Virus record (IMG/VR): IMGVR_UViG_3300032307_000123
Location: 1-49,268 of that record
DNA: 49,268 nt
Direction: 5' to 3' (one strand)
Origin: a virus
Lineage: Duplodnaviria; Caudoviricetes
Under the pieces are notes generated by a model. It did no database searches. It was given only the letters and a program-made list of their open reading frames with translations, and was not told the DNA's origin. Below, one piece after another: positions 1 to 49,268 of the stretch. The translations under genes were made by a program, and so were the position numbers. How positions within the stretch are numbered: position 1 is the stretch's first letter; every line of letters starts with the position of its first letter.

Positions 1-329
1 ATATAGGTTGACTCGCTGATACGGTTGATATTGATGTCTTGCTGATTTAACCCAGTACCAGTACGTGTCACCATGTCTAACAAATCAATCGTGTCAACAG
101 GCAACGCATACATAATCTGACCTTGGTTTAACTGAATTTGACCAGGTTCTACAGTCCATAAATTAATACCGCGATTAGCCCACTCGATTGTCATCAAGTT
201 TAAAGAGCGTCGTGCAGTTCTCAAATCATAGCCCGTACGAAGTTCTTGACCACATCTTTCAAATGCGTCTTCGACTAGATTATTTAAATCTAAATTAAAA
301 CTCGTGGTACCTGTGGTTCTATCTACCAT
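1..329 (-). CDS. Head-tail adaptor/tail tubular-type structural protein (3' end outside window)
   Basis: Manually translated from ATG at 329, which overlaps the TAA of the upstream gene: MVDRTTGTTSFNLDLNNLVEDAFERCGQELRTGYDLRTARRSLNLMTIEWANRGINLWT; resembles podovirus connector-associated proteins. Confidence 0.6.
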   Translation of the reverse strand, partial: MVDRTTGTTSFNLDLNNLVEDAFERCGQELRTGYDLRTARRSLNLMTIEWANRGINLWTVEPGQIQLNQGQIMYALPVDTIDLLDMVTRTGTGLNQQDININRISESTY

Positions 330-580
330 TATTTTACTCTTCTATAAGGTTTTACTTTTTGTTTAACAGATTTAGGTTGAGCTACAAACTGTTTGCCTTT
401 AGCTTTCCCTTCCCTTTTAGCCTTCGTCGTTGCTGCATATTCTTGAGGGCTTAATGCTTTTATTGCTTTCTCAGGTAAATATCTTTCGCCTGTTTCACTA
501 GACTTTTTGCCTGACTTAGTTCTCCACTTTTGTTCACCCCATGCTTTTAGTGAACGTTGTGGTTTAGCTAATGCACTCAT
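329..580 (-). CDS. Small basic protein, DUF5872-like C-terminal half
   Basis: QRSLKAWGEQKWRTKSGK...RYLPEKAIKALS motif; Lys-rich; translationally coupled to neighbours. Confidence 0.6.
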   Translation of the reverse strand: MSALAKPQRSLKAWGEQKWRTKSGKKSSETGERYLPEKAIKALSPQEYAATTKAKREGKAKGKQFVAQPKSVKQKVKPYRRVK

Positions 581-873
581 TTATATCCGCCACCTGCAGC
601 TTTATATTTCTTAGCAACTAACTGTGCTTTACGAGCTGACCATTGACCAGCGCCTGTACCATGTGTTGCAGCTGCTTTTACTTGAGACACAATTCTTTTA
701 CGTAAACTAGGTTTTGTGTAGTTACCAGCTTTGTTTACTGTGCCACCTTCTTTATACTGAATAAAGTCTGTATTGTCACGACGTTTTTTAACGACACCTT
801 TAGGCATTTTATTTTCTGTTGCACTTGGTATCTTAGTTTTCTTTATAGCACCCATGCCTCTACTTGGTCTCAT
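577..873 (-). CDS. Small basic protein, DUF5872-like N-terminal half
   Basis: NYTKPSLRKRI...GQWSARKAQLVAKKYKAAGGGYK motif; contains YKEGG. Confidence 0.6.
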   Translation of the reverse strand: MRPSRGMGAIKKTKIPSATENKMPKGVVKKRRDNTDFIQYKEGGTVNKAGNYTKPSLRKRIVSQVKAAATHGTGAGQWSARKAQLVAKKYKAAGGGYK

Positions 874-1943
874 TATTTTCTCCTTAGTGTAGCTAATCCA
901 CCTGTTCTAATATTAACAGGTTTGTATTCTTCTGGTCGTCTTGCTTCTGCAGTTGTTGTTGGTGTCGCACTACTTGCTTCTACAGGTCTAAATGTACCCA
1001 TAGTTGCAGTTGTTGCTGGTACCATACTTCGTTCCGCTGGTCCTCTTCTTGGTCCGCCTTCTACAGGTTGGTAAGGACTTGGTGGAGTTACTTGTTCTGG
1101 TGGTTTAACAAAAGCAAATGGGTTAGCCATTTCAGGAGCCGCTTCTTCTGTTGGTGTTGCAAAAGGTTGGAAAAATGGATTATTTTCGCTTCTAGCAAAC
1201 TGAGCTAGTTCATATGCTTTATCTCCACTGCCAAATCCAAAGTCAGCATACTGAATAGGTAAATAACTTGCATTACTTGCTTGTGCTTGTGGCATATATT
1301 CACCATACGCAGACTTAATATCTTCTTGTAAATAGCTTGGTAGATCTGCTCTACCTCCAGCATAAGGTGTAGTAGCTGGGTTAAAATCACCTATTGGTTT
1401 ATATCCACCTGCTTGTTGCGGTGATACTGATAATAAACCTGGTGCAAATGTTTTTTGTAAGTTAGCTTGAGCTAATGGGTCACCTGCCATCTTGCCGTAT
1501 ATATTTTGGTACGCATTAAAACTAGATGTACCTTGTTGTGCTTGTGTTTCTGGGCTATATAAAGTACCTAACTCAGGAAGAACGTTATATACACCTTTAT
1601 TACCTTGTACAAAATACTTAGATGCATCATAAGGTTCCCCACCATAACTATATAAATCTGACCCAAAAGAAAATCCTGGAGGAGGGGCAGTTAAAGCTCC
1701 TGAAGCATCTGTAGATCCATAAGTTGGGATTCCTCCACCACCACCACCGCCACCGCCACCAGAATACCCGCCTGTCAAAGCTGTACCTGCAATAGCTTTA
1801 GCAGCACCTAATGGGCCACCTGTAATATACCCAGCAACGGGACCAGCAATTTTACCAACGCCAGGAATTGCACTAGCAGCAGATGTGACTAGGCTAGCTG
1901 GAGCTGTAACTACTTTAGTAACGGCTTTTGCTGCACCACCCAT
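873..1943 (-). CDS. Low-complexity Gly/Ala/Pro-rich putative virion protein
   Basis: 356 aa ORF in late operon; MGG start, poly-Gly run, C-terminal IRTGGLA. Confidence 0.6.
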   Translation of the reverse strand: MGGAAKAVTKVVTAPASLVTSAASAIPGVGKIAGPVAGYITGGPLGAAKAIAGTALTGGYSGGGGGGGGGGIPTYGSTDASGALTAPPPGFSFGSDLYSYGGEPYDASKYFVQGNKGVYNVLPELGTLYSPETQAQQGTSSFNAYQNIYGKMAGDPLAQANLQKTFAPGLLSVSPQQAGGYKPIGDFNPATTPYAGGRADLPSYLQEDIKSAYGEYMPQAQASNASYLPIQYADFGFGSGDKAYELAQFARSENNPFFQPFATPTEEAAPEMANPFAFVKPPEQVTPPSPYQPVEGGPRRGPAERSMVPATTATMGTFRPVEASSATPTTTAEARRPEEYKPVNIRTGGLATLRRK

Positions 1944-1952
1944 ATTTATTCC

Positions 1953-2207
1953 TTAAATAATACGACCTTTTGTTTTACCTTTTGTAGCACAACCATCTGC
2001 ACGTTTAGAAGCTGAAGATACTGAACCACCAGATTTAAAAACTTTTTTTACTGTGTCTACTATCTTTTTAGGAATAGTTTTTATAGTTTTAACAGTGTCT
2101 TCGTTTTCTTTTGTGTCACGAGTTTTTACATCTTTAGCTGCTTTAGTTACTTTAGCATCTAGTTCTTTTTGTTTTTGCTCATCAAGTAATTCTTGTGGAG
2201 TAGCCAT
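1953..2207 (-). CDS. Small basic putative virion core protein
   Basis: Lys-rich; ends FKSGGSVSSASKRADGCATKGKTKGRII, shared with neighbours. Confidence 0.65.
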   Translation of the reverse strand: MATPQELLDEQKQKELDAKVTKAAKDVKTRDTKENEDTVKTIKTIPKKIVDTVKKVFKSGGSVSSASKRADGCATKGKTKGRII

Positions 2208-2209
2208 AA

Positions 2210-2686
2210 TTAAACTATCCTACCTTTAGTTTTACCTTTAGTAGCAATACCGTCTGCACGTTTAGAAGCAGAAGAAACTTTACCACCTGAAGACATTTTT
2301 TTAGCTTTAACCTTGCCACCTTTTTTCATATTATAACCACGAGATAATAAATTTTGAGCCATTTCCGTAGCAGTAAAATCTCTTGTTGGTTTTTTAACGG
2401 CTTCTTCTTTAATTACTTTAGACATATCAGGACCAATAACATCAGCAGTTCTATCAACACTACCAATATCACCAGAAGGTGTTTCAACAGAAACTTTTTC
2501 TTTAGTAATTTTTTTAACAGGTTTTGTATCAGCTCTAAATTTAGGACCTATTTTTTCATCACTAAAATCAGTACGATTAGCTATTTGACCTTGTTTAGCT
2601 TTAGCTTTAGTAGCAGCTAATCTTGATGGAAAAGAACTTTCTTTCCATTCATCAAGAGTTTTACCTAATATTTTTAATTCAGCCAT
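2210..2686 (-). CDS. Basic putative virion core protein
   Basis: Contains MKKGG; ends MSSGGKVSSASKRADGIATKGKTKGRIV. Confidence 0.65.
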   Translation of the reverse strand: MAELKILGKTLDEWKESSFPSRLAATKAKAKQGQIANRTDFSDEKIGPKFRADTKPVKKITKEKVSVETPSGDIGSVDRTADVIGPDMSKVIKEEAVKKPTRDFTATEMAQNLLSRGYNMKKGGKVKAKKMSSGGKVSSASKRADGIATKGKTKGRIV

Positions 2687-2688
2687 GA

Positions 2689-3240
2689 TTAAATAATCTT
2701 TCCTTTTGATTTACCTTTTTTAGCAATACCATTAGCTTTAGAAAGTTGGCCACCTTTAGAATAACCTTTGCACATACCACCTTTTTTCATGCCGTGCTCT
2801 TTCATTTCTTCTGCTTTAGATTCTTTCTTTTCGTGTTTCATCATAGCAGCTTTAGACTTATATTTCTCGCCTGTACCTTTTTCTATAATGCCACCCTTTT
2901 TCATTTTGTGCATTGATGATTCATGACCTTTAACTTCTTTTTTAGCAATCATTTTTGCATCTGATTTTGTTGCACAACCACCTTTTGCATAGCCTTTAGC
3001 CATACCACCTTTTTTCATGTAGCCCATTTTATTTCTAACCTCCGTTGGTAATTTTGATAATCCAGGATTGTCACTTGAATCAACTGCTTTTAGTGCTCCA
3101 CCTGATCCGAACTTTTTAGTTTTATCTGTTTTCATAAACTCTTCCCCTACTGATTTTGGTATGCCTAATCGTTTTGCAGCTTTTGGATCATTTGCAACTA
3201 ATGCCATCAAGTTATGTTGTTTTTTAGATACGCTTGGCAT
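2689..3240 (-). CDS. Lys-rich protein with repeated xxxGG motifs, putative DNA-condensing core protein
   Basis: MPSVSKKQHNLM start; six hydrophobic-x-x-GG motifs; ends ANGIAKKGKSKGKII. Confidence 0.7.
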   Translation of the reverse strand: MPSVSKKQHNLMALVANDPKAAKRLGIPKSVGEEFMKTDKTKKFGSGGALKAVDSSDNPGLSKLPTEVRNKMGYMKKGGMAKGYAKGGCATKSDAKMIAKKEVKGHESSMHKMKKGGIIEKGTGEKYKSKAAMMKHEKKESKAEEMKEHGMKKGGMCKGYSKGGQLSKANGIAKKGKSKGKII

Positions 3241-3423
3241 TTAATCAACCTTCGTATCTGTATGTTCTGTTTGCACTTTAACTTCTTTTTTTACTTCTTC
3301 GATGATAGCTTCAACAGCAGCTTCTGTAGCTTGTTCTGTAACGCTTTCAATAATTTCTTCATTTTGTAATTCCTCTTTTTTGTTTTTCTTAGCCATAAAG
3401 ACCCTTTCTATAAAAGATTTCAT
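3241..3423 (-). CDS. Small acidic hypothetical protein
   Basis: 60 aa ORF that exactly fills the gap in the operon. Confidence 0.5.
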   Translation of the reverse strand: MKSFIERVFMAKKNKKEELQNEEIIESVTEQATEAAVEAIIEEVKKEVKVQTEHTDTKVD

Positions 3424-3424
3424 T

Positions 3425-3643
3425 TTATTTAAACCAATGATTAACCAACCAACTAATAAACATAGAACCTACAGTGGCAATACCAATAAATACTTTCCAT
3501 CCACCTTTGATTTCTTCTAGCGTTTTTTCAATATTATCAAGGCGTTTTTTTAATTGATCCATGTCTTCCATAATAGTATCTACATCCGCTTGAATATGTT
3601 TAATCTCAATACCGTGTTCTGCTAATTCACGTTCTGTACTCAT
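3425..3643 (-). CDS. Coiled-coil protein with C-terminal transmembrane helix (XhlA/holin-like)
   Basis: Heptad-like N-terminus then GWKVFIGIATVGSMFISWLV; start at 3643 overlaps the previous stop (ATGA). Confidence 0.5.
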   Translation of the reverse strand: MSTERELAEHGIEIKHIQADVDTIMEDMDQLKKRLDNIEKTLEEIKGGWKVFIGIATVGSMFISWLVNHWFK

Positions 3644-3903
3644 TTGCAATTCCACCTTTTTAAAGAAGCAGCCTTACGAGTAGGTCTACCTTTTTCATCT
3701 TTCATAGGGCCTGGCATACCAGACATTCTTGCACAAAATGATCTCTTACGAGGTCCACCTTGTGGTTGTGGTGCTTTTAAATTTGATCCTGTAGCTGCGT
3801 TATATTTAGCACGACCTTTAGCGGTAAGACCTGCACCTTTCGATACAGGAAGTTTCTCACCACGTCCGACTGCTAAGCTTGGACCTTTTTTCTTGCTAGC
3901 CAT
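3640..3903 (-). CDS. Small basic protein, DUF6321-like
   Basis: GLTAKGRAKYN...NLKAP...RKRSFCARMSG...SLKRWNC motif. Confidence 0.65.
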   Translation of the reverse strand: MASKKKGPSLAVGRGEKLPVSKGAGLTAKGRAKYNAATGSNLKAPQPQGGPRKRSFCARMSGMPGPMKDEKGRPTRKAASLKRWNCK

Positions 3904-4405
3904 AATATATTGTCACCGTAACTGAAGAACCTAATACTGCATAAATACCGTTAGGGCATCTAATACCTTCACCTGGAATAAGGATTGGTAAACCTACAGT
4001 ACTAAAAGTATCTATTTCTAAAAATATATAGTCTTCTGTAAATACACTACAAGTACCTGATGCAGCTCCAGTTGTAAGTGATTGCACAGTAAATGTTGTG
4101 TCCCCTGTGACTGTTACTTCATACACACCGTCTCTCATAAGTGAGCCAGAAAAATTTATAGCAACTCTGTCCCCTGTTGTAAGACCGTGATTTGTCGATG
4201 TAGTTACTGTAGTAGTAATTGGACCTGGTGTTCCTGCTGGTCTATCCCACGTACCTGTTATTGCGCCTGTTGAATCTACTAATGCTATATTTCTTGCAGA
4301 TGCAGTTCCAGAAGTAACTATAATATTTTTTAATCGAGTAGCAAACGAAATGGCTGCACCTGACGATGTTAAATGTTTTGATTGGACATCATATTGCATT
4401 GTCAT
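3896..4405 (-). CDS. Putative structural protein, paralog of 4415-4906
   Basis: MQYDV start, HGLTTGD beta-sandwich segment, IPGEGI...YYG end. Confidence 0.6.
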   Translation of the reverse strand: MTMQYDVQSKHLTSSGAAISFATRLKNIIVTSGTASARNIALVDSTGAITGTWDRPAGTPGPITTTVTTSTNHGLTTGDRVAINFSGSLMRDGVYEVTVTGDTTFTVQSLTTGAASGTCSVFTEDYIFLEIDTFSTVGLPILIPGEGIRCPNGIYAVLGSSVTVTIYYG

Positions 4406-4414
4406 GATAAGTCC

Positions 4415-4906
4415 TTATCCGTAAAAGATAGTAGAAGTTACAGTATTAGCTGAAGGTAGTCCTACATATAAACCGTCTTGACCTACAATACCTTCACCTG
4501 GAATTAATGTATAAAACGATGTACCGGTAGAGCAATCAATTTCTGTTAAAACTTCTTTATATACATTTACGTTACCACTTGTGGTTTCTGACGTAGGAGA
4601 TACTACAGTAAATGTATCGTCACCTGTTTTTGTAATGGAGTAAAGATTACTATCCCCAGTGCCTGTAGTGCAATTTAAATATACTGAATCTCCTGTAACC
4701 AAACCGTGTGCAGTTAAAGTTACTGTGATTGTAGTAGAAGCTGATTGTGCATATGTACCTGTAGAATATTTATTATTAACCACGCCTACTCGTAAGGATG
4801 TAGATGTTGTAGGTGATACTATAATGCCTTTTAATCGAGTACGATAAGGTACCGCTACACCTGATACTGTATTGTGATACGACAGTACATCATATTGCAT
4901 TGCCAT
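4415..4906 (-). CDS. Putative structural protein, paralog of 3896-4405
   Basis: MQYDV start, HGLVTGD segment, IPGEGI...FYG end. Confidence 0.6.
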   Translation of the reverse strand: MAMQYDVLSYHNTVSGVAVPYRTRLKGIIVSPTTSTSLRVGVVNNKYSTGTYAQSASTTITVTLTAHGLVTGDSVYLNCTTGTGDSNLYSITKTGDDTFTVVSPTSETTSGNVNVYKEVLTEIDCSTGTSFYTLIPGEGIVGQDGLYVGLPSANTVTSTIFYG

Positions 4907-4908
4907 AA

Positions 4909-5064
4909 TTATTCCCCTTTTGGATCTTCTGCGTCTAATCTTTCCACCAACGCAGTATACGCATCGATGGCGCCCTGAGAAGCTGTAACAAAACTAGATG
5001 CTTGGTTACGCTCTGCCTCAAGACGCTTGATCTCAGACAAAAGAAAGTCTTTTGTAATTTCCAT
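4909..5064 (-). CDS. Small hypothetical protein (51 aa, not in ORF track)
   Basis: MEITKDFLLSEIKRLEAERNQASSFVTASQGAIDAYTALVERLDAEDPKGE; ATG overlaps the upstream TAA; fills the operon gap. Confidence 0.6.
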   Translation of the reverse strand: MEITKDFLLSEIKRLEAERNQASSFVTASQGAIDAYTALVERLDAEDPKGE

Positions 5065-5642
5065 TATTGTGCGCTAGAAACCATTAAGTAGTAAGGAGTA
5101 CCGTCAACAACTATTTTAATTGTATGGCTAGATGCTGATGCTGTTCTAGCTACAACCATAGCTGATGGTAAGTTAAATAGATTTGATAAACCTGTACCTG
5201 CGCCGCTATTTGTGAATCTAATCCAAGCAGCTGTTGCTGGTAATGTAGCACCTGCACCTACGTCAGAGTCAGCTTGAATAGCTGCAACTGTGCCACCTGA
5301 AGAAACACCTGCTGCTAAACCTAAAGTAGCACGTAAAGCATTACCTGCACCTGCGATTGAACCGCCTGTGTTTACAGACATAGAGATGTGAGCGCCGTTA
5401 GTTGTTTGACCTGCACCTTGTGCTGCAGTTACTACTGAGAAAGCTCTTAATGTTTCGCCTGCACCTGCACCTGCGAATGTTAATTTGTTATAAGATAAGC
5501 GTGTATCACCTGATGCTGCAGATGTAGATGCATATGATTCGTTGATATTTTCTGCTGATGTTACTACGATTGGATCTGTTGCTGTACCACCGATAAAACC
5601 ATTTAAAGACGACACTGGGCCGCTAAACGTTGTTAATGCCAT
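5064..5642 (-). CDS. Ala/Gly/Ser-rich structural (head fibre/decoration-like) protein
   Basis: Likely start MALTTFSGPV at 5642 after AAGGA; C-terminal IKIVVDGTPYYLMV. Confidence 0.6.
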   Translation of the reverse strand: MALTTFSGPVSSLNGFIGGTATDPIVVTSAENINESYASTSAASGDTRLSYNKLTFAGAGAGETLRAFSVVTAAQGAGQTTNGAHISMSVNTGGSIAGAGNALRATLGLAAGVSSGGTVAAIQADSDVGAGATLPATAAWIRFTNSGAGTGLSNLFNLPSAMVVARTASASSHTIKIVVDGTPYYLMVSSAQ

Positions 5643-5654
5643 GATATTTTCCTT

Positions 5655-5727
5655 CATACAAAGTTAAGCTTATCCGTCTTGTATGCGTCTGCCGGGACAG
5701 TCTGATAAGCCGGGTAACCCGGATTCC
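5655..5727 (-). ncRNA. Structured RNA leader with possible pseudoknot; candidate Mu-gpT-DE-like motif
   Basis: GCTTATC/GATAAGC stem; internal CATACAAG can pair with TTTGTATG next to the RBS; CCGGG-TTA-CCCGG hairpin; lies downstream of a gpT-like capsid gene. Confidence 0.45.
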
Positions 5728-5730
5728 CAA

Positions 5731-5758
5731 ATAATACCTGAATTGGTACTATTTGCAA
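5731..5758 (-). promoter_or_regulatory. Putative sigma70 promoter for downstream late genes
   Basis: TTGCAA-16 bp-TATTAT on the minus strand, immediately after the pqqA terminator. Confidence 0.45.
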
Positions 5759-5770
5759 GCATTATAACAT

Positions 5771-5792
5771 AAAAAAGGGGCCGAAGCCCCTT
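5771..5792 (-). terminator. Rho-independent terminator after pqqA
   Basis: GGGGC-TTCG-GCCCC hairpin followed by T6. Confidence 0.85.
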
Positions 5793-5821
5793 AATTTAAT
5801 AACAGTCTGTTACTATGACCA

Positions 5822-5899
5822 TTACTTGTTCATTACGTACATAGTCACTTCAAAGCCAAATCTCATTTCTGTTGCTGCTGGTTTTGTCCATGCTTTCAT
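5822..5899 (-). CDS. pqqA: Pyrroloquinoline quinone precursor peptide PqqA
   Basis: Manual translation MKAWTKPAATEMRFGFEVTMYVMNK (25 aa) with WxKP...RxGFE-xxx-Y signature; AGGAG RBS upstream; own terminator. Confidence 0.92.
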   Translation of the reverse strand: MKAWTKPAATEMRFGFEVTMYVMNK

Positions 5900-5909
5900 A
5901 ATATTCTCC

Positions 5910-5967
5910 TATATGTTTACATTTTGCTTTTTTATATACACGTTATTGTGTATATGTCTACATTTTG
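5910..5967. promoter_or_regulatory. Pair of 17-bp repeats TATATGTYTACATTTTG upstream of pqqA
   Basis: Copies at 5910-5926 and 5951-5967 differ by one base; each has an ATGT-N2-ACAT palindrome. Confidence 0.5.
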
Positions 5968-6013
5968 GACTTTTGTATACATATTAGCATCAAGAAAACC
6001 ATGAATAACAGGT

Positions 6014-6047
6014 AAAAAAAGAGCCCACGTTTTAAGTGAGCCCTTTT
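6014..6047 (-). terminator. Rho-independent terminator after major capsid gene
   Basis: GGGCTCAC/GTGGGCTC stem (G-U pairs) followed by T7. Confidence 0.7.
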
Positions 6048-6069
6048 AGTAGTACGTGCCAGAAGCTGA

Positions 6070-6987
6070 TTAAGCAGCGCCTGGTGAACCCCACATACCG
6101 AGAGGATCTGACCAACCGAAGCTGTAACGCTCACGAGCCTTGTAACGAACGTTGCCTGTATCAAAATCGCCATCCATAGATGTAGATAATGGTGTACGGA
6201 CAAAGTGTTTCATGCCGTTAGGTACATCAGTTGTTAAGAAGTAAGCATCTGGATCTGTCAAGAAGTGGTTAATTGTGTAACCTTCTGGGATAGAACCATT
6301 GTTCTTAATCGCGTTGATATCGTTATCAGCAGTAGCAACACGTAATTCAGTTTCGAGCAAGCGAGTTGCAACGAATTGATTACCTGGTGGAACAACTAAT
6401 TTACGAGGTTGAGCAGCGATTAAAAGACCACGCTCATCTGTCCAAGCAGCGATTTGAATAACTGCATTTTCTAATGCTGTTTCGTTCAAATCTGTTGGAG
6501 TTGATTGAGTGTTGCTGTTTGTGCCACCTGAAACAAGTGGATGAGCTGTGTTAAATAATGAAACGCCATCACCGCCGTTGTAAGAACCAGAAGTGTTGAA
6601 GCCATTGTTTAATACTGCAGCTGCTTTAACTTGTTTTGTGTATGCCATAGCGCGAGCTAAAGCTTTTGTGTAACGTGCTGATAATGTGTCATACAAGTTA
6701 TCTTCTACAGCTTCTTCAGTTAAGCTGAAGCCAAGAGCGATAGTTTGATGATTGTATCGAGCAGTCCAAGCTTCTTGAGCATTGTCATAAGCGATAGCTG
6801 TGCCTTCGTTTTTGACTGGTGCTGCTGAGAAACCTGAAAGTTTTGTTTCTTCTTCGAATGAACGTTCTGAAGTTTCTGTTTCGTAAACTTCTTTGTGTTC
6901 TTCGCCATAACGCTTGTACTCTAAACCGAATAGCGCGTTAAGACCTGGTAATAGCTCTTTTAGGAGCTGTGCACGTGAAATAGCCAT
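6070..6987 (-). CDS. Major capsid protein (Mu gpT-like family)
   Basis: MAISRAQLLKELLPGLNALFGLEY start and ARERYSFGWSDP end; 305 aa; strong AAGGAG RBS; position in head module. Confidence 0.9.
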   Translation of the reverse strand: MAISRAQLLKELLPGLNALFGLEYKRYGEEHKEVYETETSERSFEEETKLSGFSAAPVKNEGTAIAYDNAQEAWTARYNHQTIALGFSLTEEAVEDNLYDTLSARYTKALARAMAYTKQVKAAAVLNNGFNTSGSYNGGDGVSLFNTAHPLVSGGTNSNTQSTPTDLNETALENAVIQIAAWTDERGLLIAAQPRKLVVPPGNQFVATRLLETELRVATADNDINAIKNNGSIPEGYTINHFLTDPDAYFLTTDVPNGMKHFVRTPLSTSMDGDFDTGNVRYKARERYSFGWSDPLGMWGSPGAA

Positions 6988-7003
6988 GTTTTATTCTCCT
7001 TAG

Positions 7004-7627
7004 TTAAGCTACGTAATTAACGCCAGTAAGGGCAGTTAATTGTGGGTTGTTAATTTTTACAAGTACTTCTGGATAAAGCACTGTAGAACCTGATAAATAA
7101 GCTGTATCTGGAACTACTGCAACTACTCTCCATGGTAATGTTGTTGCTGAACCAGCGCCGTTAGCAGGGATCACGCATGAAGCTTGTGAATTACCTGTTG
7201 ATGCTGAGCCAACGTTGTTTTGAATCTCAGCTAAGTTTGTACCAACAATAGTTGCATTAGCGCCAACTACTACTGTAGGAGCACCTGAAACTGTTAATGA
7301 TACTTTAAATTCAGCTGATGCATCAACAACTACGTAAGCAATAGCGTTAGTAACGCTAGTACCTGGGTAGTATTGAGCTTGAACTGTTTGACCTGATGAG
7401 TTAGTGTATTGAAAACCAGTTGCAACACCGATAATAGTACCGGAAGTTGTAGCGCCTGATAATTCAATTGTACCGTTCTGTACGATTTTAACTGAAGAAC
7501 CGTTATAGATTGGAGTATTGTACGCAGCGCCGATTGGGATCTGTAAAGTTGCCCCGGCGTACGGAATACCGTCATAACGATTAACTGGTTGAAAACCGTA
7601 AGGACTATTAATGGTTGGATATGCCAT
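7004..7627 (-). CDS. Capsid-associated (decoration/minor capsid) protein
   Basis: PYGFQPV start; beta-rich; directly upstream of the capsid gene. Confidence 0.6.
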   Translation of the reverse strand: MAYPTINSPYGFQPVNRYDGIPYAGATLQIPIGAAYNTPIYNGSSVKIVQNGTIELSGATTSGTIIGVATGFQYTNSSGQTVQAQYYPGTSVTNAIAYVVVDASAEFKVSLTVSGAPTVVVGANATIVGTNLAEIQNNVGSASTGNSQASCVIPANGAGSATTLPWRVVAVVPDTAYLSGSTVLYPEVLVKINNPQLTALTGVNYVA

Positions 7628-7650
7628 TTTATTCTCCTTATAAGTTTATA

Positions 7651-8106
7651 TTAATTACCTTTACCAAATGACGTTGTAGACTTCTTCTCTGAGAAAAGAG
7701 GCATACGTGGGTCATTTTGTTTCATAAAGCTGTTGTCAACTGCATCGGCTTGTTGCTGTGCTTGTTTAGCATAGTGAGCCTTACGTTGATCAACAAACTC
7801 TTGAGGGATCTTGCATAGTAATAGTCCACCAATTTCAACACCGTCTTTGAAACGGGAATTTTGATCGACCATTAGTTTCATTTCAGGGTGGTCCGCTAAT
7901 TTAACGGGTTCCCATCCTTCACGCATTTTGGCAGAAACATTTAGATTATCAGCCTCGTTCATAACACTAGTACGAACCCAACGGTATGCCCAACCTGGTA
8001 CCTTTTTAAATTCAGGTAATAATGAGGCAGGTTTCCAGCTATCTGCACGTTGAAAGTCATCTCTTGTATCTTGTTCACGATCTAATCTGTTATTATCCAT
8101 TTGCAT
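7651..8106 (-). CDS. Conserved head-module protein
   Basis: YRWVR...REGWEPV...GGLLLCKIP motifs; between scaffold and capsid genes. Confidence 0.6.
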   Translation of the reverse strand: MQMDNNRLDREQDTRDDFQRADSWKPASLLPEFKKVPGWAYRWVRTSVMNEADNLNVSAKMREGWEPVKLADHPEMKLMVDQNSRFKDGVEIGGLLLCKIPQEFVDQRKAHYAKQAQQQADAVDNSFMKQNDPRMPLFSEKKSTTSFGKGN

Positions 8107-9118
8107 TCTCCAATTTTAAAGTTTCTCTTGCATATTGTTCCGGTGTTAGACCAAATTTCTTGGCTAACGCTACTTGTGTCTTCGTCAATCGTACTTTTTT
8201 AGGCGCGGTACTACGCGTTGCCGGAGCAACTACAGTCGAAGGTTTTGTGCGCTGGGCGGGTGTTTCCTCGTCTAGCGTTGCATCCCCAAAGTATTCTGGG
8301 AATCGTTTTTGCATCGTATTATCAATACGACGATAATATTCATCAGAAGAAGGATCAATCCCGCTTCTAACTAATTTTTCATGTACCCCTAAAGCAAGAC
8401 TTGTCATTTCTTCATCTTTACCAAACCATTCATTCTTATCTTGCCAAGCAAGGGCTCTAGAATCAGGTTTTGGAGCTTGAGGTTTATTTTCCTGTATATA
8501 TACATCTTTTTCAGGTTCTTGTAAAGTGTTTTTATATTGAGGCTTATATTGTTGTATCTGAGATAGACGCATTTGAGCATCGTTCATCTTAGATTGAGCT
8601 TCAATAATTTTCTCTGTATCACCTGAATCATATGCTTCACGATAGTCTCGTTTAGCAATAATTAGTTGATTTTCAAGAGAAGTACTTACAGCTTTAATGT
8701 ATTCTTCTTCACCTGAACTTAAAGTTGTTTTTAACTTTTTGTTTTCTTCAGCAATTTGTTTTGCATATTTAATTGCTTCTTCACGTTCACGGTCTGCAGC
8801 TTCTTTAGCACGTCTTTCGTCATGCCAAACTTTTTTAAGCTGAGCCATACGTTGTTTAACACGTTCAGAATAATCTTCTAACGTATCATTTTCTAATTCT
8901 TCTACTTTTTCTTTAGGTAAGGGTTCTTTACCTCTATCAGCAGCTGGAATGTCATCGTCTGTTATTTCTAGATCAATGTCGTCTGCTTTTGTTTCTACTT
9001 TAACTTCATTTTTTTCAGTTTTAACTGAAACTTCTTTTTCATCAGGTAGTTTAGAACCTGGTATTTCGTCATCATCTGGATATTCAAATACAATATCGCC
9101 ATCTTTTACGTCAGCCAT
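8093..9118 (-). CDS. Capsid scaffolding protein
   Basis: Acidic coiled-coil protein; NEWFG motif; C-terminal VRLTKTQVALAKKFGLTPEQYA. Confidence 0.75.
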   Translation of the reverse strand: MADVKDGDIVFEYPDDDEIPGSKLPDEKEVSVKTEKNEVKVETKADDIDLEITDDDIPAADRGKEPLPKEKVEELENDTLEDYSERVKQRMAQLKKVWHDERRAKEAADREREEAIKYAKQIAEENKKLKTTLSSGEEEYIKAVSTSLENQLIIAKRDYREAYDSGDTEKIIEAQSKMNDAQMRLSQIQQYKPQYKNTLQEPEKDVYIQENKPQAPKPDSRALAWQDKNEWFGKDEEMTSLALGVHEKLVRSGIDPSSDEYYRRIDNTMQKRFPEYFGDATLDEETPAQRTKPSTVVAPATRSTAPKKVRLTKTQVALAKKFGLTPEQYARETLKLENANG

Positions 9119-9128
9119 TTATATCTCC

Positions 9129-9599
9129 TTATGCGCGAGTGTAGCCGCGTGGATCTTGCACCACACCTTCTACAGTATCGTCGTTTATAATGCGGAATTC
9201 TCTTCCGTGGATTTTGAATCTAGTACCTGCGTATGCACGTGTTAAAACAAAATCACCCTCTTTACACCATGGACCAGTAGGAAATCTTGATTCATCTTTA
9301 TAAGCTAAATCACCTACTTTTACTACAAATAATACAACTGTAGAATGTTCTTCAATGGTTCTTGTTTGTGCAGCTTTAACTAAACCACTTTCATATTCTT
9401 CTGCAGCATTTGGAATTGCACACAAAATCTTATAACCTTTTGGTTCTGGAAGCTGTAAGCCTCTTTCTTCAATCGGTATATCTTCTGCGTTTACTTCTGT
9501 TACGGTTGGAATCGTAATTGGTCTACCACTAGCATCAACCAAATTTTGATTCATTGTGAGTATGTCACTCATCGTCATAAGTCTCCATTCTTTGTGCAA
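9129..9599 (-). CDS. groES: GroES-like co-chaperonin (true start probably ~9572)
   Basis: PKGYKIL...GLV...VVKVGDLAY...WCKEGDFVL..YAGTRFKIHGREFRIINDDTVEGVV fits the Cpn10 pattern. Confidence 0.8.
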   Translation of the reverse strand: MHKEWRLMTMSDILTMNQNLVDASGRPITIPTVTEVNAEDIPIEERGLQLPEPKGYKILCAIPNAAEEYESGLVKAAQTRTIEEHSTVVLFVVKVGDLAYKDESRFPTGPWCKEGDFVLTRAYAGTRFKIHGREFRIINDDTVEGVVQDPRGYTRA

Positions 9600-9759
9600 G
9601 GTCTTTTATGATACTTTCTGCGACGGATAGACCTCGTATATATCCTGTCATATTTTGGTACGAAGCAAAATCTTTTGCTGCTCCGTCTCCTAAATTTATT
9701 AATACTGTTTTGCGCTGATCATCTATTCGAGACAATAATAGCTCTAGCGTTTGGTCCAT
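9565..9759 (-). CDS. Small conserved hypothetical protein
   Basis: 64 aa; DFASYQNMTGYIRGL; between portal and GroES. Confidence 0.6.
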   Translation of the reverse strand: MDQTLELLLSRIDDQRKTVLINLGDGAAKDFASYQNMTGYIRGLSVAESIIKDLAQRMETYDDE

Positions 9760-9765
9760 AATTTA

Positions 9766-12216
9766 TTACTCCTGTGGTTTTTGATTCTGTTCCTTTTCTC
9801 TTAGCTGAAATTCTTTTTTCTTAAATTCAGCATCCATTCCTATTTTAATACCTTGAAGAACTTTATCTGATTCTTCTTTTTGTTTATGTTGTGTAGCTTG
9901 AGCACCTAACTTAGCACCTTCTAATCTTTCATGAGAAGCAATTTTTTCTTTTTCAAGTTCAAGGCGTTGTTGTTCAATAGCAATATCAGCTTCTGTTTTT
10001 TGTTGCTTAATTTGTAAGTCTTGAGCTTTTAATTGCAACTCTTGTTGTTGCATTTGAATCAACGGATCTTGTTGCTGTTGTTGAGCTTGTTGTTGCTGAA
10101 CTTCTGCTTGATCTTTAGCTAATAGTTTTTGTGCTGCAGCTGCAGTCAATCTAGATAATTCTACTTCAACATCTTCAGGTAATGTTTCATCAGGTGTTGG
10201 TAATGGTACACCTAATTGTTCTTCTAATTGTTTTCTATATTCAAACGCAATGTGCTCATTAATATGTGCTAATGCTGCAGCTTGAATATTTTGAGCTTGA
10301 GGATTTTGACTCATCATCTGCATGAGTTTTGGATCTTGCATAGCAGCCATATGAACAGCTAAGTGAGCTTGATGATCTTGATAAATAAACGCTTTAACTG
10401 GTTTCATATTAATGATAGCCATATTTTCTGAAACAGGATCTTTTGGTTTTTGATCTTCAGCTGTTGGTACTAACTTACCAATATTTTTAACCCCTAATAC
10501 TTCTAACATCTGTTTATTTAATTCAACAAGATCATAGATTTGTGGATTAGCTTGAGCCATTTGCATAACTGCTTGATATTGCACAACCTTTTGAGACATG
10601 GTTGCTGCATTTGGATCAGATACTGGAATAACTTCACAGCAATCATAATCAGATTGTTTAGCACGTCTATTACCAATTTCTGGTTCGTATGAATATTCTG
10701 TAGGTGTGTAATCACGAATAATACCAGCTAAAAGTTTGAACTCTTGTTTCATCGCATAGTGAATACGCGCTTGAACTGCTGACATAACTTTTAATGTACG
10801 TTCTAGAATAGCTAATGTTGTACCTACTGGAGAATTAGCACTCATATCAGATACTTTCATATCTGCAGCTGAAGCAAATCTTCTACCTTCTTCAATGATT
10901 TGATTCATTAACTGATTAAGAACTTGTGATGGCTCTTTATAAGGTAGTGGTAAGATGTTATCGCGTATCGCACCTGATGGTACATCTACATCTCTCCATT
11001 CACCTGGAGCAATGGGGGTGTCATCTCCTTTGATACGAAGACCACGAGACTTCATCCCCCCTGGTAGGTTGCTCAATGTTCCTGCATCAACGAGTTGTCG
11101 TAAAATCATTGTGCCTGACTTAGCAAACGCTCCAATCAAGTGGATTAAACCGAAGCAGTAGAATCCAAAACCTGGAATGTAACCGTAATGTACAAAGTGA
11201 TTACGTTTTAATTGTTTTTTATCATCTGGGTTCCAGTTACGTCTTATAGCAAGTATGGTACCTGTACCTTTTTCAATCGTTACAATATATGGTAGTGCTA
11301 TGCCATCTTCTGAATCTCCATTTTCAAGATCCAAATTAACATGCATTTCTAAAATCTTATAGCGATCATCTTCTGTTGGGTTGAAGCCCATCTTCTCAGC
11401 GATTTTCTTTTCAGCTTCATCAACATCTAAGAACGGTTCGCCTAATTCAACATCTCTATAGAACCCTGCCACCATAAGTTTACGTAACTCATTCTTAGTC
11501 TTACGCATGACGTGTGTTACACGCTCAGCTGTTTCTAAGTTTGACGCACCATAAGGTACAACAATATCTTCTGCTGGAACATACATCGATACTTGACGTT
11601 CAAACGATGGATCGTAATAAACTTTCTTAAACGCATTACCAGCTAAACCTAGACCCCATAACATTCTTTCATGCTCAGGTCTGTATTCTGGCATACAGTC
11701 AGTTAACTGATAGTTCATATCATCTTTAACTCGTTCTGCTGCGTCTTCTTTTTCTTTTGTTTGTTTACCAATAATTTGTGTTTTGACTGGACCTGCAGCT
11801 GGGAAAGTTTCCATCATAGTTTCTGCTTGGAACTTAACTAACGCTTCAGTCATGAGTGGATGATACACATTACATGCACCTGGCCAGGGTTCTGTTCTAT
11901 CTTCTACTTTAAGACCTAATAATTCTAAACCATCAACATAAGTGGTCAACCAATCTTTTCTTGAATTAACATCTGCATCAAACTCACCAACAAGATCACC
12001 AGCTAATTCTGTTAACTGGCCTTCATCCATATCTTCTGCTAAGTTGGCATTAAACTCATCGTTTGTTTCTTTACCTGGAGTAATTGTAATCTCCATGCTG
12101 CCGTCATCTAATGTGACAGAGTCTGGATTCTCAATCTCAATGGCAAGCGCAGATTGATCTGCTGCTAACTCTTCTAATCCTTGAGGTGCTTGTGCTATTC
12201 CTTTTTCTATTGCCAT
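9766..12216 (-). CDS. Portal protein
   Basis: 816 aa; follows terL; PWPGACNVYHP and GFGFYCFGLIH motifs; Gln-rich coiled-coil C-terminus. Confidence 0.85.
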   Translation of the reverse strand: MAIEKGIAQAPQGLEELAADQSALAIEIENPDSVTLDDGSMEITITPGKETNDEFNANLAEDMDEGQLTELAGDLVGEFDADVNSRKDWLTTYVDGLELLGLKVEDRTEPWPGACNVYHPLMTEALVKFQAETMMETFPAAGPVKTQIIGKQTKEKEDAAERVKDDMNYQLTDCMPEYRPEHERMLWGLGLAGNAFKKVYYDPSFERQVSMYVPAEDIVVPYGASNLETAERVTHVMRKTKNELRKLMVAGFYRDVELGEPFLDVDEAEKKIAEKMGFNPTEDDRYKILEMHVNLDLENGDSEDGIALPYIVTIEKGTGTILAIRRNWNPDDKKQLKRNHFVHYGYIPGFGFYCFGLIHLIGAFAKSGTMILRQLVDAGTLSNLPGGMKSRGLRIKGDDTPIAPGEWRDVDVPSGAIRDNILPLPYKEPSQVLNQLMNQIIEEGRRFASAADMKVSDMSANSPVGTTLAILERTLKVMSAVQARIHYAMKQEFKLLAGIIRDYTPTEYSYEPEIGNRRAKQSDYDCCEVIPVSDPNAATMSQKVVQYQAVMQMAQANPQIYDLVELNKQMLEVLGVKNIGKLVPTAEDQKPKDPVSENMAIINMKPVKAFIYQDHQAHLAVHMAAMQDPKLMQMMSQNPQAQNIQAAALAHINEHIAFEYRKQLEEQLGVPLPTPDETLPEDVEVELSRLTAAAAQKLLAKDQAEVQQQQAQQQQQDPLIQMQQQELQLKAQDLQIKQQKTEADIAIEQQRLELEKEKIASHERLEGAKLGAQATQHKQKEESDKVLQGIKIGMDAEFKKKEFQLREKEQNQKPQE

Positions 12217-12225
12217 AATTTATCC

Positions 12226-13767
12226 TTAAACTAAATACAACCTATTTCTAGAACTCTTGAAACTTACTAAATCTTCAGGTTCATCATTAGGTAATCTAAT
12301 AAACCCACCTTGTCTAAATCTCATTAACGCCATAGTGGTTGAGTCCACTTGGTCATCGTTTGCGCCTGATGGGAAGTCATTACATTCCTCAATCAGTTCG
12401 TGTGCCCAACGTTTATCCGGAGCCCACACTATACCAGATCTGAAGAGATCTGCCACGGAGTTAACGCGGCTAATCTTATCTTGACCTTTTCCAGGTGTAA
12501 ATTCCCCTATTGGAATGCCCATTCTTCTCATCTCTTGATAGAGGGCTGCTCCGTTAGATTTCTTTTCTACTATGAAAGCGTCGGGTTCCCATTCCTTATA
12601 CTCTTCTAAAACAAGTTCTTTGAGTTCTGGAAATTCTAGCCGTTGCTTGATAGCATTAAGTAGTATTATATTATAATTATTGGTCTCTTCGTTAAAAAAG
12701 ACACCCCACGTAGTTAACGAATTATAATCAGCTCTAGTATTAGCTTCTTGTGCAGCATCAAGAGACATAATCGTAAACTCACAACTTGGTGGCACTTCGT
12801 TGTCCCATATCTTCCACCATTCACGTTTAATTAGTGCACCTTCTTCTGAGACTGGGTTCTGTAAGTATTGAGCATTCCAGTATCGTACATCTAGTGCTGC
12901 CTTCTTTGCTCTTAGTTCATCTAGTGGCCAGAACTCAGGCCAAAGTGAAGCTTCGTTACCTTCTTTGTCTTCAATAATTGCTGGAAATTCAACGACTTCC
13001 CAATCATCTACTCCGTCTTGCTTTATCATTTGGTTAACTATTTGGCCTGTTAAATCTAACTTAGACCATCTAGTCATTACCACAATAATCGCACCGCCCG
13101 GCATAAGACGTTGAATTGGACCAGACTGAAACCACTCCCAAGCAGGCAGAAAAACATCCGGTCGTCCCAGTTTGGCGTCTTGCTCGGAATGTGGATCATC
13201 AATGATAAACAAATCAGCCCCGCGACCAGCGAGGGCACCACCAACACCAATAGCAAAATATTCTCCATTATGATTAGTACCCCAACGAGATGCAGACTTA
13301 CTATCTGCTTGTAGTTCTACGTTGGGAAAAACATCTTTATAAGCATCACTACCCACAAGATTACGAACGCGTCTTCCAAAGTTAACTGCAAGGTCAGCTG
13401 TATGAGATGCCATAATAATCTTCTTATCCGGATACTTACCCAAAAACCAAGCCGGTGCCAGATATGAGATGAGTTCTGATTTTCCGTGTCGCGGAGCAAT
13501 GTTAACAATAACTCGTTTCTTTTCGCCGTTAGCAATGTCTTCAAAGATTTTAGCCAATCTTCTATGATGATTACCAACTTTATAACCAGGGTATACATGT
13601 TGTATAAATTCTAAAAATGTTTCTTGTCTTTTTTCAATTGTTTGAGTTTTTTCTAACTGTTCTAACTGCATTAACAGTTGTACTTGTTCATTCTTAGGTA
13701 ATACACTTATATTTGCTAGAGCTGTATCTAAATCAGCATCAGTGATGCCTGCTATATCTATAGGCAT
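12226..13767 (-). CDS. terL: Terminase large subunit
   Basis: Walker A APRHGKS, Walker B IIDDP, VMTRW coupling motif, nuclease SLD and DDQVDS. Confidence 0.95.
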   Translation of the reverse strand: MPIDIAGITDADLDTALANISVLPKNEQVQLLMQLEQLEKTQTIEKRQETFLEFIQHVYPGYKVGNHHRRLAKIFEDIANGEKKRVIVNIAPRHGKSELISYLAPAWFLGKYPDKKIIMASHTADLAVNFGRRVRNLVGSDAYKDVFPNVELQADSKSASRWGTNHNGEYFAIGVGGALAGRGADLFIIDDPHSEQDAKLGRPDVFLPAWEWFQSGPIQRLMPGGAIIVVMTRWSKLDLTGQIVNQMIKQDGVDDWEVVEFPAIIEDKEGNEASLWPEFWPLDELRAKKAALDVRYWNAQYLQNPVSEEGALIKREWWKIWDNEVPPSCEFTIMSLDAAQEANTRADYNSLTTWGVFFNEETNNYNIILLNAIKQRLEFPELKELVLEEYKEWEPDAFIVEKKSNGAALYQEMRRMGIPIGEFTPGKGQDKISRVNSVADLFRSGIVWAPDKRWAHELIEECNDFPSGANDDQVDSTTMALMRFRQGGFIRLPNDEPEDLVSFKSSRNRLYLV

Positions 13768-13768
13768 A

Positions 13769-14353
13769 TTATTCTTTTACTTCTGTAACATTAACTGCAT
13801 CGATAATTTCAAATGATGTATCGATGGCTGCTGTCTTTCCAAGAATTTTAAATAATTTATTTTTAATTTGTGCTTGTAAATCTTCTTGGCTTAAATTCTT
13901 AACGGTGATTTCTGTTTTCTCTGAGAACAAACCTACATCACTAATCTTACCTAGTAATTCTAATGCTTTTAATCTGTGTCTTGGATCTGATAATCCTGCA
14001 TCTTCTAAAAGTTTATTGGTAACAAACCGTCTTAATTGAACTGCTTCTTGCACAACTTGATGATCATAGTCCGATAACATCATAAATAGATGCTGAACTG
14101 TAGCAGGGGTCTGTAATGCTTTATTAGTAGCTGCGTTTAAGGTGTTTTTACCTTCAGGATCTGTAAATTGTTTAAATAAATCAGCAGCTTCTTGTTTTTC
14201 TTGTGATGAAACAGGTATATCTGCTCCTCCATCTACTAAAACTTTAGCAGTTGAGGCTGCAACCTTAAGTTTTCCATCAAAAGTGGTAGGTTCTTCTGCC
14301 TCAAAGTCATCAGGCAGGGGTTTATTTGTGTCTGGTATGATTTTTAATGCCAT
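13769..14353 (-). CDS. Terminase small subunit (probable)
   Basis: Immediately upstream of terL; RLKALELLGK motif; likely start MALKIIP at 14353. Confidence 0.7.
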   Translation of the reverse strand: MALKIIPDTNKPLPDDFEAEEPTTFDGKLKVAASTAKVLVDGGADIPVSSQEKQEAADLFKQFTDPEGKNTLNAATNKALQTPATVQHLFMMLSDYDHQVVQEAVQLRRFVTNKLLEDAGLSDPRHRLKALELLGKISDVGLFSEKTEITVKNLSQEDLQAQIKNKLFKILGKTAAIDTSFEIIDAVNVTEVKE

Positions 14354-14455
14354 AAAATGTCGCTGTTTACATCCTAGAAATTTATTTGCAGCTATTGCGG
14401 CCAATATATACTAAAATATTATATTAATCAAGCACATTTTTGATAGAATAGTTGT

Positions 14456-14800
14456 ATGAAAACTACGCTTACTCCTAAAAACCTAGCAATTTTATATGAT
14501 ATGGCATGTAAGCTACCACCATTCAATACTCTTAAGATGCCTAAGTCTTCTAAGGTTAAGTTTAAAGTTATTAAAAATCCTGATATATATGGTTGTTTTG
14601 ATGAACATGAGATGGCAATTGAAATAAGTGCTAATGCTTGTGGTTATTTTACAACTATATTCTCAACCCTTCTCCATGAAATGGTACATCTAGCTTTATA
14701 TGTTAAAGGTGACGATGACTTTGATAAGCATGATGAGAAGTTTCAAAAAATAAAGCGTGTTTACGCTGAAGTATATTCTCTCGATCCTAAAGCAATCTAA
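14456..14800 (+). CDS. SprT-like zinc metallopeptidase
   Basis: TLLHEMVHL (HExxH) followed by H-D-E-K-F. Confidence 0.7.
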   Translation: MKTTLTPKNLAILYDMACKLPPFNTLKMPKSSKVKFKVIKNPDIYGCFDEHEMAIEISANACGYFTTIFSTLLHEMVHLALYVKGDDDFDKHDEKFQKIKRVYAEVYSLDPKAI

Positions 14801-15063
14801 CCCGTTTTTATAAATTTTTTGCAAAAAATTTTTTGATTTGCCCTTTTTAAAAAGAAGGGGGTGGGTCCGCAGATTTGATAGTTACTACTTGTCTAGCAGA
14901 AAGTCGAAAAAAGCTAGACTTACTATGTCCTCTGAAGTCGACTTAACCGAATCCACCCATTTTTAAATTATATCCTATCGTTTATGCAAAACTCACTGCA
15001 TCCAGGAATATGGGACTCCTATCTGTAATTTGGGGGGATAGGGTAGGGTAGGTGCTTAAAAAG

Positions 15064-15092
15064 TTGACATTGTAAGCTTTATTTGCTATAAT
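15064..15092 (+). promoter_or_regulatory. Consensus sigma70 early promoter
   Basis: TTGACA-17 bp-TATAAT with TG extended -10. Confidence 0.9.
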
Positions 15093-15150
15093 GCTGTTAT
15101 CAATTGCGAAAGTGATTGGTATTTTATAAACTTTTATAGGAACTATTATC

Positions 15151-15831
15151 ATGAAAAAGAATCAAGTTAAATCAGTAATCAAAGCTTCATCAACATTAGG
15201 TAAAGACGTATCAGTAAAAGAAGTTATACTTAGTGACGTCACAAAATCATCACTCAATGACGTTGTGACAAGCGCGATCATGGCCATTGACGCTGGAATC
15301 AGAAAGGCCGAAGCCGTTTACATGACGGCCGAAAAGTTAGCGATCTCATTAGGAACGAATCCAAAGTATGAGGATTGGAACGCGCAATTTAACTACGTTG
15401 AACGCGAGATCGTGGCAAAGCGTAAGATCAGCGTTGATTCAGCGCAGAACATTCTAACCGAAGTTAGAAAAACAATGGCAACGGCCTTTGGATTAGAAAA
15501 GCCGAAAGCGAAAAGCCGAACGGCCGAAGCGAACGCGAAAGCACGCGCCGAGTTTAGCGACAAGCCTTTGGCCACGTTGAAAGCCGAAAAGGTTGCGCTT
15601 GCTAAAAATGGTGACGCGCAAAGCTTAAAACGTGCCGTTAAGATTCAAGCCGAGATTGAGAAGCGCGCAAAGGCCGAAGCAAGTGCCAATGCGAAAGCCG
15701 AAAGCAAAGGCATAACTCAATTAAGAAAATCTTTAAAAGATTGGATTCAAGGCATGAACCCTGAAAGCCTCGCAACATTAGTTTATGTTCGTGAAAACTT
15801 TGAAGCGATAGAAAAACAATCTAAGCAATAA
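15151..15831 (+). CDS. Ala/Lys-rich early protein, own transcription unit
   Basis: 226 aa; perfect promoter, AGGA RBS and terminator flank it. Confidence 0.75.
   Translation: MKKNQVKSVIKASSTLGKDVSVKEVILSDVTKSSLNDVVTSAIMAIDAGIRKAEAVYMTAEKLAISLGTNPKYEDWNAQFNYVEREIVAKRKISVDSAQNILTEVRKTMATAFGLEKPKAKSRTAEANAKARAEFSDKPLATLKAEKVALAKNGDAQSLKRAVKIQAEIEKRAKAEASANAKAESKGITQLRKSLKDWIQGMNPESLATLVYVRENFEAIEKQSKQ
15238..15269. repeat. 32-bp dyad GTCAC-N22-GTGAC, copy 1 (inside CDS)
   Basis: GTCAC AAAA TCAT CACTCA ATGA CGTT GTGAC. Confidence 0.7.
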
Positions 15832-15853
15832 ACTAAGTTAACTTAGTTAACTC

Positions 15854-15891
15854 AAGGCCTGAACGATTAACTTCGTTCGGGCCTTTTTTTT
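15854..15891 (+). terminator. Rho-independent terminator
   Basis: GGCCTGAACGA/TCGTTCGGGCC stem followed by T8. Confidence 0.85.
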
Positions 15892-15899
15892 CGTCCAAA

Positions 15900-16660
15900 T
15901 TTTGTGGCCACAAAACTATGACCGTAATAGTAAAGAGTAGGTGAGGGGGAGTTATAACGAAGTTAACTTCGTGGCTACATCTTTATGTGTGTTTGTAATA
16001 TAACGTAAAAGCTGACAATGTAAGCACCAAAATTACGTAGCTACGTAATAAAATAGAATAATCAATAGGTTAGCTGAGTTGACAAAGTCAATGGGACGTA
16101 ATTTTTGAATAAAATCAATGACTTAGAAAAATGGGCAGAAAAAGGCAAGTGCTTGATTTATATATATATTTTATAAAATTACATTATAACGTAGATTTCA
16201 ATGTGTTCTTCCAGCAGAAAATTTTTTAACTTAGTGGAACTTCGTTTTTATAAAAGTTTCTCTCCTTTCTTCCAGCCCACGCTATGCAGTTTTGAGCGTT
16301 ATAATGTAATTAAATAATATAATCAAGGACTTAGCGCGATATGTCTACTTAGACAATGTCAACTTTTACGTAATTATTGAATATAATCAAGGACTTATTA
16401 CGTAATTTTATGGCTGACAATGTCAACCAACTAAGTTAACAAAGTTAAACAAATCAAGCACTTAATAAAATAACGTTGACAATGTAAGCTATTGATTAAA
16501 AAATAGGCAGTCGTTAACCACGAAGTTAACATCGTCAAAAGAGAGAATGACCGTAAAAGAGAGAAGACAACTTAACAACTGATTAAAAAATAAGCACAAT
16601 CACTTTTACCGAAACCGAAAACTTGATAGTAATGAGTGTTAAAAACAACGTTAACTTAGT
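15900..16660. other. Non-coding hub of IHF-consensus sites and palindromes; candidate replication origin or packaging region
   Basis: No ORF; seven WATCAANNNNTTR matches; 15-bp inverted repeat 16177-16191/16297-16311; 18-bp palindrome 16032-16049; five GTTGAC-N3-GTCAAC-like dyads. Confidence 0.55.
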
Positions 16661-16688
16661 TGACATAGTCCATTCCTTGTGCTATAAT
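16660..16688 (+). promoter_or_regulatory. Consensus sigma70 early promoter
   Basis: TTGACA-17 bp-TATAAT with TG extended -10. Confidence 0.9.
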
Positions 16689-16737
16689 GATTGAGTTACG
16701 TTGATATTTATCTATGTTTTGCATGGTCTATATTGAC

Positions 16738-16769
16738 GTCACTTTTTCATTAACGTATGACTTTGTGAC
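16738..16769. repeat. 32-bp dyad, copy 2
   Basis: GTCAC TTTT TCAT TAACGT ATGA CTTT GTGAC; directly before the AAGGAGAGAGG RBS. Confidence 0.75.
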
Positions 16770-16782
16770 AAAGGAGAGAGGT

Positions 16783-17127
16783 ATGAGTTATATACATAAA
16801 CACACAGGCGAAGAGATATTGCTTGTGCCGAACTTGCATATTGAGTTTGGTGATGAAGACTTTAGTGATGACGGCAATTTTACATATGTCATGGGTTGGG
16901 CTTTAGAAGGTATGCGCGACTTTGACAACTATGAAACCTATACTGATTTAAAAAATCGCTTTAAAGAGTATAAAGGTATGTCATTGGAAGATAGGGCAAC
17001 CATAACTCATGAAGAGTTATCAAGGTTAATTCAAGATACAGATATGCGTCTTTGTGATTGGTCTTACATAAAAACGTATGATGTTTATGCTAAACGTGAC
17101 GGAACATGGGAGAAAACAAGTGATTAG
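16783..17127 (+). CDS. Acidic early hypothetical protein
   Basis: Start moved to ATG at 16783 after the AAGGAGAGAGG RBS. Confidence 0.65.
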   Translation: MSYIHKHTGEEILLVPNLHIEFGDEDFSDDGNFTYVMGWALEGMRDFDNYETYTDLKNRFKEYKGMSLEDRATITHEELSRLIQDTDMRLCDWSYIKTYDVYAKRDGTWEKTSD

Positions 17128-17226
17128 TATTTTTGATATGTATATATTAGGTGGTTGTGCAGGGGCGTTATTAGGTTGGTGCTTATGCGTATGGTTTGAT
17201 AAAGATAACAACAAAGGAGAAGATAA

Positions 17227-17430
17227 ATGATTTACGATAGATTCGGTGTTAACACCAAGAATAGTTTTAACAAGAAACCAAAATATAGAATGAGTAATAA
17301 TTACGAACGTGAGATTTATTTATCGGAATATACACCTATAAATAGAGAGCATCACAGACGTATCCGTAATTGCATGGTTGTGTCTTTAGGTATCAATCTC
17401 TTTTTACTATTGGTTATGGTGCTAAGATGA
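17227..17430 (+). CDS. Hypothetical protein with C-terminal TM helix
   Basis: AAAGGAG RBS; hydrophobic C-terminus. Confidence 0.6.
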   Translation: MIYDRFGVNTKNSFNKKPKYRMSNNYEREIYLSEYTPINREHHRRIRNCMVVSLGINLFLLLVMVLR

Positions 17431-17738
17431 ACATTGACCAAGTTAAAGAATTTGTCACAAACCAACTGAAAAGTTACAAAGTGACAAGCATCTTAAAAGA
17501 GTGGGACGATTCAGAGTTTGTTAAGATGTATGAGCAACTCACACGTGTGAAACCCTATGAAACCGAAAGGCGATTGATCGATTGGGCAAGGCATGAGTTA
17601 GACTTTTTCCGATATGTGTTGTATAAAGAACGACACTATGAAGATTTGCTACTCGATCACGCGTGTATTGACTGTTTGAGATGTGAAGATACAACCTTGA
17701 ATGAGAGGAAGTATTATGTTAGAAGACCACGAAGTTAA
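17427..17738 (+). CDS. Hypothetical early protein
   Basis: ATGA-coupled start MNIDQVK; C-terminal Cys cluster. Confidence 0.55.
   Translation: MNIDQVKEFVTNQLKSYKVTSILKEWDDSEFVKMYEQLTRVKPYETERRLIDWARHELDFFRYVLYKERHYEDLLLDHACIDCLRCEDTTLNERKYYVRRPRS
17454..17485. repeat. 32-bp dyad, copy 3 (inside CDS)
   Basis: GTCAC AAAC CAAC TGAAAA GTTA CAAA GTGAC. Confidence 0.65.
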
Positions 17739-17964
17739 AAGAGTTAAAGGCTTTCTACTTGAATGGCTTATCAATCATGGTTGTGATGTGGTTTGGGATA
17801 TACCTGTTAAACACTTTAGTGGGGAACAATGGGATTTACTTGGTAGATGTATTCGCTTTGGATACATAGATAGTTTGCAAGACCCGTTTAATAGACACTT
17901 CAGTAATAAACTAACAGACGCAGGATTAGAATTTTTAAACAAAGGAGAAATAAATGAGCAATAA
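17701..17964 (+). CDS. Hypothetical protein (possible winged-helix-like)
   Basis: C-terminal KLTDAGLEFL; coupled to neighbours. Confidence 0.5.
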   Translation: MRGSIMLEDHEVKRVKGFLLEWLINHGCDVVWDIPVKHFSGEQWDLLGRCIRFGYIDSLQDPFNRHFSNKLTDAGLEFLNKGEINEQ

Positions 17965-18199
17965 GATAACAATAGTATTGAGCATAAACTCAGATAGTGT
18001 GTCAAGGTTTTTATTTGATGACTATATTAACGCTTGTAATGACGCAGGTTTGATGGTAAGGTATGAGCCGTATACTAAAGATATGTATGCAGAACTCAAT
18101 GCCAAAGCCCTTGACATTGAAAAACAAGATGCACTTGCATCACTTGAAGAAGAAATCTTAGGCAATATCGCCTGTGTTGGTGGTAATTGCGAAGATTAA
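17954..18199 (+). CDS. Hypothetical protein
   Basis: AAAGGAG RBS; ends CVGGNCED. Confidence 0.6.
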   Translation: MSNKITIVLSINSDSVSRFLFDDYINACNDAGLMVRYEPYTKDMYAELNAKALDIEKQDALASLEEEILGNIACVGGNCED

Positions 18200-18312
18200 T
18201 CATAAAGGAGAAATACTATGAAACAACTCAATAAAACCTTTTCATTAAAGGCACACTAGTCTACTTCTAGACTAAATTTAAACTCGTAAAAACAAAATAA
18301 TAGGAGGTCAAC

Positions 18313-18702
18313 ATGATTGATCAAGCCCTACTTTGTCTCGCCACGACCATATACATGGAAGCAGCTACCGAACCCATACAAGGGCAAGTGGCTGTCGGCT
18401 ACGTGTTAATGAGGCGAGCCGAATTTAATCATAAGAATGTGTGTAGCGAAATGAAACGACCATATCAATTCAGTTGGTATGGGTTAGTGCAACCACCATC
18501 GGTGATACGACAACACTATTTTGATGTAGCGTATAAAGTATTACACCGATTGGAAGTTGATTATAGTTATGGTGCAACGAACTTTCATGACACCACCATA
18601 AAGAAACCGAAGTCATGGTATAGATTAGAGCCTGTGGTTAAATGGTCTAATCTTATTTTTTATAAACAAAAAGGAGAGAGTAAGTATGCAAGTCTTAATT
18701 GA
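18313..18702 (+). CDS. Cell wall hydrolase (SleB/Hydrolase_2-like lytic transglycosylase)
   Basis: CLATTIYMEA...GQVAVGYV..R...YQFSW...GATNFH...LIFY pattern; AGGAGG RBS. Confidence 0.8.
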   Translation: MIDQALLCLATTIYMEAATEPIQGQVAVGYVLMRRAEFNHKNVCSEMKRPYQFSWYGLVQPPSVIRQHYFDVAYKVLHRLEVDYSYGATNFHDTTIKKPKSWYRLEPVVKWSNLIFYKQKGESKYASLN

Positions 18703-18928
18703 ATTAACAGATGACCAAGTAGATGAAGTATTGGTAGAGGGGCTAAAAGATGGGTTTAAAACTAACCTAGAATTTCCCGAAGAACCTAACTACTATGAAA
18801 TAAACCAAGCGTTTAGAACTTTGCTTGCCTATTACATGGGCGAGAAAGAGTTTAATAAATACATCAAACCTTTTAATAAGATTAAACAAAATGCGAAACG
18901 TCTTGCTGATGCTCATAATGGTTTGTAG
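18686..18928 (+). CDS. Hypothetical protein
   Basis: AAGGAGAGAG RBS; 80 aa. Confidence 0.6.
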   Translation: MQVLIELTDDQVDEVLVEGLKDGFKTNLEFPEEPNYYEINQAFRTLLAYYMGEKEFNKYIKPFNKIKQNAKRLADAHNGL

Positions 18929-19094
18929 TGGTTGTGCTGAGATAGCTACGCAAGTGGTGGTTCAAGGTGCCGTGCAATACACAGGCGAGAAGTATCTCAT
19001 CTCACAGAAAAAACCTATCACAAGGTGCAATTTGTATAACGTGATACAAGGGAATAAAATGTGTAGGATTTATAAACAATATAGGAGAGGGTAA
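18891..19094 (+). CDS. Putative lipoprotein
   Basis: MRNVLLMLIMVCSGCA signal peptide with lipobox-like SGC. Confidence 0.5.
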   Translation: MRNVLLMLIMVCSGCAEIATQVVVQGAVQYTGEKYLISQKKPITRCNLYNVIQGNKMCRIYKQYRRG

Positions 19095-19303
19095 TGAAAA
19101 ATCTAATAAGTGATAAATGGGTATTAGTAATTACAATGTTTTTGTTAGGGTATTTCACTTGCTTAGCAGTAGGAATGTATACGGCAACACAAAAGAAATA
19201 CAAAATGAATTTAAAGTGTGTGCAGGGGGAATTGTATGAAGAAATCAGAACTAATATGTATATTAAATCGCACTTGGAATGCTTTGAACAAAGAACATTC
19301 TAG
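19094..19303 (+). CDS. Membrane-anchored hypothetical protein
   Basis: AGGAG RBS; N-terminal TM helix. Confidence 0.55.
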   Translation: MKNLISDKWVLVITMFLLGYFTCLAVGMYTATQKKYKMNLKCVQGELYEEIRTNMYIKSHLECFEQRTF

Positions 19304-19369
19304 GACAGACGCAGTTGTTGCGGCTATCATCGTGGCAAGCGTTATGTATTTTATTGGAGGGGTAATTAA

Positions 19370-19561
19370 ATGTCTTTACCTTTTACTTACGCTATTGTAG
19401 ATGATGACGGCGAAATCTTACGCAAACATAGATGGAGTCCAAAAGAGGCGAAGTGGCATAAAGAACAAGGCAACAATGTCATCAAGCTAGAAGTAGTTAA
19501 ACAAGAGGAGAATAATAGTTATGCTGAACTTAGTAAATTATGTGGAGAAGCTTTATACTAA
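19370..19561 (+). CDS. Hypothetical protein
   Basis: GGAGG RBS; 63 aa. Confidence 0.55.
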   Translation: MSLPFTYAIVDDDGEILRKHRWSPKEAKWHKEQGNNVIKLEVVKQEENNSYAELSKLCGEALY

Positions 19562-19817
19562 AGTTGAAACACCTAATTTATCCAAAGACGAATTAGAACT
19601 TGCAAGTAAAATAAATGAATACTTTGTTGAAAGCAAGCCTATGTTTCGTCAAGATGTATTAGATTACTTTGGTATATCAAAACATATGTTTTACAAATTA
19701 AAAAAGGAAAATGCAATACGCGTGCCTTATGAAATGTCAAACAGAACTTATTCAAGTAGAAACAAAGGAAAGGGGAAACATGGACAAAGAACAGAAACAA
19801 GCCATACGCAAATTTGA
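19521..19817 (+). CDS. Hypothetical protein, possible HTH
   Basis: RQDVLDYFGISKHMFYKLK resembles an HTH; start uncertain. Confidence 0.45.
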   Translation: MLNLVNYVEKLYTKVETPNLSKDELELASKINEYFVESKPMFRQDVLDYFGISKHMFYKLKKENAIRVPYEMSNRTYSSRNKGKGKHGQRTETSHTQI

Positions 19818-20037
19818 GACGTGGCAACATAGAATATTTGCGCGTAACGCAAAAAAGGGTTATGTATTCTTTAGGCCTGATAGGTTTGAACAACCTACGC
19901 CACGAAGTTCACGAGATGCGTGGGGTGGGACATATAACAACGAAGATAATGACCGTAGAGAAGAAAGATATATTGATTGGTTGATTTACGCAATAATTAT
20001 TTTTTACGTTGCATTATTAATTTGGAAGGACTTTTAA
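19780..20037 (+). CDS. Hypothetical protein with C-terminal TM helix
   Basis: Start MDKEQK after AAGGGG; TPRSSRDAWG motif. Confidence 0.5.
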   Translation: MDKEQKQAIRKFETWQHRIFARNAKKGYVFFRPDRFEQPTPRSSRDAWGGTYNNEDNDRREERYIDWLIYAIIIFYVALLIWKDF

Positions 20038-20237
20038 TGAACTATCAATGCGTTGAATGTGGTGATGATGTAGAAGAAGCTAGGTATAACTTAGGCTACA
20101 AGTTATGTTTGTTTTGTGGTGAGCAACACGCACGTCAATATAAACACACGATCGTGCCTATGCCGAAGTCAAACTATATCGTTGTGACTGATTTAGAACT
20201 ATTAAAAGGACTGAATTCATCACACAAGAGTAAGTAA
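20037..20237 (+). CDS. C4 zinc-finger protein
   Basis: CVECG...R...CLFCG; TAATG coupling. Confidence 0.65.
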   Translation: MNYQCVECGDDVEEARYNLGYKLCLFCGEQHARQYKHTIVPMPKSNYIVVTDLELLKGLNSSHKSK

Positions 20238-20255
20238 AAAATTTTGCTATTTCAG

Positions 20256-20284
20256 TTGACAAAGTCTACTTTTTGTAGTATAAT
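20256..20284 (+). promoter_or_regulatory. Consensus sigma70 promoter
   Basis: TTGACA-17 bp-TATAAT. Confidence 0.9.
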
Positions 20285-20322
20285 GTTATTTGATTTGGTA
20301 GAAGTAGTATGTTTATTAACCC

Positions 20323-20354
20323 GTCACAAAGTCATAAACAAATGATAATGTGAC
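20323..20354. repeat. 32-bp dyad, copy 4
   Basis: GTCAC AAAG TCAT AAACAA ATGA TAAT GTGAC; upstream of an RBS. Confidence 0.75.
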
Positions 20355-20375
20355 ATAACTTTAAGGAGAACTATC

Positions 20376-21197
20376 GTGGGCTTTCATATCAATGAGTATT
20401 CAATGCCTCGCCTCGGCACTTATGAAGAAGCTAAGAAGTATTTTAATAACAATGCGCCTGTGCGTGGTGAGAATCAATCAATACGCAGACTAGGTGATAG
20501 GTATGCAAGAGAGAAATGGTTAAGACAAGAAATACAAGACGGCATTGAAGTATATGTCGCAGGGTATTACAAAACAGACTTGGTTAGATTCTATCCAACA
20601 CACAAATTGATAACGCTAGGTGGTTATCCGTCATATAGCACTAAACGATTTGTTGAACGTATTAGTGGTGAATGGCTTGTTGAGTTCGAGCATAAAAAGT
20701 ATGTGCCTGCACCATTCACAAGACAACCTAACGTAGTTAACAGTGATATAGAATGTATGTTAAGTGTAAATGGTTATCATTGTATGGACGCATATACTTG
20801 GTATCGTATTGATTATGATCACAATACTGATGCTGAACAGTATATAAAACCTAAGAAGTATAAAATAGATAACTCACTCATGCGTGAGTTAAGAAAGCCA
20901 TATCGCAATCTAATTAAATATATAGATACCATAATTAAATTAGGTAATGCAGGGGTTGAGAGTGATCAAGAATTAACAAAGCAAATACCTGAAGGACATG
21001 GTCGCATATTAGAAATGATGAAGCATGAAAGTAATATGTATTTAGCACAATATTACTTACTAAGAAATACACAACATCAACTGTATTGGAACGCAGGGAC
21101 AGGCGATAAGTATCATGTAACAATAGGTATGGTTAAAAGATTTTTAGATAAGATAATTAAGTTAGAGAATCCACAAGTATTAGTAGAAGCAGTATAA
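20376..21197 (+). CDS. Hypothetical early protein
   Basis: 273 aa; AAGGAG RBS with GTG start. Confidence 0.7.
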   Translation: MGFHINEYSMPRLGTYEEAKKYFNNNAPVRGENQSIRRLGDRYAREKWLRQEIQDGIEVYVAGYYKTDLVRFYPTHKLITLGGYPSYSTKRFVERISGEWLVEFEHKKYVPAPFTRQPNVVNSDIECMLSVNGYHCMDAYTWYRIDYDHNTDAEQYIKPKKYKIDNSLMRELRKPYRNLIKYIDTIIKLGNAGVESDQELTKQIPEGHGRILEMMKHESNMYLAQYYLLRNTQHQLYWNAGTGDKYHVTIGMVKRFLDKIIKLENPQVLVEAV

Positions 21198-21200
21198 CCC

Positions 21201-21232
21201 GTCACTAATCCACAATCCTGTGAGAAAGTGAC
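21201..21232. repeat. 32-bp dyad, copy 5
   Basis: GTCAC TAAT CCAC AATCCT GTGA GAAA GTGAC; intergenic, upstream of an RBS. Confidence 0.75.
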
Positions 21233-21253
21233 ACAACATAAGGAGAGAGTATC

Positions 21254-22300
21254 ATGCAACAAGATATTAGTTTGAAACAAGCAGAAGAATTGATTGCAAC
21301 AGTAGGTAAAGAAGTGACTGTGCATCTACGAGGTCAACCTGGCATTGGTAAATCGTCCATACTTAAATCCTTGAGTAAAAGATTTCCTGATCATACCCCT
21401 GTGTATATTGATTGTGCAGACTTAGACTTAGGTGACTTAGCTATGCCTGCCATGAATCATGAAACGCGAACGACTACATTCTATCCGAATGAACGCTTCG
21501 CTATACACAATGACAAGCCTGTCATCATCATGCTAGACGAGATCACTAAAGCGTCTGAGCCTGTTAAGAATATGCTACTGCCTGTTATGCTAGAACGTAG
21601 GCTAGGTAGTGTAGAGTTCCATAAAGATTCTATCGTGTATTCAACAGGCAATCTAACAACCGATGGTGTTGGTGACAACATGAAGGCTCATGCTAAGAAT
21701 CGTTTGACTGCCGTTACAGTTCGTAATCCTAACGATGACGAGTGGATTAATTGGGCTATTGATAATGACATAGCACCTGAGATTATAGCATGGGTTAAAC
21801 AATTCCCTCATGCACTAGCGTGTTATACAGACGAAGCACAGAAAGAAAATATGTATATCTACAATCCTCGCAAACAACAGGAAGCATTTGTATCTCCTCG
21901 TTCATTAGCAAAGGCATCACCTATCGTTAAGTCTAGACAAGTTTTAGGTGAAGAAACTACATTGACTGCACTCGCAGGCACAATCGGTGAGTCAGCGGCT
22001 CGTGATATGTCAGCATACTTCAGTCTAGCTGATGGCCTACCTACTAAGGAAGCTATCTACAACAGACCAATGGAAGCGACTATCCCTAACGACCCTGCGG
22101 CTCGTGTGATTCTCATTATGCGTGAGTTAGTTAGTGTGACTACTGAAAACTTCGATGCGTGGATTACATACTTGCAACGACTACCTATGGAATTGCAAGC
22201 GTTGTTTGCCGTTAACATCATGGCATCATCACGTAAGTCAGTAGCCGCGACTAACAAGACTTTCATTGATTGGGCAGTTAAGAATAACCAATACTTCTAG
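21254..22300 (+). CDS. MoxR-like AAA+ ATPase
   Basis: Walker A GQPGIGKS, Walker B IMLDE, sensor STGN, SPRS. Confidence 0.85.
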   Translation: MQQDISLKQAEELIATVGKEVTVHLRGQPGIGKSSILKSLSKRFPDHTPVYIDCADLDLGDLAMPAMNHETRTTTFYPNERFAIHNDKPVIIMLDEITKASEPVKNMLLPVMLERRLGSVEFHKDSIVYSTGNLTTDGVGDNMKAHAKNRLTAVTVRNPNDDEWINWAIDNDIAPEIIAWVKQFPHALACYTDEAQKENMYIYNPRKQQEAFVSPRSLAKASPIVKSRQVLGEETTLTALAGTIGESAARDMSAYFSLADGLPTKEAIYNRPMEATIPNDPAARVILIMRELVSVTTENFDAWITYLQRLPMELQALFAVNIMASSRKSVAATNKTFIDWAVKNNQYF

Positions 22301-22308
22301 GAGATAAC

Positions 22309-22614
22309 ATGACTGAACAAGAAGCCTTAGAAAAGACAGAAGCCTTTGATAAGAAACACGAGTTTGCTAAGTTTCAAGTCAAGCTAGAATTAACGGCTGA
22401 GCAAATCAAAGAAGCTGTTATGGACGAAGACCATACTTATGCTTGTGATAATCTAGATTACATATGGGACTTGATTGTTGAGAAGCATAAAAATGCTAAC
22501 TTTACTGATGAGGATTATTTAGAAATGTATATGGAAAATGTATACAGAGAAGAAGAAAATAAAACTCTCGTAGATCAAATGTATAAGGAGATAACAAATG
22601 GCTCTAACGAGTGA
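22309..22614 (+). CDS. Acidic hypothetical protein
   Basis: AGGAG RBS; between AAA and VWA genes. Confidence 0.6.
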   Translation: MTEQEALEKTEAFDKKHEFAKFQVKLELTAEQIKEAVMDEDHTYACDNLDYIWDLIVEKHKNANFTDEDYLEMYMENVYREEENKTLVDQMYKEITNGSNE

Positions 22615-23752
22615 ACAACGTGTAACCAAAGCACACATAGCAATCATGCGTAGCAAACAGTTTTGTATGTTTGCAGGTGTGTTATCGGTAGGAAAGGTTG
22701 TGTTTACAGAAGATATACCTACGGCTTGCACCAATGGTCGTGATGTAATATACAACCCTAAATTTATCGATACATTGAATGACAGAGAACTAAACTTTGT
22801 AGTCTTACACGAAGCGTTGCATAAAGTATTTCAGCATATGTTTCTATGGAAGAAGCTATGGAAAGAAAGTCCACAACTAGCCAACGTTGCGGCTGATTAT
22901 GTTGTGAACAATACTATCTATGAAGCTGACCAACAAGGTGAGGTAGCACTAATACCTAAGGAAGCATTGTTTGATAAACAATATGCCAACATGACAACAC
23001 GTCAAGTGTATGACTTACTTAAACAAAACGGAGGTAATGGTGGTGGTGGAAGTGGCCATGATAGTCATGATTGGGAAGGTGCAGAGTCCCTATCTGATGA
23101 TGAAGTTAAAGAGACTGCTAAACAAATTGACCAAGCATTACGTCAAGGTGAAATCATACGTGGCAAGATGCAAGGCAATAAAAACCGAACGATAGATGGA
23201 TTACTTCAACCTAAGGTAGATTGGCGCGAACAACTACGTGAGTTTGTCAATGCAACATGTCGTAACAAAGACAAGACATCATGGAAGCGTCCTCACAAAC
23301 GATTCTTAGGACAAGACATCTATATGCCTAGCATGATAGGTGAGACAGTCGGTAAGGTTGTAGTAGGTATAGATACATCAGGCTCGATTGGTGATAGGGA
23401 ACTAAATGAATTCTTATCTGAGGTTGTAGCTATATGTGATGAGGTATCACCATCGAGTATTGAATTGATTTATTGGGATTATGATGTTGCAGGACATGAG
23501 ACTTACAACATGGGTGATTACAATGCGTTAGTTCAAACAACTAAACCGAAAGGTGGAGGTGGCACTAGGGTTGGGTCTCTCAATGAATACATCAAAAAGA
23601 AACGTATCGAACCCGAAGCTATCATTATATTAACAGACGGCTATGTAGAAGATGATTGGGGTGGTGCATGGGACTATCCAACACTATGGGCAATCACATC
23701 ACGCAACATTACATCTATACATGGTAAGTCCATATACATGGGCGAACAATAA
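22598..23752 (+). CDS. Metallopeptidase-VWA protein (DUF2201-like)
   Basis: HEALH; MIDAS DTSGS; GGGT; LTDGY. Confidence 0.85.
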   Translation: MALTSEQRVTKAHIAIMRSKQFCMFAGVLSVGKVVFTEDIPTACTNGRDVIYNPKFIDTLNDRELNFVVLHEALHKVFQHMFLWKKLWKESPQLANVAADYVVNNTIYEADQQGEVALIPKEALFDKQYANMTTRQVYDLLKQNGGNGGGGSGHDSHDWEGAESLSDDEVKETAKQIDQALRQGEIIRGKMQGNKNRTIDGLLQPKVDWREQLREFVNATCRNKDKTSWKRPHKRFLGQDIYMPSMIGETVGKVVVGIDTSGSIGDRELNEFLSEVVAICDEVSPSSIELIYWDYDVAGHETYNMGDYNALVQTTKPKGGGGTRVGSLNEYIKKKRIEPEAIIILTDGYVEDDWGGAWDYPTLWAITSRNITSIHGKSIYMGEQ

Positions 23753-23755
23753 TCT

Positions 23756-23787
23756 GTCACAAACCCACAATCCTGTGAGGAAGTGAC
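23756..23787. repeat. 32-bp dyad, copy 6
   Basis: GTCAC AAAC CCAC AATCCT GTGA GGAA GTGAC; intergenic, upstream of an RBS. Confidence 0.75.
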
Positions 23788-23807
23788 ACTAACTAAGGAG
23801 AGAGAAA

Positions 23808-24332
23808 ATGAGTATCAATGTTCCACAAAGTTTACTAAGAGTATCAAATGGTGTGAAGTTAGAAATAGATATGACTAAGTTCACCGATAAGCAATTAAAG
23901 AATATAGGTAAGTATGTAAAGACTTTAAACCTACCTAACACAAACTCAGCTACGGCTAAGATTGCTAAAGGGTTAGTCGATTACTTAAAGATACCTCACT
24001 TTGTTACCAACCATCGTTATATTGAATGGCATCACATACCTCATAGCCACCCTATCTTTGAAAGAATGATTGGTGCTATATCGGTTGCGCTGATTGGGCC
24101 TGAACAACATTGGTGGACTGTTGATAGAATGAAAGAAACTAAAAGGGCTATTGAAAACAAACACACCACAGGCAATTTAAATATGTGGGGTGATGCAATA
24201 GATGAAAGTGTGCAGAAAGAATTAGTAAGCATGGCTACTTACAAGCATGAGATGTCACCACAAACACAAGAACTGTTAGAGAATTTACTAACACGTAAAG
24301 TAAATACATTTGAAATGTATTACAAAGGTTAA
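23808..24332 (+). CDS. Hypothetical protein
   Basis: AAGGAGAGAG RBS; 174 aa. Confidence 0.65.
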   Translation: MSINVPQSLLRVSNGVKLEIDMTKFTDKQLKNIGKYVKTLNLPNTNSATAKIAKGLVDYLKIPHFVTNHRYIEWHHIPHSHPIFERMIGAISVALIGPEQHWWTVDRMKETKRAIENKHTTGNLNMWGDAIDESVQKELVSMATYKHEMSPQTQELLENLLTRKVNTFEMYYKG

Positions 24333-24351
24333 TTAACTAAGGAGAGAGAAA

Positions 24352-24513
24352 ATGAAAAGGTATAGGATAAGTATGCAGTCAAGTGAACTCTACGAAGTTG
24401 AAGCAGAGAACGTAGATGAAGCATATGAAACAATAGCATTAGGATTAGTAGAACCAATAGATAAAGAATATTGGGGTGATGATAACATATGGGAGGTTAA
24501 AAATGAGCATTAG
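24352..24513 (+). CDS. Small acidic hypothetical protein (53 aa, not in ORF track)
   Basis: MKRYRISMQSSELYEVEAENVDEAYE...; AAGGAGAGAG RBS. Confidence 0.6.
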   Translation: MKRYRISMQSSELYEVEAENVDEAYETIALGLVEPIDKEYWGDDNIWEVKNEH

Positions 24514-25345
24514 TATCGCATCAAGCGCAGTCTTAATTGATTTAAACATATCAGTATGGACTGCTAGAAAACTAGACAAGAACGTGTCAAAAGAAATCGA
24601 TGTAAGAAAGAATACAACGATTAAAGCAGGCAACTATAACAAACATATACTTGCAGGCTCAGATCAATTAGAAGCTATCACTAAGTTAGCTAGTGAGATC
24701 AGAGAGTGGCATGGTAGACAAACGTTGCCTTGGTCAGACACAGGCACAAGGTTATTACCTATGTCAAACTTCTTTGATTATAAACAACAACTTAGCACAT
24801 ATGAAGCAGACTTTAAAGAACGTGTGGATAGATTTATTACAGAGTATCCAAACATCATTACGGTCATGGCTTTTAAATTAGGAGAACTTTTCGACCGAGG
24901 GGAATATCCCGAAGCTTCTTCGATTGCATCTAAATTTAACTTACGTTATACTATTATGCCTGTGCCTGAAGTTAATGACTTCCGTATCGACATTGGTGAA
25001 CAAATGAAAGTTGAGATGCAACAAGAGTATCAAAAAGCTTATCAAGACAGAGTGGAAGCAGCGATGACTGATGCATGGTCAAGACTACATACAACACTTG
25101 AACATATGATTGATAGGTTAAGTGGTGATGATAAGAAGATATTTAGAAATAGTTTAGTAGATAATGCATTAGAGTTGACAAATCTATTGACTAAGCTTAA
25201 TGTTACTAACGACCCTAAATTAGAACAAGCTAGACGTGACTTAGAGAAATCACTTGTTGGTGTATCGGCAGATGACTTACGTCAAAGCAAGGGTGCTAGA
25301 GATGAAGTATTAGCTAGAGTGAATCAAATCATGCAAACAATTTAA
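24503..25345 (+). CDS. Conserved helical phage protein (DUF3150-like)
   Basis: Start MSISIASSAVLIDLNISVWTARKLDK after GGAGG; TLPWSD.G.RLLP motif. Confidence 0.6.
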   Translation: MSISIASSAVLIDLNISVWTARKLDKNVSKEIDVRKNTTIKAGNYNKHILAGSDQLEAITKLASEIREWHGRQTLPWSDTGTRLLPMSNFFDYKQQLSTYEADFKERVDRFITEYPNIITVMAFKLGELFDRGEYPEASSIASKFNLRYTIMPVPEVNDFRIDIGEQMKVEMQQEYQKAYQDRVEAAMTDAWSRLHTTLEHMIDRLSGDDKKIFRNSLVDNALELTNLLTKLNVTNDPKLEQARRDLEKSLVGVSADDLRQSKGARDEVLARVNQIMQTI

Positions 25346-25354
25346 AGGATAAAT

Positions 25355-25663
25355 ATGAAAGTATTTCATGCACTCGATGCAGAAGCGTCAAACATATCTG
25401 ACAAAGACAAGGAAAAGATTGCAGTCCTTAAACTTGTCGATGCAGGTAAGTATGTAGAAAATGTAGGAATTAGAGATGGACAATTCTATATCATCGCCGA
25501 GAATGATACAGATGAAGTTTATCTTGAATATAAAAGTGCGTTGAATAACATACAGGCTCTCATGAGCACGAAGATGGACTTTAGACTTCTTACACAAAAG
25601 AATATGGAATTTCATAATAAGAAGAATGAAGCTATGCAAAGACTTATGGAAATGCCTAGATGA
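25355..25663 (+). CDS. Hypothetical protein
   Basis: AAGGA RBS; KIAVLKLVD...VGIR. Confidence 0.6.
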   Translation: MKVFHALDAEASNISDKDKEKIAVLKLVDAGKYVENVGIRDGQFYIIAENDTDEVYLEYKSALNNIQALMSTKMDFRLLTQKNMEFHNKKNEAMQRLMEMPR

Positions 25664-25956
25664 AAGAAAAGAAAGTATTAGAGAAATGGGTCAAGCAACA
25701 AGTTGTTAAGATGTTAAAGGAAAGAAATGTATATTATTTCTTTCCCGTTGCTGGCGCATATACAAGTATAGGTGTGCCTGATATTGTTGCGTGTATAAGA
25801 GGTAAGTTTGTAGGTATAGAATGTAAGGCAGGGAACAATCGCCCTACCGAACTACAACTACGTAACCTTGAAGCTATACGTGATAATAGTGGGCATGCTT
25901 GGGTAGTTAATGAAAATGATTTAGAAACACTAGAAAGGAATTTAGATTTAATATGA
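25660..25956 (+). CDS. VRR-NUC domain nuclease (resolvase-like)
   Basis: GVPDI...FVGIECKA...PTELQ. Confidence 0.85.
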   Translation: MKEKKVLEKWVKQQVVKMLKERNVYYFFPVAGAYTSIGVPDIVACIRGKFVGIECKAGNNRPTELQLRNLEAIRDNSGHAWVVNENDLETLERNLDLI

Positions 25957-26252
25957 CAAGATTAAGAACAATACTAAACAAGTATAAAAAAACAACAATT
26001 AAAAAATTATCAGACATGGTCAATCAACCACCTCACTATACTCATGGAGGTATTGAAACGATAGACTATATGGAAGCTAAGTCAACACCCGAAGAGTTTG
26101 CAGGACACTTACGCTTGACTGCTATTAAGTATTTGTCAAGAACAGGATATAAAGATAATGCTTTACAAGACTTAAAGAAAGCACAATGGTATGTTAACAA
26201 GTTAGTAAAATATTCTGAAAAGCAAACTATTTTGGGTCGTTGGTTTAAATAA
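25953..26252 (+). CDS. DUF3310 (SaV-like) protein
   Basis: DMVNQPPHYTHGGIETID...KYLSR...DLKKAQWY. Confidence 0.85.
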   Translation: MTRLRTILNKYKKTTIKKLSDMVNQPPHYTHGGIETIDYMEAKSTPEEFAGHLRLTAIKYLSRTGYKDNALQDLKKAQWYVNKLVKYSEKQTILGRWFK

Positions 26253-26401
26253 TGTGGGTTTTTCAGCTTGCGTTAATATCAGGAGTTATGGTAGGCTTAG
26301 AACTTAGATACTTAGAAGATGATGCACCTTATCATTTTTCTTTAGTGATTGACTTATTCATAATTAGATTGGTATTACAAAAGCTTAAACATGTCAGATG
26401 A
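26252..26401 (+). CDS. Small hydrophobic protein (49 aa, not in ORF track)
   Basis: MWVFQLALISGVMVGLE...VIDLFIIRLV; TAATG coupling. Confidence 0.5.
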   Translation: MWVFQLALISGVMVGLELRYLEDDAPYHFSLVIDLFIIRLVLQKLKHVR

Positions 26402-26588
26402 TGCAGATAAAACGCAGGATAGAATAGAACTTGAAGAAGCCATTCGCCGTAAGGAGATGGAAGGTATTAAGTATTTAAAAGGAACTGGTCACTGTTTAAA
26501 TTGTGGCGAGGAACTTAAGGACTCAAGACGTTGGTGCGATAAAGATTGCGCTGACGATTGGGACTACAACGTCAATAGACGCAAATAA
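26391..26588 (+). CDS. TraR/DksA-like C4 zinc-finger protein
   Basis: N-terminal MSDDAD helix; CLNCG...WCDKDC. Confidence 0.6.
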   Translation: MSDDADKTQDRIELEEAIRRKEMEGIKYLKGTGHCLNCGEELKDSRRWCDKDCADDWDYNVNRRK

Positions 26589-26602
26589 AAGGAGAGAGAG
26601 AT

Positions 26603-26797
26603 ATGGCAACAAAGTCAACGAAGCCCACTATTAGGGAGACGTCTGCTACGACTTTTGATCGTGGTGAACGCAACCTTATCGTAACCATTCATCATGGTTT
26701 TATTAAAATTAGACCCAAAGGATTAAAGTCAGAAGAAGTTATTGACATCGCGGCTATCTATGAGCATGCAGTCAAGGCTCGTGTTAGGGGTAAGTAA
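26603..26797 (+). CDS. Small hypothetical protein
   Basis: AAGGAGAGAG RBS; 64 aa. Confidence 0.6.
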   Translation: MATKSTKPTIRETSATTFDRGERNLIVTIHHGFIKIRPKGLKSEEVIDIAAIYEHAVKARVRGK

Positions 26798-28623
26798 TGC
26801 CTAATCTAATTACGATTGACTTCGAAACCTATTACGATAAAGAGTATGGGTTAAAGAAGTTTACTACCGAGCAATATATACGTGATGAGAAGTTTGAAGT
26901 TATAGGTGTAGCAGTCAAAGATAAGGGTGTGACTAAATGGTTTACAGGCACACATGAAGAAACAAAAGCTTTTCTAGACTCATACAATATGCATGAACAC
27001 TTTGTGTTAGGACATAATATGAGGTTTGATGCAGCAATACTTTCATGGATATTTGACATACACCCATTAGGTTTATTCGATACCATGAGTATGGCTCAGA
27101 TTCTACATGGCTTAACTGAGTCAGTATCTTTAGCTAACCTATCACAACTATATCAGTTAGGTGAGAAAGGAACAGAAGTCCTCGATGCATTAGGTAAGAG
27201 ACGACTAGACTTCACACACAATGACTTAGCTAAGTATGGTCAGTATTGTATCAATGACGTAGAACTAACCTACGAATTATTCACAGAGTTAAAAGATAAG
27301 TTCACTGCACCTGAAATGAAACTTATAGATTTAACTATCCGTATGTTTACAGAACCTAAGTTAGAACTTAATAAAGGTTTATTGTTACGTCATCTCCACG
27401 AAGTTAAAGAAGCTAAAGAAAAACTACTCGCATCAGTATCGGTAGATAAAGAGTTACTCATGAGTAATCCTAAGTTTGCTGAGTTACTTATTGAACAAGG
27501 TGTCACCCCACCTACTAAGATTAGTCAGACTACAGGAAAGGAAGCTTATGCATTTGCAAAAACAGATGAAGGATTTAAAGAATTATTGGAACATGATAAT
27601 CCATACGTTCAAGCTTTGGCGGCTGCGCGTATCGGCAACAAGTCGACGATTGAAGAAACAAGAACAGAGAACTTTATTCAAATAGCGAACAGGGGTAAGT
27701 TACCCGTTCCGTTAAAGTATTCAGGGGCAGTGGTATCTCATCGATGGTCAGGCGTTGATGGGATTAATCTGCAAAACTTACCAAGAACATCAGAGCTAAG
27801 ACGAGCTATATGTGCGCCAAAAGGTTATAAATTAGTAGCCTCAGACCTTAGTAATATTGAGTTACGATTAGCCTATTGGTTTGCTAAATCACATGGAAAG
27901 ATACAACAGATTAAAGATGGTATTGATCTATACAAACAATCCGCCGCAGACATTACAGGAACACCATACAACGAAGTTAACAAAGACCTTAGGTTCATCT
28001 TTAAGGTAGTGAACTTATCAGGTATTTATGGAGTAGGTGCTAACAAGATGCACTCAATCTTAAAACAAGGTGGTGTAGAGAAAGATATACAAGAAGTTAA
28101 GAACATTGTATATGCGTATCGTAGGGCTAATCCTGAACTTGTTGAAGCATGGCAAGACGCAGGCACAATGTTAGAAAGCGTTCGTGCAGGGCAACACTAC
28201 ACTATGGGTAATGGTGGGATTATATCGAGTGTCCCTCATGAAGGCATGATGAAACCTAATGGAATGTTATTGGGCTTACCTAACTTAAGAAAGCTAAAGA
28301 CAGATACAGGCGAGTCATGGGCATATGATAAGTTAATGGGAAGAACTTTAATCCCTGAATATATCCACCCATCTAAAACATTTCAACGTTGTATACAATC
28401 ACTTGCTCGTGATATAATAGGGGAACAATTAATTCAAGTAGCGAAAAGGTATCCTGTTGTTATGACGGTGCATGATGAGTTAGTTATGTTATGCAAAGAT
28501 ACAGAAGTAGATGAATGTAAAGCATATGTTGAGAAATGTATGACAACTGCACCTTATTGGTGTAGTGACTTACCACTCGGTTGTGAAGTAGGTGTAGGTG
28601 ATAACTATATGGATGCTAAGTAA
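26797..28623 (+). CDS. polA: Family A DNA polymerase with 3'-5' exonuclease
   Basis: ExoI DFET; motif A DLSNIELR; motif B RFIFKVVNLSGIYG; motif C VHDEL. Confidence 0.95.
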   Translation: MPNLITIDFETYYDKEYGLKKFTTEQYIRDEKFEVIGVAVKDKGVTKWFTGTHEETKAFLDSYNMHEHFVLGHNMRFDAAILSWIFDIHPLGLFDTMSMAQILHGLTESVSLANLSQLYQLGEKGTEVLDALGKRRLDFTHNDLAKYGQYCINDVELTYELFTELKDKFTAPEMKLIDLTIRMFTEPKLELNKGLLLRHLHEVKEAKEKLLASVSVDKELLMSNPKFAELLIEQGVTPPTKISQTTGKEAYAFAKTDEGFKELLEHDNPYVQALAAARIGNKSTIEETRTENFIQIANRGKLPVPLKYSGAVVSHRWSGVDGINLQNLPRTSELRRAICAPKGYKLVASDLSNIELRLAYWFAKSHGKIQQIKDGIDLYKQSAADITGTPYNEVNKDLRFIFKVVNLSGIYGVGANKMHSILKQGGVEKDIQEVKNIVYAYRRANPELVEAWQDAGTMLESVRAGQHYTMGNGGIISSVPHEGMMKPNGMLLGLPNLRKLKTDTGESWAYDKLMGRTLIPEYIHPSKTFQRCIQSLARDIIGEQLIQVAKRYPVVMTVHDELVMLCKDTEVDECKAYVEKCMTTAPYWCSDLPLGCEVGVGDNYMDAK

Positions 28624-29120
28624 TGAATTATTATGAGGTTGGGTTTAAATCATCTATCGTTGATGAATTATTTGATTTTGCCATAACACCTAGCGAATGG
28701 GTAAAGTATTATAACTTTGATGCTAAACCCGTTCCCGCTGATATTATATTGAAAGATAACTTTTTTGTTTGGTTATCACAACATTATGACTTTATAGTAG
28801 GTGTGTTAAAGTTAGACCCCTACACTTGTTATAATTGGCATACAGATACAAGACGTGGTGCAGGTGTCAACATGCTATTGACTCCCAACATTAGAAGTTT
28901 TTGTGCGTTTGGATTTGACCCAAATCAATTAGTATTTAAAATAGAAGAGTTAAAATACAAACCTGGCACATACTATATTTTTAATACTCAGTCGCCTCAT
29001 ACAGTATATAACTTTGAAACTACTAGATATTTATTAAGTGTTGAATTTGATAAAGATAAAGATCAATTAACCTTTGATAGTCTTGTAAAAGATGTAAAGG
29101 ATAACTATGAACGAACCTAA
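28623..29120 (+). CDS. 2OG-Fe(II)/cupin-fold oxygenase-like protein
   Basis: WHTD (HxD) ... FNTQSPHTV ... R. Confidence 0.65.
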   Translation: MNYYEVGFKSSIVDELFDFAITPSEWVKYYNFDAKPVPADIILKDNFFVWLSQHYDFIVGVLKLDPYTCYNWHTDTRRGAGVNMLLTPNIRSFCAFGFDPNQLVFKIEELKYKPGTYYIFNTQSPHTVYNFETTRYLLSVEFDKDKDQLTFDSLVKDVKDNYERT

Positions 29121-29724
29121 CTTTGAATTGCTCTTTCCTACCCCTGTTATGTTTAACAGCATTGGTAGAGATTTCACTAAAGAAGAACTTGCATATATAG
29201 AAAGCCACTCAACATCTACCAATCGTAATGTAGGTAATGTGACATCTAATAATAACTATATACTTAATGAACCTGAGATGGCAGACTTAAAGAAGTTTGT
29301 GACAGAACAACTTAACGAATATATTAAGCGAGTCTATAAACCTAAGTATCCTGCTGAAGCATTTATTACTCAGTCATGGCTTAATTGGACTAAGAAAGGA
29401 GAGTTTCATCACAAGCATGAGCATCCAAATAGTTTTATATCAGGTGTGCTTTATATATCTACTGACTCTACCAAAGATAAGATTACATTTCACAGAGCAG
29501 GATATAAACAACTGCAATTAGCAACCGATACATTTGATATATACAACTCAGACTCGTGGTGGTTTAATGTAAAGACAGGTGGTATAGTAATGTTTCCATC
29601 ATCATTAACACATCATGTAGAAGATGTTGTTGCAGATGATGTTAGAGTGAGCCTTGCATTTAATTCATTTATTAAAGGGACGTTTGGTGACAACCGATCA
29701 TTGACGGAGTTTAAAAATGGATAA
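29107..29724 (+). CDS. Putative 2OG-Fe(II) oxygenase (TIGR02466-like)
   Basis: LFPTP start; HEHPNSFISGVLY; FPSSLTHHV; RVSLAFN. Confidence 0.8.
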   Translation: MNEPNFELLFPTPVMFNSIGRDFTKEELAYIESHSTSTNRNVGNVTSNNNYILNEPEMADLKKFVTEQLNEYIKRVYKPKYPAEAFITQSWLNWTKKGEFHHKHEHPNSFISGVLYISTDSTKDKITFHRAGYKQLQLATDTFDIYNSDSWWFNVKTGGIVMFPSSLTHHVEDVVADDVRVSLAFNSFIKGTFGDNRSLTEFKNG

Positions 29725-30277
29725 ACTAACAGACTACATTAAAGTATATCCTTGGCTTGATAAAGAACTATGTGATCAAATAAGAAAAGAAATAGATCAT
29801 GCTACTTGGAAACAACATGTATTTTATAATGCTAATGGTGAGTATGTAACTCAAAGTGGCGATCAAGAACTTGATGTATCATGGGATAATATTGCAACAC
29901 GTGATAAACTTACACAGAAAGTATGGGAAGCAATCAGTCAATACATACTTACTGACTTTAAGAATGATTACTTTAGTGGGTGGCAAGGCTTTACACATAT
30001 AAGATTTAATCGCTATAGAGAAGGAAAGACTATGGCTAAACATTGTGATCATATTCATGACATGTTTGATGGTAAAATGAAAGGCATACCTACATTATCT
30101 ATCGTAGGTTTTCTTAACGATGACTATGAAGGTGGGGAATTTATTATGTTTGATGACATGGAAATTAAATTAAAACAAGGGGATATATTAATATTCCCAT
30201 CTAACTTTTTGTATCCGCATAAAGTTAATCCAGTGACGAAAGGGATACGAGATAGCTTCGTATCATGGGTGTGGTAA
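29717..30277 (+). CDS. 2OG-Fe(II) oxygenase, prolyl-4-hydroxylase-like
   Basis: HCD; LNDDYEGGEF; FPSNFLYPHKV; RxS. Confidence 0.85.
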   Translation: MDKLTDYIKVYPWLDKELCDQIRKEIDHATWKQHVFYNANGEYVTQSGDQELDVSWDNIATRDKLTQKVWEAISQYILTDFKNDYFSGWQGFTHIRFNRYREGKTMAKHCDHIHDMFDGKMKGIPTLSIVGFLNDDYEGGEFIMFDDMEIKLKQGDILIFPSNFLYPHKVNPVTKGIRDSFVSWVW

Positions 30278-30471
30278 TGAAAAAGACTGCACGTAATGAT
30301 ATAACAGGCGCATGGATGGTTAGTAAACCTAACAACGAACAGTTTGAAAAGAATTGGGATTTGATTTTTGGTAAGAAAAAGAAAGAAACATTAGCAGAAT
30401 ACGAACTTAATAAATCAACAGGCGAAATCCAAAAGGTAGATCATGGCACAACCACAAATACACAAGAGTAG
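30277..30471 (+). CDS. Small hypothetical protein
   Basis: ARNDITG...FEKNWDLIFG; TAATG coupling. Confidence 0.6.
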   Translation: MKKTARNDITGAWMVSKPNNEQFEKNWDLIFGKKKKETLAEYELNKSTGEIQKVDHGTTTNTQE

Positions 30472-30625
30472 AAGACATGCTGACCCATTCAAAACAAGAA
30501 CGGGTAAAGACAGGCTTAAAGCATTATCTATGAAAAAACTTTATGAGTTATTAGATAAAGCTGAAGAAGGTAAAAAGAAAGCAAAGATAGCTAAAGAAAT
30601 TGCTAGGAGAACTCCAATTGGCTGA
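30443..30625 (+). CDS. Small basic hypothetical protein
   Basis: AAGGT RBS; 60 aa. Confidence 0.5.
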   Translation: MAQPQIHKSRRHADPFKTRTGKDRLKALSMKKLYELLDKAEEGKKKAKIAKEIARRTPIG

Positions 30626-31292
30626 ACTTAAAACGTGGTCTTACTCAAGTGCTACTACATTTGAGAAATGTCCTAAGCAATACTATCACCTGTATGTCGC
30701 AAAAGATATTAAGCAAGACCCAAATACAGAACATTTCCTTTATGGCAACGAAGTTCACAAAGCTTGTGAGTTATACGTTAAGAACGCAACTCCGCTGCCT
30801 GACAAGTTTAATATGTTTCAGCCAACCCTTGATAAGTTAATAGCAATTCCAGGCGATAAGTATTGTGAATATAAATTAGGCTTGACCAAAGAGTTACAAC
30901 CCTGTGATTTCTTTGCACCTAATGTATGGTGGAGAGGTGTTGTTGACTTGCTTGTTATAAACCCTGAAACTAAGTTAGCTACCTTGATCGACTATAAGAC
31001 AGGCAAATCAAGTCAGTATGCAGATACTAGACAGTTATCATTGTTTAGTGTAGCTATATTCAAACACTTTCCAGATATGCAGAAAGTTAAGTCTGGATTG
31101 GTTTTCTTAGTAAGTAAAGAGATATTAAAGGAAGATTATAGTGTTGACAAAGTTGACGAAATGTTTGCTGAATGGGGTAAAATAACGCATAGGATAGATA
31201 CTGCTCATCAGACAGGGGTTTTCAATGCAAGCCCTAACTTCGCATGTAGGAAGTTCTGCCCTGTTCAATCATGTTCACATTGGGGAAAATAA
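30618..31292 (+). CDS. PD-(D/E)XK (Cas4/RecB-like) exonuclease
   Basis: WSYS...CP, G..VH, RGVVD, IDYKTG, C-terminal CxxxCxxxxC; TTG start after AGGAG. Confidence 0.85.
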   Translation: MAELKTWSYSSATTFEKCPKQYYHLYVAKDIKQDPNTEHFLYGNEVHKACELYVKNATPLPDKFNMFQPTLDKLIAIPGDKYCEYKLGLTKELQPCDFFAPNVWWRGVVDLLVINPETKLATLIDYKTGKSSQYADTRQLSLFSVAIFKHFPDMQKVKSGLVFLVSKEILKEDYSVDKVDEMFAEWGKITHRIDTAHQTGVFNASPNFACRKFCPVQSCSHWGK

Positions 31293-31561
31293 TGGCAAGA
31301 GATTATCAGAAAGAAAACGAATATAAGGCACAGCCTGATCAAATTAAAAAGCGTGTAGCTAGAAATAAAGCTAGACGAATGATGATAAAAGCTGGTAAAG
31401 TATCAAAGGGTGACGGTAAAGATGTAGATCATATCATTCCTTTAAGCAAGGGTGGTTCAAACACACCAAGCAATATGAGAATTAGAAGTAAAAGTGCGAA
31501 CAGTTCGTTCCCACGCAATAGTGATGGTTCATTAAAAAGAAACGTAACTAAAAAGAAATAA
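31292..31561 (+). CDS. HNH endonuclease
   Basis: DVDHIIPLSKGGSN...N...N. Confidence 0.8.
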   Translation: MARDYQKENEYKAQPDQIKKRVARNKARRMMIKAGKVSKGDGKDVDHIIPLSKGGSNTPSNMRIRSKSANSSFPRNSDGSLKRNVTKKK

Positions 31562-31572
31562 GTTTCCCGCTA

Positions 31573-31682
31573 GACGTGAGTGCGGTAAAACCACGTCAGT
31601 TAGTAGCAGAGGCTCTTTAGATAGTTCTCCTCTGTGTATTAGCAGTGTAGGCGCGTCACTACCTCTCTCGGTGGCGCGTCTA
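31573..31682 (+). ncRNA. Putative three-hairpin structured leader or sRNA upstream of helicase
   Basis: GC-rich stems GACGTG/CACGTC, CAGAGG/CCTCTG and GGCGCGTCACT/GGTGGCGCGTC (with G-U pairs). Confidence 0.4.
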
Positions 31683-31703
31683 TTTTTACCTTAGGAGATT
31701 GCA

Positions 31704-33269
31704 TTGGAAGTATACAAAGATAAAGCGTTGATCGTTAATACAAAACGCCCCGAATTAATATTAGATAAGATACCTAAAAGCAAGGTTCTTAAATCATATG
31801 ATAATGGAGTAACACAAGTCGCTGTGAATTGGGGACTAGATGAAGTGCTTACATTATCTGACATGAAGGTTAAAAATCCTCCATCACCTATAACACGTGA
31901 CTACAACTTTCCAGGTATTCACAAACCATTTGATCACCAAAAAACAACTGCTGAATTTTTATCAGCACATAAACGTGCCTATTGTTTAAGTGAAGCAGGA
32001 ACAGGTAAAACATCTGCTGTAATATGGGCGGCAGATTATTTAATGAATCAAGGTAAGATTAGACGTATGCTTGTTGTATGTCCCTTATCTATTATGCAAG
32101 CAGCATGGCAAGCAGACTTCTTTAAAACTGCTATGCATAGATCAGTAGGTATTGCTCATGGCAGTGCTGAGAAAAGAAAGAAAGTATTTGCAGAAAATAC
32201 AGACGTAGTTATAATTAACTATGATGGTATAGAAATAGTAGAGAAAGAAATTAAATCGGGCGGTTTTGATTTAATAGTGGTTGATGAAGCCAACTATGTC
32301 AAGACTGTCACGACACGTCGCTGGAAGTCATTAAATCGTGTGCTAACACCTCAGACATGGTTATGGCTTATGACAGGAACACCCGCTGCTCAATCACCAG
32401 CTGACGCATATGGACTGGCTAGACTTGTGAACCCCGCATCCGTCCCAAAATATGCAGGAACATTTAAGGATATGGTAATGCAGAAAGTCAGCCAGTTCAC
32501 CTGGGTGCCTAGATTTAATGCACAGGATATTGTATTTAAAACATTACAACCTGCCATTCGTTATACAAAAGAAGAATGTTTAGATTTACCTGATGTTCTT
32601 TATACCACTCGTGAAGTTCCCCTCACACCACAACAAGATAAGTATTATAAGAAGCTTAAGAAAGATAGGTATATGGAAGCTTCAGGTGAAGAAATTACTG
32701 TAGTTAACGCAGGGGTAATGCTCACTAAATTATTGCAAGTAAGTGCTGGTGCTATCTATTCAGATGAACAAGAAATTATTGAGTTTGATATATCTAACCG
32801 TATGACGGCTCTTAAAGAAATCATTGAAGAAGCCAGCCACAAAGTTCTCATATTTTGCCCGTTCAGACATAGTATTGAAAAGATTATGGCAGAGTTAAAT
32901 AAAGATCATATTACTTGCGCTGCAATACATGGCGACATATCTATGAATAATCGTTCAGAGATATTTAAAAACTTTCAAGAAAAGAAAGACCCACAAGTAT
33001 TGGTAATCCAACCTCAAGCTGCATCGCATGGAGTTACCCTCCACGCAGCTAACGTAGTTGTGTTTTGGTCACCCGTGATGTCTGTTGAAACATACATACA
33101 GTGTTGCGCTCGTGTAGATAGGGCGGGTCAGAAAAATAAGATGACCGTAGTTCGCCTACAAGGCTCCCCCGTTGAACAAAAAATTTATAAGATGTTGCAA
33201 GGAAAAATTGATACGCACTCAAAACTAGTTGATCTTTACAAAGAGGAATTTGAAGATGGCAACTCCTGA
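31704..33269 (+). CDS. SNF2-family helicase
   Basis: GTGKT; VVDEA; MTGTP; HGVTL; RVDRAGQ. Confidence 0.9.
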   Translation: MEVYKDKALIVNTKRPELILDKIPKSKVLKSYDNGVTQVAVNWGLDEVLTLSDMKVKNPPSPITRDYNFPGIHKPFDHQKTTAEFLSAHKRAYCLSEAGTGKTSAVIWAADYLMNQGKIRRMLVVCPLSIMQAAWQADFFKTAMHRSVGIAHGSAEKRKKVFAENTDVVIINYDGIEIVEKEIKSGGFDLIVVDEANYVKTVTTRRWKSLNRVLTPQTWLWLMTGTPAAQSPADAYGLARLVNPASVPKYAGTFKDMVMQKVSQFTWVPRFNAQDIVFKTLQPAIRYTKEECLDLPDVLYTTREVPLTPQQDKYYKKLKKDRYMEASGEEITVVNAGVMLTKLLQVSAGAIYSDEQEIIEFDISNRMTALKEIIEEASHKVLIFCPFRHSIEKIMAELNKDHITCAAIHGDISMNNRSEIFKNFQEKKDPQVLVIQPQAASHGVTLHAANVVVFWSPVMSVETYIQCCARVDRAGQKNKMTVVRLQGSPVEQKIYKMLQGKIDTHSKLVDLYKEEFEDGNS

Positions 33270-33726
33270 AAATATAATAAAGTGGCGTAAAAATAATGCT
33301 GAAAAATATAAAGCATACCAAGATAATTATAGAAAAAACAATTTAGAAAAATTTAACGCAACACAAAAAAAATGGATGAAAAATAATCCTATAAAAGCAA
33401 TGTTAATTAGTATTAAATCAAGAGCTAAAAAATCAAATATAGAATTTGATTTAACAGAAGCAGATATTGTTATTCCTACACACTGCCCTATATTAAATAT
33501 ACCTATTAAAAAACAGTATACAATTAAAGGAAAAACGGGGCCTAGAAGTAATTCACCTTCTTTAGATAGGATTGATAATGCTAAAGGGTATATAAAAGGA
33601 AATGTTCATGTAATAAGTAATCAAGCTAACATAATGAAAAGTAGTGCATCTCCTGAAGAATTATTGCAATTTGCTTTTTGGGTAATACTTACATATGGAC
33701 ATTTAATTGATAAAGAAGTTAGTTGA
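33256..33726 (+). CDS. HNH-type free-standing homing endonuclease
   Basis: CPILNIP...SPSLDRIDNAKGYIKGNVHVIS..AN; very A-rich coding. Confidence 0.7.
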   Translation: MATPENIIKWRKNNAEKYKAYQDNYRKNNLEKFNATQKKWMKNNPIKAMLISIKSRAKKSNIEFDLTEADIVIPTHCPILNIPIKKQYTIKGKTGPRSNSPSLDRIDNAKGYIKGNVHVISNQANIMKSSASPEELLQFAFWVILTYGHLIDKEVS

Positions 33727-33750
33727 CATTGTAAATAAATATGTTATACT
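33723..33750 (+). promoter_or_regulatory. Sigma70 promoter for replication genes
   Basis: TTGACA-16 bp-TATACT with TG extended -10. Confidence 0.75.
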
Positions 33751-33779
33751 GTTATCCTTAATATTTGAAAGGAGAGAAT

Positions 33780-34184
33780 ATGGAACTAGATGATAATAAG
33801 ATAGAAAAGCTTATGCAAGCATCTGTAAATATGAGAGATAAGATTGAAGAATTAGAAAATCAAATCACTGATATTAAAGTGCAGAAAGACAAAATAGATT
33901 TAGCACTCAATGAAGCATGTAGGACACTTAACGTAACTAGTTTGAAAACTAAAGTTGGAACATTATCAAGAACATTAAAGACTAGATATTGGTCAAGCGA
34001 TTGGCCTAGTATGTATGACTTTATATTAGAAAATAGATTGCCTGAGTTCTTTGAAAAGAGATTAGTGCAATCAGCAATAAAAGAATACTTGGAGCAAAAC
34101 CCTGACAAGGCACCGCCAGGTTTACAAGCAACAAGTGAATACACAGTAAGAATAACTAAAAGCAGAAATAAGGAGGAAGTATGA
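33780..34184 (+). CDS. Conserved replication-module protein
   Basis: Coiled coil, then SLKTKVGT...DWPSMYDFI...PPGL; AAGGAG RBS. Confidence 0.65.
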   Translation: MELDDNKIEKLMQASVNMRDKIEELENQITDIKVQKDKIDLALNEACRTLNVTSLKTKVGTLSRTLKTRYWSSDWPSMYDFILENRLPEFFEKRLVQSAIKEYLEQNPDKAPPGLQATSEYTVRITKSRNKEEV

Positions 34185-35095
34185 GTACAGATTTAGACGT
34201 TTTTGGTAGCACCGCAGTAGCAACACATAGCCGTAGAGATGATGGCTTCACTGCTAACATTACAGGTAGTTCAACCACTGCTAAACGTATATCTATACGT
34301 GGTGGTAAATTTAGATTAATGGTTAATGGTAAAGAAGTTGAGAAGTCAAATCAAGACGCACTTGATGTAGTTATCGTTAATGCATCACCACACGTTCACA
34401 GAATGTATTTCTCTAAAGCATATGTGCCAGGTGAGAAGATGCCACCTCCAACATGCTGGACTTCAGATAGTCAAAAACCTGATGAAGCTGTTGTAGAAAA
34501 ACAAGCAGAAAACTGTTTATCATGTCCACAAAATATTAAAGGCTCAGGTGCTAATGGTACTAAGGCTTGTCGTTTTAGTAGACGTATTGCAGTAGTTCGT
34601 GCTGATGATATGAATGGTGATGTTTATCAAATGACTTTACCTGCACAATCTATCTTTGGTAATGGTACAAAAGACTGCAAACCTTTACATGAATACACAG
34701 ATTATGTTCGTGCTAATGGTCAAAACTTAATGTCTGTTGTATCACGTGTGTCTTTTGATGAAGATTCATCAAGCACTAAGATTGGTTTCAAAGCTATACG
34801 TATTCTTAATGATGATGAGTATGGAGTATGTGCCACAAAGTCAACTTCAGAAGAAGCTAAACGTGCAATTACATTATCTGTAAACATTAACAAAGATGAA
34901 GACGGTGAAGAGTTTGAAACAAAGAAACAACAACCTATTCAACGTCCACAAGTAACTAAAGTAGAAGATGATATTCCTGAACCAACAGTTCGTGCAACGG
35001 AGAAACCTACTCCTCCACCAGCACCAAAACCAGCAGCACCTAAAGCAGATCAAGGTGATGTTAGTTTAGATGACTTGGTATCAGATTGGGCTTAG
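34181..35095 (+). CDS. Putative single-stranded DNA-binding/annealing protein
   Basis: RISIRGGKF; C..CPQN...GS...KAC Zn motif; Pro-rich linker and acidic aromatic tail (DDLVSDWA). Confidence 0.6.
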   Translation: MSTDLDVFGSTAVATHSRRDDGFTANITGSSTTAKRISIRGGKFRLMVNGKEVEKSNQDALDVVIVNASPHVHRMYFSKAYVPGEKMPPPTCWTSDSQKPDEAVVEKQAENCLSCPQNIKGSGANGTKACRFSRRIAVVRADDMNGDVYQMTLPAQSIFGNGTKDCKPLHEYTDYVRANGQNLMSVVSRVSFDEDSSSTKIGFKAIRILNDDEYGVCATKSTSEEAKRAITLSVNINKDEDGEEFETKKQQPIQRPQVTKVEDDIPEPTVRATEKPTPPPAPKPAAPKADQGDVSLDDLVSDWA

Positions 35096-35097
35096 TC

Positions 35098-35331
35098 ATG
35101 CGTGGTTATTCACAAGCCATAGTAGAAGCTAATATGCAAGCGAAAGAAACTGTGGGGACTATCTTAGGTGGTATGTGCATATCACTTAAGTACCCCGCTA
35201 GTCAAGTAGCTAAAAAGCTTCAAGTTTCAAGACAAACGGTGTATGATTGGTTCTCTGGTAGGAAGAAACCAGCCGTACGACATCAATTAAAAATAAAAGA
35301 ATTGATTGTTACGCTAAACACCAAAAAGTAA
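35098..35331 (+). CDS. Cro/XRE-like HTH regulator
   Basis: ASQVAKKLQVSRQTVYDWFSG. Confidence 0.8.
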   Translation: MRGYSQAIVEANMQAKETVGTILGGMCISLKYPASQVAKKLQVSRQTVYDWFSGRKKPAVRHQLKIKELIVTLNTKK

Positions 35332-35337
35332 TACAAC

Positions 35338-35408
35338 GGGCGAAAGCACCTTTTTATATGTGTTAAATTCGTGATGGTATTTTTGCAAATATAAACCGCG
35401 AGTAGCCC
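35338..35408 (+). ncRNA. Putative structured RNA leader of the primase gene
   Basis: Outer GGGC/GCCC stem closing a GAAA/AGTA (loop E-like) motif and two inner stems. Confidence 0.45.
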
Positions 35409-35445
35409 ACCTAATTTAAGCAGTAAAACTTATTTCGAGAGAAAC

Positions 35446-38292
35446 ATGCAAACAAAAGAATTCTTACAACAAGTATGGCCTGAGACAGGATATTATTGTA
35501 TCCTTGGTAAAGACCAACAAAATGTAGTAGTTCCAAAGTTTATAGAGACAATAGAAGAAGCAGTAACCGCAGTAAATAGATTATTAGAAGATCAACAAGA
35601 TGTTTACTTTGCATGTTCAACATACATTGAGCCTACAGAAAGAAAAAAGGTCAATGCTAAAGAACAACGTATTCTATGGTTAGATATAGATTGTGGCTTT
35701 GATTCTAAAAAGCGTAAATGGAAAGACTACGAAACCAAAGATGATGCTCTAAAAGCATTACGTAAATTCACAGATGATACTCAACTACCCGAGCCAACCA
35801 TTGTTGATTCAGGTCGAGGTGTTCATTGTTATTGGCCTTTTACAGAACCCGTAGATAAAGCTATATGGCAACCCGTTGCTGAAGGATTAAAGTTCTTATG
35901 TGTTAAACATGGACTTAAAGCTGATGGCGCATGCACTGCTGATATGGCTCGTATCTTACGAGTTCCTGGTACAAAAAATTATAAAGATGTTAGCAAGCCT
36001 GAAGATGTAGTAGTTATCAATCAAGGTAAACCTACTCCATTTGATGAGTTAGCAAGTCTTATTCCTATACATGTATCAGATAAACCTAAAGCTAAACGTC
36101 CACTAGATGAAGCTACTAAAGCAATCTTAGGTAACAATTCATCTAAGTTTATGAAGATCATTGAACGTTGCCGTAAAGACGATGGTTGTGGTCAACTCAT
36201 TCATATCATGACTAAACAAGCTACCATTGAAGAACCTCTATGGAGATCAGGTCTATCTATTGCTGCATATTGTGAAGACTCTGAAGCTGCAATACACAAC
36301 ATATCTAAACATCATCCTGATTATGATTATGCTAGAACAGAAGCTAAAGCTAGTGGTATTCCAGGTCCTCATACATGTAAACAATTTGAAGGCTTACGTC
36401 CTGAAGGTTGTGATGGATGTAAACATAAAGGTAAGATTACTTCTCCTATTGAATTAGGTAGAGTTATTCTACGTTCTAAAGGTGCAGATAACGTTGTTAA
36501 AGCTAAGTCCGAAGAACTAGGACAAGAAGTTACATATCATATTCCTGATTACCCATTCCCTTATTTCAGAGGTAAGAATGGTGGTATCTATAAAACTGTA
36601 GCTGAAGAAGATGAAGAAGCTATCATGGTCTACGATTATGATTTTTATCTTGTTGAGATTCTACATGATCAAGCCGCAGGTTTCTGTGCATGGTTTAAAA
36701 TGCACCTACCATTTGATGGTGTCCAAGAATTTATAGCACCTGTAACACAACTACTATCTCGTGATGAAGCACGTAAAGTTCTTAATGCCACAGGTATATT
36801 TAGAAATGGTAAGAAGCTAGATTATGTTATTGATTACATCATAGCTGTGTTAGAAGCGCATCAAAAACAAAAGAAAGCTACACCTATGTATAAACAATAT
36901 GGGTGGAACGCAGCATTTAATAAAATTGTTATAGGTAATCGTGAGATCAGTGCATTTGGTGTTAAGTATGTTCCTGTATCTGAAGCCTTGAAAGATGTAA
37001 ACCCTGCACTACAAAAGAAAGGCACATTTGAAGAATGGAAGAAAGCCATATCTGTTTATGAAAGACCTGGTATGGAATTACGTGCATTTGGTTTCTTCTG
37101 TGCATTTGGTTCATTACTCATGCCATTCTTTAGAACTAGAGAAAAGTCAGCAGTTATAAATTTATATAACCCTAGCACAGGACAAGGTAAGTCAACAGTA
37201 TTACAGGCTATGACTAGCGTATATGGTAATCCTGAAATGAATGCTAATCTTATTCAAGTATGGGGTGATACAGGTAATGCCGTAATTAATCGTATGGGTT
37301 ACATGAATAACTTACCTGCAGCAGTTGATGAGTTTACTAAAGTAACACCTGATCAACTACATGACTTCCTAAAGTTTATGTCAACAGGTCGTGGTAAAAA
37401 TAGATTAGGTAGTAGTGGCACAAACAGAGAAAGACAGAACGATACAATCTTTAATTTGATTTGCGTAGTATCTTCTAATACAGACTTTAGAACAGTTATC
37501 TTTTCAAAGAATGCTCAAGCTAGTGGTGAGATGGCTCGCTTCTTACAAATAAGAATTGAGAAAGATCATTCATTATCTAAGTCAGAAGCAGATGAATACT
37601 TTGGTCGATTGTTTGATAACTATGGCCATGCAGGTGAAATCTATGCTCAATGGATTATATCTAATTTAGATATTGTAAAGGCTTCTTTATTAGAAACACA
37701 AAAGAGTATTGATAAGGCATGGAATATTACAGGCGAAGACCGCAAGTATTCTGCAACATTAGCAGCTGTATTCTTAGGTGCTCAAATTGCTAAACAATTA
37801 GGCATACATAATATTGATTTAGAACCTGTTAAACGTGCTATTAAACTAGAATTAGAGAAGTCAAGAATAGAAATTAAGGCTCGTGATTTTGATGCTATGG
37901 AAACATTAACTGCATTCTTACATGAAAACTTAAAGAACACTTTAGTTATTAATAGTAAAACAGATTCACGAACAGGATTGCTAGAAGCTCCTTTATTAAA
38001 ACCAATCAATGAGTTACGAGTCAGAATTGAGCCTGATACTAACACTATTTTTATACCTTGCGGTATAATGCGCTCACATTTAGAAGAGAACGGCAACGTT
38101 TCTTATGATGATTTTATTAATAAGTTACGAGAAAATAAAGTTCTTAGACCTAGATCAGGTGAAAGTAAAGTAATGCATAAAGGTTTAGATATTAGTGGTT
38201 CAGGACAAAGATGTCTATGGATTGATAATTCAACCTTTGACGAAATTAAGACTAACAACTTACCATTGGACATACCACGAAGTGTTAACTAA
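35446..38292 (+). CDS. Primase-helicase (RepB/AEP-like primase + Cys cluster + DUF927-like helicase)
   Basis: WLDID; SGRGVHCYW; RILRVPGT; CxxC cluster; Walker A STGQGKST; AVDE. Confidence 0.85.
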   Translation: MQTKEFLQQVWPETGYYCILGKDQQNVVVPKFIETIEEAVTAVNRLLEDQQDVYFACSTYIEPTERKKVNAKEQRILWLDIDCGFDSKKRKWKDYETKDDALKALRKFTDDTQLPEPTIVDSGRGVHCYWPFTEPVDKAIWQPVAEGLKFLCVKHGLKADGACTADMARILRVPGTKNYKDVSKPEDVVVINQGKPTPFDELASLIPIHVSDKPKAKRPLDEATKAILGNNSSKFMKIIERCRKDDGCGQLIHIMTKQATIEEPLWRSGLSIAAYCEDSEAAIHNISKHHPDYDYARTEAKASGIPGPHTCKQFEGLRPEGCDGCKHKGKITSPIELGRVILRSKGADNVVKAKSEELGQEVTYHIPDYPFPYFRGKNGGIYKTVAEEDEEAIMVYDYDFYLVEILHDQAAGFCAWFKMHLPFDGVQEFIAPVTQLLSRDEARKVLNATGIFRNGKKLDYVIDYIIAVLEAHQKQKKATPMYKQYGWNAAFNKIVIGNREISAFGVKYVPVSEALKDVNPALQKKGTFEEWKKAISVYERPGMELRAFGFFCAFGSLLMPFFRTREKSAVINLYNPSTGQGKSTVLQAMTSVYGNPEMNANLIQVWGDTGNAVINRMGYMNNLPAAVDEFTKVTPDQLHDFLKFMSTGRGKNRLGSSGTNRERQNDTIFNLICVVSSNTDFRTVIFSKNAQASGEMARFLQIRIEKDHSLSKSEADEYFGRLFDNYGHAGEIYAQWIISNLDIVKASLLETQKSIDKAWNITGEDRKYSATLAAVFLGAQIAKQLGIHNIDLEPVKRAIKLELEKSRIEIKARDFDAMETLTAFLHENLKNTLVINSKTDSRTGLLEAPLLKPINELRVRIEPDTNTIFIPCGIMRSHLEENGNVSYDDFINKLRENKVLRPRSGESKVMHKGLDISGSGQRCLWIDNSTFDEIKTNNLPLDIPRSVN

Positions 38293-38476
38293 CGGCGTAG
38301 ATTATCAGATAGATTGGCCTGCCTTTGTACCAGGCTCGTCTATCTTTATACCTGCTATTGATACAGAATCAGCTATTAAAGCTATACAAAAAGAAAGTGA
38401 ACGACTAGAGTTTCAGTACGTTCACAAAATTGTTATAGAAGATGGAGTAAAAGGTGTTAGAGTTTGGCGATTATAA
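38282..38476 (+). CDS. Small hypothetical protein
   Basis: WPAFVPGSSIFIP...GVRVWR; GTG start; converges on the large gene at TTATAA. Confidence 0.6.
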   Translation: MLTNGVDYQIDWPAFVPGSSIFIPAIDTESAIKAIQKESERLEFQYVHKIVIEDGVKGVRVWRL

Positions 38477-41400
38477 GCCAGCTTCTTTTCTTACTTTTTG
38501 AATATATTTAGCTTGCCCACCCTTAAATTCTTCTAGGTGATCAAGCATGTTAACTTCTTCTTGTCTAATAAACCTAATTTTTTGTTGTTTTTCATCAGGT
38601 GACATATATTTATCTTCAAGAACAGAGCGTTCCATTCTTCTAAGTTGAGATAAGTATTTACCTAAATCATCAATCAATCCTTTTCTGACGATTAATTCAC
38701 GTTTATTATCTTTCTCTAAATAAGCTTGAGTTTCTTCAGGTCCTCTAAATTGTTGCTTATCTTTATAAGTAGCATAGGCACGATCTACTTCATCTCTTAA
38801 TTCATAGTAATCATTTTTAGCACGAGTACCAAATTCTTTAGCTATAAAGGCTGAAGTACCAGGTAACTCTGAAATGTAATCTTGAACTGATTTAGAAGGT
38901 AATATATCACCTCTCATATCTGCCATCATAGGATTAGTAGCCATTCTAATTAAGCCTGCAGTATAACCTAAATAGCCATCTAAGAAGTGATCCCACTTCA
39001 TAGGAGAAGTACCTGTGTAATCACCCAATACTTTAGCTAGTTCAGATGTTCTTGCAGTGTATTGCATTTCTTCATCTTTACCTGCTACACCTGTACCAGC
39101 AATAGGTCTACCTGTAAACATATCATAGTTATAAGCTAACTCACCAACAGTTTTTAAGGCTTGAGGATAAGGTGAAGGTCCTGTAACTGCATTAGCTAAT
39201 GCACCGCCTAATGATTTCCACATCTTAGTTGCATCTTCATCTTCTTTAATAAATCTATGATACACATGTTCAGGAATTACTTTTGTTATTAATGATGCTA
39301 AATCAGGACGTACAGGAATACTCATACCACCTGTACCAGGGAATACAAATCTTCTATCACGAATTGATGGATCTAGTTTTTCATAATCGTCATCATCAGC
39401 AGTTAACGCAGCATAGAAGAAGCTTAATATCATAGTCTTCATCATAGTGTTTCTTAAAACTTTATATGCTTCAGCTCTTTGAGAAGGTGCAATACCTCTA
39501 CCTGTAGCTATTTTCATCATGACATTCATAGATTGTAAGTAAGCACCAAAGAACGTAATGACTTGACGACCTACTGATACTAACTTATTAGAACCTGTAC
39601 GTCTAAAGTTAATAACTTCAAAGGCACGCTCTGTAGCTAAGGCTTTATCCCCTGTTTCTTTCATTGTCTGTGCATAGATAGCTTGACGAATGACATTATC
39701 AGAAGCCATAGAGAATTTTTGTAAGGGGTTTTTAATATAGCGATCAAAGAAGCCAGGTTTCTTCATACCTGCAGCTATCTCTGCATCTAGTTTACTTACT
39801 TCAGCTGAGTAATCTCTAATACCTACAGCACCTACACTCTTTAATTGTTTTCTAGCTTCGCTTACCCCTGTTGATGTTTTAATAATTTCTTTCATAACTT
39901 CTAATGGTATGCCAAATGGATTTTGAACACCTGAAGTAACCATCGCACTATACGCATCTTGGAATACTTGAGATACAGAGAAGAGTGGGTAAAGTACAAT
40001 GTTTTGTCTTAAGATGTTTGCAATCTTAGCTAGTTTAGGGAACATAGGTAAGGCAACTGTTTCCATACCAGTAAATGCTTTAACAAACAATGGATCATTA
40101 AATTTGTATTTAGTAAGCCCACCATTTTGCCAGATAGCAATAGTGTTTTCTCTAGGACTTGATACACCTGAAGGTATCTTAGTTACTTCATCTTCTAAAT
40201 AAGTATCCGCTGCTTTAACTAAATTTTGTGCAGTTTTATTGTTGATACCTTTTCTGATAACATAGGTAATCCATCGTTCCATGTTATCAAATACGTTATT
40301 AACAGGTTGATTGCTACCTTTAAATTTAGGATCAGTTAACGCTCTATCTAATAAACCACGTGTATATTCTTTAGGGCCTTCTTTTTGTTCTATTTGTTCT
40401 ACACGATAGAACGGCACATAGTCCATTACATCTAATAGTGCTTCTATTTGATCTTCAGAATATAGACCAGAGTCAACACCAAATTTTAATACTTTTGCAC
40501 GAATGCCATTCCATTGATCTACTATCTTATTTAATTCAGGTATCTCATCAAATAATTTAAGACCAGCATTGATTTCTTTTGTAGTCATGTGGATATGTTT
40601 ATAGTTGTTATCCCACATACGTTTAGCTTCTTTATCTTTGCCTTCAACTAATAAGTCAACTACATCTTCTTTCAATTCTCTGTTGTAGTCTTTTAGACCT
40701 TTTAATCGTTGTGCAATCATAGCTACGTGTGCATACTGTTCCATCTTTTCATAAGGAACACCATACTTATCTGCTAAAGTCTTTACAGTCTGCATCATAG
40801 ACTTCCAGCTATCTTTAGCTTTACTTACCACATATTTACTTAATGTTGGATCATAAGCAATATTGCCATCTTCTAAAAACTGATGAGCAGGTGCTTCAGC
40901 ATGTAATGCTTGAGAAGTACTAATAGAATACATAACTTTCTTAGTTTCATCCCATGATTTATCTTCTTCTAAACCACGCCTAATCGCATTACTTAACGCT
41001 GCATCTGATGAGAAGAAATTAGTTTCGGCTTTGTCTAAGAAACGTTGGAATCCTTTCATTTTGTTTTTGGCAAACTGTGCAGGATCATCTTTAAATTCTT
41101 GGAACGCTTTTGTTTCTTCAGCTTTCTCTGTTTTAATATTAGTATCTTTAACTAGTTTATCTAGACGATCTACTTTTTCTCTTGAATATAGTTTTTCTTG
41201 AGGACCAAATTCAGGAATAGTAGCAGTACCTATTTGACGTGTGCCTGTAAATAAGTCAGGCGTTACACTAATAATGTCACTTAATAGGGTGTTAGATATA
41301 TCACCTAAGTTTAATAGTTGTTTAACGGAGTTAACAAAGTCTGACCATAAGGTACTTGTTGGAGGAGCGTCAGGTATAACACTTCGTTCACCTGCTAAGA

Positions 41401-44400
41401 ATTTTTGGAAGGCTTCATTGTTATATGCATTCGCAATAAACTCATCCATGTTTAGGAAAGCTTCACCAAAGTCTAGTTCTTGTTGCATAGCAGCTACTTC
41501 AGCTGCATCAAATATATCCACCATTTTTTGACCTTGTGGTGTACGTGCTATAGGTCTACCATTCTTCATGGTAACGTGTTTTTTTAATTCTATTGTAGTG
41601 GCACTATGTGTCGCTTCGTGGAATATTGTATCTACACCTGCATCAGGACTAATAGTAGTTTTATTTTGAAGTGGTGCATATGAACCATATTCACCTTTCT
41701 CCATACCCATAACTTTATAGGTACCTTTAACTACGTTAGGTAGTTTAGATATAACATTGAGTAATACTTTTTGAACAGGGTTTAATTTATCAAAGTGTTG
41801 ATTCTTTAATATAGTTAAGGCTTGACCTAGTGTTTTAGCAGGCTTAGTTGTGTTAACAATTGCCTTACCTTCAGGCGTGCCTTCTAAGGTTGATTGTAAA
41901 GAGTCAATAGTAGATTTAACTTGTGCAGCATTAAAAGCAACAATCTCACTTAATTCACCATTTTTATATTGAACAATACCATCGTATCCTTGTTTTTGAG
42001 CACGAGACATAACTTCTTTAGATATGTAACCTTTTTCTTCATAAGCTTTTTCAACTATATCAGCTGCTTTTTCTTCAGCTACACCTAGTTGAATAAGAGC
42101 TTGAATCATAGGATCACCCTTACCCATTTCAGTATATATAACTAATGGGTTTTTAATATTAGTTATTACAGGAAGAACATTTCCGCCCTCTGCTTCAGCA
42201 TACCTACTAGCAAAAGCAGGATCAGGAGTTAAGTAAATTCCAGCACCTAACGAACCATCTTTACTTGATCTTAAATTCTTTACATCTTTATTAGTACCAT
42301 GATAGAGTTTTAAAGGAGCTCCTGTATCATCAATTAGTTTAGAGCCTTCAAACCACTGAGTTAATTCAGGTGAAAGTACACGACTAAATAATTTATCTTC
42401 TCGACCCTCAAGAAACTCATCTTGCAAATCTTTAACTTCTTCTTCAGGTAATGTTTTAAGAGCACCCTCTGCTTTAGAAATCTTTTTACCTTCTGCTTCA
42501 AGTGCTTTCTTCTCTTGAGGTGTCATCTTAACTTTAAACTCATCATAGAGATTACTTAAAGTTATATAGTCACGTGCTTGTTGATTTAATTCTGCACGTT
42601 CAGTATCAATGACGTTAGGATTTCTTAAATCTTCTATGAGGTATCTTGGAGGATCTTTGAGTGCTGATAATACATTAGATAAGTTTCTAGACTGCTTAAC
42701 AACAGGCAGTGTAGGTGATACTTTCTTAGCAAGTGCTTTTAGTTTAGATTCATATTTGGAATATTCAGTAGCCGCTGTATCTTTAAGCATCTGAATATAT
42801 CGTGTTCTAGCTTCATAACGTAAGTTAGGATTAGGATCATTGAGTAACTCTATTGTAGATAGGAGTCTTTCACGTCCTTGTGGTTGTGTAGGTTTAGCTA
42901 GAGCTTCTTCACCTTTTAAAACTTCTGTAGCTTGAGGTGCTAGTGGAGCTGGCTTTCGCTTTGTTCCTGCAATAGGTTGTCCAGCATCACTCCGAGTAGT
43001 GTCCACTCCTGCAAGCTCACGTCCTTCAACTCTTCCGGCGTCTTCACGTACTCGTTTGGATTCATCAAGTGCTCGAACGCGAGCTCTATCTGCTTCACTT
43101 CTAGTTTTAAGTTGTATGGGTTTTCCACCTTCAGTCTCCTTTTCGGGTGTTGGCTGTTTAGCTAATTCTACCACAGGTGGTAGAGAGGCTTTATAATTTG
43201 CAAATGCTTCTTCGTTTACTTTTGTAGGGTTATTTTCGGCAACTTGATCAAGCAGTGTACGAGTTTCTTCCGTAGATATATCTTTGCCTATTAATGCTTT
43301 AAATGCATTAGTAGATTTTCTGAATCCCAACGAAGTTAACGTAGCTTCATCGAGTATACTTGAAGGCTCCATCTCTTCTTCAATAGGTTCAGCAATAGGT
43401 TTAGCTTTTGCTTGTAATCGCTTAGCCTTGATAGTTTCGGCTTGATCTTTGATTTGATCGAACAGACCCGCTTTAACATCTTCACGACTAGGTTGTTTAG
43501 CAACTGTATCTTCTATGTCATCGCTTAGTACTTTATCTTTAGCTTTGTTAACTTCTTTGATTTCATTAGTAACTGATTTAACTTCTTTATATTTATTGTA
43601 TGCGCCAGCTGCACCACCAAGACCTGAACCCACTGCTAATGCACCCCATCCAGCTTCAAAGTATTCTCTGTTAGCTTCGTCACCACTTAGTGATAAACCT
43701 GCTTGATAACGTTCAGCAGCTTGCTCTAATACTTCAGTAGGTACTTCAGAGATACCTTTAATCGCACCGACACCAGCACCTTTAGCAACTTGTAAACCTT
43801 TTCTTTCTGCAAGTTCTTTAACAACTGCTTCACCTGCTTTTACTCCACCTTTACCTAAACCTAAAGTAAATCTATCAACTACATAACCTAATGGTGCAGT
43901 AATAGCTGCCCATGTCTTAGCTTTAACAGGATCTAATTCTTGAGGAGCATTTTTTTCTAGTGCTTGACGTTCCATAAAGTGTCCATATTGTTGAACACCA
44001 TAAGTACCAATACCAACAGCAGCACCAATAAAAGGAGCAGCAATACCTGTTGGAGCAGCTAATGCCGTAGCAGCGTAACCTGTTAATAAAGGCACTGCCA
44101 TTTCAGGACCTGACTTAAGAATTTGTTCTACAATATATGAAGGTACTTTCATACCTGCAGGGAGAATACCTTTTTCTTCGGCAATACGTTGAATATCAGC
44201 GGCAGATAAAGTTTGAACTGCTGGAGGTTGTTGACCTGTTGCTTTAATTTCTTGCATTTTAGCAGCTGCAGCTGCCATGTCTTGATCAGTAGCAGCGCTA
44301 CCTAATTCTATACCACGTTTAACTCCACCAAAAGATTCAATACCTTCTGTTAAAGCTTGTTTAGCTCTAGCAAAAAAACCCGCATCTTCAGGTTTAGTTT

Positions 44401-44548
44401 CGGTTGTAACAGTGGGAGATATACCTAACTCTTCAGGTGTGAATTCTTTTTTGACTGCTGTGGTAGAAGATAAACCTAATTCTTCAGGTGTAAATTCCTG
44501 TGGTGTACTAGGAAGCCCTAGTTCTTCAGGTGTGAATTCTTGCGCCAT
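38471..44548 (-). CDS. Large polyvalent/ejection protein (ART-like domain, metallopeptidase, LPD38-like C-terminus)
   Basis: 2025 aa; LYHGT...GIYLT...GYDGI...EIVAF (ART-like); IFHEATH...EFIA (zincin); C-terminal NYDMFTGRPI...GYLG. Confidence 0.75.
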   Translation of the reverse strand: MAQEFTPEELGLPSTPQEFTPEELGLSSTTAVKKEFTPEELGISPTVTTETKPEDAGFFARAKQALTEGIESFGGVKRGIELGSAATDQDMAAAAAKMQEIKATGQQPPAVQTLSAADIQRIAEEKGILPAGMKVPSYIVEQILKSGPEMAVPLLTGYAATALAAPTGIAAPFIGAAVGIGTYGVQQYGHFMERQALEKNAPQELDPVKAKTWAAITAPLGYVVDRFTLGLGKGGVKAGEAVVKELAERKGLQVAKGAGVGAIKGISEVPTEVLEQAAERYQAGLSLSGDEANREYFEAGWGALAVGSGLGGAAGAYNKYKEVKSVTNEIKEVNKAKDKVLSDDIEDTVAKQPSREDVKAGLFDQIKDQAETIKAKRLQAKAKPIAEPIEEEMEPSSILDEATLTSLGFRKSTNAFKALIGKDISTEETRTLLDQVAENNPTKVNEEAFANYKASLPPVVELAKQPTPEKETEGGKPIQLKTRSEADRARVRALDESKRVREDAGRVEGRELAGVDTTRSDAGQPIAGTKRKPAPLAPQATEVLKGEEALAKPTQPQGRERLLSTIELLNDPNPNLRYEARTRYIQMLKDTAATEYSKYESKLKALAKKVSPTLPVVKQSRNLSNVLSALKDPPRYLIEDLRNPNVIDTERAELNQQARDYITLSNLYDEFKVKMTPQEKKALEAEGKKISKAEGALKTLPEEEVKDLQDEFLEGREDKLFSRVLSPELTQWFEGSKLIDDTGAPLKLYHGTNKDVKNLRSSKDGSLGAGIYLTPDPAFASRYAEAEGGNVLPVITNIKNPLVIYTEMGKGDPMIQALIQLGVAEEKAADIVEKAYEEKGYISKEVMSRAQKQGYDGIVQYKNGELSEIVAFNAAQVKSTIDSLQSTLEGTPEGKAIVNTTKPAKTLGQALTILKNQHFDKLNPVQKVLLNVISKLPNVVKGTYKVMGMEKGEYGSYAPLQNKTTISPDAGVDTIFHEATHSATTIELKKHVTMKNGRPIARTPQGQKMVDIFDAAEVAAMQQELDFGEAFLNMDEFIANAYNNEAFQKFLAGERSVIPDAPPTSTLWSDFVNSVKQLLNLGDISNTLLSDIISVTPDLFTGTRQIGTATIPEFGPQEKLYSREKVDRLDKLVKDTNIKTEKAEETKAFQEFKDDPAQFAKNKMKGFQRFLDKAETNFFSSDAALSNAIRRGLEEDKSWDETKKVMYSISTSQALHAEAPAHQFLEDGNIAYDPTLSKYVVSKAKDSWKSMMQTVKTLADKYGVPYEKMEQYAHVAMIAQRLKGLKDYNRELKEDVVDLLVEGKDKEAKRMWDNNYKHIHMTTKEINAGLKLFDEIPELNKIVDQWNGIRAKVLKFGVDSGLYSEDQIEALLDVMDYVPFYRVEQIEQKEGPKEYTRGLLDRALTDPKFKGSNQPVNNVFDNMERWITYVIRKGINNKTAQNLVKAADTYLEDEVTKIPSGVSSPRENTIAIWQNGGLTKYKFNDPLFVKAFTGMETVALPMFPKLAKIANILRQNIVLYPLFSVSQVFQDAYSAMVTSGVQNPFGIPLEVMKEIIKTSTGVSEARKQLKSVGAVGIRDYSAEVSKLDAEIAAGMKKPGFFDRYIKNPLQKFSMASDNVIRQAIYAQTMKETGDKALATERAFEVINFRRTGSNKLVSVGRQVITFFGAYLQSMNVMMKIATGRGIAPSQRAEAYKVLRNTMMKTMILSFFYAALTADDDDYEKLDPSIRDRRFVFPGTGGMSIPVRPDLASLITKVIPEHVYHRFIKEDEDATKMWKSLGGALANAVTGPSPYPQALKTVGELAYNYDMFTGRPIAGTGVAGKDEEMQYTARTSELAKVLGDYTGTSPMKWDHFLDGYLGYTAGLIRMATNPMMADMRGDILPSKSVQDYISELPGTSAFIAKEFGTRAKNDYYELRDEVDRAYATYKDKQQFRGPEETQAYLEKDNKRELIVRKGLIDDLGKYLSQLRRMERSVLEDKYMSPDEKQQKIRFIRQEEVNMLDHLEEFKGGQAKYIQKVRKEAGL

Positions 44549-44549
44549 A

Positions 44550-45815
44550 TTAAGTTATTTTTTCGTAGTTCCCATTAGGAAGTTTTCTAAAAGTACCTTT
44601 ACCTGGAACAGTTACAGTACCATCAGGATTAGTTATAGGACCATTCATAGCAGGCGCAGCGGGTTTTGTAGCTGTAGCAGTTGGACCAAATGCACCTTCA
44701 GTATCACCCATAAGAAGCTTTAGATTCTTTTCAAAGTATTGTTTTTTAACAAGTGATTCTTTAGCTGCACCATCAGGACCTGAGAACTCAACTTTTCTAG
44801 CAGCATCTGGGTAATCTTTTTCGAATTCTTTTTGAGCATTATCTTTTGCTTTGTCAAATATTTCGTAAGCTTTACCTGATTTATCTGCACGTGCTTTGTA
44901 TCCTGCAATGCGAACAGATGTTTCAAGTTCAGCATTTTTAAGACCGATTTCAGTATTAATTTTATCTCTATCGTCAATAGCTTTCATAGCTGCAGAAGCA
45001 TCACCACGTGCTTGAGCTTGTTGAGCTTCAAGAGTTTTTCTATCAGCCATTTTGTACATGCTGTTAATTTCTCTTTGAGTTTTACCCATAGAACCAATAA
45101 TAGAACCTGCTTTTTCACCACCCTTTGCTAATGCTCCACCAAAAGTAGGAGTTCCTGCAAAAGCACTTCCGTAAGTTAATAGTAATTGAGCAACATCCAT
45201 TTTTTTAGCGTCTTCTAATTCTTTGAGTCTTTCTTCTTTACTTTCTGCTAAAGTCTTTTTATAAAATTCTGGATCAACACCTAATTGTTGTTGAGCTTGT
45301 TGTTGTCTAATTATATAGTCATCAAGAGTTATACTTTCTCTAGGTTTCATTAAAGCTGCTTGTGCATCTTTATAATAGCTAGGATCATATTTAAATGGAT
45401 CAGTATATGATGGACCACCATAAGCATAATGTTTAACTGGACCGCCATCATCAAATGCTACAATACCACCAGTAGCATAATTGTTTTCATCATACATATC
45501 ACCAGTATCAAGATCAGCTAGACCACCTTGTGCCATAGCTTGCATGGGCATTTCTGGTGGAGGAGCCATAGCTTCCATCATAGGTTGAGCTTCAGGTAAT
45601 GCAGAAATACCTGGTTGTGCTTCTTGAACTAAATCTTCAGCTACAGTTTTTTCTTCAGGTTTATTAGCTTGATAACTATTACGCATTTCTTTTCTGCGTT
45701 GTAATTCACTTAAAGCTAAATAAGTAGGTACTTGTCCTGTAGGATTTTGTACATATCCTACTAGTGTATCGTCTGGAACACCTTTTAACTGATTTTGTAT
45801 TTTAATAATATTCAT
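44550..45815 (-). CDS. Internal virion/ejection protein
   Basis: Gln/Ala-rich helical protein; MAQGG, YATGG, FDDGG, YAYGG motifs. Confidence 0.65.
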   Translation of the reverse strand: MNIIKIQNQLKGVPDDTLVGYVQNPTGQVPTYLALSELQRRKEMRNSYQANKPEEKTVAEDLVQEAQPGISALPEAQPMMEAMAPPPEMPMQAMAQGGLADLDTGDMYDENNYATGGIVAFDDGGPVKHYAYGGPSYTDPFKYDPSYYKDAQAALMKPRESITLDDYIIRQQQAQQQLGVDPEFYKKTLAESKEERLKELEDAKKMDVAQLLLTYGSAFAGTPTFGGALAKGGEKAGSIIGSMGKTQREINSMYKMADRKTLEAQQAQARGDASAAMKAIDDRDKINTEIGLKNAELETSVRIAGYKARADKSGKAYEIFDKAKDNAQKEFEKDYPDAARKVEFSGPDGAAKESLVKKQYFEKNLKLLMGDTEGAFGPTATATKPAAPAMNGPITNPDGTVTVPGKGTFRKLPNGNYEKIT

Positions 45816-45818
45816 GTT

Positions 45819-46928
45819 TTATCCTAGAGCTTTCATTAAACCAAGTGCTCCTAATCCACCACCAAGCAATTGTTGAGCACCGGAAGCTTGAGGGGCATAT
45901 TGAACTTGTGTTTGAGCCAAACCAGGCATACCACGAAGCATTGCATTGTAGAACTCGAGTTGTTTCTTTTCCCAATCTCTTTGTTCCATAGCAGTTTGAT
46001 ATTGGATGTCGTCGATTTTTTGTTGTAAATCTTGTTTTTCTTTTTCGGTAGCAGCTTGTGCTTGAAGTCTTTGTAAGTTTGCAGTTTGTTCTGCAGCTGC
46101 TGTAACTGCTTGTTCGTGAGAAGCTTGAAGTCCTGCTTGTAATCCACTAACACCTGTTTGACCTGCAAGTTGTGCTGCAGCTTGTTCAGCAGCCACGTTA
46201 GCTTGTTGTGCTTGTAATGCACGAGCAGCATCTTCACCATACATTTTTTGAGCAGATTCATAAGCAGCTTGTTGACCTTTAGTATAAACATCAGCAATAT
46301 TTTGTTGCAAACCACGTTCTTGTTCAGCCTGCATTAAAGCTTGACGTGCACCACCAAATGATCCTCTACCAATAGCACCCATAGCACCTTGTGCTTTAGC
46401 AATATCACCTTGACGTCTTAATTCACGAGCTGCAATATCAGAAACATTAGTTGCATATGGAGACATATAGTAGGACGCTGCAGCGGGACTAAATGTGCCT
46501 GTAGAAATGCCTCTAGGGGTATAACCTAATGCTCTTGTTAAACCGGCACCAGCTGTGCCATAACCTAAACCTGAACCCATACCTAAACCTGATCTTGCAT
46601 CAGCAAACCCACCAGGTTGTGTAAGCCCAGCAATTTCTCTTTGTATACCTACTTGACCTGGGGTGAATCCTGCAACTCTTTCGCCTGTATAAGTAGGCAT
46701 TGGTTTAAGGCCTGTAACTTCTCCTGATGGACCTGTAGTAAATACATTCTTAGCAGACTCCACCATTGCCTGTTCAAAGAAAGGCTTTGCATACTCTGGT
46801 AAGTTAGAAGTATAAGTAGTGCCTTTATAAGTTTGTCCACCCCCATCACTACCACCCCACAAAGTTAAAAAAGTATCCATAATCCAAACAGGATTAAGGA
46901 ACCATTTAAAGCCATCTAATATTTTCAT
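45819..46928 (-). CDS. Internal virion/DNA pilot-type ejection protein
   Basis: YMSPY...GSFGGARQ; Gln/Ala-rich; Gly-rich hydrophobic C-terminus. Confidence 0.65.
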   Translation of the reverse strand: MKILDGFKWFLNPVWIMDTFLTLWGGSDGGGQTYKGTTYTSNLPEYAKPFFEQAMVESAKNVFTTGPSGEVTGLKPMPTYTGERVAGFTPGQVGIQREIAGLTQPGGFADARSGLGMGSGLGYGTAGAGLTRALGYTPRGISTGTFSPAAASYYMSPYATNVSDIAARELRRQGDIAKAQGAMGAIGRGSFGGARQALMQAEQERGLQQNIADVYTKGQQAAYESAQKMYGEDAARALQAQQANVAAEQAAAQLAGQTGVSGLQAGLQASHEQAVTAAAEQTANLQRLQAQAATEKEKQDLQQKIDDIQYQTAMEQRDWEKKQLEFYNAMLRGMPGLAQTQVQYAPQASGAQQLLGGGLGALGLMKALG

Positions 46929-47338
46929 ATGTTTTTCTCCACTACGTGTGCTACAGATTGAAAGCCCATTTTTATTTTATAAAGTCTAGCTTGTGCATCT
47001 TGTGCAAAAGCTCTTATCTTCGTGACACCTTGTGATTTAGCCCAAGCTTCAAATTGCTTGATTAAATCAGGTTCTATTAATGCTCTACCTCCCATAGATG
47101 TAATATGTAAAACTCTATGATTAGGATAGTTACTAATAGATACTGCAGATGCTCCTATAATACTACCATCATCTTCTACTGCAACAAGACATATCTGTTG
47201 CCCATTAACTAATAAAAACTTTATTTGATCAACGCTATAATCATCAGTACTAAATTTAAATGACGTTTCAAAAAAAGGTTCTATTTTGTTCCAATACTGA
47301 TTTATAAAATCAGGTGCTACTATGTTAATTTGTCTCAT
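46925..47338 (-). CDS. Putative GNAT-fold acyltransferase in the ejection module
   Basis: LHITSMGG...FEAWAKSQGVTKI...ARLY..MGF pattern. Confidence 0.55.
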   Translation of the reverse strand: MRQINIVAPDFINQYWNKIEPFFETSFKFSTDDYSVDQIKFLLVNGQQICLVAVEDDGSIIGASAVSISNYPNHRVLHITSMGGRALIEPDLIKQFEAWAKSQGVTKIRAFAQDAQARLYKIKMGFQSVAHVVEKNI

Positions 47339-49011
47339 GCAGGCATGTATTTTCGTGGTTTAATTTCTTTACCTTGTTTAGTATGACCTGTTCTTGCTTT
47401 TCTAATACGGTCTAACATTGAAGATAATTGTTTAGATCCTGCTTTAGATGAACCATTACCAAGATGACTTACCACATCAGCAGGAATAACAAATTCACCG
47501 TCAGCTAAACGAGCTGGTTGTTTACCTTCTATTGTAGCAGGAATTGAATCACTCATACCATCACCATGACCATCTAAATATCCACCTTTAGCAGCTTCTA
47601 ATGCAAATGTGCCTTTATCAGTACCTTTAGTTGCCATGTAATCTTTAGATGCTTGAGGGAACATACCCGGTGCATTTAATGGATCTATTGTTGTAGGGGT
47701 AACCGGAATTTTAGCAGCGGGCGCAGCTGTAGTTGGAGTTGATTTATTCATAATAGTATTAAGTAAAGCAGGATTACGTCCGAAAAGTACAGCAAGTAAA
47801 CCCATAGGACCAAGAGTATCTAAACCAAGAGTATTTAAAGAACTTTGGCTAACTACGGGATCATTATAACCTGGTATATAAATATGAGAACTGCCACCTT
47901 CTGCAAAAGCAACTGGACCCCCAGCAGCGTAGAATGAATCCGCAGCTTTAGCACGAGAACCTTCAGCAGCTAATGTATTTAATCTACCAATACCATAACC
48001 ATCTCTACTTAAATTTTGTGTACCTGTTGTTTGGTCATTTGTACCATATAAATCTTGAATGCCACCTGATGAAATAGTACTTGAATTATTATTAACAGTT
48101 CCACCCGTTGCCATCAATCTTAAACCTGGAGAAGCTTGAGCTAAATTAAGTCTACCTGTAATTGGGTCTCTATATTTGTTTTCTTCCGCTTTTCGTTTGT
48201 CTTCTAATGATGTATCTAATTCAGGGTATAAATCTTCTTGTGCTCCCGCTAAACCTGCCATAGCTAATGGAGCACCCAGTTGCATAGCTGAACCTCCAGC
48301 GTTTTCAAATGCTTGCCAATTACCTACAGGATTACTAAGTAGTTTACCTGCTCCAGTCATTACGCTATCTAATCCGCCTTTAGCACCTGAGGCTACGGTT
48401 GAAGGAAGTTGACCTGCTAATACATTAGTACTAGGTAAATTAGGAACTAAACTAGTCGCAAACTGATCTGTAGCTAAAGGGGCCTTCATACCTACGTCTT
48501 TAGCTAATTGAACGCCGGGTTGAACACTTCCAATATTTTTAATACCTTGTCCCGCTGCTTGATCAAGAACTACATTAGATGATGCAGGGGAAATGCCGCC
48601 CCCTAATCCGGCTAGTGAACTACCTAAATTTCCACCACCATAACCACCAAGACCTCCCATCAAACCACCCATTAAAGGATCTTCACCTTTAGCACCTGCA
48701 ACCGCAGCACCAGCTGCCATACCTCCTAATACCGGAGCGGCAGTAGCTGACATACCTGTTAAACCTAATGAAGCGCCTCCCGTAGCTGGAGATAACGCAA
48801 CACCCACAAGAGTCGGGATAAGAGAAGTAAAGAAGTCACCAAAGTCAAAGGCTTCAGGCATACCTGTATGAGGATTAGTATGTAGTTTGTGACCCGTCAT
48901 AGCTCCAACGGCTTTTAATCCCGCTACTTCAGAAGGGCTAACGTGCATAAGCATGGAGTCACCATGTCTACCGAGGGAGGCTAAGCCTTTAGCTAGTTGA
49001 TGTGTTGCCAT
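47335..49011 (-). CDS. Internal virion protein with Gly-rich membrane-like segments and a C-terminal SDSIPA/GEFV domain
   Basis: N-terminal GRHGDSMLMH...NPHTGMPE; five xxxGG motifs; GDGMSDSIPA...LADGEFVIPADVVS. Confidence 0.7.
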   Translation of the reverse strand: MATHQLAKGLASLGRHGDSMLMHVSPSEVAGLKAVGAMTGHKLHTNPHTGMPEAFDFGDFFTSLIPTLVGVALSPATGGASLGLTGMSATAAPVLGGMAAGAAVAGAKGEDPLMGGLMGGLGGYGGGNLGSSLAGLGGGISPASSNVVLDQAAGQGIKNIGSVQPGVQLAKDVGMKAPLATDQFATSLVPNLPSTNVLAGQLPSTVASGAKGGLDSVMTGAGKLLSNPVGNWQAFENAGGSAMQLGAPLAMAGLAGAQEDLYPELDTSLEDKRKAEENKYRDPITGRLNLAQASPGLRLMATGGTVNNNSSTISSGGIQDLYGTNDQTTGTQNLSRDGYGIGRLNTLAAEGSRAKAADSFYAAGGPVAFAEGGSSHIYIPGYNDPVVSQSSLNTLGLDTLGPMGLLAVLFGRNPALLNTIMNKSTPTTAAPAAKIPVTPTTIDPLNAPGMFPQASKDYMATKGTDKGTFALEAAKGGYLDGHGDGMSDSIPATIEGKQPARLADGEFVIPADVVSHLGNGSSKAGSKQLSSMLDRIRKARTGHTKQGKEIKPRKYMPA

Positions 49012-49036
49012 AAAACGTCCTTTTTAAGATAGTGTA

Positions 49037-49065
49037 ATAATACCATTAATAAAGCCTATAAACAA
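49037..49065 (-). promoter_or_regulatory. Putative promoter for the ejection-protein operon
   Basis: TTGTTT-17 bp-TATTAT with TG extension; the GGTATTAT -10 matches the promoter near 5731. Confidence 0.4.
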
Positions 49066-49068
49066 AGA

Positions 49069-49268
49069 TTAAACTACAGTTCCTGCAGCATTAATCCAAT
49101 TAGTTCCGTCCCACCAAATAGGTCTATTTATTGTAGTGTCAAAATAAAACTGTCCTACTTGTAAATCTGTACTTGGACGGTCTGCTGTAATCCCAGCACT
49201 AGGGGTCGATAATGTAATAATAGCCTGTTGGATTTGATTATTTACAGAGTCTACAGTATTAAAATAAA
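49069..49268 (-). CDS. Tail-associated protein, C-terminal fragment
   Basis: Manual translation ...TADRPSTDLQVGQFYFDTTINRPIWWDGTNWINAAGTVV-stop. Confidence 0.6.
   Translation of the reverse strand, partial: YFNTVDSVNNQIQQAIITLSTPSAGITADRPSTDLQVGQFYFDTTINRPIWWDGTNWINAAGTVV

Follow-up and report, generated by a model that had tools for sequence, protein, structure and literature searches.

In basic core proteins, adenovirus protease and the Ulp1-type proteases recognize a di-glycine that follows a hydrophobic residue, and cut after the GG. The capsid-targeting sequence of phage T4 is N-terminal and is cut after a Glu by the prohead protease gp21. T5 pb2 is cut after R1127, as determined by mass spectrometry, in the sequence R|AEGGMM, which leaves the reported 92 residues (accessible text of PMC10038345); this is the only measured cut that we found at a motif such as the one described here, and it lies before Ala. 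Lambda gpH is cleaved near a module to which we return below, and the accessible part of a 2025 paper (PMC12617516) states that site and catalyst are unknown. For crAss001 gp45, the accessible part of a cryo-EM study (PMC10172136) presents one uncut chain whose portal-bound segment begins at residue 425, and mentions neither motif nor cleavage.

The stretch of DNA analyzed here (the window, 49,268 nucleotides; record about 78% complete) belongs to an HTVC023P-like podophage. Its major capsid protein (MCP) is 64% identical to that of HTVC023P and 72% to that of Yong1, and the gene order GroES, scaffold, 151-aa gene and MCP is common to the window and HTVC023P-type podophages. Some 17,000 stored viral stretches carry this capsid type; a PDB sequence search with the capsid and portal of the window yielded no relative. 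An earlier note had listed 20 hydrophobic-x-x-G-G sites in seven dissimilar proteins and proposed a shared processing or targeting signal (Table 1). All 20 were verified on the minus strand, and V, I, L, M or Y lies within two residues past the GG in 17 of them. IRTGG, ISSGG and AAKGG are off-consensus. The proteins are less dissimilar than was thought, since the 84-, 158- and 183-aa ORFs have a common basic C-terminal module after the motif, and the supposed basic cluster holds for the 98-, 84-, 158- and 183-aa ORFs but not for the 356-aa ORF (K+R 7%). In agreement with the same note, no classical prohead protease was found in the window, but it does hold three HExxH motifs; the 151-aa head protein, for which Atlas yields no family, is a possible hidden protease.

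Table 1. Coordinates of motif-bearing ORFs, modules and neighboring genes in the window.
Feature	Position	Strand	Basis
98-aa basic ORF: N-module, YKEGG (742-756), swappable C-cassette	577..873	-	motif position, ortholog comparison
356-aa Gly/Pro-rich ORF; IRTGG (897-911) near C-terminus	873..1943	-	composition, motif position
84-aa basic ORF: FKSGG (2025-2039), followed by the basic C-terminal module common to three ORFs	1953..2207	-
158-aa basic ORF: MKKGG (2315-2329), MSSGG (2282-2296), shared C-terminal module	2210..2686	-
183-aa basic ORF, six motifs	2689..3240	-
Motif sites of 183-aa ORF	3097-3111, 3004-3018, 2977-2991, 2890-2904, 2776-2790, 2749-2763	-
Major capsid protein	6070..6987	-	context; without motif
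Portal, candidate anchor	9766..12216	-	context; without motif
2025-aa polyvalent protein of ejection cassette: ART-PolyVal, LPD38, HExxH at residue 977	38471..44548	-
421-aa likely ejection protein; four motifs, residues 94-134 (45414-45536)	44550..45815	-
369-aa DNA ejection protein; hydrophobic leader, then GG run	45819..46928	-	PHROG 4287 E 6e-7
GNAT acetyltransferase directly after module gene	46925..47338	-
558-aa likely cargo protein, five motifs	47335..49011	-
Motif sites of 558-aa ORF	48100-48114, 48061-48075, 47917-47931, 47893-47907, 47581-47595	-
Glu module of 558-aa ORF, residues 473-558, Glu506; candidate motif reader	47335..47595	-	homologous to lambda gpH 726-790
N-terminal module of 558-aa ORF, residues 3-60	48832..49005	-	E 9e-14

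The seven ORFs hold 22 [FYMI]xxGG sites, compared to 3.8 in full shuffles or 5.7 with Gly fixed, and none of 2000 shuffles reached 22, for ORFs that were chosen after the fact. When all 28 minus-strand ORFs were counted unpicked, 24 motifs were found versus 8.8 in shuffles (0 of 300 as high); all 41 plus-strand (early) ORFs hold 4 versus 3.6 shuffled (144 of 300 shuffles as high). With a Bonferroni correction over 69 ORFs, only the 183-aa ORF is significant as a single gene (p 0.017), and the case for the motif thus rests on relatives.

The family-wide test employed 168 loci, dereplicated below 60% identity, and the pattern [FYM]xxGG. The motif is kept in six of the seven genes; the seventh (356-aa) has fewer than three relatives. 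Sites found versus expected were 6 versus 1.0 in the 98-aa family (present in 6 of 6 representatives), 24 versus 4.8 in the 84-aa family (17 of 26), 19 versus 1.8 in the 158-aa family (12 of 12), 42 versus 8.5 in the 183-aa family (12 of 13), 81 versus 16.2 in the 421-aa family (35 of 39) and 213 versus 61.2 in the 558-aa family (53 of 55). Among controls, the scaffold and the 151-aa head protein carry it in 0 of 37 and 0 of 14 representatives, and a 207-aa protein is not enriched (6 versus 7.3 expected); the portal (0 sites in 51 sequences) and the capsid (1 in 76) are represented by near-identical rows, which are not independent evidence of depletion. The 2025-aa polyvalent protein shows no motif enrichment, and the GG run of the 369-aa ORF is a different signal.

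Across the family, the consensus reads [YFM]-A-x-G-G-x-[VIL], and conservation extends to either side of GG. Before A-x-G-G, Tyr is enriched 15-fold (142/313), and motif copies, one to seven per protein, are kept within spacers that otherwise cannot be aligned. Tandem copies are 8-9 residues apart in 86 of 348 gaps, and only 7 of 634 sites start within six residues of the N-terminus. All four Gly codons are in use, which rules out a DNA repeat as the origin of the motif; internal start codons were also ruled out, as Tyr and Phe make up 72% of sites.

The motif is under selection, occurs in six gene families only and marks a true cassette junction, at which exchange takes place. In 22 orthologs of the 98-aa ORF, one N-module is joined to five different C-modules, exactly at the motif; identity between N-modules is 0.69 with different C-cassettes versus 0.68 with the same one, and that between C-cassettes is 0.21 across types versus 0.68 within a type. 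In the 98-aa ORF of the window itself, a match to PHROG 17747 begins at residue 41. Residues 1-43 of the 183-aa ORF match a small jumbo-phage protein, the match ending at the first motif, and 42 of 50 related ORFs have a basic C-terminal module of this kind after a motif. C-cassettes are unclustered on the capsid tree, which is poorly resolved (7 changes versus 6.4 shuffled; 20 of 22 genes), and whole-gene exchange fits this too. The piling up of alignment ends at the motif was set aside as junction evidence, since the motif itself anchors alignments. The earlier idea of a shared signal in likely head-cargo proteins is thus strengthened by the family-wide enrichment, the codon use and the swapping of cassettes, and its analogy with an adenain- or Ulp1-type cut after GG is the part without support (see below).

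In the 558-aa ORF, an 85-aa module, the Glu module, comes after the final motif and is 86-100% conserved among the best 120 of 8000 matches; the rest of the protein varies. The earlier note did not mention this module, through which the motif is tied to tape-measure proteins. The module occurs in 10,061 protein clusters at E<=0.001, and its Glu, absent from the search pattern, is invariant in all 83 rows of A2. For loci of the window-module class found with a pattern free of the motif, a GG lies upstream in 88 of 119, in 85 of these 88 at a single fixed distance and with Ala in 73; it is missing from the other 31 copies. The motif stands on both sides of the module in lambda, RW and 47 of 78 class A loci. 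At the position that aligns with the second (closing) motif, the window reads KQGKEI, a degenerate form, and RW gp066 has a full YMDGG. The podophage version, with two insertions, lies on a branch of its own.

The module gene is found in both HTVC023P and Yong1, and in 53 of 86 loci a GNAT gene comes after it. Co-occurrence of motif and module across six reference phages is not clean: the module was found in HTVC023P, Yong1, RW and DSL-LC04 (partial stretches except for Yong1) and was not detected in CRP-901 and QDWS535 (both partial stretches), and the large ejection protein of QDWS535 carries five [FYM]xxGG sites without a detectable module. Pfam searches yielded no family for the Glu module. 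Two AlphaFold models (pLDDT 70.2, and 79.4 for the relative L421) gave 0 Foldseek matches at E<=0.001 and, with VIA, a best Z of 2.9 and none at Z>=2, which is evidence of neither novelty nor difference; a low-confidence model has a small hairpin at the second motif. The N-terminal module of the 558-aa ORF, preceded by the motif in 60 of 121 other occurrences, resembles by eye a paralog of the C-terminal one (Asp-to-Glu spacing 10); with 0.2% from hhalign and the 98.9th percentile in an ungapped test, paralogy is not established.

Comparison of the window module with lambda gpH by hhalign gave 95% (E 3e-8, 57 columns), and the homology spans motif, Gly-rich loop, Glu strand and helix. The window sequence alone matches PHROG 3547 (E 0.002); comparison with the PDB gave lambda at E 0.02. 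Homologous motif-bracketed modules are present in lambda gpH 726-790 and in the JBD30 and Douge tape measures, the latter two matches being partly circular because the profile included pattern-selected tape-measure rows; in the accessible parts of the structural reports, the module is not resolved in any of the three (PMC12617516, PMC11445458, PMC13033339). In the T5-type class, whose search pattern also lacked the motif, [RK]-A-x-G-G-x-hydrophobic lies upstream in 84 of 116 loci, and the class profile matches pb2 1119-1173 (E 3e-5 among 9 targets). Beyond the motif, no homology was detectable by hhalign between T5 and window modules (0.3%) or between classes A and B (2.4%). Across classes the Ala is constant and the preceding residue varies by class, the pattern expected if the cut lies before Ala.

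The module is thus hyper-conserved, its Glu does not vary, and in tape-measure homologs the motif brackets it. We tentatively favor a reading in which the motif, as a cassette junction, is likely cut before Ala after likely docking on the Glu module. The 558-aa, 421-aa and small basic proteins would enter the procapsid, as suggested by where their genes lie, within the ejection cassette and the late cluster. Cargo motifs would bind the Glu module in trans, and the module's own flanking motifs would do so in cis. Hydrolysis before Ala, by analogy with T5 pb2, would create new A-x-G-G N-termini, freed ejection domains and short Lys-rich peptides, and these basic peptides would neutralize packaged DNA. 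In lambda, a cut at F733|ATGG would yield 79.8 and 12.5 kDa, compared to the ~14 kDa given in the accessible text of PMC12617516. Catalysis by the Glu module itself would be the weakest step. A module of 85 residues with one Glu presents no recognized catalytic set; that the module founds a new minimal peptidase family cutting x|A-x-G-G in cis and trans is somewhat unlikely.

Nearly as likely as a cut junction is an uncut docking tag: the motif, as a short turn or strand, would bind the Glu module, scaffold or portal and gather procapsid cargo, podophages would break no bond, and cutting would be a feature of some tape measures only. Motifs that lie 7-12 residues before a C-terminus (in HTVC023P gp83 and Caulobacter phage RW gp066) and the 8-9-residue tandem spacing suit a binding tag equally well. 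The bracketing of the module on both sides, the modeled hairpin, crAss gp45, modeled intact and portal-bound (accessible text of PMC10172136), and recruitment of P22 cargo by scaffold (accessible text of PMC8402733) point the same way. However, the T5 cut lies within the motif, the crAss density begins at the same register, and the stand-alone-like cassettes that flank the motif suggest units meant to separate.

It is unlikely that the bond before Ala is cut by another enzyme, either a host peptidase or the 2025-aa polyvalent protein through its HExxH domain, with the module only binding. Host involvement in T5 tail-protein cleavage was reportedly described by Zweig and Cummings in 1973, to judge by their title. 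Host OpdA matures P22 gp7 to a K-G-G-K-G start (accessible text of PMC8402733), and the HExxH is present in 25 of 40 large relatives; it is missing in the other 15, some of them incomplete, and motif and module are common to tape measures of phages with unrelated lineages and hosts. Less likely still, the motif would be a neutral seam that nothing reads, a recombination hot spot or flexible linker which gene shuffling has spread: cassettes do swap at the motif and its copy number varies, but every Gly codon is used, Tyr is strongly preferred and copies persist in unalignable spacers. Adenain- or Ulp1-type processing by a cysteine protease, proposed earlier from the resemblance to (M/I/L)xGG|x and the small basic proteins, is highly improbable, since the spacing is hydrophobic-x-x-GG, residues on both sides of GG are conserved, the T5 cut (R1127|AEGG) falls three residues earlier, before Ala, and Pfam and PHROG found no clan-CE protease in the 42 window ORFs scanned (all 28 late ORFs and 14 of the 41 early ones, in a record about 78% complete).

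If the favored reading extends to catalysis, the Glu module would supply the missing catalyst for cleavage of lambda gpH (at a predicted F733|A734) and would act as maturation enzyme in abundant podophages without a prohead protease, and cassette-built cargo genes would give rise to DNA-condensing peptides and ejection proteins. Motif and module yield exact predictions for laboratory phages: lambda F733|A734 with Glu755, crAss001 N424|A425, and JBD30 F1019|A1020, versus R1066 proposed from a protease-site predictor. Cut or tag, either outcome would provide a portable signal to load proteins into phage heads. Our literature search returned no account of motif or module, with most subscription papers and the lambda and T5 papers of the 1970s-80s outside its coverage.

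Compared with described systems, the window differs from adenovirus and Ulp1 substrates, in which the cut follows GG, the spacing is another and a clan-CE protease is needed. It resembles the T4 capsid-targeting sequence as a short signal common to unrelated internal proteins that targets and, as proposed here, is then cut, although the window motif is not N-terminal. P22 gp7, according to the accessible text of PMC8402733, is an ejection protein cut by host OpdA one residue before GG; its maturation removes an N-terminal leader and resembles the 369-aa ORF rather than the internal motif. The crAss001 cargo protein C1, gp45 (PF25725), is head cargo (accessible text of PMC10172136) with about ten xxxGG sites. 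Its residue 425 is the Ala of N-A-F-G-G, so that the portal-bound domain starts at the motif Ala, and it holds a similar Glu strand; the start at 425 can simply be an order boundary. The PF25725 (crAss_CARG1) profile gave 0 matches to the window at E<=10, hhalign with the module gave 0.2-0.6%, homology not being established, and fold comparison (models of pLDDT 70 and 79) gave no Foldseek or VIA match. With an Atlas score of 0.85 and the Glu window at the 99.7th percentile, the link is weak. T5 pb2 (pb2* and pb2C) shares x-A-x-G-G-x-hydrophobic at a fixed distance before a conserved Glu, in a small Glu-containing module; it differs in being a tail protein with one site and Arg at P1, whereas the window has many copies, in likely head cargo, with Tyr, Phe or Met.

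All 20 hydrophobic-x-x-G-G sites listed in the earlier note are real in the window. A motif count made with no choice of genes gave 24 versus 8.8 expected in late ORFs and 4 versus 3.6 in early ORFs. Taken singly, most genes carry no significant motif excess, and the case was thus decided by their relatives. Across 168 loci, motifs number 4–21 per 1000 residues in six of the seven families; portal, scaffold and capsid at the same loci have almost none. The excess persists after dereplication at 60%, and the family of the 558-aa ORF holds 418 motifs versus 119 expected (119 cluster representatives). Of 460 distinct sites chosen by the pattern [FYM]xxGG, 41% begin with Y, 31% with F and 27% with M; Ala comes next in 63%, and Val stands at the second place after GG in 38%. 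Matching genes of HTVC023P and Yong1 also carry the motif. We conclude that it is real, selected and structural to the evolution of these genes. No description of it was found in the literature searched, and the term-searched text of the HTVC023P-type genome paper (PMC9599517) returned no passage on it.

The virus record is linear, 49,268 bases long and approximately 78% complete, with a capsid 72% identical to that of Yong1/MinM2 and 64% to that of pelagiphage HTVC023P. Its virion block consists of minus-strand genes at both ends of the window, with terminase, portal, a GroES-like gene, a likely scaffold and capsid at one end and a DNA ejection gene, GNAT and the 2025-aa polyvalent protein at the other. 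Polymerase A, helicase, primase-like and nuclease genes lie on the plus strand. The tail block, expected between the two ends, is absent from the record and present in relatives. FRQGG-FI, at the start of the large terminase's C-terminal tail, could be either a copy of the motif or a chance match. Three records of 65,014 bases each (OQ594354, OL906435 and PP438419) have equal capsid scores and three differing cyanobacterial hosts, and these host labels may be doubtful.

Positions of features in the window
Feature	Position	Strand	Details
183-aa ORF, residues 1-43	3112-3240	-	
Basic DUF6321 gene	3640-3903	-	in several PHROG families, far longer proteins end in DUF6321
Conserved 151-aa gene	7651-8106	-	between scaffold and capsid genes; without named family
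GroES-like gene	9129-9599	-	within head cluster; common to HTVC023P, Yong1, CRP-901, RW, QDWS535
FRQGG-FI	12304-12318	-	opens terminase tail; kept in 28/29 close relatives; absent from HTVC023P, Yong1, CRP-901
Stretch of ~880 bases	15832-16713		no ORF >=60 aa; near early-block start
AAA ATPase and adjacent gene	21254-23752	+	the adjacent gene is a DUF2201 metallopeptidase-VWA gene
Polyvalent protein	38471-44548	-	ART-PolyVal 740-883, HExxH 977, LPD38 1719-1877
369-aa ejection gene	45819-46928	-	hydrophobic leader of ~24 residues, then GG run
GNAT gene	46925-47338	-	follows module gene in 53/86 loci

Judged from sequence comparison, the motif is a junction between cassettes. In 22 orthologs of the 98-aa ORF, the motif joins a single N-module to one of five C-cassettes (in 13, 6, 1, 1 and 1 orthologs); identity of the N-module is 0.69 across cassette types versus 0.68 within them, whereas that of the C-cassettes is 0.21 versus 0.68. 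Residues 1–43 of the 183-aa ORF match a small protein, and this similarity ends at the first motif; identity is 65–67% in the best 30 of 71 records, most of which are phiKZ-like jumbo phages. A virion protein family of 845 columns also matches these residues with its N-terminus. The motif precedes a basic C-terminal module, common to three window ORFs, in 42 of 50 related ORFs, and it precedes the N-terminal module of the 558-aa ORF in 60 of 121 other loci. In HTVC023P gp43, similar to the window's DUF6321 gene, a motif stands immediately before DUF6321.

In the 558-aa ORF, the final motif begins an 85-aa C-terminal module (the Glu module), a candidate reader of the motif. Identity is 86–100% in the best 120 of 8000 matches, whose protein lengths and middles differ, and 10,061 relatives exist at the 50%-cluster level. 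The window sequence alone as query gave weak matches to tape-measure families. When the tape-measure form was sought with a pattern that excluded both motif and Glu, 88 of 119 loci had an upstream GG, 85 of them with the same spacing. Downstream, 47 of 78 had a second motif, and the Glu was invariant across 83 rows. The module profile aligns at 95% with lambda gpH 726–790, bracketed by FATGG at 733 and YATGG at 778, and a third form of the module (class C) is homologous at 95%. As speculation, the GNAT substrates could be new Ala N-termini.

We tentatively favor a reading in which the motif docks on the Glu module and is cut before Ala. According to the portion of PMC10038345 consulted, T5 pb2 is cut after R1127; the sequence there is R↓AEGGMM, and therefore the measured cut lies before Ala. 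In the tape-measure class of this site, 84 of 116 loci show [RK]-A-x-G-G-x-hydrophobic. The portal-bound crAss001 cargo domain is resolved from residue 425 (PMC10172136, in part), the Ala of N-A-F-G-G in gp45; an Atlas hit of 0.85 had given the lead to this protein before its start residue was looked up. Cutting lambda gpH at 733 yields a calculated 12.5 kDa fragment, versus ~14 kDa reported in the section seen of PMC12617516. These three cases were counted for a cut before Ala. Counted against it were the T5 pb2 module, with no detectable homology to that of the window; crAss cargo homology, found neither by profile nor by predicted fold; and QDWS535, where motif-like sites are present and no module is detectable. 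So were C-terminal and tandem motif copies and gp45, which its authors regard as uncut (PMC10172136, same portion); both are compatible with the motif being an uncut tag, which we consider somewhat unlikely. In the parts consulted, the DT57C paper gives no site for the tape-measure cleavage that it infers, cleavage goes unmentioned in the Douge paper, and the JBD30 paper proposes R1066 via a predictor.

Cutting by another enzyme is improbable. No prohead protease was found in the 42 ORFs scanned; the earlier note had seen no classical one in the window. The three HExxH motifs of the window lie in a SprT-like gene, the DUF2201 gene and the polyvalent protein, the last of these motifs being present in 25 of 40 large relatives. 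A neutral seam is distinctly improbable. The proposed analogy to adenain and Ulp1 is not supported, as the measured T5 cut precedes Ala and the 42 scanned ORFs yielded no clan-CE enzyme; adenain-type cutting is scarcely credible.

The leader-plus-GG of the 369-aa ejection gene is a second signal, separate from the internal motif, with GG within the first 40 residues in 70 of 77 relatives. It is comparable to the leader of P22 gp7, a protein that acquires a K-G-G start on maturation by host OpdA (PMC8402733, in part) and that offers, by analogy, an example of a host protease route.

Present tests place the motif system in neither the adenain system nor the crAss cargo family. It resembles tape-measure maturation in how it would work, and can be likened to the T4 signal, which targets and is then cut.
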